From: Oopsacas minuta
Taxonomy: Eukaryota > Animalia > Porifera
Reading direction: 5' to 3'
Assembly (NCBI GenBank): GCA_024704765.1
Contig: JAKMXF010000365.1
Span: forward strand, 744,001-808,000
DNA length: 64,000 bases
Shown here: positions 1-64,000 of the stretch, one piece after another
How the letters are laid out: the number at the start of each line of letters is the position of its first letter
Position numbering within the stretch: the stretch's first letter is position 1
Made by a program: the position numbers and the translations under genes
The notes under the pieces: generated by a model
Told to the model about the DNA's origin: nothing
The model's database searches: none
Seen by the model: the letters and a program-made list of their open reading frames with translations, nothing else

Positions 1-129
1 AAATCTGAATAATATGTCCAATTAATTAATTAATGTGCTGGTAGTTATATGTACTACTCAGTATTGAAGAATAAATAGGATACTTATCAAGCAAGTAAAA
101 GTCAAAAAGCTGAGGAAGTAAAGCAAAAA

Positions 130-3100
130 TTATTTATCCTTCTTTGATTCCGATTTGGATTGTTTTTTGAGTTCTTGTATTAGATGTTGTTGTGCAAGAG
201 AGTTAATAGTTGATATTACAAAATACATGATCATCCCAGTTACCAAACAGGTTAATAGGAATGATACTAGACCTCCATCATTTGAATCCTGTCCAAGCTT
301 AAGTTTGATCCTCTGCTGCTCAAAATAATCAGTGATATAAGGCTCTAGGATAGCTCCGAACTTAGGAATTCCTGCTATTAATCTGATCACCATTTTCAAA
401 TATGATTCAGTGAATACTATTATTATGAATGAAGTTTGCATTGCCATTTTAATTCCAGCTTTACCTACAAGAGTTGCAGAGAAAAATGTGGAAAAGGGAA
501 TGAGGAAATATCCACAAGTTATTCCAGCCAGATCAAACAGAGGGTTCGGGATAGAAGCACATAGAAGTATGCCGAAGAAACCGAATCTTGTAACAAGTTC
601 CTGAACTTTTTTCTTGGCTGATGATTGCTCTTCTTCCTCGAGATTTTCTCCAGAACGTCGAGCAGTGCGTGCCATAAAGTAGGGCGGAAGTTCGCCTATC
701 GCAGTCCCTAAAGAATAAGCGAATACAATGGTAGTATATTTTTCTTAGTGGTCTTATTAGCTTATTTAGCTTTGTGTCTAGACGATATAACAGCATATTT
801 GTAAGAGTCACAATACTCATTTTTCTACAAACTCAAAGCTTAAACTTTGTACTTGTTAATCTAGTATTGTTTGTCTTGTATATTAAATTATAATATTTTT
901 AGAATTAAGCTTCTTTCAGGTAATCAATTAGTTTATTAATTGAGCGAGTAGCCGAGTACAAATTAGGAAATGCTTTGTGCAATGCTGTTGTTTACAACAA
1001 TATTGTACAAATCATTAAATGTTACTAATAAGCTCATGTATTTGCTAAATTCTATTAAATCGGTGATTTTAAATCGAATAAATATGATAATATTGTACCA
1101 ATTTTTGACACTGTAATAATTGGCAAATAATACAAACCGCTAATTCGAATATCACTTACTATAGAATAATCAATAATTTTCTGTAATAATAATCATGAAG
1201 AAATCTGAGCTACCTAGCTTGTTAGGTGTCTTTACAGCAATATTTAATCATTTTATGCTGATACTATTGTAAGCACAAAACTTAGGTTAATAGTTAGGAA
1301 AGTCCTATGAAAAAATAGCACTTGTTTAGAGAAACATTAAACTTCTCTTTATTATATTTATTACTGACGCGTTAACCAATAACGAATATATATCGACGTA
1401 ATTAAATTATTAAACATATAAATTGACAACCATTTGATATACGTCAATTAATAACATAACGCATAATCTAATGTATAGTATTAATTCCACAGCCCGTGTG
1501 TTAAACCTATTCAAGCAGGTAATGTATTATGTGATAACCAAAAACACCTAATAAATATGAGTATAATACTCGTAATTATTACCGTGATGGACATGCTTAT
1601 AAATAATCATAAGATCACAACAGAAGAATATATTTACTATTCAAAAACGTGCTAACTAACAAATTAGTCAACATTTCTTGCTTCAAGGTTCGTCTAACAT
1701 AAATTCTTGCTGAATCCTATATAAGGCAACATTCACCACATTACTTTATGCCATTATATAGTGCCTACACGGTATATACTGGAGTCATATAAATACAGCC
1801 AATTGAAATCTGTAAAATCAACTTGAAACAGTATATTGCTTCCAGTATTGAATTCTAGTATAATATTTACAAAAATACTATTCGCAGACACAAAATGAAT
1901 CAAATTAAATGTGTTGTCGTTGGCGACGCTTTAGTCGGGAAGACAAGTCTCTTGAAGTCTTACGCAGCTCATAAATTCTCCCAGGAACACACACCTACTG
2001 TTTTCGATAATTATCTCGTCGATGTGATGGTAAATGGTGATATCTGCCATTTGGGACTGTTCGATACCCCCAGTCACGAGAATTATGATAAACTGAGACC
2101 AATGTCTTACAACCAAGCTAGCGTAATATTAATTTGTTATTCAGTTGTTAAACCGAGTTCTTTCAAAAGCATAACTGAAAAGTGGGTTCCTGAAATACAC
2201 TTTTTCGCACCAAAAACTCCATTCATCCTAGTTGGAACACAGACTGACCTCAGAAACGAGTTAGAATTAGATTTGAATACAAGTAATACTAAGAGAGAAA
2301 AACACGAAGCAACTAGCCGTAAGGAAGGAAAGAAACTATCAAAAGAACTCGCCAAATACTGTAACTGTATCGGCCATGTGGAATGTTCTGCATTAACACA
2401 AAGAGGATTGAAAATGGTATTTGATGAAGTGATCAGATCAGCTACGTCACAACAATTAGGAGAAAAGAAGAAAGGAAAAGGAAAATGCTACGTATTATAA
2501 TTAATTAAATTTGTATTATTGTTAAACCATTGACTCTAATATCATATTTTTAAGTGAACGGCCCAAAAACTGTATATTATTGAAATATTAAATTGCATTT
2601 TAGATAATAAATCACTTTACGCTTTGAGTAGAAATTTATTATTCTTCTATTAACAGCTTTTAGCCATAACAATACCTGTAATAAATAGAAAATAATAATT
2701 AATTAAGTGCTTCTACGATCTAATAGCTGTAATTAAGCAGCTATCATGAAATAAATTCGAGTTGGAATAATTATGGGCTGATCCATTAAGTATAATTAAA
2801 TTCCTTGTGGCAAAAGTCCTAGTTTCTATTACAAGACATAATATTGGTCAGTTTGAATAAATTTTAATATGGGGTAGAAACATCTACAAATCAATACAGG
2901 TTTATGCAGGTGACAAGGAGTATATATATATAAAAACCTGCTTAAATCATCAACAACAGCATATTAAAGTTGATATATATATGTGTATGTGTAAGTAAAC
3001 AATAAACACAATTTAGTGTTGTTGATACGTAGACGAAATATATTAAATCATTGTAAATATGAAAAAGGTCAGATAATTAATTATAACTTTATCTATTCAG

Positions 3101-6049
3101 GGATTACTTTACAAATAAAATTGCATAGAAATAATATAATGGAACAAGTTAACATCATAGTTACATCATGTTGCATTGTGGAAACATTGTCTGGTCAAAA
3201 GTGGAAATATTTTGTTCATAAAATCTCGTCAAATCAGCAAATTTGGGGAGCAATTCCAAACTACTTTTAGAATTGTAAAATAGTTTTAATTCCAGCTAAT
3301 TAGTACTATAATAGATAATGAAGGTATTAGTACCAATAATATGCAGAAGTAAAACAGTTTCAGTTCAAACAATCAATAAAATTGAAACTTTCAGGTCTTA
3401 CACACTTCCGAGAATGTCGAACAGTCCATAATTAACGTAATTAGATCAGGAAATCAATACAATGCAATTTAACCAAATAACATCGCGAAGAACATTACTT
3501 CAAACTGACATAATTAAAATGGAAATACTTACAACCGAGACACTTTTCAGCTGATACTATTTAAGAATACAATGGAGTGAGAATAGATAATGTGATATAA
3601 TCTTTAATAGCATTGAGTATTTGTATAGTAACAACTAGTTGGCAGAACATCTGCTAATAATCGTGGTATATACGAGTAAGCAAGGAAACCGTTGAATCCG
3701 AGAAGAGACCCCGTTACCCCGTATACCATTGAGGCAGTATAGATAAGACATTGATCACTAACATAACTTAATACTGGATAATTCAGTTTTGGAATAGTAA
3801 ATTATTAGATAGGACAAATACGCAGACGTAGTATATCAACTCTAGTTGTATTAACATTGATAGACTTTCCTCAAAATTAAGGGATAATTTAAGATTAGCA
3901 CGATGTCATATTCTTAATGTCATGGGCGGACCTAGGCCCTAACATTTGGAGGGGGCAAAACTGGACAGATCCTGGACACATTATACATTTGATTATACAA
4001 CTGAGAAATTTTGAGAGTGCAAGGTACAACTTTTGGGCCAATGCCCCCTAGACCCTCCTATGCTGTTATGTTGAAATATTCCGTTAACAATACATATCAA
4101 TACAAAATAGTTATATGTAGAATTACCTGCTCCCCAGCAAATAGCTTCTACAGACACTTTATTGAAAATTGTCCAAAAGCTAACAACAGATTCAGCGGAT
4201 TCCTGGGTCGGACAAATAATAGTATCAGGGTAAGGAGGCTCTGGAAAGTCTAGAGATTTACAAGTCCATGCAGCTAGAGTAACATGAGCTATATGTGGTC
4301 CCAGATAAAGGAGAAATGTATGTAGCCCAGTACCAAATCCGAAAGATGAGAGAAATCCTAGGAATGTCCAGTAAGACATCCAATATCCATTCTTCTTAAC
4401 TGCGTCAAATAACGCCTGCAATTATATACATGATTATATATTGAGTAGGAATAGCTATATAATTATCCTCTATATGAATATTCACAAATACGGATAATTA
4501 GTTTATAATAATCTTAAAATATTGAAAATATGTAAATAAGAGAACGCTATTCGTACAACATCACCTACATCTTCAACCAAATATGATGTTATAAGAACAA
4601 ACTCGTGTTCATTGGTTAAATTTGTTGAATGTCGTGTATGTAAGCTTTTACGGAAATGATAATAATGTACATAGGAATTTCGTTCCATCGTGTCCCTGTA
4701 GCGGATTGATTAACCATATAGAATAAGAGAAATAGTGGTGATCACAATAGACAGGATGTGGCCCTATTAGATACATACTATAATTACTCGCGGCTGCTTA
4801 TGAGGTATATACTGTAGGGTATAGTTTAAGAGGCTTCATATGTGAATGGAACTCTTCGTCCCGGACATTTCATCGCCGTAATTTATTACGTACTTCACAC
4901 TATAAAAACTACAGCTTTCATTGAATTATTTCTGATGAAGCAAGATGTATTGTATTGTCCGAGTCGTTGGAATTCATGATGATTTGCCCAAACGACGAAA
5001 TGCTAAACCATTCTTTTCAAATATTTGTGGCACCATATATAAATAACATACAGAGCAATACATATCTCTGTCTGAAGATAGTTTGTTAATACTTCACAAA
5101 TATTTGTTGCAAATTCTGTCTCTAAAAAATGCAAACATGAATTTTACCAGCTAGCGATTCGTAAGTGAAAATATCATCTGAAAAATTGTCCATTTCTGAT
5201 AAAAAGAATTACTGATTACGTCATCAATTTATTGTCCAGAATGATACAAATTATACAAATTATGTATTTAATAGGCAAATGCCATCAATTACACATATGT
5301 AAATGTTAGGTTGCCATCAAAGACCAGGTTTCTATTAAATTGCAATTTGTAGAAATGGTGGCGGTGATTGGATGAGCTGAATTTTCCCATAAAATGATGG
5401 TTTAATATATTCTCAATAGCCAATCCAATGACAGGTTAACAAGTCATAATGGGGCAAAAATTAATAACAGAATAGCATAATTAGCAATTACTGCTCTGTT
5501 ACTTACCATACTTTTATGATATATATCAAACCACTTTGTATATACTTATTAGAATCCGGTAATTTGCATACAAATCTGCCATCGTAGTTACATAAATACA
5601 TTCCATTATACCCAAACGCGACATGATGGTATAATAATCAGGTATTAAAATATTATCGATATTATGTGATTTATTGCTGTTTACAGATGTATTTAACATA
5701 TGTTTTGTCTGGGGAATTTAAATAATAATAATAATTTTGTAATGCAAAATGTGTTACTCACCTGATGTGGACCTTCTATATTGTCTAGGAAGTAAGATCC
5801 AATCAAAATAATAATTCCACAAAATACGAAAATTTTATTTCTAACTATCTCTGAATACAAGTATACAAAATTGTCAGCCATGTATTGCACGAGGTGATAA
5901 ATAGTAGATAATGGTTTCTTCCATAAGACTAGATGCTGAGCCTCAGCAACGGCTAATTGTGAGACTGATCGTGTTAGAATTGGTTTTGAGCGTTTTGATT
6001 CCCCCTCTTTTCTTTGAGTAGAACTACCCTTATCCACTTCAGAACTCAT
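130..6049 (-). CDS. VMP1: Vacuole membrane protein 1 (VMP1/TMEM49); 3 coding exons: 6049-5762, 4415-4127, 707-130
   Basis: Joined exons give LVLWKKP..., [40 protein letters not shown]|[13 protein letters not shown] and [24 protein letters not shown], all hallmark VMP1 segments. GT-AG sites with matching phases were read at each junction. Confidence 0.96.
1895..2500 (+). CDS. Atypical Rho-family (Rac/Cdc42-like) small GTPase, intronless, nested antisense in VMP1 intron 2
   Basis: [21 protein letters not shown] effector loop, [26 protein letters not shown], polybasic tail and CAAX (CYVL). The G3 motif reads DTPSH rather than DTAGQ. Confidence 0.93.
   Translation: MNQIKCVVVGDALVGKTSLLKSYAAHKFSQEHTPTVFDNYLVDVMVNGDICHLGLFDTPSHENYDKLRPMSYNQASVILICYSVVKPSSFKSITEKWVPEIHFFAPKTPFILVGTQTDLRNELELDLNTSNTKREKHEATSRKEGKKLSKELAKYCNCIGHVECSALTQRGLKMVFDEVIRSATSQQLGEKKKGKGKCYVL
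3924..4062. mobile_element. Possible degenerate hAT-like MITE relic in VMP1 intron 2
   Basis: GC-rich patch starting CATGGGCGGACCTAGG and ending CCCCTAGACCCTCCTATG (imperfect inverted ends). No clear target-site duplication. Confidence 0.3.
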
Positions 6050-6258
6050 AGAGACTAATATTAGATAGACCTAGCGTTATAACTTATAATAACGGCCAAA
6101 TATAAAATTAGTTATTTCAATCAAATGCAAATGTCAACGAAGACTCGTATGTTGTTGATTTCTTATAAGATTGATAGAAAGTTAGAATCGAGAGTCTAAT
6201 TCGTTCGAATGAAAATACATAAAGAATAAAGTGAGTATGAAATTTTGAAATAAGGGGT

Positions 6259-7269
6259 TTACAAATTGAATGCTATTTTCCATTCTTGTAACTGCTGGAG
6301 ATTCACGACACTACCTCCACACACTATAACCACTATATTGAGTTTCCCCTGTGGTAACATTCCACTCAATTGCATATCAGCTATGATAGACGTATTGTAT
6401 ACTACAGAGAGAGCTGCACCACAAGATGGCTCTATAATCATTCTATAGTCATCTGCAAACTTTAAACAAGCGTCAACAGCCGCAGCATCAGTTACAGTAG
6501 AACTAATAGCCCTGCCTTCTATAACATGCTGCAGGGCAGTAGGACTGGGTGACTTAGAGCCTAAACTCTTTGCAATACTAGTTATTTCAGGAAGACTAAT
6601 ACAGTATCCCGCTTTATATGATTGATTGAGTGAATCAGCTCCTATAGTCTCCATAGCAAGTACTTTAGTACTCTCCCACCCAACCTCCTTAAGACCCTGT
6701 ACAACACCATTAAGCAGGCCTCCTCCTCCAACAGCTACAACCATCAAATCGGGGGATTTTTTATCCCCTCTCCTACTCAAATCTTGATGTATTTCATGCA
6801 CCATAGATGCATGCCCCTCCCACAAGTAAGGATGCTCAAATGGTGGAATATATCCATACCCTTCTTCCTTGCATGCGTCTCTTGCAACCTCATCAGCTAC
6901 ATTCCACACATCACCCTTAACAATTACAGTAGCACTTTGTTGTTTCAAACGCTGGACTATAAAAGTAGGTGTAGTTGTGGGTAAATACACTGTTATAGGG
7001 GTGTTAAGCTTATTGGCAGCAAATACACCAGCAAGTCCTGCATTACCTCCAGACGAGCATACCAAATGCTTTACTCCTTCTTGACAACGCTTTATACACA
7101 TGTTTCCTATTCCACGTATTTTGTAAGAAGATGAGTTCTGTAAGTTCTCAAGCTTAAGATGGACAGTGTGAGGGTATGAGGGAAGGAGTGGAGATGAAAT
7201 GGAAGGGAATGATACCAATGGAGTATGTATTATTAGGTCAGACAAGGCTGGTATCTGAGTACTTGCCAT
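6259..7269 (-). CDS. SDS: L-serine dehydratase / L-threonine deaminase (PLP fold II), intronless
   Basis: KLENLQNSSSYKIRGIG (PLP lysine), SSGGNAG, PPFEHPYLWEGH, VAVGGGGLLNG, EPSCGAALS, VCGGS. SDS versus SDSL cannot be resolved. Confidence 0.93.
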   Translation of the reverse strand: MASTQIPALSDLIIHTPLVSFPSISSPLLPSYPHTVHLKLENLQNSSSYKIRGIGNMCIKRCQEGVKHLVCSSGGNAGLAGVFAANKLNTPITVYLPTTTPTFIVQRLKQQSATVIVKGDVWNVADEVARDACKEEGYGYIPPFEHPYLWEGHASMVHEIHQDLSRRGDKKSPDLMVVAVGGGGLLNGVVQGLKEVGWESTKVLAMETIGADSLNQSYKAGYCISLPEITSIAKSLGSKSPSPTALQHVIEGRAISSTVTDAAAVDACLKFADDYRMIIEPSCGAALSVVYNTSIIADMQLSGMLPQGKLNIVVIVCGGSVVNLQQLQEWKIAFNL

Positions 7270-7660
7270 CTAACTGCGATTGTTAATTAGCAAAGAGTGA
7301 TTATCATTGTAACACAGTCTAAGGGATATTCCTAAGTGGATGCCATGTGCCTCTTGAGTCCTGGAGTTGTAGTAACTACAGAAATTAGGCACGCTGCAGC
7401 CAAAGGAGCGAGCGAAATTTGTATATATATAACTATACCCTATGGGCCTTGTGAACTATGGGTATACCAGTACTCTTAATTATTACATATATCCATATAC
7501 TATCAAAATATAATTATTACTAGAAAGTGAACATTCTCCTATTATCCGAGGGTCCATAATAAGAAACATTGAGCTCATATTTGGGTAACAGAACATTTTC
7601 TCTATGAATTTGAATGGCACAATAAATTCCAATCTATTAATACAAACCAGCTGTTATAAC

Positions 7661-8884
7661 CTAACCAGACAAATCATTATTATTAAACTTAGCTTCATCG
7701 TAAAGTTCTCCTTTAACCACACGACCACTGAAATAACGTCCATCCAATGAATCAGCAGCTTTCTGACTCTCTTCTGGTTTAGAGAATAGTACAAATATTT
7801 TTACAATAACAGACTCATCTTCTTGTGTTTCTTGATATACTACAACACGCTGTACCTTACCATACCTACTACATTCATCATTGACCTCTCCCTCCAGATC
7901 CTCATCAATGTCCTCAGGTCCTACCATGTTACGTAGTACTACAACACGGGACTCAGTACGTCTAGACAGCTTATGCATTACCAGCAGACGAGCATTGCTA
8001 CCACTTATACTTACACTCTCCTCCTGTTGTAGGCTAGATTCTGGCGCAGTACCATTCCCCTGTAGCATCAGAGGATTAAAATCTAACATTGACATGGTGT
8101 TAGGAAGAGATCCAATGAAGGGGAGAGATGCGTTAGGAGGCATTAACGGTAGAGGAGGGGTGAGAGCACGTCCTACCCTCAGATACTGTCCACCTAGTGT
8201 GAACAGATTCATGCTAGCGATAGCTTCATCACAAGACTTCTGAGTAGCGTATTCTATGTATCCCCATCCACGGTGCCTAGTTGGATTAACATCAGGAGCT
8301 AGTTGTACACTCCTCACAATTCCGAATACCTCGAATACGCTCTTAAGCTCATCTTCAGTTACATCCAAGTTTATAGAGGCTACATACACACGATGGTACT
8401 CTCTAGCCTCTTCGTTCATCTTAGCGAATATGGGAGCTGCTTGAGGTACATTGTTGGGTCTACCCACCTTGATAGGTCTACCTCCCATCAATGCACCGTC
8501 CATCTGTTCTAGAGACAGCTGAGCAGCATCTACAGTCTCAAACTCTACAAATGCATAACCTTTATGCTTCATAGTGATTGCATCCCATGACATATTGATG
8601 CTCTTTACTGTACCGAATGGACAGAATGCAGTTTTCAAGGTATCTTCACCTAACTCGTAGTAAATACTACCTACATATATACGAGACATGAGTAGTAGAG
8701 CTCTCTGTCTCTGAGCTGCATCTGCCAGAGCTAACATCTGGTTTTGCTGGTTATGTACCTGTTGCGATTGTGCAAACTTCATCGTTTCTTCAAGAGCATA
8801 TTGTTTAGCTTGTTTTAACTTCTCTTCTTCCTCATCTGTTAACCCAGTTATACCGTACATGTTGATAGAAGCACCAACCATCAT
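7661..8884 (-). CDS. PUF60: Poly(U)-binding splicing factor PUF60 / half-pint, intronless; likely start is the ATG at 8884
   Basis: QRQRALLLMSRIYVGSIYYELGED, RRM1 (HKGYAFVEFE), KVGRPNN, RRM2, MNLFTLGGQYLRVGRA and a C-terminal UHM (VVVLRNMVGPEDIDEDLEGEV ... LDGRYFSGRVV). Confidence 0.96.
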   Translation of the reverse strand: MMVGASINMYGITGLTDEEEEKLKQAKQYALEETMKFAQSQQVHNQQNQMLALADAAQRQRALLLMSRIYVGSIYYELGEDTLKTAFCPFGTVKSINMSWDAITMKHKGYAFVEFETVDAAQLSLEQMDGALMGGRPIKVGRPNNVPQAAPIFAKMNEEAREYHRVYVASINLDVTEDELKSVFEVFGIVRSVQLAPDVNPTRHRGWGYIEYATQKSCDEAIASMNLFTLGGQYLRVGRALTPPLPLMPPNASLPFIGSLPNTMSMLDFNPLMLQGNGTAPESSLQQEESVSISGSNARLLVMHKLSRRTESRVVVLRNMVGPEDIDEDLEGEVNDECSRYGKVQRVVVYQETQEDESVIVKIFVLFSKPEESQKAADSLDGRYFSGRVVKGELYDEAKFNNNDLSG

Positions 8885-9583
8885 TTCCTCAGTAATTAAT
8901 CTATGATGCAAATTATAAGTTTTGGTAAAAGGAATACAAAACACCGGAAATCAAAGCATGCAGGATAAAAGCAGAATCCTCTGGAAACGGTTATGCCGGT
9001 TATAATGACATGTATTTCTATTCCCAAAGAGGTTCTTATAACCGCCATACTGTTTACTGTATCAACATACGTATATGACATATAGATAATCAATAATCTA
9101 ATCGGTGAAAACAGGAATACTGCATCAGTACATACATATAGTACAAGATAACACCTCGTTGTATGTATACCCTGTAGACTATGGGTCTATAAATATGAGA
9201 TCTAATAAGTACTAATATACATTTCAACTGGTAAAAACATTCGTTTAAGACTTGAGTAAAGAATTAAACCAATTCAAAACCAAAATTGCATTTGTAATTG
9301 GAAATATATACGTAATAATACTACAAAAGAGTAAGTGACCCGCTAATAGCAACTGTATGTGATTCTACTGTTATTTATTATAGTAATAATTTACACCAAT
9401 TGACCCAACTGTTATAATACTTATTTGTACCACTCGATTGTTATTAGGAGATACTATCCGTATTACTTATTAATTAAAATCGAACTATTAAACATAATTC
9501 GTAACTTAGCATTTTGGTCAAATAATATTTTATACGAGTATCTTGGGTTTTATTAATAACATCTCTCTCCGTCTAGTTAGCTA

Positions 9584-10435
9584 TCAAAATATCTGAATTT
9601 TATCAGTGTAGCAACAAAACAATTTATCTTTGATTACCAGAACTCCTTTAGGGTTTTCATCTACTTGTATTGTGTGAATGCTATTTCCTGATAGATCAAA
9701 TATCTGTAGAGTTTTACTGTCATAATCACTTAGTATTATACTACCACTTGTATCTATATGGAAGAAGAGAGGACTGGATTTTCTGTTCGGATCTAAAGGG
9801 ATAATGTCTTTCTTCTTCTCTCCTCCTTTTGAGAATATATGCACACACGTGTCTGACTTATCAATAGCAGTAATTGAATCTTGAGATAGTTTGACATCAC
9901 GAGGGAACCAGAGATCTCCTATACCAATATATCGTAAAAATTCTAACTCGGAATTAAAAATACAAATTGCATGACTGCCTGAGTCTGCAACAAATATTTC
10001 ATTCCCATCTGAAGTAATGCCCCGTGGTTCCTTTAGCTTTTTGTTCTCAGTAGTAGAACTTACTCTTGTTATCAGTGTGAAGTCAAAGAGAGAGAATTTT
10101 AGCAATCCGTGATGTCCAACATCTGTTACAAACACAGAATCAGAGAGTATAGCTACGCCCCAGGGAGAATCAAGGTCTTTCTCACCAAACATGCTTACAA
10201 ATTCCCACTCCATGGTTAGCACAACTATCCTGTTGTTATCTGAGTCTACAATGAATAAGTTACAGCTCTGAGTATCCAACAGTAATGAACGTGGATTGCT
10301 AAGCCCAGGAGGTGCTGATACCTTACAGTTAATAGTGTCGATAGATCCTTTCTTGCTTTGGTAGAATTGTACTGGGTCAGATATGTGCATGCTCCCAAAA
10401 GGAAGAGAATCTGGACTAGTGCTGTTTGATGCCAT
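9584..10435 (-). CDS. Stand-alone NHL-repeat beta-propeller protein, intronless; likely start MASN at 10435
   Basis: Repeated NHL blades: LSNPRSL..FIVDSDNNRIVV, LDSPWGVAI..VFVTDVGHHGL, LKEPRGIT..IFVADSGSHAICIF, LWFPRDV. No RING or B-box in the ORF. Confidence 0.8.
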   Translation of the reverse strand: MASNSTSPDSLPFGSMHISDPVQFYQSKKGSIDTINCKVSAPPGLSNPRSLLLDTQSCNLFIVDSDNNRIVVLTMEWEFVSMFGEKDLDSPWGVAILSDSVFVTDVGHHGLLKFSLFDFTLITRVSSTTENKKLKEPRGITSDGNEIFVADSGSHAICIFNSELEFLRYIGIGDLWFPRDVKLSQDSITAIDKSDTCVHIFSKGGEKKKDIIPLDPNRKSSPLFFHIDTSGSIILSDYDSKTLQIFDLSGNSIHTIQVDENPKGVLVIKDKLFCCYTDKIQIF

Positions 10436-11591
10436 CCGTATATCAGAGTAAATACTACAACTAGTTTGAGTTAATTTAAATATTAACATTTGTCTGTGAA
10501 CAAAGCAATATATATCGTTTTTTTGTGAATGATGTATTCTACTCCTATTCCTCTTACGTAATAAACTGCTAACCCATGGTCTAAGTAATTGAGCTGCCAT
10601 AATTGGCTGTGATCCATGCATGACACAAGCAATCTGAGAGAATTCACTTTCAGGGTTACCTAATTTTGGAAGTGCAACTTTTCATTTTGTATTAATGTGC
10701 ACATCCAAATAGGTAGGTGCCCCGTAGGGTAGGTTACACTTACGTGTACATTAATTTTCAGTTCGATATACGTAATAGCTTGTCATTTCTATCCAAATGA
10801 CTAAAAGACGAATGAAATTCAACATTTGCTAGAGCACAAATCAATTTGGTCCACCTTACTTAAGTCCTTATATTAATATTCTGGAGTTATGCTACTGAAA
10901 AAGTATTTGAGAACTATCCTAGGACTATCGATGGGGTCAAACTCGTTAAAAGTATTCAATAATAATGTACAAAAGTTTACGACGTATTATTGCTGGAAAT
11001 CGTACAAAAGAAGAGAAATGTATATAGTAAACGAAGGTAGTCACATTGATCACCAACCTGTTCAGATATTCTGGATCGATCATACTTCATACAATCAAAT
11101 TTACATATACATTTGCCTATAACGACCACCGAAGGCACTGGCCAAATATGACCATCATATACAATTGGCCGGTATGCTAGTATTTTGAAGTTAATAACAG
11201 ACTTTAGTTTAAAATCTTTATGTGCTACCCTGCAAATCTTAGGCAACATATTTGTTTGTAGAGAACATCTTCACACAACTTTGCTCTACACTACACCCTA
11301 GTATGTACGAATGTTGCAATATAATGATTTGTTGAGATGTTAATAAGAAATTAGGAATACTTGAATGAAATTCCAAGCTACGTAATTACCTCTTCAGTAT
11401 ATCAAGGTTAGGATAAGGAATATTTGAAAATTACTGTTTAATAATATCAATATGATATCACATATAGACTAGTATTGGTAAGATTGTAAGAATAAAGGTT
11501 TGTGTTTTAGTGGAGATAAGATGTACTCGTACTTGCAGGGTAACTAGAAAGTGGATAAGTTTTACGTAAACAGATTGGTCAATAAAAGTGC

Positions 11592-13218
<1,627 letters not shown>

Positions 13219-13758
13219 TCAGTGGGATATATTCCTAGATAAGGAAATAAGTTAGAAGGGGGAAAATAGGAACAGGAGAAGAAAAAATAAAATACAATGC
13301 CGAAAACCATTTGATTACACTTTGAAAGGTATCTGTTTGGTTTGATAAGAATCAATCAATATGCCTATATGGTGTTAATTTACGAACCAATAGTATTATC
13401 ATACAAATAATACACCAACACATGACCGTGAAAATTAGAAATCAATAAGCAATTGTATGACTAGCTTACTATCGAGGAATACACCATTATTATTTGTTTG
13501 TTAGTGGCACATTCTACTAGGATAATCTTGTTGTTAAGGTAAGGTGGTTGTGACTTGCGAATTGCAACCTTCCAAGGCTTTATCTAGGTTATCTTAAGCT
13601 TAATTCATCTCAGAAAATATCGCTATCTCTGCAAAAATTTAAAAACGAAATGATATATAATTCCTATTTCAATGTACAAAATAGAAAATGCAATACATAT
13701 TATCAGGCAATTAATCAATATTTATACAACCGGATACTGTCTATTCGATATACACAAA

Positions 13759-16700
13759 CTAAACAATAGATTCAGATAAGCATAGAGTACAGGCTTCTTC
13801 TAGCAGACAAGCTTTATGATAGGAGTGACCTATTAAACAAAGTGTAGTAGTAGAACCTCTTTAATACTTACACGAGCCGACCTTCGAAATTTATACATAT
13901 AAACCGGAGCAATATCAATTGAAAAACCATCGTGTTAACCGTGTTCGTATTAACGAGGTTCCACTGTGTATGATAAAATGGATGTACAAACTTACCACAA
14001 GCAAACATTTGAATATCAGAAGGAAGGACAGGAAGAGGTGACATGATATCTGTAAAACAACTCTGACATCTAAATCTAACATAATATACATTAGCACATA
14101 GACTAGGTACTGTTATTTAGTAGTAGTGTAACAATTAATGAGAATAAACTCACTCATTCCGTTTAGCTCTAATGCCCCATTGATGCCCAGAGGTTTCTAG
14201 CGTAAAACTACTCTACAAGTCATAACAAATTAGCAAATATAATATCAGTTTAATGAATTCTTAAGGTATATACCTTTCTAGAAGATATGTTCTCATGCAA
14301 TAGAAACTATAAACCAATAGTGATATATTAAATAATAATTTATAATGTTGATTATTAATATTCGAGATTTTACCTGGAGTGATATCGCGTTAGGTTTCTG
14401 CTTCCATAACTCCTCATCAAGTCTCTCAAGAAGATGGAAAGCTATTTTACTAAATAAATAGAAAATAAAATAAGTAAGATAACTAACAAATAAATAATTG
14501 TAAATCGCTATACGTATGTGTACCTCTTTTCTTTATTGACATTACTGATTTGAACTAATTTCAACAATATTTCGTAAGGAAACCATGTTTTAATACTCGT
14601 AGTTTTCTCCAGAGGCGGTAAGATATCTCTCAATATCTCTATTACTGATAAGCAACCAATCTCTCTAACAGCTAGTCTCAATATTTGAGATATTCTATCA
14701 CTTATATCTTCTCTAGCTGCATGTGAGAATTCAGCATCAAATACTGATAAGAACATATGTATTGTCAGTTTCCAGTCAGATAGTGAATTAGGATATTTCG
14801 CTGTATATAAATACTAATATTAATCGTAATTTGATTGTTGGAGAATTACAATAAAATAACTTACCCCAAGCTGAATTAGACTGCTTTAATAAAGAATTGT
14901 CATGTAGCTGTAGGAGAATAACAGTAGCTTCCTCTTTACGATTCAACATGAAGTAACATGATATTACTCCCAGCCAGAAACTATACAGACACAATATTTA
15001 ATAAGATAATATAATGATTGCATATCAGACATTTCACGTAATTATAATGGTAAACATTAGGGAGATACTTGGGTATTTAACTAACCAGTGCTGCTTGAAG
15101 TGAGCTAGACATTCTTCAGCTAGTTCAGTAGGAATAACATTACAATTAAATATTAACTCCCAAACTCGTTTGTATTTCCACTCCAGCTGATGAGAATTAG
15201 GCCTGCAATTAGAATAAGGTAATCTCACTGCAATGTTAAGAATGTAAATACAAGCTACTATAATCACCTTGGTAAATTGATGTTGTTATCGATACTGAGC
15301 TCGTTCAGAGTGGGTAAGAATTGTAGAGACAGACAACTCCATGCTATAAAGCTATCATGGTCAGTAGTGAATGCTGTCTTTAATAAACTGAATAAATATA
15401 AATATTTATTTCAAAATAATAAAAGAATTAAATCGGATAAAATTCAGATAAACACCTAGAATTGTATGCAAACTCATCAACTGATAAGAAGAGTCCCTCC
15501 ATATACTCAAGGTAAATCTGTGATTGTGGGTGAGACTGTAACTTGTGTGTAGATTCTGTATTACTGAATAGAATAGAGAATATTTCCCAGGGAAGAATAC
15601 AGGGAAACTTTCTAACACATAACTCTATTCCACTCTGTAAATCTCTAATAGAATAATACTATAATTTACAGCAGTATTATTTTAATAATACGGATTTACT
15701 TGTGAATTTGTAAAGGAAATGATTGAGACTCTATATCCAAGAGTTCTGGTGATGAGAGGTCACTAATCGGTTCTTTAAAGTCTATAAAAATAAATATTTT
15801 TATTTTAATTGGGAATTATTATAGCTTCATAATTGCATGTATAAATAATTATAATATCCCACCTTGTAATCCTCTGGAGTATAGAGAGTATACTCTTTTC
15901 CTATCAAGCGTGTACTGTTGAGTTAGGTAGCATCGAACCTCTGAGATAGGAAGGAAGGGAGCTTGTAAAAAGAAGAAGTTAGAAGGATCAGAAGAAGCAG
16001 GTGAAACAGTTGGTATTAGAGGATTAGGAAATGAGATAGATTGCCAGCAGCAAGATAACATAGCAGATATAGCTAGTTGCTGTAGAGTATTGAAATGAGA
16101 GGAAGTGGATAAACAGGAGAGTATGGTGATGGTATGAGAACCAGGAAGAGAAGAGGTTGGAACAGAGGTTATAAGGCAAATAAATGAAGAAAGCCAGGAT
16201 GAGATGAGTTGAGAATTTGAAGATAAATCATCTTCTGAAGATTCAAGGTCTCCCCTAATTAAGAATATAATTACACAAAGTAATACTCGCAGAACATGTT
16301 CGAAAACTAATCTTGCTGTAAGAAACGTATTTCCCTGAAAAAGTTTTTTTTCGTGACGACGATCGACGATGCCCCAGCACTCAATTTCGTGTAGTACCCA
16401 CAGGCGCATTTTCGGGGATTTTTGCATATTAATAATATTATAAATACTAAATTATAATCACGTTAATCGTACCATTTGTGGAAGAAAACTTTCGAATTAA
16501 TGAACATCACCCAAACAATACTGTAGGAGATTACATTTGAACAAACATTGGTGTACTTCGATTAACAAGTAAAACATGTGTAAATGCAGTAATGATATAT
16601 TTAGTACAATTGTATTCAGCTCTTTGTCACCAATGTAGACAATTTCCTGACTACATTGTACGTTTAGCTTACCAAATTTGTTCAGAAGTCAGAGTAAAAT

Positions 16701-19700
16701 CTTCAAATATTTTGTTGTTTTTAGAAAGTTCTACAAGATCAGATTCCTTAACTTTGTCTGTATTATAATCAGGAGAGTGTACAGTTTCTGAGACACCATC
16801 CTGGGGGATAACAGAGTCTGTTTTCTTGGAGAGGTGTGTATCTGTAGATTGAATTTCTGTCTTAGATTCACGCTTTTTCTGCTTTTTCTTACGCTCCGAT
16901 CTAATACATGAATAAATACGAATAAATATATAAATAGAACAAACCATACCTTGGTATATGTTGAGATATTGGAGAATCGTCAAGCTGAATAGAACTTCTA
17001 AAGGAGAGAAATATTCTAAGTTATTATAAATAAACGCGGTTATATCTTAAATACCTCTCAGATTCCATGCTAATATCCTTAAATATATCAGTTGAATAAG
17101 GATCTAGTTCTGAGGATGGTTCAAATACAATTTCATTCTCACACTCACTTCTACTTCGAGGCAGATTTCTAACTTCTCTTCCACCAGAGGAACGCTCCTT
17201 CTTGCTCCTTTTCCGTACCAACTTAGGACTCCTGTTTGAAGTAAGATCTCCATCTTTCAAACTCTGTGTCTTCCTGATACGAGAAACCTTCGGGAACGGT
17301 AGACTATTTTCATCAAAAGAGTTCTTAATAATTCCAACAGAATATACAGCCTCTAGCTCAATACTCTGTTGAGTGAGACTATCTTCCTCTCTAATAGTGG
17401 GGGGATCAAGATACTCAGTACTCCCTCCTTCTGATAATGGTTTGATATCTTTATCAAGCACAATACCAGATGCTTGATCTGAGGATTTATCCAATTCTTG
17501 AGTTTGATTATTAGTATCTGAATAAATCTGTACAATTTCTTCATTATCAATAACTTCAGATATGATTTGTTGTTGCTCTTCTAATGGCATTATCTGTGTT
17601 ATGTGTTCATCAGGTGTAATACAAGCAGTAGATTCTACTGGTGTACTTAGTTCTTGTTGAGGTGATTCGATACTGAGGATTTGTTTCTCAATAGATGGCG
17701 AAATAGCAGTAAATTCAGAATCAGGAACTTGCTATAAGAATATAAGATAATATTAAATTTAGCTGGTAATATACATGAACACAAGGCCAATAAAGAAACT
17801 AGATAGCATGATGCCACACCTCTGCAGACGTCTTCTCATCATGAATAACATCAGCTGTCCCTCCTGAGCTCTCACCAAATTCTAACAGAATCTATAAGCA
17901 AGTCAGAAATTAATAAAGTTGCAAAGGTATTCTATTGTTATCCCACTTCACTAATTTGAGATTGTAGTTTTAACTGTGAGAGAGCTTTAACCAGTTGAGT
18001 ACAGTGGAGTAGAGACGTGCAACGTATCTGTATGGGATCCCCCTGACTTATCCAAATATCATTCTCAAACACCTGTAAATCTTGTATCTCTAAATTAATA
18101 AATAAATTAGAAATACCGAAATTTGTTATTCAAATTTGTTATTAGAACCTTGAAACAAACTAAGAGAGTATAATTACATTACATTATGTCATACAGAAGT
18201 ATTCTTGACTAGTATATTGATTTAACTGACTCAGAAAATAATAGATAAAGTTATTATAAGCATTCAGTTGGCTGGAATTATTCTTTTCCCCTTTTATCTT
18301 CAACATTTTCTTAACCTGCTTTCTCACTATTGTTTGGGTGAGCTCCACGATCAATATTTGCATTTCTACTTACTTCCTGTTTGCCCTCATGATCCATAAT
18401 TGTACCTATATCCTTGGAAGATGGAGCTCTTCCCTGATCCGAAATATTTTCGCCTGGAGCTGGTTCTTCATTTTCCTCATGTTGTTGAGGAATATTTCTC
18501 ATATTAACAACATCTGGCATAGCTATCTCAACACTTTTATCATTGTTAGTATCAATTTGAATTGCATTAACATTATCAGTAACAAATGGAGTAGGTAGAA
18601 TTGTCTGTTGAGGGTGAGAAGAGCTAGAAACAGACCTGAAGAAATAGAGCTGGAATCCCACAGCCAGGAGAATATGCAGCAGTAAGATAGCTCCAATAAC
18701 ACCGTATGCTATCTTCTGTCTATCTCTCTTGATAACAGGCCAGAAGGATATAGCCAGTACAGCACCTGATAGAACAGCTGCTAACAAAGTAATAATCCAT
18801 TGTATTGTTATGAAGCGTATTAATACTGTCCATAAGATAGATACAGGTATGTAGATAGATAGAGAGTAACCGTATAGAGTAATCATGCTGAATACAGAGT
18901 GAGTGTTACTCTGTCCTACTCGCCAGGCTAACACACCCCACAATACAATAGGTACAATCCATGTATAGACAAATAGGATAGTAGCAAGAGAAGTAACTTC
19001 TTCAAATTGAAATGTCCAACTGGAGTGGCCATAATTTCCAAAGTATTTCGCGATATTACCAGACATTGAAGCAGTCACTATGAGTGTGATACACACCCAC
19101 AGGGGTCCGTACAAGTCTGGGTTACTGGAGATAACGTCAATAAACCCCTTACGGTTTGGTATCATAGAGCTGAGGATACGATGTCCTACGTCATTTGTAG
19201 TAACATTAAAAAACTGCTGATAGTATTCAAGCTTCCAGAACATCTTAGAAGATGTTGTAGTAATTGGTTTCTCTTCCTCTTTAGCTTGTTGAGGCTGATC
19301 TAGCTCTACGAATGCGTCCGTCATTGGTAATAATTATACAAGCTAGATTGTATAGAAATGTATAGTCAATACAGTATGTGATAAGTTGTGCTTGAATTTA
19401 TGAATTATCATAATAATTATGTAAAGGTTCTAGTATTGGGATTTCCAAATTGGTATTACAGTGGAACCTGCATAATCCAGAAGAACTCTATAATCCTAAT
19501 GTTTCAAATCTATAATAGCTTCCGACAATACAAATTCAACTGCATAATCCCATAATTTGAAATCTGACACAATTTTCATGCCCCAACGAGTTTCGGATTA
19601 TATAGCTTACACTGTGGGTCAAGATGAGGACAGGGAGTAAAAGATAACATAACAATAAGTGACAATACGTATCTTTGGATAGGAATGGGATTGAGAACAA

Positions 19701-22700
19701 TGTACGAGAATATCATCACATACCTTCAATAAAAGAGTGTTGAGTGATTATATTGCTGACTAGATTCAGAAGATATATCGTGTTAGCATTCCATGCAACC
19801 AAGTGATCACTAGGGAGAATATTAAATTATTAATATAATTACAGATTTCCTGTTGCTAATAAAGATTTGAATTAAAAGAAAGTCAGCCATCGATTGCTAA
19901 CTCACATGTACTAACTTGATAACTCTTATCCTCTTGAAGATGTTGGGGATATTCTGATCTCCTGGCGTCTCCTCTTCAGGTCTCTCTGATCTCCTCTGAC
20001 CATATATGGGAGTGATTTTAACTCCATTGAGAAGATCCTTGAGTTTATATGTAAGCACTACTTTACCATCAAGAGATGCCTACAAGAACATGTTAGTACA
20101 TAATATTATACTAATACAGCATAAAGGAATATTATTATTATTATTATTATTCTTATTATTAGTATTAACCTTCCATATCCTAGCTTTAGGACGAGCAGAC
20201 AGTATCAGAGTATGATTAGGAATTGATTGTGTGTCTCGGTAGAAACAAGCACCAAATAAACCATCTCTACAAAACATAGATCATACAAAATGTGCAAAAT
20301 TAAAGACTGATTTCTATGTTCTAAGAGCATTCAGTATATGACTTAATTTTCAAATCAAAATTATATTCGGGGAATCAAAACGAACCTTTCTTGAGAGCCA
20401 ACATAAGTCACCTCCTCTCTAGAACGATGAATGTTAAAAATACGTATTATACTTTTGTAGCATAAACGTAATTGGAAAATACCTTTTCAGATTCATTATA
20501 GCAGATTTGTGCTTGCAAGAAACTAACAAATGATCATTGTCATAATCCTACGGAATGCAAAAAAAGAAATAATTTCTTATTCTTGAATTGACTAGGATAG
20601 GCCTAATCCCTTCTTCATTAAATAAAAGTTAGAACGCAACAATCATCAAATAACTGAAAAGATGAATTACGAATATACTAAGAAAGTGCTATTAATACTG
20701 GCTCTAATCTTCATGATTTCAGCTCCATTAGCTAAAGGACAAGATGAAGAGGAAGATACAAGTGGATTTATCGCAGAGCTGAGAGATGAAGACTTTGACT
20801 TGGTTATAACAAGATACAAGACACGAATAATATTAATAACATTAAGCTCTCTGTTAATTTGCTATGTATGCTGTGCAGCAGTATGTTTCTTACCTAGCAT
20901 TAGCGTAATGGTATGTGGATGTAGAGTTATGGCAGATGAAGTAGGAAGCAAGACGAAATGTACTAGAGAACCTGATAACAATGCTGTAGTGGTTATAGAG
21001 AGGAGAGGAGACGTAGAGATGTGTAGGACTGAACAAGTACAATTACCAGTGATAGAACATGGACCACAACCAAGAATAAACCCATATCATAATACAGCAA
21101 TGGTTAATTCTGGAAATGTGCAACCATACTTAACATTCACACAGGAGAAAGTTAATGTAAATAGGAAAATGTCTGATGGAAGGCAATCGATTGACTATAG
21201 CAGAGACGGTATTTCTGTTGATGAGATTGGAATTGAGAACACTAAAAGGTACAACTTTCTTTCCATGGATGATTTGAACAAGATAGAGAAGAGAGCTAAA
21301 GAGTACAGTCTGAAGCGAGTAGAGATGGGAGAAAGTAAAGTATGAAATCGTACGAGATGAAGATTACAAAGATGTAATTGGTAATTATATATATATATTT
21401 ATGTATTCGAAAAAGTACTGAGAATTCAAAACTTATTGTTTTTCTAATTGATTAAAATTATGAGTGATATTCAATTGTAATTATTTGAGCAGAAACAACT
21501 GTAAGTGGTGTATATGCTGAAATATATATATATATATATATATATACAAGCCAAAGGCTCGTCGCTTCGCGATGAACTCGAAGCATTGCGCCTCGGGTAT
21601 CCATTATTCCCCTGAATGACGGCCCCCCTGTGAGTATTATAATACTACTCAAAGGGTATAATATATTATAAAACAATGTAATCCACAAATATACGTATAT
21701 GGCATAAATATTTTGAATTATTGTAAGATCAACCCTCGTTGTAGCCGTTGAGAGCAAGTGTCTACGTAAATTTGGAGATTTTGCTAATTTGTTTACTTTA
21801 TATTCATAAAGACAACAATAAATTTACATATGATTAACTTGAAAATAAGAAAATCGGACCTCAGCATGTTTGATATATTTATTGAAGTTTGTTGAATTCC
21901 ACGTATTTACTTCTTTTTGTTAAACACGATAAATATACACCGTTATATGAGAATTTCAAAATTGCATACGGTAAATCCTTTCGTTGACAACGGACAAACG
22001 AACAATAATTGAGACTTAATAATATTGATATATCTAACTCTAGTCTCAAGACCAGCGGTTCGCAACCCTTTTCACCAGTTTTAACACATTCGGGCGACCC
22101 CCTCATTAACCGCAATACAAATTTGAGACCGTGTGACCCCCTGCTGTCGTGCGTGAACCGCCAAGGGGTCAATGGACCCCAGGTTTGGAATCGCTGCACT
22201 AGTCACTAGACCAATGCATAATTAGTTCTGCAAATACATATATGAAGCAAAATACTTCAAGAGAAATTCACCGATTCAGTAATTCTATATTAACACCATC
22301 CAAGAGAAGTTAATTGCAGTAACTATTGAATATACCGCTTTAACATGAGTGAATTAGGCTGTAGGCTGTAGCAACATTTAAATACTCGATATAATTATTA
22401 AAGTTATTACAATTCCAGCTATGTTTAAGATATACAACTTAGTATTTATTACGTGTATTCTGTTTGTGTTTTATTCACCAAATATCACTGAAGGACTATA
22501 TAGTCAAGGAGGAGATACTAATCAGCTGACTGAATTACCCAACAAACTTGAGAAAAGATCGGAATTAGGAGAGAGAAATCAAACAGAACCTAAAGATATT
22601 CCAGAGGAAGAATTAGAAAGAGATGTGATTATATCTGTGCTGATTGTGGCATTTATCATCCCTGTAATATTTGGTGGAATTATGTTGCTTTGTAGACTTA

Positions 22701-24495
22701 GAACTTGCATTAGTAAGAAGAGACGTGTACGTAAAATACAGCAACAAGTTGAAGAGAATGTGTATAACGATAGCTTGATGGTAATCAGGAAGATGGGGCC
22801 TGTACAACTACACAATTCATTTCCCCAATTTATTAACGGTATAGCACGAGAAGAGATGCAATGCTATATGAATAGAAGTGCAATAATTAGGGAGTATATG
22901 AACACAAGTGGTATGCGTAATAATCCAGAGACAGGGCAGATTGAAGGACACGAGGATAGCGCACCAAACACCCAACCCCAAATTATACCTATGCCGATGA
23001 TAGCAATACAATATCCTAGTCCTGTGATAGGAACATCAAATAATAACTACAATTCCCCATCAGAAGAATTTAACAATAACTTGTATCCACAATTACCACT
23101 TAACTTTAAGAATGGAAGTCCTATGTTCCCAATGCCGAAAAACTCAACTCCTAGATCTCCCACTGGCGTAAAAATGTCTCCTGAACGACGTCCTTCGAGC
23201 CGGGAAACACCAGATCGTGCTTGTCATCAGAAAAGCTTAGATCTACTCAAACAAATAACTATGTCTTCTCCTCCTAATTATTACCTCGTTAATAAGAACA
23301 GGGATTCTGTTGGCAAGAGTTTACCTTGTCTGTTACACGGACATAAAAATAGCCCCTATACCGGATTAAACGTGAATATTAGCGGAGCTGTGACTATGAA
23401 GGATAGAAGTGCTAGTGAGAGTGATATTTCTAATTAAAATTTATTCGTTGTTCTTAATTCAAATTTTAGTAAATTGTGTAAAACTCCGTAATATAGTGAA
23501 TTGAACTTTATTGTTCCCTCTTCTATGCAAATTTGTAACAATTAAACAGAATCAAATTATTCAATTATTTTACTCACCAATTGAACTACTGGAGTTTCAC
23601 AAACTAATATTATTCCTGGTTTCCTCAGACGTATACCTCCTGTTGAAGAGAGAACAGTGCGTGGTAACTATGTAAATAATCATAAACAATTATTCATATT
23701 TTACAGGAAATTCAAAAAAATTCGTTAATTAAAATAAATCAACTAACCACTCCTGGCATATGCGCTACTGATATTTTCCCATTAGTATCTCCAATGAACA
23801 GCTGTTGTCCCTTATTATCCCATATCATATCACTGATAATACTTCCTTTATGCTCGGAAATTTCTAGAATTTTCTATAAAGGAATATAATACAAATAATA
23901 GAATAGACAACACAATTCAGTTACCTCTCAAATATTATACAAACAAACATAGCACGAAATCGCAATTGTCTGAGTCTTTCCATAGCTTAGCGATCGATTA
24001 CAAATTTACCTTTGAAGATTGTAATTGGCTGATATTGAGTTCCCATACAATTGCAACTCCACATCTAAAAATATGTATTATTAGATTATAGCAAGAAACA
24101 ATAAGGTAAAAACTCATACCCTGTTCCAACTGCTAAACATCTGCCATCAGGGGAGAACCGGACCATCTGTATATCTCGTTCCTAGAGAACAAACCTAGAT
24201 TGACTAATCGTGACATTGATTATGCCATAGAATTTTCGAATTCTCTTGCTACATGTCAATCTTTACTAACCTTATTTGGTATAAAACTAATATAGCTGAT
24301 CGGATCTTTAACGAACACATACGCAGCCCCAGTATTAGCTCCTAACACGATCAGATTACTAGACACAGCAAAACACGAGTACTTAATCCGTAATGATGTA
24401 TTAATGGGTGTGTACAGTTTCTTAACAATATCCCTAACTTCTAAAGGCAGGTATACATCTCTTAGAGTAGATTCTGTTATAATGCTAGCTGCCAT
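13759..24495 (-). CDS. HPS5: BLOC-2 subunit HPS5 (WD40 propeller + solenoid) with an extra C-terminal RING-H2; more than 20 exons; hosts three nested genes
   Basis: Segments matching human HPS5 in order: KYSCFAVSSNLIVLG, AIVWELN, SEHKGSIISDMIWD..LFIGD, DYDNDHLLVS, RDGLFGACFY..SARPKARIWK, EIQDLQV, RKFPCILPWEI, RPNSHQLEWKY, FWLG..RKEEA..LHDNSLL, LERLDEELWKQ. The match is from recalled sequence, not a database search. Confidence 0.85.
18311..19324 (-). CDS. YIPF1: YIPF1/YIPF2 Golgi Yip1-domain membrane protein, intronless, nested on the same strand inside an HPS5 intron (19723-18090)
   Basis: FWKLEYYQQFFNV, NPDLYGPLWVCITL, LYGYSLSIYIPVSILW and five hydrophobic segments. Confidence 0.92.
   Translation of the reverse strand: MTDAFVELDQPQQAKEEEKPITTTSSKMFWKLEYYQQFFNVTTNDVGHRILSSMIPNRKGFIDVISSNPDLYGPLWVCITLIVTASMSGNIAKYFGNYGHSSWTFQFEEVTSLATILFVYTWIVPIVLWGVLAWRVGQSNTHSVFSMITLYGYSLSIYIPVSILWTVLIRFITIQWIITLLAAVLSGAVLAISFWPVIKRDRQKIAYGVIGAILLLHILLAVGFQLYFFRSVSSSSHPQQTILPTPFVTDNVNAIQIDTNNDKSVEIAMPDVVNMRNIPQQHEENEEPAPGENISDQGRAPSSKDIGTIMDHEGKQEVSRNANIDRGAHPNNSEKAG
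19459..19614. mobile_element. Tc1/mariner-type MITE just upstream of YIPF1
   Basis: Imperfect terminal inverted repeats CAGTGGAACCTGCATAATCC and GGATTATATAGCTTACACTG, with TA on the left flank. A related end (TTAACGAGGTTCCACTG) occurs near 13950-13966. Confidence 0.55.
20662..21345 (+). CDS. Orphan single-pass type I membrane protein, intronless, antisense in HPS5 intron 23577-20548
   Basis: 227-aa ORF with a signal peptide (VLLILALIFMISAPLAKG), a ~25-aa acidic ectodomain, a Cys-rich TM region (IILITLSSLLICYVCCAAVCFL) and a cytoplasmic tail. No family recognised. Confidence 0.7.
   Translation: MNYEYTKKVLLILALIFMISAPLAKGQDEEEDTSGFIAELRDEDFDLVITRYKTRIILITLSSLLICYVCCAAVCFLPSISVMVCGCRVMADEVGSKTKCTREPDNNAVVVIERRGDVEMCRTEQVQLPVIEHGPQPRINPYHNTAMVNSGNVQPYLTFTQEKVNVNRKMSDGRQSIDYSRDGISVDEIGIENTKRYNFLSMDDLNKIEKRAKEYSLKRVEMGESKV
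22053..22196. mobile_element. hAT (Charlie/MER5-like) MITE; a second degenerate copy lies at ~36449-36590
   Basis: Terminal inverted repeats CAGCGGTTCGCAACC and GGTTTGGAATCGCTG. The internal segment CGTGAACC..GG.TAATGGA.CCCAGGT is shared with the ~36545-36580 region. Confidence 0.6.
22421..23437 (+). CDS. Orphan single-pass type I membrane protein with a long Tyr/Pro/Ser-rich tail, intronless, antisense in the same HPS5 intron
   Basis: 338-aa ORF with a signal peptide, a short ectodomain containing a KR dibasic site, a TM segment (VIISVLIVAFIIPVIFGGIMLLC), a basic stop-transfer KKRR and several Tyr motifs. Confidence 0.75.
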   Translation: MFKIYNLVFITCILFVFYSPNITEGLYSQGGDTNQLTELPNKLEKRSELGERNQTEPKDIPEEELERDVIISVLIVAFIIPVIFGGIMLLCRLRTCISKKRRVRKIQQQVEENVYNDSLMVIRKMGPVQLHNSFPQFINGIAREEMQCYMNRSAIIREYMNTSGMRNNPETGQIEGHEDSAPNTQPQIIPMPMIAIQYPSPVIGTSNNNYNSPSEEFNNNLYPQLPLNFKNGSPMFPMPKNSTPRSPTGVKMSPERRPSSRETPDRACHQKSLDLLKQITMSSPPNYYLVNKNRDSVGKSLPCLLHGHKNSPYTGLNVNISGAVTMKDRSASESDISN

Positions 24496-24650
24496 TTCAT
24501 TATATCTGCAAGACAAATAGCATAACAACCAAACAGGGTCAATGAAATTTACCAAGAAAATTATGCAGTACGGATAATATCAGGCTTATATATTAAACAA
24601 ATTTCTATTGTAAAATAACGAATACAGTATATTTAGTTGCTCGTTTGCAT

Positions 24651-25532
24651 TTAATTTCCGGAATATACAGGTGTCCTCTTCTCTTTAAAAGCTTTCAATC
24701 CCTCTATTCTATCGTTGGTTGGAATAACCTGTGCATAACAAGCCTCCTCAATCTTCAGCCCTGTAGTCAGGTCTGTTTGCATACCAGCGTTAATAGCTTG
24801 TTTAGCCAGCTTCACTGCTATAGGGCCATGTGGTATTATTTGGTTAGCAATATCTAATGCTTTCTGGAATGCTGCATCTCTCTTTTCATTTTGCTTAACT
24901 ACATACTGTGCTATACCAGCTTCATATGCTTCAGTCCCTGACAATACTTTAGCAGTGAAAATCAGTTCTTTTGCTTTAGCAGAGCCAATCAATCTCGGGA
25001 GTCTCTGGGTGCCTCCTCCCCCTGGAATAATAGCTAATCTTGTCTCTACCAGTCCTAGCCTAGCATCTGACGATGCAACCAGGAGATCACCCGCGAGAGC
25101 TATTTCTAGACCCCCTCCAAGAGCAGCTCCGTCTAGAGCGAAAATAACTGGTTTGTGAAGATTCTCAATTCTTTGTGAAGACATTCTAAACTGAGATACT
25201 AGTCCAGCTACTTTATCCTGAGGGATAGTAAGACGCTCCTTCAGATCAGCTCCAGCACAGAATATCCCTGGCACAAGAGAGCGGAATATGACAGCTCTTA
25301 CCTTACCCTCATCATGCTCAAGATCTGACAGAATTGCAGTCAGTCTAGATATCAGCCCAATACTAAGAGAGTTCTTTGCTTCAGGCCGATTAAACCCAAT
25401 AATAGCAATCTTACTCTCTGTTATAGTAAGCTCTATCTCTGTGCCAACACCTGTAGTAGAGGAGTAGAAGGGATATGAGTTAACAAGACCTCTGAGAGAT
25501 GTACTGATAAGCCTACGGAATGATAACATCAT
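24651..25532 (-). CDS. AUH: Methylglutaconyl-CoA hydratase (crotonase family), mitochondrial, intronless
   Basis: Basic targeting-like N-terminus, NRPEAKNSLS, GIFCAGADLKER, ALGGGLEIALAGD, GLVETRLAIIPGGGGTQRLPRL, YAQVIPTNDRIEGLKAFKEKR. Confidence 0.95.
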   Translation of the reverse strand: MMLSFRRLISTSLRGLVNSYPFYSSTTGVGTEIELTITESKIAIIGFNRPEAKNSLSIGLISRLTAILSDLEHDEGKVRAVIFRSLVPGIFCAGADLKERLTIPQDKVAGLVSQFRMSSQRIENLHKPVIFALDGAALGGGLEIALAGDLLVASSDARLGLVETRLAIIPGGGGTQRLPRLIGSAKAKELIFTAKVLSGTEAYEAGIAQYVVKQNEKRDAAFQKALDIANQIIPHGPIAVKLAKQAINAGMQTDLTTGLKIEEACYAQVIPTNDRIEGLKAFKEKRTPVYSGN

Positions 25533-25817
25533 TGTAGTAGTAGTAGATAAAAGCTATAGGAACACTGTATTTTGAAATCGAATTTGGACTGTACTTGTAA
25601 GTAATTTTAAGATTTGAATGTTGTATCCGAATTTCACACGATAAAACGCCGTAAATCAGGCTATGTGTACATATACGAGGTAGTTATCAAGTTAATACTT
25701 GTATTTCACTCTTTCACATGGAAATAAAACTGTCATAACGAGTAATTATAAAATAATGAAACAAACAACAAAATTAATAAGAGAATTAAGAAATAATTCA
25801 ATAACTCAGAAAATAGT

Positions 25818-29005
<3,188 letters not shown>

Positions 29006-29358
29006 TCAATATTATAAATGTCAGAGGCACACAGTCAGCAGAAGGGGACCCCCTCTCTTACCAGCGCAGGGTAAATACTCAGCTTGTATGCAAAATTGTC
29101 CGATGAGCAACAAAAAATAAGTCCCTTAGATGGACAAGGGACATAGTTCTGTTGCTATGCAATGTTGGTACTTACCCAAGTTTGGTAAAATGCATTATAA
29201 ATTGTAGTTAATAGTAAATTTATTATAATTAAATAATAGAAATGAAAAATCAACAAATAAGAGAGAAAAGTGGGAATATTAAATTAGTTAAAAAGTAAAT
29301 ATCAAAATAGAAAGTTTAATCAACTCAAAAAGTACTTTAGAAAGCTATTAGTAGTAGC

Positions 29359-32300
29359 TCATTGGAAGCTGAAGTCTTTGCTAATGGCTTCTTGAACAGT
29401 TTGATGGCAGTACACATACTGTTTTAACGAGCTCACCATATGAGGACGCTGTACACGAAGTCCTTTCACTGTTTGAAATATATCAACCACTCCTTCATAA
29501 GCCACCTGCTCAAGTATCATATATATTGACAAGAAGGTACCAGTACGTCCCATACCATCATTACAATGCACAATAGTAGGTTTATCCATACCAATAGAAC
29601 GCTGTAGTCTATATGTATGTATAACCAGCTGTATAATATCACTATGTTGAGGCAGTGAACCTGCTACTGACCAGTTAGGTAAGCTCAGCTGATAAACTTT
29701 CTGCTTCTGAGTACCTGAACTAACCAAGTACTCACGTTGTCTGAATGGTCCTAGCTCAAGTTCATCCACAAATGATACCTGTAGATTCTTTATAGTTAGC
29801 ATTTCAGTGCTAGTAGGCCAGTAGTGAGCACACATCTCCTTACCATCCTCGTACAGATTAGTTAGCATTACGATTAATGACGCATTGGATGATACTACCA
29901 TTGACCAGAATTGAGGTACTGTGTGTTCAAGAGGGCCCTGTGTAGCTATGAAAGCACGTCTCTGCATAAAGCTATCTATATAGCTAGCATTTATATAATC
30001 AGATGTCTCTCCAGTTAGCCTAATGTCAAGGGAAACTCTGAAAAGGTTGTTAGGGAGCTTGTCTTCATATCTGTTCTTTGGAAGGTTGACAGGGTGTTTG
30101 GCATCTGACACCTGTTCAGGAGTAGGGTCAGGACAAGCTTGTACTAAAGAGTCAAAGAGTTCCTTGTAGTGGTTGGAAGTAGTATCCACAGACCGGTTCA
30201 TGAAACTGTAAAATAAGTTGTAAATTCGTGTAAGTAAGAAGTTAGTGAGTGTTGTCGTTGAGTATTTACCAAAGTGGGGTGCAGAGTCTTGCAAATGCTT
30301 GCCGGACACCCCACTTTGGGAGGTTGTACTGTACCGTTATTACCAACTCGAATATAAATGGCCATTAATATCGTATTATCGAATTATGTAAAACTGGTAA
30401 AACGGAAGTTGACTGAAATTCAAATATGTCTAAGAAAGTTGAAATAATTATGTTATCAAGTTATACGTATTTCTGAAAACTTACTTGCAAGTGAGAGAGA
30501 AGTTTTGCTTCTGTATGCTGGTATCAGTACGGTTAACTTGATCCAGTAATGCTCTGTAGATGAAGCAGTATTGCTCAGCAGTAGAAATGAAGTTTGTTCT
30601 TTCTGCTCTTAAACGTTGTATCAATTCAAACACGTTCAACTCACTAGGTTCAAGCTTTATCAGTTCTAGCCACAATTCGAATAAAACTAGGAACAATCCG
30701 CATTGATCAGATCCATCGGGGCAGTGTAGAAGGAGAGGTGGATAAGGTTCAGAACTTGCTGTATGATGTCTATATTAAGAAATATTAATTAGAAAATCTA
30801 GTTTCTTATAACTTCAATTAATAAATCCAAATCCAATGCATTCAATCACTATATGTATTAATCAACGAGTAAATTACATAAAACAAGTCTAATAAAATTA
30901 CCTGTGAACTTTGGTAATGAACTGCCATAAGAAGTGTGGATGTAACGGCAGAGAGTTCTGAGGCCAAATAGTAAAATGGAGCTGAGTTACTATACGTTTA
31001 CTAGTACCAGTACCAGGAGAAGTTACAGTAAAATTCCTCTGAATAAGATGCCCAAATATTTGAGAACTATCATGTGTAACTTGAATATTATCAAATTCAG
31101 CTGTCTCTCCCGCATCGGGCCAGTATATTTCACAAGTGGAAGCACAAGGTTCGGGACTCAGCATAACTATAACAGTACTACCTTGTTGCCATACCATCTG
31201 CCAGAAGGAATTAATTGTAGCAGACAATGGGCCCTGTGTAGTGATATATGAAAATGTCAACCAATCCTGATCAATTAAGCTAGCATTAATGTAATAGGAG
31301 TCTTCCAGACGGACACGATTGCAATCATATGGACATATATTGGGTTGTCTAAAAGATAATAGATAAATCAATATTCATAGGACAAGCCACAGTACTACTT
31401 AGCTAACATAATGACTAAATAACTGACTTAAATTTCGGGTTTACTAATTAACCGATAAGTAAGCAGAAATAGTTATGAATATAGATATCGATAAAGCTTA
31501 ATTAATAGCACAAGTATGATAAATCTGAGTCTGGATAGTACACGGAAATCATAATGCACAATGGGAGATATTATCCAATGAACATTTTAACAGATAACTT
31601 AGAAAGAAGTAACACACAACAACGATCGATTAATGCTAATTACACATTCTAGATGTAACGATAATATTTTCAATGTAGTTAGTGGAATTAGTATGAAGAT
31701 TCAAACAATGCACGATACATTATTAACTGACACATACCTATTCTTCTTCTTATTCTCAGGTAGTAGTCCCACTGTGGCCTCTCGTAATAGGCCTCTACGT
31801 AGGTCAGCAAACTCCTCTTTAGCCAACTGACAGTTATTATATAAGTGTTGATCCAGACAAGGTTTGAGATGACGTAGAGGTATCTTACTGTTACGTATAC
31901 GATCTTCTGTTAGCTCACCGACAGCTTGTTCGCGGCCTTCATCACTGGTGTGACTGTGAGATCTGTTATAGATGCAAAAGTTAGTAAATATAAACTAGTA
32001 ATGTCAATATGTCAACTATATCTCTTACCTATTGTCAGATATCCCTGAATCCCTCTCTGTTTCGTATAGAGAGAGGCGGGGAGGAGTTATCTTGATGGTC
32101 CTCTTTGGTGGAGTCAGCTGGAATTCTCCTCCTGCATTCTTAGAAGCTTTCCTGCTTCTAGATCGTCCCCTGAATAGAGCTACCATTAGACAGCATATTA
32201 TCACCAGAGCAAAGTAGATGAGTACAGCCAGTAGGATTATGAGGATGAGGGGGAGTTTTATGAGCAGACTATCTTCAACATGAGCTAAGAAATAATCTGA

Positions 32301-35300
32301 AGTATTATCTAGTTGCCTATAAATAGCTATATAAGTATTTACCTTGATGTGTGCCAGTTTCTATCAATTCTATACAGTTTATTCCATATTCGTTCCTTGC
32401 ACATAAATGAACGAAATAGTTTTGATTTCCATCCAGCTCTAGAGTTATTCTGTTTTCAAATGAGAGAGGCACATTCTTATTTACCACCATTTCATCATCT
32501 TTATACACCTCTATTATATAAGAGAGAGATACGTTTGAAGTGTGTTTTGATTCCAAAGTTCTCCAAGTGAGGAACAGTTGCCTCAGTTCAACCCATTTTA
32601 TATATAATTGTAGATTAGTAACTACAGGGGGACCTGCTTGTGTACTAGTTGTACTCTTTATTGACACTGTAGCATTTGAGAAAGAATAGGTGAGACGCAA
32701 GTTGTGTCTACAGGGGAGAGTAGTAAATTTGGATACATTTCGGATATGAAAATCAGATAGTGCTGACAGATTTATATGATATTTGCAAGAATACTACATT
32801 TCCATAGCATCATATATTTCTATAAAATTACGTAATATACATAGTGTAATGCTCAAATAAAGTTCAACAGCTGTAATTAATAATTTCGCTAGTACCAAGT
32901 TGTGTTGTATGTTATTTCTCATTACTTACTGGATAGTAATTAAGGCAGGTTAATAAGCAATAATTTGTAGCCAAGATTTCTGCTACATAACCAATAACGA
33001 AGGAGTTATTAGCAAAACTGCCGTAAAATATCTCGTAATTATATCATATCAATGTGTAGTCTAAGCTAGCAAATATTATTAATATAAATATGTTAATACA
33101 CATGGCATAGCCGCATAAGGGAAAATGCTGAATAAACTAGTATAGAAAGTGACTAACGCAGAGAAATATTGTAAAATAATTGCATTGTGGACTAAGCCAG
33201 TTGAATACTTAACATAGTATTGGATGGTGATTTGTTTGTACAATTGTAATAGGAGCCATAGTTCTCCTGTGGGTAATTATCTGCTAAATTGCATTCCAGT
33301 GTATATTACAATATATTATCCGTCAATTATGATGTCTATAAGCAAAATGCTTATGGTCATGAATCAAACAAGTTGAACTGGGGTAACGTATCCGAAGTAA
33401 CAAACAAAACAATAGTCTGGGGGTCATTATATGAAAACGAATAAGGACAAGTTTACAGAGATAATAAATGTAATTCTAGAGAGCGTAACGACACATATTG
33501 AATCTGTACAAATTATGTTTAACAGCCTGAAATAATGATTAAGATAACTAGCGAGTATGTTACATGGGGAAATGTAGATATTATTTAGTCTTCAGTAAGC
33601 TTATATTCAAAGAAGACATTGATAACACATCATTGTCTTCTTTGGGAGAAGAATAATGGAATTAGTTCAATTATTCTCATATTAGGATAAGTAGAGTTGT
33701 AAATTTTCTTGTGAGAAAGTTTTGTTTACATGAGAGGGCCAGAATTTATAAAATGTAGACTACTCCCTTTTCCGGTTGCAATTAAGAGAGTCTATATGTG
33801 AGTAAAGCCCATATGGGGGGTGTATGGAGGTAACTATGTGATCAAATATGCTAATATCTCAATTACAAAATTCAATAAAATAGTTGGAATCTCTGCACTA
33901 CTCTGCGAATATGAAGTCGGATATAAGATAGTACTAATTAATTGATTTTTACAATTTACACTATAAACTTAAGCCACGCTTTTTAGCTGTAAATGTATCC
34001 TACATATGAACAGGTGTTATTATAAAATTTATTCTTAAATCAGGTAAACAAATACATTGATTGTCTCTTATACACATGTTTACCAAAATAATAAATACTC
34101 AAATTAAACAACCAATATATGGCAAAACTTAATACCTGAGTGGTTGAGATCATATATTAACTAGACTTACCGTCTCTATAATTATACCATATTATAGAGA
34201 TAGTAAGACTACGATATCAACTCCCACTCACTACAACCTACTGACTATTCAAATCTGTTTATTTATCATTAATTCATTGTCAAGATGCCAGGACATCAGC
34301 GATTTACAAACCATCAAATATTTAATTAGTAGTTATTCTGTGCTATTTATATATTCACGTAATTGTATCAGTAATAATACGTATTGAGAATAAGAGAAAT
34401 AAATAATTACCGGTGGTAAGGTAGAAGGTCATTTATCCTAAGAGTATGATTGAATTGTAGGTTATCTGTATCCAATACTGTTACGATATCACTCAATTCT
34501 ACATTTCTACTCTCTTCAGTGCATTGTTCTGTACCAGCAAGGTATTTAGAACAGAGAACTAGAAAGTAGCTAGATATCGGCATTGTATGTACATTTGTCT
34601 GCCAATCAAGTTGGATACCATCCCAGGAATTGCTACTAGATTGAATAGCAATTAGAGGATTTTGTGTAGAATATTCAAATGTAATGGAATATGTCACAGA
34701 ACTGATCACAGTGCTATTGTTACGTATAGCTATACATTTGTAGTTACCCTCTCCGTATTGCAGCAGATCTATTTTTGTAAGATTTTGAGTGTTTGATACC
34801 TAAAAGATATATGAATAAGTGCTATTGTTGCTACAATTATATTCAGATCAAATGAGTATCAGGTGAGTAGTATTCGGATAGATAAATGATTGCTGATGCA
34901 GCTTGTATTAAATATTACATCATAAATATTTGAGGTCGTGTGATAGACTGATACATTATAAACAAACACAAATATCTAAGAACAAACACTTTTTATAGAA
35001 AATAAGCATAACAACCTACTCGTATGTAAATCTAATCAGAAAGTCATTAATGTAATTTCATTGGATTTTATGAAATTTAATTAGAAATCCTAAGTATAAA
35101 TTGAATCGCTTATAATGCACAAGATATTTGTACTGGAGACATGTTTCGCATGGCAAATACTGCGAAAAGGCATAAGTTGGCCATAATAAGCTAGCTATAA
35201 CAAAAAGTTCTAATATATCCTACCAGTTTGTCTGTTCCATTTACTATACGACTCCAGTTGTAATTAGCTGCCCCATCGGCCTCACAAGAAATCTCTTCAC

Positions 35301-35515
35301 TCCTGGAAAGATCATAAACTATATTTTCTAAAATAAGAACAAAGAATGAATATTTATATCAGTAAATTAGAGTAAATAGAGAAAATTGATATCAAAATTC
35401 ACTCACCTGGAAGATTCGTTTGTATAATACTTGCGAGAACCACAGTTTTCCCAATCCAGATTGAAATGATTATGAAAGAAATACAAAAGCACTGTGCGAG
35501 ATATCTATAATGCAT
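29359..35515 (-). CDS. Receptor-type protein tyrosine phosphatase: signal peptide, Ig, 2 FN3, TM, tandem D1-D2
   Basis: Exon 1 MHYRYLAQCFCISFIIISIW (35515-~35407); Ig (ISCEADG..NYNW, GEGNYKC); FN3 exons (34.4-34.8 kb and 32.3-32.7 kb); TM (LPLILIILLAVLIYFALVIICCL); D1 at 31.7-30.5 kb. D1 is joined to D2 by a phase-2 intron (CAA|GTAAGT at ~30484, TTACAG|T at ~30206). Confidence 0.88.
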
Positions 35516-36914
35516 TGTGACCAGTCTTAGAATAAATTTGCCGATAATCAAACAATTCTCAATAAACGTGTGTAATTCAATTAATATGGATTTCTTCAAT
35601 AAACAGTTGCTTATATAGCGTCTCCACTACTTACACTACTTGTAGATTCACTATAGTCCAGACTATGGCCAGTAGGTAGTTAGATTAATTAATTAATTCA
35701 TGAAGGTGGATTGTGGACATTTACTGTTCAGTGAGAATATAAATATACTCCACACTATCGCCAGATTATGCTAGACACGTGCAAGTGTGTCCCACTAGCC
35801 ACTGCAGATTTTGCATGATAATAACAACATTATTTGTGGGCTTTGTTAAAGACTGTTGGGGGCAATAATTGGTTTATTAAGTATACACTAAACTCTCATG
35901 TAAATATATTTCTGTAAAATGAACTAAATTCAATATAATTATTTAATGATCCTACACATTTATATTTATTCTGTGCATTTAGTAGCAGGGTCGTCGTGTC
36001 AATTAGATTTCTATCCATCCGCCTAAGGCGGTGGTTCCTAGGGGTGTATTGGGGGGAACGTGAAGGCGCTTCTTTATGGAATATTTGGATTATTTAACTA
36101 TATTTTTCAGTTTAGAAAGTAGAGTTCCATTTATAGCCAACATTTTATTAGCAAGTAATATATTTTTGTATTATCAATTTTTTGTGTAAGTATCGTTTAC
36201 ATGTGGAAATGATGTGTTCCTTCGATTTTCAGCTATAAAGTGCGTATCAAATAAGGTGGCATCCACGATTTTACTTAGAATTTCCATTTTTAGTGTAAAT
36301 ATCTTGTATTTCATAAGATGCTAATGTAAACAAGTCTGGAATACTAGGACATCAAAAGGCGTCGATTATATCACATAAGAGGAGCAAAATTAGTGGAAGG
36401 GGCAGTGTTTAGTAGAGTTCCCTTACTTTTATACTTAGGAATACACCTCTGGTGGTTCCTAACCATTTTCACTCGTGGACATCCTATATACCAATTTTAC
36501 AACATTCTGTGGGCCCCCTCTCATATACTGCAATCCTGCTATCGTCCGTGAACCATCAATGGGTTAATGGATCCCAGGTCGGAGGTTGGTTAAGCACCCC
36601 AAAGAGGACTTAGGGTGTGCTCGGGGCAGGTAAATCGTTATACATTAATCAAACAAATTCTTGGATAATATTCAAATATAAACATATAGGGGATTGCTTT
36701 CATTTAAATATATAGATCCTATACATCTTTCCCAATAGAATAAAATGACAGAGTTAATGAATTGAGAAATATACAAATCAAATATGAAACAACATTGTAC
36801 AATCTGAACAATAATATCAAAACATGCTTGAATTCTAAAAATGCTACAAATATTAAAATTAAACAAATTCTTTCCCCGCAAAAGAGATTAAATCTTTCTG
36901 TTTGGATGACTAAA

Positions 36915-39900
36915 TTAATAAATTTCAGAATTATTCAGATTGCCACTGGTAAAGCTTGAAGAGTTCTTGTGTGGACTGGGATACTGCCTCCTAGGGCTGA
37001 CACTTCCAACCGGTTTGCTATCGCCCTTAATAGAATATGTAAGACTCTTAGCACCGTTAGGATATTTTGCATGTAGAAAAGAAGCAATGAATTTGTACAT
37101 TTCCTGTTCTGTATCAGCACAGAGGAACCGGTTAGTGTCATAACTACTTCTCTGTAACCAGAACCCCCATTTTGTTGGAGGATTCTTAGAAATGTCAGAC
37201 TGCAAAAGACCGCAGAAAAGAACATAATCTAGTTTTGTAGTATGAGGTCCATCTTTGAATAAGCTTTTTCCTTCCTTTTGTGAAAACAACCATCCTCCAT
37301 TTACCCAAAATATATATTTCTTCCAACGAGTCTTGTCTTTCATGTAAAGAGAAACCCTGTCAGTTCGTGTAGTTTGGAAATCACATATTCTCCTTATTAG
37401 AGAATTTACTTTGATGCTAAGATAGTTGTTCTTATTCGACCAACTGGATACCACAACCAGTATCTGTTCATCTGGATGTACTACCCTCTCACATTCGTTA
37501 TTACCTAGAATTTCATAAAGAGCTAGATTTTCCATGGTAAGAAACTTCTTACTCACACAAGAGTCAAACACTTCTTGTGCAGTTGTCAGAATAGAAACCT
37601 TCATCGTGGTAGGCTCTCCATGCTTGTCATCTATAAATATTGTTATTAGGAATTCATTTGATTCAACTCTACTCCAAGTTTTCTTCTTCTCGCTCTCTTG
37701 TGCTTCTTTCATCCTCTGGATTGCGTCCTCGACTTTACGTTTCTGATCTGAGTCATTCTTAACGTCAAACAACCACTCATAATGTCCTATCAGAATATTC
37801 ATCAGGTTTACCTAAGAGGAGATATATAGCGTTTAATTAAAATCAAACGTTCCATGCTAGATGGGAAATTGATTACTCAGATCATACAAGCTGTATGAAA
37901 TGGTGGTAGGGAAAATTAATGTACAAAATTGAAAAAGCAGGTACTGGAAAATTTCGTTAATTTTACACCCTATCTAATTCAGTAATAAATTCTTACTTCC
38001 TTCTCTGTTTCACTCAAAATTAACATCTCGTTAATAGGCTGAGAAGACTGACCAGCTCCTCTTATGTTAGGACCAAATACAAGAGCCAAGTTAGGTACTC
38101 CCATTTTATTCTTTGACTCTAATTGAGATACTCTATACAGATGTTGACATATCATCATGAGAGTGTTTTTATTCTCTTTAGGCAATTTATTCACAAATTC
38201 AAACAGTGCATACATCTTGTCGTTATGAGATTGTAATTCAGATACACTGATGAAGTTCTGATGAAGTTCTGTAGTGAGGAGGGACTGAGGGAGAGCACGG
38301 AGGAAACGCTTCAACACACCTGCTACGTCATGAACTGTGAATACTTCTGGGTTGATTACAAGACTCCTACAATCCTGATCAAATTGTAGAGTTAGGTCAT
38401 CTATCTGTTTAGATCGTCCACTAACTCTGTAGAGTCCTATATCTTCCATCCCATCCTCTTCAATAAACTCAATACATTTACAGATCAGGAGAGGCACACC
38501 TGCCCTGGTGTACTGTTGTTCATCTAAAGGCACTCCAAATACTTGAGTTCTCTTCAAAACCTACACACACACACACATAATTATAACATCAAACCATGTA
38601 TATGCACTATGGATGTGTTCAAGTGAATATTATTTCTCAATGAATACTAGAGTTACATATAATATCATGACGTCACAACATACCTGATACCAGAGTTTAG
38701 CCTCTTCATGAGACTCAGCTTGGAAGGAGTATGTTCTCTCCTGGGTAATAACTTGGAAGGATATAGTGAGTTCTTTAGCTGCAGATGAATCTGGATCAGC
38801 TGGCGGCTGGATAGAGAGACATGACTGTAACTGTAGCCTCTCTGGTTCTGCCTTATCAAGAGATAGTTTCACCAGAACACGACTTTTCAAATAGCAGAAA
38901 CGTCTCTTCCAAGCAGCAGTGAGGCTTGTTCGTATCTCCAGATAGCCCCATTTGTCAAATCCGTGCAGCTGGAAAACATCTGGGTTAATGACATTACTCA
39001 GTTGTTTCTGCCAATTCATCATCTCTGAATTGGTTAGAGTAGCGAATGCGTATATAGCTGGCTTTGAAGTTATGAGCTCAAACACATGAGGGAATTTGGT
39101 AGCTTCCTGATGATCTGGAAGATCTTTAGACTCTTGGACTAGTAGTATCTCAGAGGATAGAATCTCTCCCTCTGGATCTAAGTCTTTCTCTGATTTTAAG
39201 ATAGAGAGTCCCTCTTGTGTGAGCACAAAGAACCGCTTCTGCCAGATTGGACGCAACTGAGGTCTCCCGTGTCCCTAAATAATGAATACAACTTAAATCA
39301 ATAGGGTAACTATAATTATTATAAGAAGCTCAGAACAATTAAATACGATAAGAGTAACTATAGCCTACTAAGTTACCTTACCTTAATAGTAGCAGGAGAG
39401 TACTTATGCATACATCCAGATAGATGACACCTCTCTATTGTACTAGTGAACTCCTTACTAATATCATTCCTCCATTGAGACAACAATTCATGATGTAGCA
39501 GTCTATCTGTAGCTTTAGACAGCTGTAACGGAGTACAGGCAGGCTGTCCAGGTATACGCGGTACAGGATCACAATAACTAGGATTAGCACCTTGTAGGAT
39601 AAGATGTAGTGTCTCACTAAGAGTTCCATTAAGTGCTGCTTCACATAATGCTGAGTGAATCTCTACCTGCTCGTCAATAGTATTATCAGATACTGAAGAT
39701 TTCATGCCTTTCTTTAGCCAGGCCTTTTCTTTGTATTTTGCAGTTATGAATGCCTTTCTGATGTCAGTATGTTCATCAACTGACATCTTCTCTCCGTGAT
39801 ATCTGTCTAAGTATAATTTATTCACTTCATCGTTACCTAGACAGATAAGCAACTCCACAAGGGTTGGTGTCCAGACGGTCTGGTCTAGATCCACTGACCG

Positions 39901-42900
39901 GACCTATAAATAAAAACAGAGGAAACAAAGTATAGTCATCCTAGATCCTATGAAGTGTTCGTTACAATATAAGTACCTTGGATATGTGAGCTCCCAGTGC
40001 TCTGTGTACACCACTACATTCAATACACACCATCACACAGAGGTTGAGACTGACCCAAGAAGGATTAGCTGTCCTACAGTCTGCACATTCCAAATTACCA
40101 GAATTGGTGTAGAGGGCATTTAGGATAGTTTGTGCTGAATTATTCTTAGACTGGTCCGGATCGAATAGAGTTAGAGCTTGTAACACACTCATCTGCAGTG
40201 CATCTATCCACTCTTGTAACTCAGGGAGTGATCTGCACTCAAATATGTAGTTCCTACCTCCTACTATCACTATCTCGAACCTAAATAATGTGTATTAGTA
40301 TTAGTATTGGATAGCTAAATTAGTTGACAAAAACATCGCTAACGGCCTAGCTCGCAGTACAGCTACCATTATACAAGTGTCACACTGCCCAATCCTCCAG
40401 ATCTCGCCGATTTCGCTTGTCTATCCCGACTCCCGCCGCAAGTCCCGTCGGGAGCTATATAATCCCGATTTGACCTATTTTAATCCAATATTATACATTG
40501 TTAATTCAATATAGATAGGACGTAAATATTATTGTATGGATAATGAGGGATATTTAGTTAAAATTATAATATGGGAGTTAACTGTTGTCATTATGGACTC
40601 TTTCTGATTCCATAGATTTAACAACATATTATTATTGACTTATCCAATTAGCAAGTCTTCACGTGGTGAACAAGTATGTGTAATAATAGTATAATACACC
40701 TCTACCAAACTACCTATACAATAGAACTACTGCTGTGCTGGTTACTTGAAATATAACTCTTCTATAATTATAATAATTACGTGTAAGTGGAATAGAGAAG
40801 ATCAATATCATGACGAGGGTAGCATGCAATATTACATAAAATCCATGACTATATTAAGTATTGAATTATATGAATTAAGTAATAAGATATCATGTTCATT
40901 TCAACCAAATTTCAAAAATCAGCTGGATATTAAAATTATATTGACTAGTATTATCAGGTGGTTCATTGGGGAGAATGAAACCTCTAACTCCTTGTTAAAT
41001 TTGGTACACTATTTAGTCTATAAGAAGTGATAATTCTAATTTATCAAACCTGGGTTGGCCCTCAGATCCAACTTTAGGCTTTACAGCTGCTAATCTCATG
41101 TTAATAGTATTGATAGGATTTCCTACTTTAAAATCTTCTTCAGAGTAGTAGTAACAGAGCCGTGTTTCCTTGATAGCACAAAACCTAGGCCTCCAGTTCT
41201 TTGAGAAATTATGACCTTGTTTCAATAAAATACCGGTTTTATCCGGTTCATTCATGGTACCACCCTCTGCCATAGTCTCTTTACTTGGCTTGTACTGGGT
41301 CATAGCAATCTGTAGAGTGTTGAGCCATCTCTTGAAGTCAGTTTCGTTTGGAGCATGGAAGTAATAACTCCTAAATATTGATACGATAAATAATTTCTTC
41401 ATGAAATAACTCCTCTGCACAAAGGAAGTAATTTAGCTTACCTATTAAGTGTGACAAGTACGAATCTTGTCTGCTTCCCCAACACACCAGCATCTAGAAC
41501 ATTAGTCTGGGAGGAAGCTACCTCAGCACCTGATTGAATCTCTTTCATAGATCCGAGAGGAATCCTTCCCTGACAATCTTTCGAAGTTTCACATTTGAAA
41601 TATTTTAACTCGTAACCATCAAATATGAACCAGCGCTTCTTCCATCCTTTATTTGCTCTGAGTCCCCCCTGTTTGAATAGCCAGCCTTCTAGCGTAGAGA
41701 CGGGGACAGGAGGTGCAAAATCTGCTTCTTTATCTTTCACGGTCACGAGTTGACCGCTAGAAACGAACTTTGATAAGGTATTAGGGCTATACTGTCTAGT
41801 AACGCTAATCTATAAAAGAAAGATAAGAAATATAATTATTTATTTTTATAAGAGAATATAACATACTTCTGTGTTGAATCTTTTCAAGGGCTGACAAACA
41901 TGAGCAGGGTCATTAGGTAGTGAAATCAACATTTTTGTGGGAGGGACTTCTGTGAGTACATCTTCATTCTCATCCTCACTACTGGAGCTGGATACTTGGT
42001 CTTCTACAGGTAAATCTTCGAATAGCATAGGAGGAGGTGGAGCAGGACGCATAGGGATGTAGTTAGTACTAGATCGGATTAGTTCTATAGATTCAGTTGA
42101 GATGTAGTTTGGGTTAGAAACCTTTTGTATCGGAGAAATTGGATCGCTAATAGTCATGTGTCGTGTAGGAGCTGTGATTAAGGAAGAATTGGGGAGGGAA
42201 GGAGGTCCAGGGGAGGAGGTCTTTATGATTGGGATTGGCGGTGCGGAAATTTTCGGTACTAGAACAGGTTGAGACTGGTTCCTGGGAGGTAGTTGCGGGG
42301 AAGAGACCTTATTAGAAGACGGATTAGAAGGAGACCTTCTGGGGGCTGCTACAGGTGCTCTCTGCGGATTAACTCTATCCGTCTGTGCAGATACAGGGTT
42401 CTTAAGTCCAATAGCTGCTAGAATATCTGAGGGAAGACTCTTAGCGTTATGGGGTGGGGAGAGGAGAGGGGTATCAGGATGTATAATGGGTAGGAGAGAG
42501 GCAGCAGTCAATTGATCATAATCACTCTTCTTGTTTTTGTGATGTAATAGTTGTGTGTTATCAATCAAATTCTCATCTATCATAGTATAAGCAGCATCGA
42601 TACGAGGAGGTTTGTGTTCTTTCTGAGACAATAATATCTGTCTGGTAAGTTCATCATAGTCACGAGGGAATTCAGTAGAATCTATATCTGTTACATGTCT
42701 TTTGCTACTTGTGTGTCTAGGAGAAGGGATAGGTACTTCTGTATTGTTACGTGTGAATATTATGGGCTGATTAGTGAGAGGATCTAGCTCAGTTATTTCC
42801 TCAGTAAAGGGCTTTTTGTGTGGGATAGCTTCATGGGATTCTAGAGAGTCATATACTTGACCGTTCGTTTGTATGTTATTTACAACTGGAGTGATTTGTG

Positions 42901-43333
42901 ACAACAAATCAAAGTAGACAGGAGTAGAAGAACGTTCGAGGTCATCAGGTAGTTCGGTTGGTCCACTTAGCTCTGGGTCTGACTCACTTCTATTGATAAA
43001 ATTCATGTTTACAACTACTCCACTCCGATTATAAAAACTGGTTGAAGTAGTCAAGAGGTTTTTCCGTAAGTCTTCTGAGCTTTTAGATAATGTCTTTGAA
43101 AAACCTTCAGTACGATCTAATCTCAAATTCAAGATAGCTCGTTCCATGCGTGTCACGTGACCAGGCAGCGTGATACCCATTACCCCCAGGGTCCGTCGTG
43201 TGAGTCCTTGACATTGACTCAGGGATGTGAGACCGTTATGTTTGAAAACAGGAGCGTATTGAGGCAACTTCAAACACTGAAGCCATCTGTCGACCTCGCT
43301 AGTGGACAATTTATTAGCTGGGCGAGTACTCAT
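36915..43333 (-). CDS. ARAP1: ARAP: SAM, PH domains, ArfGAP, ankyrin, RhoGAP, RA and PH
   Basis: N-terminal SAM (VDRWLQCLKLPQY..ITLPGHVTRM), PH (EGWLFKQGG..WKKRWF), ArfGAP zinc finger (CADC..WVSLNLCVMVCIECSGVHR), RhoGAP (IGLYRVSG, MGVPNLALVFGP) and RA domain. Paralogue ARAP1/2/3 not resolvable. Confidence 0.92.
40385..40460. mobile_element. GC-rich relic resembling the end of a hAT/Tip100-type element, in an ARAP intron
   Basis: CACTGCCCAATCCTCC followed by repeated CCCG/CTCCCG subterminal-like motifs and a CTCCCG...CGGGAG stem. The opposite end was not found. Confidence 0.3.
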
Positions 43334-43515
43334 ATTGAATGCTATACATTTATATTGTACATAGTATTTGAAATAATTCTGAAAATATCTTCTAAATATA
43401 GTGTTTCGAGATGGAAATGAGAATTAGATAAACCACATTGCAGGTTAGATCAGATTACATTATTACAAAACTGTTGCTTGCAGTATATTCCAAGATTATA
43501 TGCTATAGTCTTACT

Positions 43516-43999
43516 CAGGGCCGGATTAGCAGCCTATTTGGCCTGGAGCTGAATAATTTTGATGGGCCTAGGTAGACCCATCAAAATTATTAGGCCGCCT
43601 ACCCCTACCTTACAATTCTATAAATAACAAAACAACTTTCATGTATTTGCTTAGAAGATATAATTTAATACAAGAAAGCATCAAGTAGTGATTATTGACA
43701 AATTTAATCTCACAATGATAACATAGACTATTGATTAACAAACAAAATTAATATAACAATGTTGAGTCATAAACACATCTACATTAATCATTGCCGTTCT
43801 CAAAAAATAGTCAACTTAGCCTGCTATGAGAATTCGCCATGGATCAACTTAAAGCCTTCTTATGAAATCTGGGCGCTTCTAGGGTCAACAAAACTAACTC
43901 TTGGCTGTCTACACGGCCTATGGCACCAACGAGGTGGGCCTATTTTTACGATGTGCCTGGGGCTGCAGCCCCATCCGCCCCCGCCTTAATCCGGCCCTG
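43516..43999. mobile_element. Intact non-autonomous hAT element (484 bp), about 180 nt upstream of the ARAP start
   Basis: Terminal inverted repeats CAGGGCCGGATTA and TAATCCGGCCCTG, flanked by a perfect 8-bp duplication GTCTTACT (43508-43515 and 44000-44007). Confidence 0.92.
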
Positions 44000-44752
44000 G
44001 TCTTACTAATCAAATAAGATTAGCTGAGAGTAGGTGTAATCATTATATTATCAATATTATCATTTGTGCGGATGTGTAGATTGCAAATTTTCGTATTTTA
44101 TCCTAAAAATACGGCAAAACATTTTATTGCAACTAAGCAATTTGATCGTGAATGTGGTCTTAGTATAATTAATATACCTATAACTTCTAACTTTGTAATT
44201 GTTTCATAAATTATGAATGACTTTTACAGCACATAAAATATGGCTTTTACAGCCAAATAAGATTTTGTGAGTTAAGAAACGAAGTAGAAGGTCGTATTCT
44301 ACATTTATTGAACTTCATTTCTTGAATAATTCTGAATAAGGAGTTGAAGATAGTAGTAGTTATACAATTACGCAAATAGCTACAGGACAATTTGTGCTTT
44401 AGGTGCGATATTGACGTAATTCAATTTTCAATGATGACACAGATGCCATAAGTTAGGATATTGGACCTTGTGCCCCCAAACTACAACATCATTTACAGCA
44501 TGCAATAAATACATTGCGCTACTCATTTATATGAGGCAGGTCAGGCCTGGTATGACCTAACTAACCACACATGATGCAACTTTGTACAATAATTTAGAAA
44601 TAGAACAGGTATATTTTTGACAACACTGTCACACGAATAATCACGTAGACTATCTTCGTATTGAATATGTTTAACTCAAGTGAAAATATATGAAATATCA
44701 ATAAGATGTGGGTAAACTGTTAAAATCTCCAATAATGATAATTATTCCTGAA

Positions 44753-47700
44753 CTAGCTATACTCTGGCTTGAGTTTCCATAGGCCAGATCCACTGATCTT
44801 ATTAAAATTACAAATTTGTTTGAGAATAGCTTTAAATAGAGCTGATTGATTGTCAGGCAAATAAGAGAATCTAGTGAGTATCTCATCAGTGCTAGCCTGT
44901 CCCGGACACTTGGCTTGGAAGCTCACAAATGCTCTCAAATCTCTTGTGAGCTCTTCTGTATCTCTATCTAACATATCCATGGTGACAGAGCTCTCTTGTC
45001 CATTTCTACGTCTGATAGAAGCTAGTATTTCTGAAGAAGATGGAGCAGTAGTAGTATCTAATATAGTCTCTCTACCAGAGAATACTCCGAGTAGATTAGT
45101 GAGGCCTCGTGTTGTCTCATCACTTCCCCTTGTTACTAGTAGAGGCACGCCTCCTCTCTGACCTGTCCAAGTAGGAACACTTACTGGTTGATTTACTAAC
45201 CTCTCTCTAGCTAACTTGATTGCTAGAGCAGCAGCTTTAGCCTTCTGTTGAGCATTCTCTCTCACCAATATACACTCTCTTTCCGTAGAGTCTTCTAACA
45301 GATCGTGACGTATTGTCTGGTCTACTGAACAGCGGTTAAGTAACTCTCTTAACAGTATATTATCCTGTGTAACCGGGTCTATGCCTGTATCAGCTGGTTG
45401 ATAGGGTGTATTAGTGTCTACTCCATGGATCTGATGTCCGTCTATCTCTGTTGAGGATAGCGGGATTGATTTATGTTGCTTCTTTCGCCTCTTCTTAGGT
45501 GTAGCTGCTTTATCTACTTTCATTGGAGAAGGATTTGGAGTATCTTTCTTATTTTCATCCTCCACAATAACTATATAGTGATGTTAACATTAATATATTA
45601 CAGTGGAGTTCGCCAATTAGCAAGTCGTATTTGCAGGAATTTTCCATGCTATTGTGCGGACTTGCTATTAAAAGAATTAGTATTTGAATTTATTTACAGT
45701 ATGAAATAGACTGAAAAAACTTGCTATTATGTGAATATTATTAAAAGGCGAACACCATATTCATATTTGCCATCCATTTAGGGATATGACTTATGATACA
45801 GGGAAAATATTGGAAAGTTCTGGGTTTTTTCATAAATTTGAATATAAATAACAAATCCAGGAATTTGGTGGAAAACAGTTAAGAGTTGGTAAGTATGCAT
45901 ATTATATATCATACAGTAGTGCGTGAACTGAGTAGTATTATAATTAATTAGTATACCCTGGTTAGCTGTATCCAAATCATCCTGAGTAATAACCCAGTTA
46001 TCAGTATCAGCTGATTCTGATCTCAGAGATAGGGTAGGAAGAAGAGGAGAGGCATATGATACAGGGTGTAAAGGTGTAGATACTACTCCTGGAGGAGCAG
46101 TGTGTTTGATAAGTGCTGGTGTCTCAGCTTGTGGTGTATCAGTGAATGTGAACAATTCATGAATATCACTGTATGTGAATATCCTACTTTGTTTTGGATC
46201 TTTCAGAACTCTAACACAGAATATAATTAATGTCTTAATTAATTATAAACAGTGGAATACCTTTACCTGTTAGTTAAATATTGTTTGAATATTTGTCTCT
46301 GATACATCTTCTCTTCTATTGTTCCACTTGTCACCAGTCTGAATACAGAGACTTCTCTCTCCTGTCCGAAGCGCCATGCCCTCTCACGTGCCTGATGGTC
46401 TGTACTTGGATTCCAATCAGGATCAAATATAATAACACGATTAGCTCCTGTTAGATTCAGCCCTAGACCTCCTACACGAGTAGTAAGCAAGAATACAAAC
46501 ACAGAGTTGTCTTCATTGAATTTATTCACTAGTTTAGCACGAGCACCTACACTAGTAGTACCATCCATCCTCAGATAGCAATATGACATATCTTGTATCA
46601 GCTGTTCTAATAAATCTAATGTTTGTCTGGTCTGTGAGAATATTAATACTCTATTTCGTTGAGAACTCCAGGCCTTGAGCAGCTCCCAGACTACTCGCAT
46701 CTTACCGGAGAGAGAGTAGTAACCAGATGGCGCAGGAGAGAGACTACCGTCTGTATCTGAGCTGGGCATTACAATGGCTCGGGACCTGATCTCTTGTATA
46801 TATTCACACATGTCCATCACAGCCATACTAATAATATCTCGTTAATAAACAACAACAAATAACAGACAATAATCTACCTTATAGCAGTCTCTCCCTCCCC
46901 TTTCTCATCCTGATTAACCCTGGTCCTGACTATAATATCAGGATGATTACAGATCTTCCTCATCACACATATAGCAACAAACAGATTGGTACCTCCTCTG
47001 TATCCCCTCTTAGCTTCCTCTGACTTAAGGTAACGTTTGTAGAGGATAGCTTGTAGTCGCGTGGGTCTACAGAATAATACTCTTTCTCTCTTCTCAGGTA
47101 GCTTCAACTCTCCGTCAACTTCTTGCTTGATTCTTCTCAGGAGATAAGGCTTGAGCGCATCTCTCAATACACAAGCACACTTATACGCTATTTGCACCTA
47201 AAGAGAGTAGCTTATACTGTATCGTATACAGAAGTTATTTAAATCAATTCTTGTTATATCGAACACGGGATATATTGAAATACCCGCTAACATCAAGTCT
47301 AAAATTGTACCAATACGGTTATGTTCCAAACAGTCAAAGTACATAATTTTCATCAGTTACATGGAACTCTAGCTTATCTTGGTCCCTTAAGCTTCAATAT
47401 AACGGGAGTTTACTGTAGTTCATTCTAACCTGTTCCTCAGAGGCCGATGCATAACCACCTTGAGTTATGGGATCAGCTAATGTGTCTAAGAATAAAGGTA
47501 GAGTACCCAGAGATCCGGGAGATACGAAATCCACCAGAGACCAGAGTTCTTTCAAACTATTCTGTATAGGACAACCGGAGAGAGCTAGCCTATGAGGAGT
47601 ACGGAGTTGTTTACAGACCTGAGTTATGTCTGCATCAGGATTCCTGATTTTATGAGCTTCATCTAAGATAGCATAGTGCCAATATACCTTTAGGATCAGA

Positions 47701-49034
47701 TTTACATACGTATAAAATAAAATACTGATTAACTCAAATAATGGACAATTATGCAGCTACTGGACAAAAGATAAATCATTTGAGATTAGTTACCAACCTG
47801 TAACAGTTGCTTCTTCATAATCCTGAGCATCTGATAACTAGTTACTACTACTACAGAGCTCAAATTAAGAGCTTGTTTTAGAGTAGCACTATGAGACATA
47901 CCACTGTCTCCAGCAGAGTGTAAAATAACAACACGGAGAGGTGGAGCCCATTCATGTAGCTCTGATACCCACTGACGTAACAGAGTAACAGGACATATAA
48001 CTATAGAGTGACCGAGACCTGCAAATTTGTGAGTTGTTCTGACATATCCTTCTGTTGTGTGTTGTACTTCATCAACCAGCTGACTGTTATGCAATGAATT
48101 GAGAAATACACTAACCTATAAACTCAATGCTAAAGAGCACTAATTAGATAATTATATTACAATATACAAGGTAAATACCTGTACAGTCTTCCCGAGTCCC
48201 ATTTCATCACCTAGAATTCCACCAGTTTTCTTCCTATGCAGAGACCATAGCCATGATATACCGTGTTTCTGATATCCAAGGAGACGAGACCAGACAGATT
48301 CAGGTACAGACAGTCCTCCTGGGAGCAGCTGATCACCAGTATCAGCACCTTCTATCTGTTCCATACGGGAGAGGTATACTTCATCAGTGACGTCATCGAT
48401 ATCAAGGCTTGAGTAGTGAAGTTTGGATTTTCTAAGCAAACACAATGCAACCTTGAATATACAAACACGACAACTCTGTATGTAATAATTATACTATTCT
48501 AACCTTTTTCTTCTTCCTGAGCTGTCATCCTCTCCAGAAGAATCTGAGGGAAGAGGAGAGATATCTCTTGGTCTAGGATATAGAGAGGTATGTCTGATAT
48601 TAGCTACATCCTTATCGGTTCGTGTAAGGTCAGACAGGAGTGGTAGACAGAGAGACTCTATATCTAAATATGAAATATGAAATACGGTTTAGAGTAGGTA
48701 AAAGCAGATATAAAATAATTCCTATACCTTCACTCTCTGAATTCTTCTCCCTACTGCTCCTATCTCTCTCAGCTGTAGAAGAGGATAGCTTATGTCTCTT
48801 GTTACGAAAACTGCTAGCATGTCTACGTAGCTGATCCTCCAGTTGATTGATAAGACTCTCTTCAAAAGTAGCTTGATCATATTCACATACTACTGAATGA
48901 GATAGAGAGTTGTCATTATTCAGTTGTGGTATTTGACTCCTGTCAACCTTAACTCTAGGTATCTTAAATCTGGGAGTTTTTGAAGATTCAGGTGGATCTT
49001 CAATCATATCACTCTCATGCTCTGAATTACTCAT
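44753..49034 (-). CDS. ERCC6: ERCC6 / CSB (Rad26) SNF2-family ATPase, multi-exon
   Basis: [93 protein letters not shown], and the CSB C-terminus [16 protein letters not shown]. Confidence 0.95.
47228..47415. mobile_element. Tc1/mariner-type MITE in an ERCC6 intron, same family as 61888-62060, opposite orientation
   Basis: The reverse complement begins TACAGTAAACTCCCGTTATATTGAAG and shares AAC.GATGAAA.TTATG.ACTTTGA with the PPM1 intron copy. The left end is degenerate. Confidence 0.6.
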
Positions 49035-49624
49035 ACCTCCTTATCTTGTGACAAGAATATGGTAGTATAAATAGTTGTGTGTATCTACATAGTTACAGGA
49101 CACAGTCTGCAAACCAAACTTCAGTTAATTTTATATTAGGCTACAGGTAATTAGTATTATGCAATGGAGTTAATTACAGAATTAGAATTATAGTGGATGA
49201 TTCTGAGAATTTTCAAGTAGCTGGGATATTGTAAATTTCTAAATAGTAATGATAGCAAAAGCAAGGCTATTTCATCGGTCCTAGCATAAGAGAAGTACTA
49301 TTTCCTATAAAAAGAGCAAATAGTTTGTAGCTGAGTTAGCAACGAGATCGTGAGAGTTAAGAGGCTTACAAATATCCGTAATGAATAGGTAACATGCTCC
49401 ACAACTGTTTCACTATAGCAATAATTACCTAATAATAACGAAACGACAAAATATATAATTAAAATAATTTAATAGAGAATATAAAAGCTTTGAAGCTTCA
49501 ATAGAACACAATTTCACAAAGAACAGGTCTCTTAATAAAGTACCAAACAGGCATATTGACTCATTATGGTGCAATGCTATAAACTCTATCTTCAAGTGAT
49601 AAGTATAAAAATAGAACTATCAAT

Positions 49625-52464
49625 TCAAACAGCTACGAAAGATTTGATAGGGTGTATTGGACATGCACTCGTGAGGTGTGCTAATACATCACAGAGAGGA
49701 CTGTGGGCATACTCTATTGCTCGTTTCCCATGTGTATCTTCTAACTGTGAGTCTATATGGTTCTAAGGAGGAGTTCAGTAAAACACTATACATTCTAGTC
49801 TCGTTATATCCTATATTATTAGCATCGATGTAATGTAAGCACGAGAAATTCAATAGTATAACCTCCACAAATAAGGTGCTAGGGACTCCTAAATGCTACC
49901 ACATTTCCCAGTTTCTGCCAAAATTCCCCGTTTGTGGAGATTCATTTGTATGGGGATAGGAATTCGCCATGATGTTTTAACACCGTTTCTAGAAGTTCCC
50001 CGATTCCACGGGCCCCGTTTGTAGAGGTTACAATGCATTTGATAGTAATATAACCGGGGCCTTTTAAACAGAGTCTACTATATATGTTGATACGTTTTAT
50101 TGTAGTTAGTACAGTAGCTTATTGAATAAGATTGTTACCCAAACAAGTAGCAAAGCAATGAGAGAGCTGTCAGCGATTACACTAGTGTGTAATACTGTCT
50201 GCTTATTAGTAGGATCTTGATAGTTAAGTACTTCTGGTGTACAGTACGGGAGGAGAGAGTATACATCTTGAAGATCACCTCTCTCAACTGATGAAATTAA
50301 CTTCTGCAAACGGTTAATAAATAAATATAATTTTGATTTGGATTAATTACTATTTTGCAAGACTTACTTCACGTAATAAATTGGTATCTTTGTAGACATT
50401 ACGTAAGAAAGCTCTCTCTTCATATTTTAATCTAATCCAAGTTTCTCTCACTTTTCTAACCAATCAAATTACGATATATAATATGGTGAGGCTATTGTCA
50501 CCGACTGGGACACTTCGTTTACAGGATATTGGTATTATGTAAGAACTTAAATACCTGGTGCAACAAGCGTAGTCAGGGGGAGCATAACCATTCAATTCGC
50601 TAGTAGCTTCCCATACACTTCTGGCTAGATTATTGCCGATTGAAGAAACGAGAGAAAGTTGCAGAATGCTAGAGCGTAAATGCAGTAATAATTTCTACCC
50701 TTCTAACTATCAAAATCAAATAGATTGATAGATAACTCACGTCCATTCATCAAGTTCTAGGGATTTTATTCTAGAGATATGAGTTCCTAGTTGTCTATGT
50801 ACAGAAGAGCAATGTACACAGATAACAGTTCCTAGATTGATACTCGCCCATTCAGGGTCTAAAAATTAAGCAATAAACAAAAGCAAAATCTTAATAATCA
50901 AATTATTGTAATTACTTACCAGGAGCTAGACAGTCACAGCATACATCATTTCCTTTCATATTTCTAATTGCTGCAACCTCTGAAGTACTGACGATTATAA
51001 ATGGACGGATCTAAGATAGATTTCAATAAGGAACAGGTTTAAGCCAATTATATGTTGAATAGAGTACAACGTTGTATCTGAGGATAACATAAGTGAAAAA
51101 TTTGTGTTAAATTCAGATAATAGTAACGATTAAATCAATAATACAAGAGAACGTATTTAATAATTCAACGACTGAATTACATAAAACAGCATTACACATA
51201 AGATGATACACATATGTTACGGAGTTTCTAGATTTATTTGTATAGGTTTAATCCATCTGGTGTTATAATACACACTCTCTCCAGCTCTCCAACCTGGCAC
51301 ATTCTTCATGATCTCCAACTCAGCATCTTCAAAGTTTTTCATCCCTCTGAGAGTATTTCTGTCATTTTCAGCTAGGAATAGAGGGTATAGCGCAATTCTA
51401 GCCTCTCTCATTTCTCTCCTGAACATTCTACGCTCTCTGTTCGTACGTATAACCAATACCCAACCGAAGGACATTATAATTAACGTGCCTAGTAGAAGCG
51501 TTAACCCTCCAGGTCCTCTCTTCCTAACAACCCTAGCAAACGGTATATCACTGTATCCACCCTTGGGAGCCATGTCCTGAACTCTGCGTGTTCTGTTCAG
51601 GAAGTCTGTCATTCTATGTGACAGCTAACTTGAAGTGAAAATATATCTGAAATAACTATGCTCAACACATTTACATAATAAATTCTACATTGTATTCGGG
51701 CAGATGATGCATCAACAATTCAACAAAAATAATATCATATTTACCCCTACAGATATTAATAATCAAAAAGCATAATAGAAGAAGTAACAAAGTATCGGCA
51801 AACAGTCAATATATACAAATAAAACACTCTAAAGATATCATATACTCTTAAAATATCGTTTCATATCAACTATCAACTCGTTAATACCATTACCAGATAC
51901 TGCAGAGATAGGATATACTCCACTCAATCTATCTTTTTGCTTCAATAATTGTGTAACGAATAACTTTTTCATTTCATCCTCAGATAGAGCTGTAGGCAGA
52001 TCTTGCTTATTAGCTAGAATTAATAATGGTATCTTGACAGAAATTATACTATCCAACAACTTTTCTAGCTCTAATTTAGACTCCTCGATTCTCTGAGTAT
52101 CACTACTATCCACAACATACAACACAGCATCTCCTCCTGTTATGCTACGAACCCATTGACCTCTGTACTCTGCTCTTCCACCAAAGTCTCTAACTGATAC
52201 ATTTAGAGATCCGGATAGAGAGAGAGATTCCACATTAAATAGAGCTGTAGGCTCTGTATGACCACAATCATTCGTTTTGATATAATTCAGAATAGAAGTT
52301 TTGCCAGCTTCATCTAGTCCGAATAACAGAAGTCTGAATGTACCATAGTTAGCTATTCTACGCTCTCTATGAGTCTCTAACGTACGGTTAATTACTCCGC
52401 CCATATATCCATTGCTTCTATATTTTTAGTTAAAGTACAAGCAATATTATAATAATGAATACAC

Positions 52465-52506
<42 letters not shown>

Positions 52507-55500
52507 GAATTATGAACAATCAATACTGAATTATCGGTTTGTAATAAGTACATAGAGTATTATACGTATGTGTAATATGATAAATAAAGCCACACTGATG
52601 AAATGAAATTACAAAATCCATCCACACGGGATCTCTTAACGCTAATGCGTAGAGTCAATAAAATAAACTATACATTCTTAAGCCATGACCTAGGAGCCTC
52701 TGATATTAATGTAGCATTTACTTTTATATAAATTATATCATTCTGCATGTAGCGAAACAAATAAGAGGATTGTCTGATTTGTGAATGAGATTTGAATTGT
52801 ATGAGAGAAGGATTAACAACCTCTTCAGTTCCTATTACCTCTAACTCAGTCTCTACCACATGATGTAGAGTATTACTCAGCTGATTCAGGAGAGATATCT
52901 GTAGTTTGAGTTGAAGAGGTGTGTCTATAGAATTATCAGAGAAACACACCACCAGCGATATGAATGAGGTATAATTCTCATCTAATCCATCGCAATACAT
53001 CTTCAAACGGAACTCCATACCATTGTTCGTATAAATACAAGGACTGACTACAATAGCACCAGACTCCATCTTAGTACTGATACCAGATATCTGCCATATG
53101 TAAGGAGATCTGTTGGCTACGCTAGACATCATTTCCTCTAACGCATAAATACGTCTCTCAAGTCTTTCTACTTCAGTTCTATGTGTCTCTTCAATCACCT
53201 CTGTGTGTATGTTGAGATGCTCTAAATGAGCTTGTATATCAGTAGATAGGTGGCAAGGCATCTCTCTACGAGAACACTCATGCTCACAGCCGTACCTCTG
53301 GTACTTACAAGGAAGTACTGACAGAGGGCAGAAGTCTTCTAAATGCCGTTTCATCTTACGACGCTCAACTGTCAAAGTTTGACAGTTATTCGGACAAGGA
53401 GTAGGGAACATATTACACCTAGTGCTCCAATGCTTATCCATCTCTCCCAGACACACCTCTCCTGTACAATACTTACACCCTACTTTCCTCATAAGACACT
53501 GCTTAGTTGTGTGTGAGTCTACTTCACATCTCATTACTACAGCCCCACAGCCTTGCGAGCATTTTATCCTGAACATCTGACAGGCAGTATTCAAGTGTCG
53601 TTTGCAATCTCCTAACTCTCCATTCCATTCACAGCCTTTAGCTTTCAGTGGACATTGAATTCTCTTCTGACGTACCCATCTATTGATGAAGTCTTCTTCT
53701 GTGATTTTATCCATACTAAGTGGGATGTTGTCCAGTGGACATCTGGTCTCTGTATGTTGACTATAGAACTTAGCTTGATAAAGACATACTTTACAGAACA
53801 CGTGACCACATGGAGTAAGGAGAGCATCCTTGAGAACACCCTTACATATATGACAGAGGAAAAAGTCTTCTACCATTTCATCAAATATATCAGGATTATA
53901 TCCACCAGATATGTTCCCTACTCTAACTGAGAGTAAGACAGAAGGAATGTCTATGTCCCAGGTAGTCAGGGGGAGAGGATTCAACTCTAGTTTGAGCTGA
54001 CGTAACTCAGGAGATCCAGAACCAGCCATATACTTGTAATGCAAAGAATGACTAGCTGTATAATATCGACGTATTCTGATTGATTCGTAAGAAATGGGTA
54101 ATTAATAAAGAGAGGGTATACTAATCTATATGGTAGTTACAGCTACAGACAGTTAATCAATTTCTATCATTCTTGTAATTATATATCTAGCTCTAATTGT
54201 TATGTGATAGTATAAGTTAATTAGCATACCATCTGATGACAAACTCAGTATAACATAACAATGGATCATAAGTGTTGCTAGGTAGATTTGAATTGGTTAT
54301 TAGTATGTGAAAATATGGATGTGAGAACTCCCATAAGTATCAATCTATTCATATGACAAACAGCAAATATATATGTAAAGCTCGTATAATCCCTCTACCG
54401 AGAAGAGCTGGTGAATAGATAACAATATAAATCAGTCAATGGTCTCGCTATAACCGCAGTTATTAACCGATCACGGCTGAAGTTTTACCAATTCCCGCAG
54501 CAAGAACGATTTTAGCACCTTTTTGACGTCATAACATTTTACCGGAAGTATTCGGTTAATGACTAACTTATTGGGATATATTGAGTTACTAATTGTAAAA
54601 ACAACTAACCGCTTTCCTGTCTCCAGTTGTAGCAATAAGAGCTGCATGTATCTGCTGTTCAATTACTTTTATCCAATTTTCTTGCTCCTAAGAATACTTA
54701 AATATTTAAATATTCTAATACAGAAACTGTTAATATACCCAACTATTATCGGTTTTAAGCCATAAACAGTCGCATCAGTAGGTAGGTACATGTATACCTT
54801 ACCTCAGAAGATCCTGCATCAAACACCCAATATCTTCCATCCAAAGAAATAACATGAAACTCAAATGTAGCTATGTTATCTACAAGATATAGGTTACTAT
54901 TAACAGTTAACAACATTAATTAATTCAGTAATAACTGTAATGACTATACCTGTAGCAGCAGGGACTAAGAACTTCTGAAGAGTAGCATCACTCTTTCCTC
55001 GTACATGTCCGCTCTTGAGATAAGTCTGTATCTTTTTTGGAGTCTTTTTCTTATCAGCTGGCATTTCAACACTAGAGTAGAATATACCAGGGATATCTTC
55101 TTCTGGGTCAGAGGAAGTTTCTTTCCCTGTAGCACTACTATAATATTACAGAAATAAATTTTGATGTTCATTGGTATAATATGTGTACAATTCTACCTTT
55201 TGGAAAGTTTGTTCGTGAGTGAATCATCTATTGGACTATTTGGAATGTTTGTAAAGAGAGGGTTGATAACACTTGTAGGTTTAGAGAACACAGCACTAGC
55301 TGAGAAGAAATCTTCTTCATCTGACATATCTGTTAACATTCCATCTGACATAAACTGTAATATTTAAAAAATAAATATAATTACAGCCAAAATAAATTAT
55401 ATTATATTACCCCAATATTGTGATCCTGGTCATCATTCTTGTTCCTCTTTCTGCCTGTGGTCTCGGTTATACTATGCATTCTGAGAGCACGTGGAAATGT

Positions 55501-57984
55501 TTGAGCATTCTTGATAGAAGTGCTAAGATTAGAGCGAGTTACACCAGTAGGATCCTTTCCCGGTATCTTGACGGTACAGTGTAGCAGGTTTATAGATTTA
55601 CCATTAATCTGGTTCATATAATCCTACAAAGACATAATAGTATAATCTATTGGAGAATTTTAGCAATACATCTCTTAAGAAATCATGTGAGTTATAATTA
55701 GTTTTGAATTTATTAATTAGTAAACTAACTAACGTGTGTAGTTGGGTAGTAAGTGAGTGTATTCTGTGTGAGAACTAGTAATTTCTTCTTCCAGTCCTTC
55801 TTCCGTTTATTACCACGTTTCAATATCTTACTCTATAAATATTATATAAATATTGCTCTACTCAACATACTAAACTAGACTTACCTCTTTAATAGGAATA
55901 TCTCTTCCTGTTCCTAGCAGTGGAACACCGTTTGAAATTTCATAATTAGATTTCATCTAAACAATAGGAAACACACATTATAAAGCCAGAAATGTTCAAG
56001 ATATGTATTATGGATTCTAAGGTAGACTCAGTATAAGAAGAGGGCCAAATGAATATTTTAATACGTTTAACACCTATTTTAACAAAACAACAAACAACAT
56101 GTCAACAACCTCTCATCATGTTATACATTATTCCAGCACATGGAATTTTCGCTAAAAATATTCAAACTAGGTTCAGATAGTCAGCCTATTATATTCTTAA
56201 AACAAAACATTATTAAAGATTCTACTCTTTGTCTGAAGCAGCCATTGCTTTAATTATTACCATATATATTTATAAGCATAGTAGCAGAGACATGTTTGAG
56301 TACGTGTTGAAAATCTTCTATGCTTATCCTTTTACGTATGATATATATCTACATATTCAACTGGCCTGATAAAACTTCTTGTTAACTTTCTTCCTCTTGA
56401 TAACTTGAGAGGAAGTACTCTCATGACTAGAAGGTAGACTAGACTGTCTCATTAGCTTGTAAGGTAATTGTCCATTCTCATCACTAGTTATCTCATCTAG
56501 GCGAGTGTTAACACTTGTACTCTTCTTAGTTCTGCTAAAATTGTATGTCATGTGTGAGAAGAGAATGGGTTTACAAGCTATACAACAGATACAGAGAACG
56601 TCAAATCAAGCCTATAATATAAATCTAATTACGTTATACGTTACATTACGCCAAATTATGGAAATTTAAATGTAAATCAGTGTTGACGCAATAATTTAAA
56701 GGAACAGAAGTAACAGACAGTAACTGTCATTATCAAACTATAAGTATGAGTGGATATATAACTAAGGATTCCAGGATATCAATTTTAATAATTATGAGAG
56801 TTAATATGCTTACCTCGATGGAAAGAAGATTCTACATTAATTCCATTCGCTGGGGTAACTTCTATGTAAGGAGAGTTATTCATGTGATTAGTAGCTAGAC
56901 TGATGGCCTCTGAGTGTGTAACACATCGCTGTAGAGAACTATCTGAATACAGTGATAAGATATAACAAATTCATAATCAGCTGATAATCATGACGTAAAT
57001 ATAGTGTTACCTTGTATTCCGATAAGGACAGTTGGAATGAGGCCCAGTCCTCGTCTAGATCTATACTCTAGCACCTGCCGATATGATGTGTAGATAGAGA
57101 TAAAACTTTCCATGTTCTCTAAACTGAACACAAACATCATTGTATCTGCCCAGATTGCTACCTAATGCGAGCTAGTAAACATAATAGAAAATGGGATAAA
57201 TGTTGTGTAAGCGTTACCTGTGTGGATGGTTCACCTGATATTTCCCGTATAAGCAATAGTTGGTTCTTACCCTCCATATAGACATCTTTCTTATGACGAA
57301 TTTCTAGAAATGTATATGAAGTATTCTACAGAAATTATAGTCTTAGTAAAGTTACTGACCTACTTCATCAGGTATTTCAACATCTAACGTCCCATAGAGA
57401 TATTTATTCACTAACAGAGACTTTCGAGATTCAACAGTACCTAATATTACCTGAAAATAACAGAATGAAGTGAATACAGCTGATATAAGATAATCTGTAA
57501 GATATCAATGTAACCAACCTACCAATCGTACGTCGTTCATAGTTCTACAGCTGTTCCATTCAGGTGTCAGCTTCAGATGCTCTAAAGAATAACATATACG
57601 TAGTTATGTTGCAGTGTATTTGTTGTTGTTAGAAGTTTGGATTTCTGCTAAAGTGATTATAACAGCTCAGAAATTGGTCTATGAGGCCAGTTTTGTACAA
57701 AATTCTGAGGCTACCTCTCCCCTTCCAAATATGATTATAAGAATTCGAAAGTAAATACAATAATCATGAATAATATTTCTTAGAAGGGATAAGGAAATAA
57801 TCAAAAACGTAAACTAGCATGCATTGAGAGTACCTTCCATTCTATCCAGTTCTTTGAGTATTTGAATATTGTCCTGCGGAGAAACAGAGTATAGTTTGGT
57901 CTCAATCAAACATCGTGTCTCCTTCCATTGATTGATAAGAGCATAGAAGTTCTCCACCTCTTGTCTAGCTGCTGTCTGGCACAT
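49625..57984 (-). CDS. AGAP1: AGAP / centaurin-gamma: GTPase-like domain, split PH, ArfGAP, ankyrin; about 18 short exons, mostly absent from the ORF track; hosts three same-strand genes
   Basis: Exons read on the minus strand: [13 protein letters not shown] (57984), [16 protein letters not shown]|[114 protein letters not shown]|[67 protein letters not shown], ankyrin ..LLLVW. Paralogue number is nominal. Confidence 0.9.
51217..51612 (-). CDS. NDUFA13: NADH dehydrogenase 1 alpha subunit 13 (GRIM-19), intronless, same-strand nested in AGAP intron 54609-51011
   Basis: [50 protein letters not shown]. Confidence 0.95.
   Translation of the reverse strand: MTDFLNRTRRVQDMAPKGGYSDIPFARVVRKRGPGGLTLLLGTLIIMSFGWVLVIRTNRERRMFRREMREARIALYPLFLAENDRNTLRGMKNFEDAELEIMKNVPGWRAGESVYYNTRWIKPIQINLETP
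51838..52404 (-). CDS. Divergent Arf-like small GTPase, intronless, same-strand nested in the AGAP intron
   Basis: MG myristoylation-type start, [49 protein letters not shown]3 reads RDFGGR instead of WDVGGQ. Confidence 0.9.
   Translation of the reverse strand: MGGVINRTLETHRERRIANYGTFRLLLFGLDEAGKTSILNYIKTNDCGHTEPTALFNVESLSLSGSLNVSVRDFGGRAEYRGQWVRSITGGDAVLYVVDSSDTQRIEESKLELEKLLDSIISVKIPLLILANKQDLPTALSEDEMKKLFVTQLLKQKDRLSGVYPISAVSGNGINELIVDMKRYFKSI
52466..52503. repeat. (CA)n microsatellite between the nested TRAF-like and ARL-like genes
   Basis: About 19 consecutive CA units read directly. Confidence 0.95.
52668..54029 (-). CDS. TRAF-family protein (RING, TRAF zinc fingers, coiled coil, MATH), intronless, same-strand nested in the AGAP intron
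   Basis: RING ([20 protein letters not shown]), TRAF zinc fingers ([36 protein letters not shown]), MATH ([18 protein letters not shown]). First ATG is at 54029. Confidence 0.9.
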   Translation of the reverse strand: MAGSGSPELRQLKLELNPLPLTTWDIDIPSVLLSVRVGNISGGYNPDIFDEMVEDFFLCHICKGVLKDALLTPCGHVFCKVCLYQAKFYSQHTETRCPLDNIPLSMDKITEEDFINRWVRQKRIQCPLKAKGCEWNGELGDCKRHLNTACQMFRIKCSQGCGAVVMRCEVDSHTTKQCLMRKVGCKYCTGEVCLGEMDKHWSTRCNMFPTPCPNNCQTLTVERRKMKRHLEDFCPLSVLPCKYQRYGCEHECSRREMPCHLSTDIQAHLEHLNIHTEVIEETHRTEVERLERRIYALEEMMSSVANRSPYIWQISGISTKMESGAIVVSPCIYTNNGMEFRLKMYCDGLDENYTSFISLVVCFSDNSIDTPLQLKLQISLLNQLSNTLHHVVETELEVIGTEEVVNPSLIQFKSHSQIRQSSYLFRYMQNDIIYIKVNATLISEAPRSWLKNV

Positions 57985-58979
57985 ACAGAGGTCCTGCTTA
58001 CACTACTGGCTATAATGTATTGATGACGTTTAAATGAAACTAACGAATTGAGAATCCAAGAAATTGATGTTTGGGGATTCTCAAGTTGGAACTTTTGGCA
58101 AAAAGAATTTCAAAAGGATTCTTAATTTCATGTGTACCATATACAATATATACTATCCATAGTAAATCAAAGAGCTCTAGCTTCAATTAAATCTAATTAA
58201 AGATGGCAACAAATTTGCAGATATAGTTGACTTCAACCCGAATTACAACCCAATCGTGCATCATGAACATATGAAAGGTTTGGGTAAGTTGGAGATAAAC
58301 TTTGCTAAATTAATTTCAAGAGGACAATATAAATTATTAGTCTATACCTCCCTCCATATAATTTAAATATTGTCCATTCCCCCTAATGAACCTATGAACG
58401 AACCTCTCTGGAGTAACCGCCAGGGCCAGGTTTCAAAAGGTAAAAAGAAATGCTTTGTGAACTGTTTCATGGACCATAATGCATAGGCACTCTTCAAAAT
58501 AAACAAAACTTGATAATAAGCGCTGGTGTAAGCGGTATTAGGGAACCTTGGATACAAAAAAAAACAAGCGATATAAGGATGGAAAGGCGAAATCGATAGC
58601 GTTTTTTGGAGGCTGTGGTCCTAAATCACTGGATCTCCATCACACTACACCAGGCCTAAAACACAAGCTTTTTTGGACCCTTTAGGCCCGTGTATATCGC
58701 TAGCATATCGGAAACTAATCCAGTTAAATAGAGCACCCTTACTAATTTCTCACACTAGCTATACTACGTCATAGATTGCTCGTTAGCACAAATATTTACT
58801 GTATTTGTTATCAGGACACCGTCACTCGCCTACACAGGCCTCAGAATATTTCACGTACTAGCTCTAAGATCCCGGGATAGTAGGGATAGCACAGAATACA
58901 TGAAGCGTCTAGTTATACACTTTGGATGATGAATTTAGAGCTACCATAACGTCACGTCCCATGTTTTAAGCATCTACAT

Positions 58980-59400
58980 TTTCCGGGACTGTCACGTCAC
59001 GCCCCAGAAATTAGCCACCGTAGAAATGTCATGACGATCAATCCTTTTTGCGGGAAGTCCAGCTTTTTCGGGCATATTTTCCGCGGCATATCTCCTACCA
59101 AAGGGCGGAATTGAAGAACGCGAACTTTGCTCGTGCTCATACTTTCCGAAATTACCGAGCTGCCGCTCGCCCTCGCGTTTGCTCATGTTTATAGATGAAA
59201 TCACCTCTTCACTTGTATTTAATGAGCGCCAGAAATACTCCTCCTATTAAAATATGCTCTCGCTCACACTGGCCTGCGATCTCGACTAAACTCGTAATAA
59301 CCGCTTCTGTGTATCAGATGTCCAGAGCCCAGAATAATACTATAAATATCTCGTCACGCCAAAAAGCTCAAAAAATCCCCGCTAAAATTCAACCTTCCAT
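58980..59400. promoter_or_regulatory. CpG-rich patch in the divergent region between the minus-strand and plus-strand arrays; candidate bidirectional promoter
   Basis: Visibly higher CG density than the flanking genes, located between the AGAP start (57984) and the MFF-like start (60125). Function is inferred from position only; it could instead be transposon-derived. Confidence 0.35.
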
Positions 59401-59424
59401 CTGGTTCTCATGTATGCCTCCTAC

Positions 59425-59919
59425 CAGGGTTTCATCCAGGCGCGTATTTTAAAAAGATATTATAGTTAAGCGCGTGAAAATTTTAACAGCTAGGCGCATG
59501 ACACGCGCCTAGGTTAGTATCGACAAATAATTTAATGGATTACGTCGATGTATAAATCCTATATAGTGAGTTGTATTACAGTTTATAAGATGAATTCAGT
59601 TGTTGAATTCATTAATATTGTAAAATAATTCTAAAAGGTATAATTAACGGGATGAAGCTTGATAAGTCACGATTGTATGTCGAGTCCTAATACTACTAGA
59701 TAGCAGATACTGTGATTATTCATAATCGTCTTGGGTTCATGCGCCAAAGCTTGAATACTTGGTCAATGAATACATCGAAATGAGAGTTCGGTAAAAGTTC
59801 TTGCAAATTCAAAGGCCAATTAATATCAGAGATTTTCGAAAATTCAAATTATCTAGGCGCGTAAGTGAAATCGAGGAATTATTTAGGCGCGCTACATTTA
59901 AAAGCTGGATGAAACCCTA
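59425..59919. mobile_element. Non-autonomous hAT element (495 bp)
   Basis: Terminal inverted repeats (C)AGGGTTTCATCCAG and CTGGATGAAACCCT(A); 8-bp duplication CCTCCTAC at 59417-59424 and 59920-59927; subterminal AGGCGCG repeats at both ends. Confidence 0.88.
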
Positions 59920-60124
59920 CCTCCTACACTCAGGAATTGCGTGACAGGCACATAGAATTACACGCATGTATACATTACATCATTCTGGAACAAAGATTTA
60001 TAATTGTTTCATAAATAAATATGCAAAGAAATACATTTTATGATTTATTATTGTGCTTTCCATATTTCCTTAGCTTATTTATATATACACACTATCCTTC
60101 CAATTCGTTATTTCATGTAACTAA

Positions 60125-60538
60125 ATGGAAGCTCCTGACGTAATCACTCTCAGACCCACCACTAACAACTACCCTACACAAGTCCTGAATCCACCTGACC
60201 TAACATATGAACCTAGGACCAGAGTCCTGATGGAGTCTCCTCCCCTTAACCTCACTGGTCACGACTTCCGTGACTCAGCGCTAACTGCAACTTCTTCACA
60301 GCAAGCTAGCTTTCAAGGTGACGTCACACGATCAGGAGAACTAGTAGGCAGTAGTCAGAGACAGGTCGATGTAAGAGAGAGTGAATTGGCCTCTTTGAAG
60401 CAGAGAATGTTCAAGCTCGAGGATAGACTACGTAGTTTGGAGTCGAGTGTGAAGTGGAATGGTCGGATAATGAAACTATTAATTTTAGCTGGTGGGTTGG
60501 CCGCCATCTACTGGGCTTTAACTAAACAGAAAAGCTAG
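60125..60538 (+). CDS. MFF: Tail-anchored coiled-coil protein, mitochondrial fission factor-like, intronless
   Basis: MEAPDVITL resembles the MFF repeat MQVPERIVV, and LMESPPLNLT resembles LKTPPRVLTL. Coiled coil LASLKQRMFKLEDRLRSLE, C-terminal TM and basic tail. Assignment rests on recalled motif similarity. Confidence 0.6.
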   Translation: MEAPDVITLRPTTNNYPTQVLNPPDLTYEPRTRVLMESPPLNLTGHDFRDSALTATSSQQASFQGDVTRSGELVGSSQRQVDVRESELASLKQRMFKLEDRLRSLESSVKWNGRIMKLLILAGGLAAIYWALTKQKS

Positions 60539-60899
60539 TTTCGATTAGACTATATTTGTAATCTTTACAATGCATATCTAGTTGTTATTCATAGTTAATA
60601 AATCTTGTTAAAATCTCCTATTTAATTATTTATGATATTGTCTACGCGTTTGAATGCCTTGTGTCATAGCACAATTATGCATAATTACTACTGTCCCACT
60701 TTTCCGGAATTTTGTTGAGTGTTAAATCTCGAAACGACAATTAGCAGAATTGTCCCGGATATTTCTAGGCCAGAGTCCCGCGAGGATATACTAATATATA
60801 TGTATACTACGTCACTCCATAATAACACTATCTCGTTAAAACCGCTCATAAACCACTATATATCTTTATTCATTAAGTTACTGAATTTTTGTCAGTTAG

Positions 60900-62537
60900 A
60901 TGGCTTGCAGTGGGATAGAGTCAAAACCTCTTACTTTCAAAGAGTTCTTAGAGAAGGTATCTTCTCCAACACCTGCTCTACCCACAGATGAAGGTACAAA
61001 CGAAGAGCCCCCTGTACAACTGAGAGCGGTCCGAATTGACCCATATGACGAAAGTGTCCCCCTGAGGCCCAATGAGATAGCTCCCTTTATAACCGCAGAA
61101 GCAATGGATTATATGCACAAACAAGGATGTCCTCTTTCTTATATTCCCTCCATTGTGTATGTCCTGAGAAATAAAATACTGAGTGATGATGCACTACAAA
61201 AATGTAAGATAGATAGACCTAAAGGTTTGCCTGATAAGATTAATTATGACAGATATCATGTTACTAAGATACAGGAATTGTTTGCATCAGCTCTCAGAGA
61301 GTTCTCTGTCTCCTGGCTAGCTGAGGACACTCAACCTCCACGTCCCTTAGAATGTAGCGGGCTTTCTGTCAGTGTACACTCAGACAGAGGGAAGCGTAGG
61401 AGTATGGAAGACAGACATTTTATCTGTCTTAACACAGACGCTTTACTTGGTAAGAAATGTTTGGATGATAATGTCGGTGCATTATGCTGTGTATTTGATG
61501 GACATGGAGGGTTTAATGCAGCTGAATACACATATCATCAGCTGTTTGACAGATTATTAACACATTCTGAGATTGATACTAATACACATAAAGCAATGAG
61601 AGAATCTTTCTTATCAATTGATCAGTCATTCCAGGAATTGAGTGAGTTAGAGAGATGGAAGTGTGGTAGTACTGCTCTAGTAGTTTATATGAGAGGTACG
61701 GATAAGATGCATGTAGGATGGGCAGGAGACTCACAGGCATTCCTCTTCAGACGGGAGGATATTGTTAAGGTAACTTTTATATATATTTGTCAATATTTAT
61801 TTCGCTTTTTAGACATCTTTACATACTAACAGAAAAACTTTCCTAATACGTATTTTGAAATACAGTGCAGTTTAGATATTTCGTATACAGTCAACTCCCG
61901 TTATAAAGAAGTTCAATGTACCCCGCTAATTGCTTCGATATATAAAACGGAGTTCGATATAACCGATGAAACTTATGCTACTTTGAAAACGGTTTGGTAT
62001 CACATTTGTATTATCTCTTATTTCGATATATCTGTATTCGATATAACTGGTGTTTACCTGTATTTACTACTTATTTATTCATAGATAATGACTCCACATA
62101 AACCAGAAGATGAGTCTGAAAAAGCTAGGATCGAGAAGGCAGGGGGAGTAGTAGTGTATCTAGGGGCTTGGAGGGTTAATGGAGTTCTTTCAGTAGCTCG
62201 TGCTATCGGAGATATACAACAAAAGCCGAGCATAACCGCTGAACCTGACATTAACACGATTGATTTAAACGGAGAAGAGGATTATCTTGTAATGGCTTGT
62301 GATGGGCTATGGGATGCTATTGATCCTGACAAAATCCCTACTTTAATTGACGAGCATTTCAAGAACGGAGGCTTACAGGAGGCTACTGCGGAATTTCTTG
62401 TAAAAAAGGCTCTCAAACACGGCTCTATGGATAACATTACTATTATTGTGTTATTTTTCCCAACCTACAAACCTCCCAAGAAACAATTGTCACAGCCAAA
62501 TAAGGAAATGAGCCTTGCAGATTATTTCAATAAGTAG
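60900..62537 (+). CDS. PPM1E: PP2C-family phosphatase PPM1E/PPM1F (POPX/CaMKP); exons 60900-61769 and 62085-62537
   Basis: RRSMEDRH, VFDGHGG, CGSTA, HVGWAGDSQ|..HKPE..EKARIEKAGG..WRVNGVLSVARAIGD, LVMACDGLWD, GSMDNIT. The GT-AG intron is phase 0. E versus F is unresolved. Confidence 0.92.
61888..62060. mobile_element. Tc1/mariner-type MITE (173 bp) in the PPM1 intron
   Basis: TA-flanked on both sides; imperfect inverted ends CAGTCAACTCCCGTTATA and TATAACTGGTGTTTACCTG. Confidence 0.7.
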
Positions 62538-63223
62538 TATATTTTCCTATTTATTGTACTGTAGATATCATTAATTTCTGTTTGTATTATAGTCTACAGC
62601 TGTGATTTTGCGATTATTGTAGTATGCTAGTTTTTTATTCTCTCGATTATACTTTGATCATTGATTATATTAATGGTATATCCTATATATGCTAATTGGA
62701 GAGATTGTTGTTTTGCTGAATTTTTAGGATTAATTATTTAATTTAAAGTAATTGTTATTATTTGTTAGTTAACAAACGTAGGAACCTTTCAAGACCTCGA
62801 TTGGGTATCGAGTATAGGGATTGAGATTCTTACAAATTTGTGTCTCTTTGTAAAATGCGATTAGAATCTGATTAGCGATTGCTAGTAAATGTGCTTCTAA
62901 AAGATGTACAATCGCCAGGACTTGGATGATTTTCTAAATTACGAATCATCTTAGATAAATTTTGTTAATCATTTCATCATAATATATATTTTAATATATT
63001 TTCCTTTATCTGCAAATCAGTCCTATTATCATCACTAAAATTGATATTTAAATATTGAATTATAGTTTGCTATTGGAAAGAGACAGATATGAAAAATCCT
63101 GTGTCATACATATCTTAAATTATGATATAATGAAACTCTCGTTAATATAACATATATATACTCTATTTACGCATTATCAGTTCTGCTCAATGCTTTGGAA
63201 AAATACAATTATTACTACTAACC

Positions 63224-63270
63224 CTATTACTATTACTATTACTATTACTATTACTATTACTATTATTACT
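63224..63270. repeat. (TATTAC)n hexamer microsatellite
   Basis: About 7 tandem TATTAC units. This explains the spurious ITITIT ORF at 63190-63384. Confidence 0.9.
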
Positions 63271-63523
63271 ATACTTGATTACTTTACTAGAAATGAAAAG
63301 GAAATTGACGGCCAAATAAATATGGTTTATTTATCAAATCATAGCTATTTCAAAAATTACTTACAATGCATTACAACACACTGAATTACAAAGCAATGAT
63401 TTTTCCAAACTTGAGATAGCGCCGGATTCATTCTCTTTCTAAGCGAAATACACACAAATCATTATTTACAGGGACAGATAAATACTTGTATAGAATGAAT
63501 GGAATCTACATAGTTTTCAAATA

Positions 63524-64000
63524 ATGTTTGTATCGTGGATTATAACGTCAATTTCAGTTGGCTTAGCATATATTGTCTTCCTAGTTGCATTCATATTCTG
63601 GTTTCTGTATCTGCTACATGACGTCATCAAGAGGAGAACTTGTTACAAATCTGCCTTGAGAAGTATCCAAGAATATACTGATCAGTATCAACAACAAGTT
63701 GTGTACCGAGCACAAACAGAATATGTTAAGAGTATATTCTTATCATCTATTAATATTGTGGAATGGATAGCTATAACATCAGGTGGAGCTGCAATGATAT
63801 ATTATTGCTTGAAAAATGAATTTATTTGTAGCAGAAAATTCGATGAATCAGTAAATTCTAGTAATCCATTGGACCATTTCACTAATGTCAGTGATTGTTT
63901 TAAAATTTTGTCCATTACTGATATACTGAATTCCCACATTTTCTCAGAACTACTCCTTACGGGATATAATTTCTTTCTATTGAGTATAACGTTAGTTGGA
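63524..64000 (+). CDS. 5' part of a multi-pass membrane protein (possibly 7TM-like); runs off the window end and is absent from the ORF track
   Basis: 159 open codons from the ATG at 63524: MFVSWIITSISVGLAYIVFLVAFIFWFLYLL (TM), HDVIKRR..., SIFLSSINIVEWIAITSGGAAMIYYC (TM), a Cys-containing loop, then LLLTGYNFFLLSITLVG. Confidence 0.75.
   Translation, partial: MFVSWIITSISVGLAYIVFLVAFIFWFLYLLHDVIKRRTCYKSALRSIQEYTDQYQQQVVYRAQTEYVKSIFLSSINIVEWIAITSGGAAMIYYCLKNEFICSRKFDESVNSSNPLDHFTNVSDCFKILSITDILNSHIFSELLLTGYNFFLLSITLVG

Follow-up and report, generated by a model that had tools for sequence, protein, structure and literature searches.

A conserved three-gene, same-strand cassette inside an AGAP intron of Oopsacas minuta, with host splicing and spliced-leader trans-splicing

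Spliced-leader operons are known from C. elegans (SL2) and tunicates; their genes are co-oriented and lie about 100-260 nt apart, and the leader is joined to the downstream genes at an AG near the ATG. According to the outron rule, trans-splicing occurs at a 3' splice site that has no donor upstream to pair with. In the cholinergic locus, the first intron of ChAT/cha-1 contains VAChT/unc-17 in the same orientation, and this arrangement is conserved. Same-strand guests are expected to disturb their host, because the transcript of the host runs across their 3' ends and acceptors. Among the nested genes of Drosophila, those on the host strand are a minority (29%), and 72.5% of them are single-exon (Lee and Chang 2013, PMC3814207). 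For glass sponges, both a spliced leader and large numbers of nested genes have been published; the genome of Aphrocallistes vastus holds 2,432 nested genes, many of them conserved, and it was reported that the annotation of O. minuta misses nested genes (83 counted) and fuses them into host models (Francis et al. 2023, PMC10282587). No operons had been reported from hexactinellids (PMC7986045).

The locus described here consists of three genes within one intron of an AGAP-like gene of O. minuta. As in the cholinergic locus, same-strand guest transcripts overlap that of the host and the output depends on alternative RNA processing; the cholinergic locus has a single guest, with a 5' exon and a function common to host and guest, whereas the AGAP locus has three functionally unrelated guests, a leader supplied in trans and a nesting intron placed midway through the coding sequence of the host. 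Co-orientation, short spacers and leader-joined downstream genes are shared with the nematode and tunicate operons (PMC7986045, PMC1657053). Unlike those, the array lies inside a same-strand host intron whose acceptor serves cis- as well as trans-splicing; compared with SL2, no specialised SL2-type leader was distinguished, and the polycistronic precursor is one that we infer. All three guests are single-exon, like most same-strand guests in Drosophila (PMC3814207), which fits selection against mis-splicing with the host. Drosophila has no leader trans-splicing, whereas the acceptors of the AGAP guests are functional, although the RNA contigs contained no cis-splice from host to guest. The likeness to the A. 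vastus nested genes lies in single-exon genes within introns of a compact hexactinellid genome, and the merging of O. minuta gene models recurs at the AGAP locus; strand, multi-gene cassettes and the RNA processing of nested and host genes are absent from that report (PMC10282587), whereas the AGAP locus has three host-strand genes, cis-splicing over them and a leader joined both inside the intron and at its end. A sequence-only reading of the locus had treated such nesting as exceptional, a premise that does not apply to glass sponges in view of the A. vastus count. Nested genes and a spliced leader are already known for this group, and what is added is a same-strand three-gene cassette with RNA-processing evidence. 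The locus combines a conserved array, acceptors within the intron, a surviving host junction and an acceptor of dual cis/trans use, and is a compact test case for the coexistence of leader trans-splicing with nesting and for operon-like units in sponges.

The window, i.e. the whole 64 kb stretch of DNA that was analysed, contains the host and its guests as follows:
49625-57984, minus strand: host AGAP-like gene (start from the NCBI model; stop codon 49627-49625)
54610-54687, minus strand: last host PH exon (...GDRKA), from RNA joints 54687/54803 and 54610/51010
51011-54609, minus strand: cassette-holding host intron, GT..AG, 3,599 nt, from an RNA joint
50920-51012, minus strand: first ArfGAP exon (51010-50920) with the host acceptor AG before it (51012-51011), to which both the exon end at 54610 (cis) and the leader (trans) are joined
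52668-54029, minus strand: TRAF6-like gene, 453 aa, intronless; RING, zf-TRAF (E 4e-20) and MATH
51838-52404, minus strand: Arf-like GTPase gene, 188 aa, intronless; Arf E 5e-38
51217-51612, minus strand: NDUFA13/GRIM-19 gene, 131 aa, intronless; PF06212

The domain order of the host, namely a GTPase-like domain (GLD), a split PH, ArfGAP and ankyrin, is that of the AGAP (centaurin-gamma) ArfGAP family. Searched exon by exon, the host gave Pfam matches to ArfGap (E 5e-17, 50743-50856) and PH (E 2e-3, 55728-55832); we recognised GLD-like, split-PH and ANK-like segments by reading the translation and take them to resemble those of human AGAP1. The cassette intron is far longer than the nine other RNA-supported host introns (56-376 nt). 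Its donor GTTAGT begins at 54609 (GT = 54609-54608), directly after the exon end at 54610, and its acceptor ...TCTATCTTAG ends at 51011, with the exon restarting at 51010 (IRPF...NDVCCDC). The donor, acceptor and in-frame resumption proposed from the letters alone all hold, and the host frame stays open across all RNA-supported junctions between the PH region and the stop at 49625.

The sequence-only reading had also described three complete, intronless genes, NDUFA13 among them, on the strand of the host; open reading frames, Pfam domains and RNA coverage agree. The TRAF6-like, Arf-like and NDUFA13 genes stand head to tail on the host (minus) strand, lie wholly within the intron, are intact and are expressed, with RNA contigs over all three. 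NDUFA13 matched PF06212 over residues 11-125 (E 7.5e-36, 123 bits, curated cut-off 25) and is 48% identical to the named homologues of Trichoplax and Oscarella. The Arf-like protein has an N-terminal MGG and shows DFGGR where DxGGQ is expected; the solved structures nearest to it are those of ARL3 (E 2e-27). From the donor to TRAF there are 580 nt, and the spacers between and after the guests measure 263, 225 and 206 nt in O. minuta, in keeping with the earlier estimate of about 200-270 nt.

In the proposed comparison of synteny, the cassette occupies the same intron in four other glass-sponge-like assemblies (L002-L005, about 75% protein identity), where order, strand and intron position are all kept. 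The guest orthologues are 68-79% identical and the orthologous introns measure 3,069-4,115 nt. The host donor GCG/GTnnGT and acceptor yAG/ATCCG (the slash marking the splice site) are kept in these assemblies, conserved in position and phase. That an assembly artefact placed the cassette between two AGAP halves is refuted by the data; no support for it was found, the sole contig break being at a microsatellite:
52456-52514, no strand: (GT)n microsatellite in the TRAF-to-Arf-like spacer, at which the contigs of all runs break

Contigs of two DNA-type runs (X1 and X3) match the window colinearly on both sides of this repeat, as do those of X5, from a roughly 94%-identical organism, and four independent long-contig assemblies have the same order.

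RNA was available from one RNA-type run (X4) in the form of assembled contigs. The joint 54610->51010, expected from the earlier reading, was found in X4 as a spliced joint that skips 3,599 nt with GT..AG borders (CT..AC forward) in a contig of depth 544.8; it is absent from X1 and X3. The flanking host exons are joined in mature RNA, in frame, and the three guests are truly nested; host cis-splicing from the donor at 54609 to the acceptor at 51011 gives an in-frame GLD-PH-ArfGAP-ANK mRNA. The other host junctions in X4 have depths of 930-1,070 upstream and 890-1,120 downstream of the cassette. X4 contig 23 (depth 407) follows the genome colinearly over 53806-54639, linking the PH exon, across a donor left unspliced, to the coding sequence of TRAF; its depth added to that of the spliced joint (545) comes to about that of the upstream host exons.

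The NCBI models here are a 1,042-aa AGAP-N/TRAF fusion (Ras+PH) and a 220-aa ArfGAP protein that starts at Met 50959. Were AGAP indeed split into a GLD-PH-TRAF gene and a leader-capped ArfGAP-ANK gene, with the long junction as a minor product, one would expect the continuity of contig 23 into TRAF as well as the leader that is joined at 51011, where the next ATG lies 52 nt downstream. Such a split is nevertheless very improbable. The joint 54610->51010 reaches over half the depth of the neighbouring host junctions, the X4 contigs contain no joint from the host donor to TRAF, and read-through of the donor meets a stop after 6 codons. Moreover, the four other assemblies have Val in place of Met 50959, while the preceding residues, which are part of the ArfGap domain, are conserved; both borders of the intron are conserved as described above. 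The public annotation at this locus is wrong, in that its 1,042-aa model is chimeric and its 220-aa model truncated; merged or truncated models probably exist at many similar loci and affect gene counts and domain-architecture surveys.

A common non-genomic leader, ...TCTTCATAAAAAA(A)CTTAC(AG), was found at at least three X4 sites, comprising two NDUFA13 acceptors and the host acceptor at 51011; the sites were taken from the loose ends listed, and the leader was read at 11-19 nt per site (at most 19 nt seen). The acceptors within the intron are:
51647-51657, minus strand: two NDUFA13 leader acceptors (AG 51657-51656 and AG 51648-51647), 43 and 34 nt before the ATG
52418-52419, minus strand: probable Arf-like leader acceptor, AG 13 nt before the ATG, at the edge of X4 contig 20

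When reverse-complemented, the loose ends at 51657 and 51649 read TCTTCATAAAAAAACTTAC and CTTCATAAAAAACTTA, and that at 51012 reads AAAAAACTTAC, identical to the leader end at NDUFA13; each of the three joins falls exactly at an AG. The 64 kb window contains no copy of the leader with up to 3 mismatches allowed, which rules out a local 5' exon; the compared loci likewise yielded no copy. One leader at the AG acceptors of different genes is spliced-leader trans-splicing. X4 contig 20, which covers the 5' end of the Arf-like gene (depth 1,161), stops at 52419 with 3 letters absent from the window; the leader is probably joined upstream of this gene too, the junction being implied by these 3 letters only. 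A leader had been anticipated at the 5' ends of all three nested mRNAs; it was seen at NDUFA13 and is probable at the Arf-like gene, and none was found on TRAF among the X4 loose ends listed. That the host acceptor also receives the leader had been missed in the sequence-only reading.

The same reading had pointed to an AG 3, 13 and 1 nt before the ATGs of TRAF, the Arf-like gene and NDUFA13, respectively. All are literally present, and the Arf-like one is a probable acceptor, conserved as ATAG/A (TTAG/A in L005) 10-18 nt before the ATG in five of five assemblies; the AGs at 1 nt from NDUFA13 and 3 nt from TRAF were neither seen in RNA nor conserved, the RNA-seen NDUFA13 acceptors lying 34 and 43 nt upstream and not 1 nt. 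An AG within 13 nt precedes 63% of all ATGs in the window, hence its nearness to an ATG is not significant alone. Acceptor-like motifs are conserved ahead of both the Arf-like and the GRIM-19 ATGs. The compared assemblies have no conserved AG within 70 nt before the TRAF ATG, and the TRAF N-terminus is conserved in them.

Leader trans-splicing and overlapping transcription are both observed at this locus, and the earlier proposal of an operon inside an intron is supported in part, by host splicing across the cassette, leader acceptors, RNA continuity and conservation; the depth excess of NDUFA13, the lack of a TRAF leader and a candidate TRAF promoter count against it. The genes are co-oriented, with spacers inside the range of about 100-300 nt that is expected of such operons. 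Among the downstream cistrons, NDUFA13 is demonstrably trans-spliced and the Arf-like gene has signs of it, and the host exon after the cassette receives the leader as well. Besides contig 23, X4 contig 19 (depth 279) bridges two genes; it is colinear over 51628-51947, which takes it from the coding region of the Arf-like gene as far as the acceptors of NDUFA13, and its end lies exactly 30 nt below the branch at 51658, the distance that a 31-mer graph should give. Contigs are undirected and a two-gene contig does not prove one molecule, the depths differ 20-fold, and a separate TRAF promoter is possible. In O. minuta, leader trans-splicing seems common to most genes and not specific to operons, so the leader alone is no proof of a polycistronic origin from the host pre-mRNA. 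The same-strand nesting is real and conserved, and the cassette probably acts like a small spliced-leader operon whose transcription overlaps that of the host.

Ordinary nested genes with separate intronic promoters, where the leader just trims a short outron, as in most monocistronic genes of O. minuta, and the spacer RNA is 3' UTR, read-through or unspliced host pre-mRNA, form a possible alternative that we consider rather doubtful. It would accommodate the very unequal X4 depths (whole-contig means), which are about 1,450 for TRAF (about 1,430-1,500 over its 3' half), about 1,200 for the Arf-like gene vs about 950 for the host, and about 21,000-30,000 for NDUFA13, the most abundant RNA of the locus at about 20-30 times the host exons and about 20 times the Arf-like gene. 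This excess suggests an independent or internal promoter as the easier explanation. TRAF may also have its own promoter, for which conserved non-coding blocks upstream offer a candidate, and the literature without hexactinellid operons (PMC7986045) points the same way. Separate promoters fit less well with the spacers of L002 and L005, where 126-139 nt separate the Arf-like gene from GRIM-19 and, at the shortest, 117 nt separate GRIM-19 from the host acceptor; such lengths suggest too little room to hold a polyadenylation site, a promoter and an outron comfortably. The leader at 51011 shows that donor-less intron RNA runs into the host exon, and RNA contigs are continuous across spacers, which likewise speaks against independent units.

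For the operon-like arrangement, RNA polymerase would cross the whole cassette after a start at the host promoter or at one within the conserved blocks that precede TRAF. The Arf-like and NDUFA13 cistrons would be freed by 3'-end cleavage and leader trans-splicing, and the donor-less RNA past NDUFA13 would be trans-spliced at the next acceptor, that of the host, to give a leader-ArfGAP-ANK by-product. Full-length AGAP mRNA would come only from transcripts that escape processing within the intron, so host and guests would compete on overlapping transcripts. A stronger and more tentative proposal, which we hold to be rather unlikely, is a conserved intronic spliced-leader operon that sets host output: each cleavage or trans-splice in the intron would cost a full-length AGAP mRNA, and the acceptor at 51011 would switch between cis use (full AGAP) and leader trans use (an ArfGAP-ANK-only RNA). 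If true, leader trans-splicing could be what makes large-scale same-strand nesting tolerable for glass sponges, and no operon-type unit would have been documented in Porifera before this cassette.

The intron and its spacers were also scanned for non-coding elements. Known RNA families and tRNAs in the intron and host gene gave two sub-threshold chance matches and no tRNA, and a bacterial promoter/terminator scan, irrelevant to O. minuta, stayed at chance level. AATAAA/ATTAAA is almost absent from the spacers in all five assemblies, so 3' ends are not placeable from sequence. A duplex between the 5' and 3' ends of the intron that would loop out the cassette was rejected, as it was no better than shuffles in four of the five assemblies (z = -0.3, -3.1, 0.3, 0.1 and 1.6). 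Two further elements lie between the donor and TRAF:
54093-54282, minus strand: conserved blocks 65-250 nt before the TRAF ATG, from a four-sequence alignment and motif scan
54461-54538, no strand: dispersed repeat copy in the intron, containing TGACGTCA, with about 7-fold excess depth in X1

The blocks are CCTAGCAAC (54282-54274), GATGGTATGCTAAT (54233-54220) and TTAATTACCCATT (54105-54093), and may represent a promoter or 5' end region of TRAF; an assignment of CCTAGCAAC as an RFX X-box was dropped, since only a half-site fits. The repeat is without a convincing counterpart in the three aligned sequences (L002 has only gaps). In X1 it has loose ends on both sides, and a variant that skips 45 nt (54488/54534) is present in all runs.

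In the minus-strand reading of positions 55000-50700, the exon of the AGAP-like host gene with its 3' end at 54610 (...GDRKA) is followed by GTTAGT, and the host acceptor, ...TCTATCTTAG, extends up to 51011, with the following exon starting at 51010; these limits agree with the sequence-only reading. The minus strand of the window corresponds to O. minuta JAKMXF010000365.1 at about 785-806 kb, JAKMXF being the whole-genome project of this sponge (PMC10280926). Between the two exons, three uninterrupted open reading frames are found on the host strand:

54029..52668, minus strand, TRAF-like gene, 453 aa (Pfam RING, TRAF zinc fingers and MATH)
52404..51838, minus strand, Arf-like GTPase gene, 188 aa (Pfam Arf, E 5e-38)
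51612..51217, minus strand, GRIM-19/NDUFA13 gene, 131 aa (Pfam, E 8e-36)

The nearest solved relatives are TRAF6 for the TRAF-like protein and ARL3 for the Arf-like one. The spacer from the host donor to the TRAF ATG measures 580 nt and the subsequent ones 263, 225 and 206 nt.

Two of the assembled sequencing runs (X1 and X3) behave as DNA: their depth is even, and their contigs are long, colinear and interrupted only at a (GT)n microsatellite. A further DNA-like run (X5) comes from a ~94%-identical organism and has the gene order of the window. Run X4 behaves as RNA: it has ten minus-strand joints of the GT..AG type, all absent from X1 and X3. Nine of these remove short introns of the host, 56-376 nt long, at contig depths of 890-1,120, and the tenth, 51010/54610, skips 3599 nt at a contig depth of 545; hence, the host splices across the cassette, as had been proposed. 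The donor is also found unspliced, in an 834-nt X4 contig (depth 407) that is colinear with the window from 54639, in the PH exon, across the whole spacer to 53806, in the TRAF coding sequence. Taken as whole-contig means, 545 (spliced) and 407 (unspliced) together roughly equal the 930-1,070 of the upstream exon junctions, which suggests that a large minority of PH-exon RNAs run on into the intron.

The host is a true AGAP. Its exons, joined at the RNA-supported junctions, stay open in one frame that begins in the PH region, covers the ArfGAP and ankyrin-like parts and reaches a stop at 49625. The upstream exons, when translated and set beside human AGAP1, contain segments resembling the GTPase-like domain of AGAPs and the start of the split PH domain. 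Exon 50743-50856 matches positions 24-61 of Pfam ArfGap (E 5e-17), and since the match begins at position 24, the first third of the domain lies in exon 51010-50920, with a part of it ahead of Met 50959. In the public NCBI annotation (window 49625-57984; 3629-8945 and 10654-11988 of the public O. minuta record of the locus) the gene is split; the upstream model (Ras and PH) is a 1,042-aa fusion of the AGAP GLD-PH half with the nested TRAF, and the downstream one (ArfGap) is a separate 220-aa protein beginning at the internal Met 50959. Such a division into two genes is contradicted by the joint 54610->51010 in X4 and by the fact that Met 50959 is Val in other assemblies, and both models are wrong. 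With this Met replaced elsewhere and the residues preceding it conserved, a free-standing ArfGAP-ANK protein is not conserved.

A search with NDUFA13 gave five proteins, 73-76% identical and on long contigs, and four of the corresponding loci were fetched (L002-L004 for three of the proteins and L005-L007 for the fourth; P0006 was left out). Pairwise identities separate three lineages, with proteins ~75% identical. In all fetched loci, PP2C and a small gene lie on the opposite strand and are followed, on one strand, by TRAF, Arf-like, GRIM-19, an ERCC6-type SNF2 helicase and an ARAP-like gene. When the O. minuta host peptide was mapped onto them, the last PH exon came to lie shortly before TRAF and the first ArfGAP exon shortly after GRIM-19. 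Both splice sites, donor GCG/GTnnGT and acceptor yAG/ATCCG, are conserved, and the orthologous introns measure 3,069-4,115 nt. Synteny, which the sequence-only reading proposed to check, is therefore present in L002-L005, with the cassette in the same host intron and in the same order. The possibility that the cassette was placed here by misassembly is contradicted by this identical order and by the colinear DNA-type contigs. In the window, AGAP, the three guests, the ERCC6/CSB-type helicase (49034..44753) and the ARAP-like gene (43333..) are all on the minus strand (43333-57984), an order common to all examined assemblies, with a divergent 137-aa gene and PP2C as the upstream boundary.

Among the loose ends listed for X4, at least three leave the genome exactly at an AG:

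51657, leader end, reverse complement TCTTCATAAAAAAACTTAC
51649, leader end, reverse complement CTTCATAAAAAACTTA
51012, leader end, reverse complement AAAAAACTTAC

These are a single leader in A6 and A7 variants, the last AG of which coincides with the genomic AG. The leader has no match in the 64-kb window with three mismatches allowed, and hence originates elsewhere. The ends at 51657 and 51649 mark acceptors that precede the NDUFA13 ATG by 43 and 34 nt, and that at 51012 is the host's own acceptor; 51011 is thus joined both to 54610 and to the leader, in dual cis and trans use. The RNA joined to the leader at 51011 is more likely a by-product, as no free-standing ArfGAP-ANK protein is conserved. 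For the Arf-like gene, the main 5' contig (X4, depth 1,161) matches the window at 52419 and below and carries three further letters that do not match; 52419-52418 is an AG 13 nt before the ATG, and all five assemblies have ATAG/A (TTAG/A in L005) 10-18 nt ahead of this start codon. This AG is a probable leader junction. Of the common leader proposed for all three nested mRNAs, NDUFA13 thus carries it at two acceptors and Arf-like probably does, while none was found at TRAF among the X4 loose ends listed. L003 and L004 have no AG within 70 nt of the TRAF ATG. No cis-splice from the host donor to a guest acceptor was seen in the X4 contigs, although the guest acceptors are functional; as such contigs drop rare forms, this is not evidence of absence.

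The depth of X4 differs along the locus as follows:

NDUFA13, ~21,000-30,000
TRAF 3' half, ~1,430-1,500
Arf-like gene, ~1,200-1,400
Host exons, ~900-1,000
Spacers, ~280-410

A 320-nt X4 contig (depth 279) continues from the Arf-like coding sequence through the spacer and ends at 51628. The branch is at 51658, and a distance of exactly 30 nt is what a 31-mer graph must give when genomic and leader paths merge at 51657. Most simply, the locus is explained as an operon-like array, resolved by the leader and overlapping the transcription unit of the host. Polymerase would cross the cassette, Arf-like and NDUFA13 RNAs would be freed by 3' processing plus leader addition, and the RNA past NDUFA13 would be trans-spliced at the host acceptor, because this acceptor is present and its paired donor absent; in nematodes, such an acceptor is trans-spliced (the outron rule). 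Full AGAP would come only from transcripts escaping processing. Alternatively, the guests have separate promoters and the leader merely trims outrons, which is favored by the 20-fold differences in RNA depth and by three non-coding blocks 65-250 nt upstream of the TRAF ATG, among them TTAAyTACCCATT, that are conserved even though the proteins are only ~75% identical; these blocks are a candidate TRAF promoter. The leader on the host acceptor speaks against separate promoters, and so do the short spacers of 117-139 nt (in L002 and L005, 126-139 nt from Arf-like to GRIM-19 and 117 nt from GRIM-19 to the acceptor).

Glass sponges have many nested genes, often conserved ones, with 2,432 in A. vastus; the 83 counted in the O. 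minuta annotation are an underestimate with technical causes (PMC10282587). A spliced leader has been published for hexactinellids (PMC10282587, PMC7986045), that of A. vastus being roughly 37 nt long (figure S4 of PMC10282587); in this group no operons have been reported (PMC7986045); nested genes, leader trans-splicing and operons are absent from the O. minuta genome paper (PMC10280926). Of the nested genes in Drosophila, 71% are antisense, and those on the host strand mostly have a single exon (PMC3814207), a rule obeyed by the three O. minuta guests. The AGAP locus is therefore a well-documented example of a genome-wide architecture and no singular oddity. Its own contribution lies in RNA that directly documents the host junction, intronic leader use and the cis/trans dual use of one acceptor, and in a three-gene cassette that is conserved.

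Inside the TRAF coding sequence, the summed X4 depth falls from ~1,600 at 53790 to 407 at 53835, adjoining a contig break that is also found in DNA run X3. The step could be a junction at AG 53830-53829, which would make the first AUG out of frame, or equally a variant or graph artefact.

Two repeats were observed in the host gene. A 45-nt element at 49922-49966, in the 376-nt last AGAP intron, has an inverted copy (84% complementary) at 27528-27572; in all runs, its depth is many-fold in excess and its flanks diverge, and it looks like a dispersed short, MITE-like repeat. The second dispersed repeat (54461-54538), in the big intron, has ~7-fold depth in X1 and includes the palindrome TGACGTCA; all four runs also have a variant from which 45 nt are missing (54488/54534), and no convincing counterpart was found in the other three aligned sequences (L002 having only gaps there).

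The Arf-like GTPase (51838-52404) has DFGGR in place of the DxGGQ of Arf/Arl proteins and lacks the catalytic glutamine, likewise in L005. With an Arf-family guest inside an ArfGAP host, the two could conceivably be linked in function. Should AG 52419/18 be the leader junction, the O. minuta 5' UTR (52405-52419) would contain an out-of-frame upstream ATG at 52412-52410 (MDIWAE*) that overlaps the main start; this ATG is absent from the other four assemblies. A small palindrome surrounds the NDUFA13 start (51606-51624), with CTGTCA upstream and its reverse complement TGACAG within codons 1-3; the CTGTCA part is conserved in non-coding sequence in L002-L005 (AG/TTAGCTGTCA). In L005 (10112-10114), as in L006 and L007, ACG replaces ATG at the GRIM-19 start, and the next Met in L005, 13 codons downstream, is the start called in L004.
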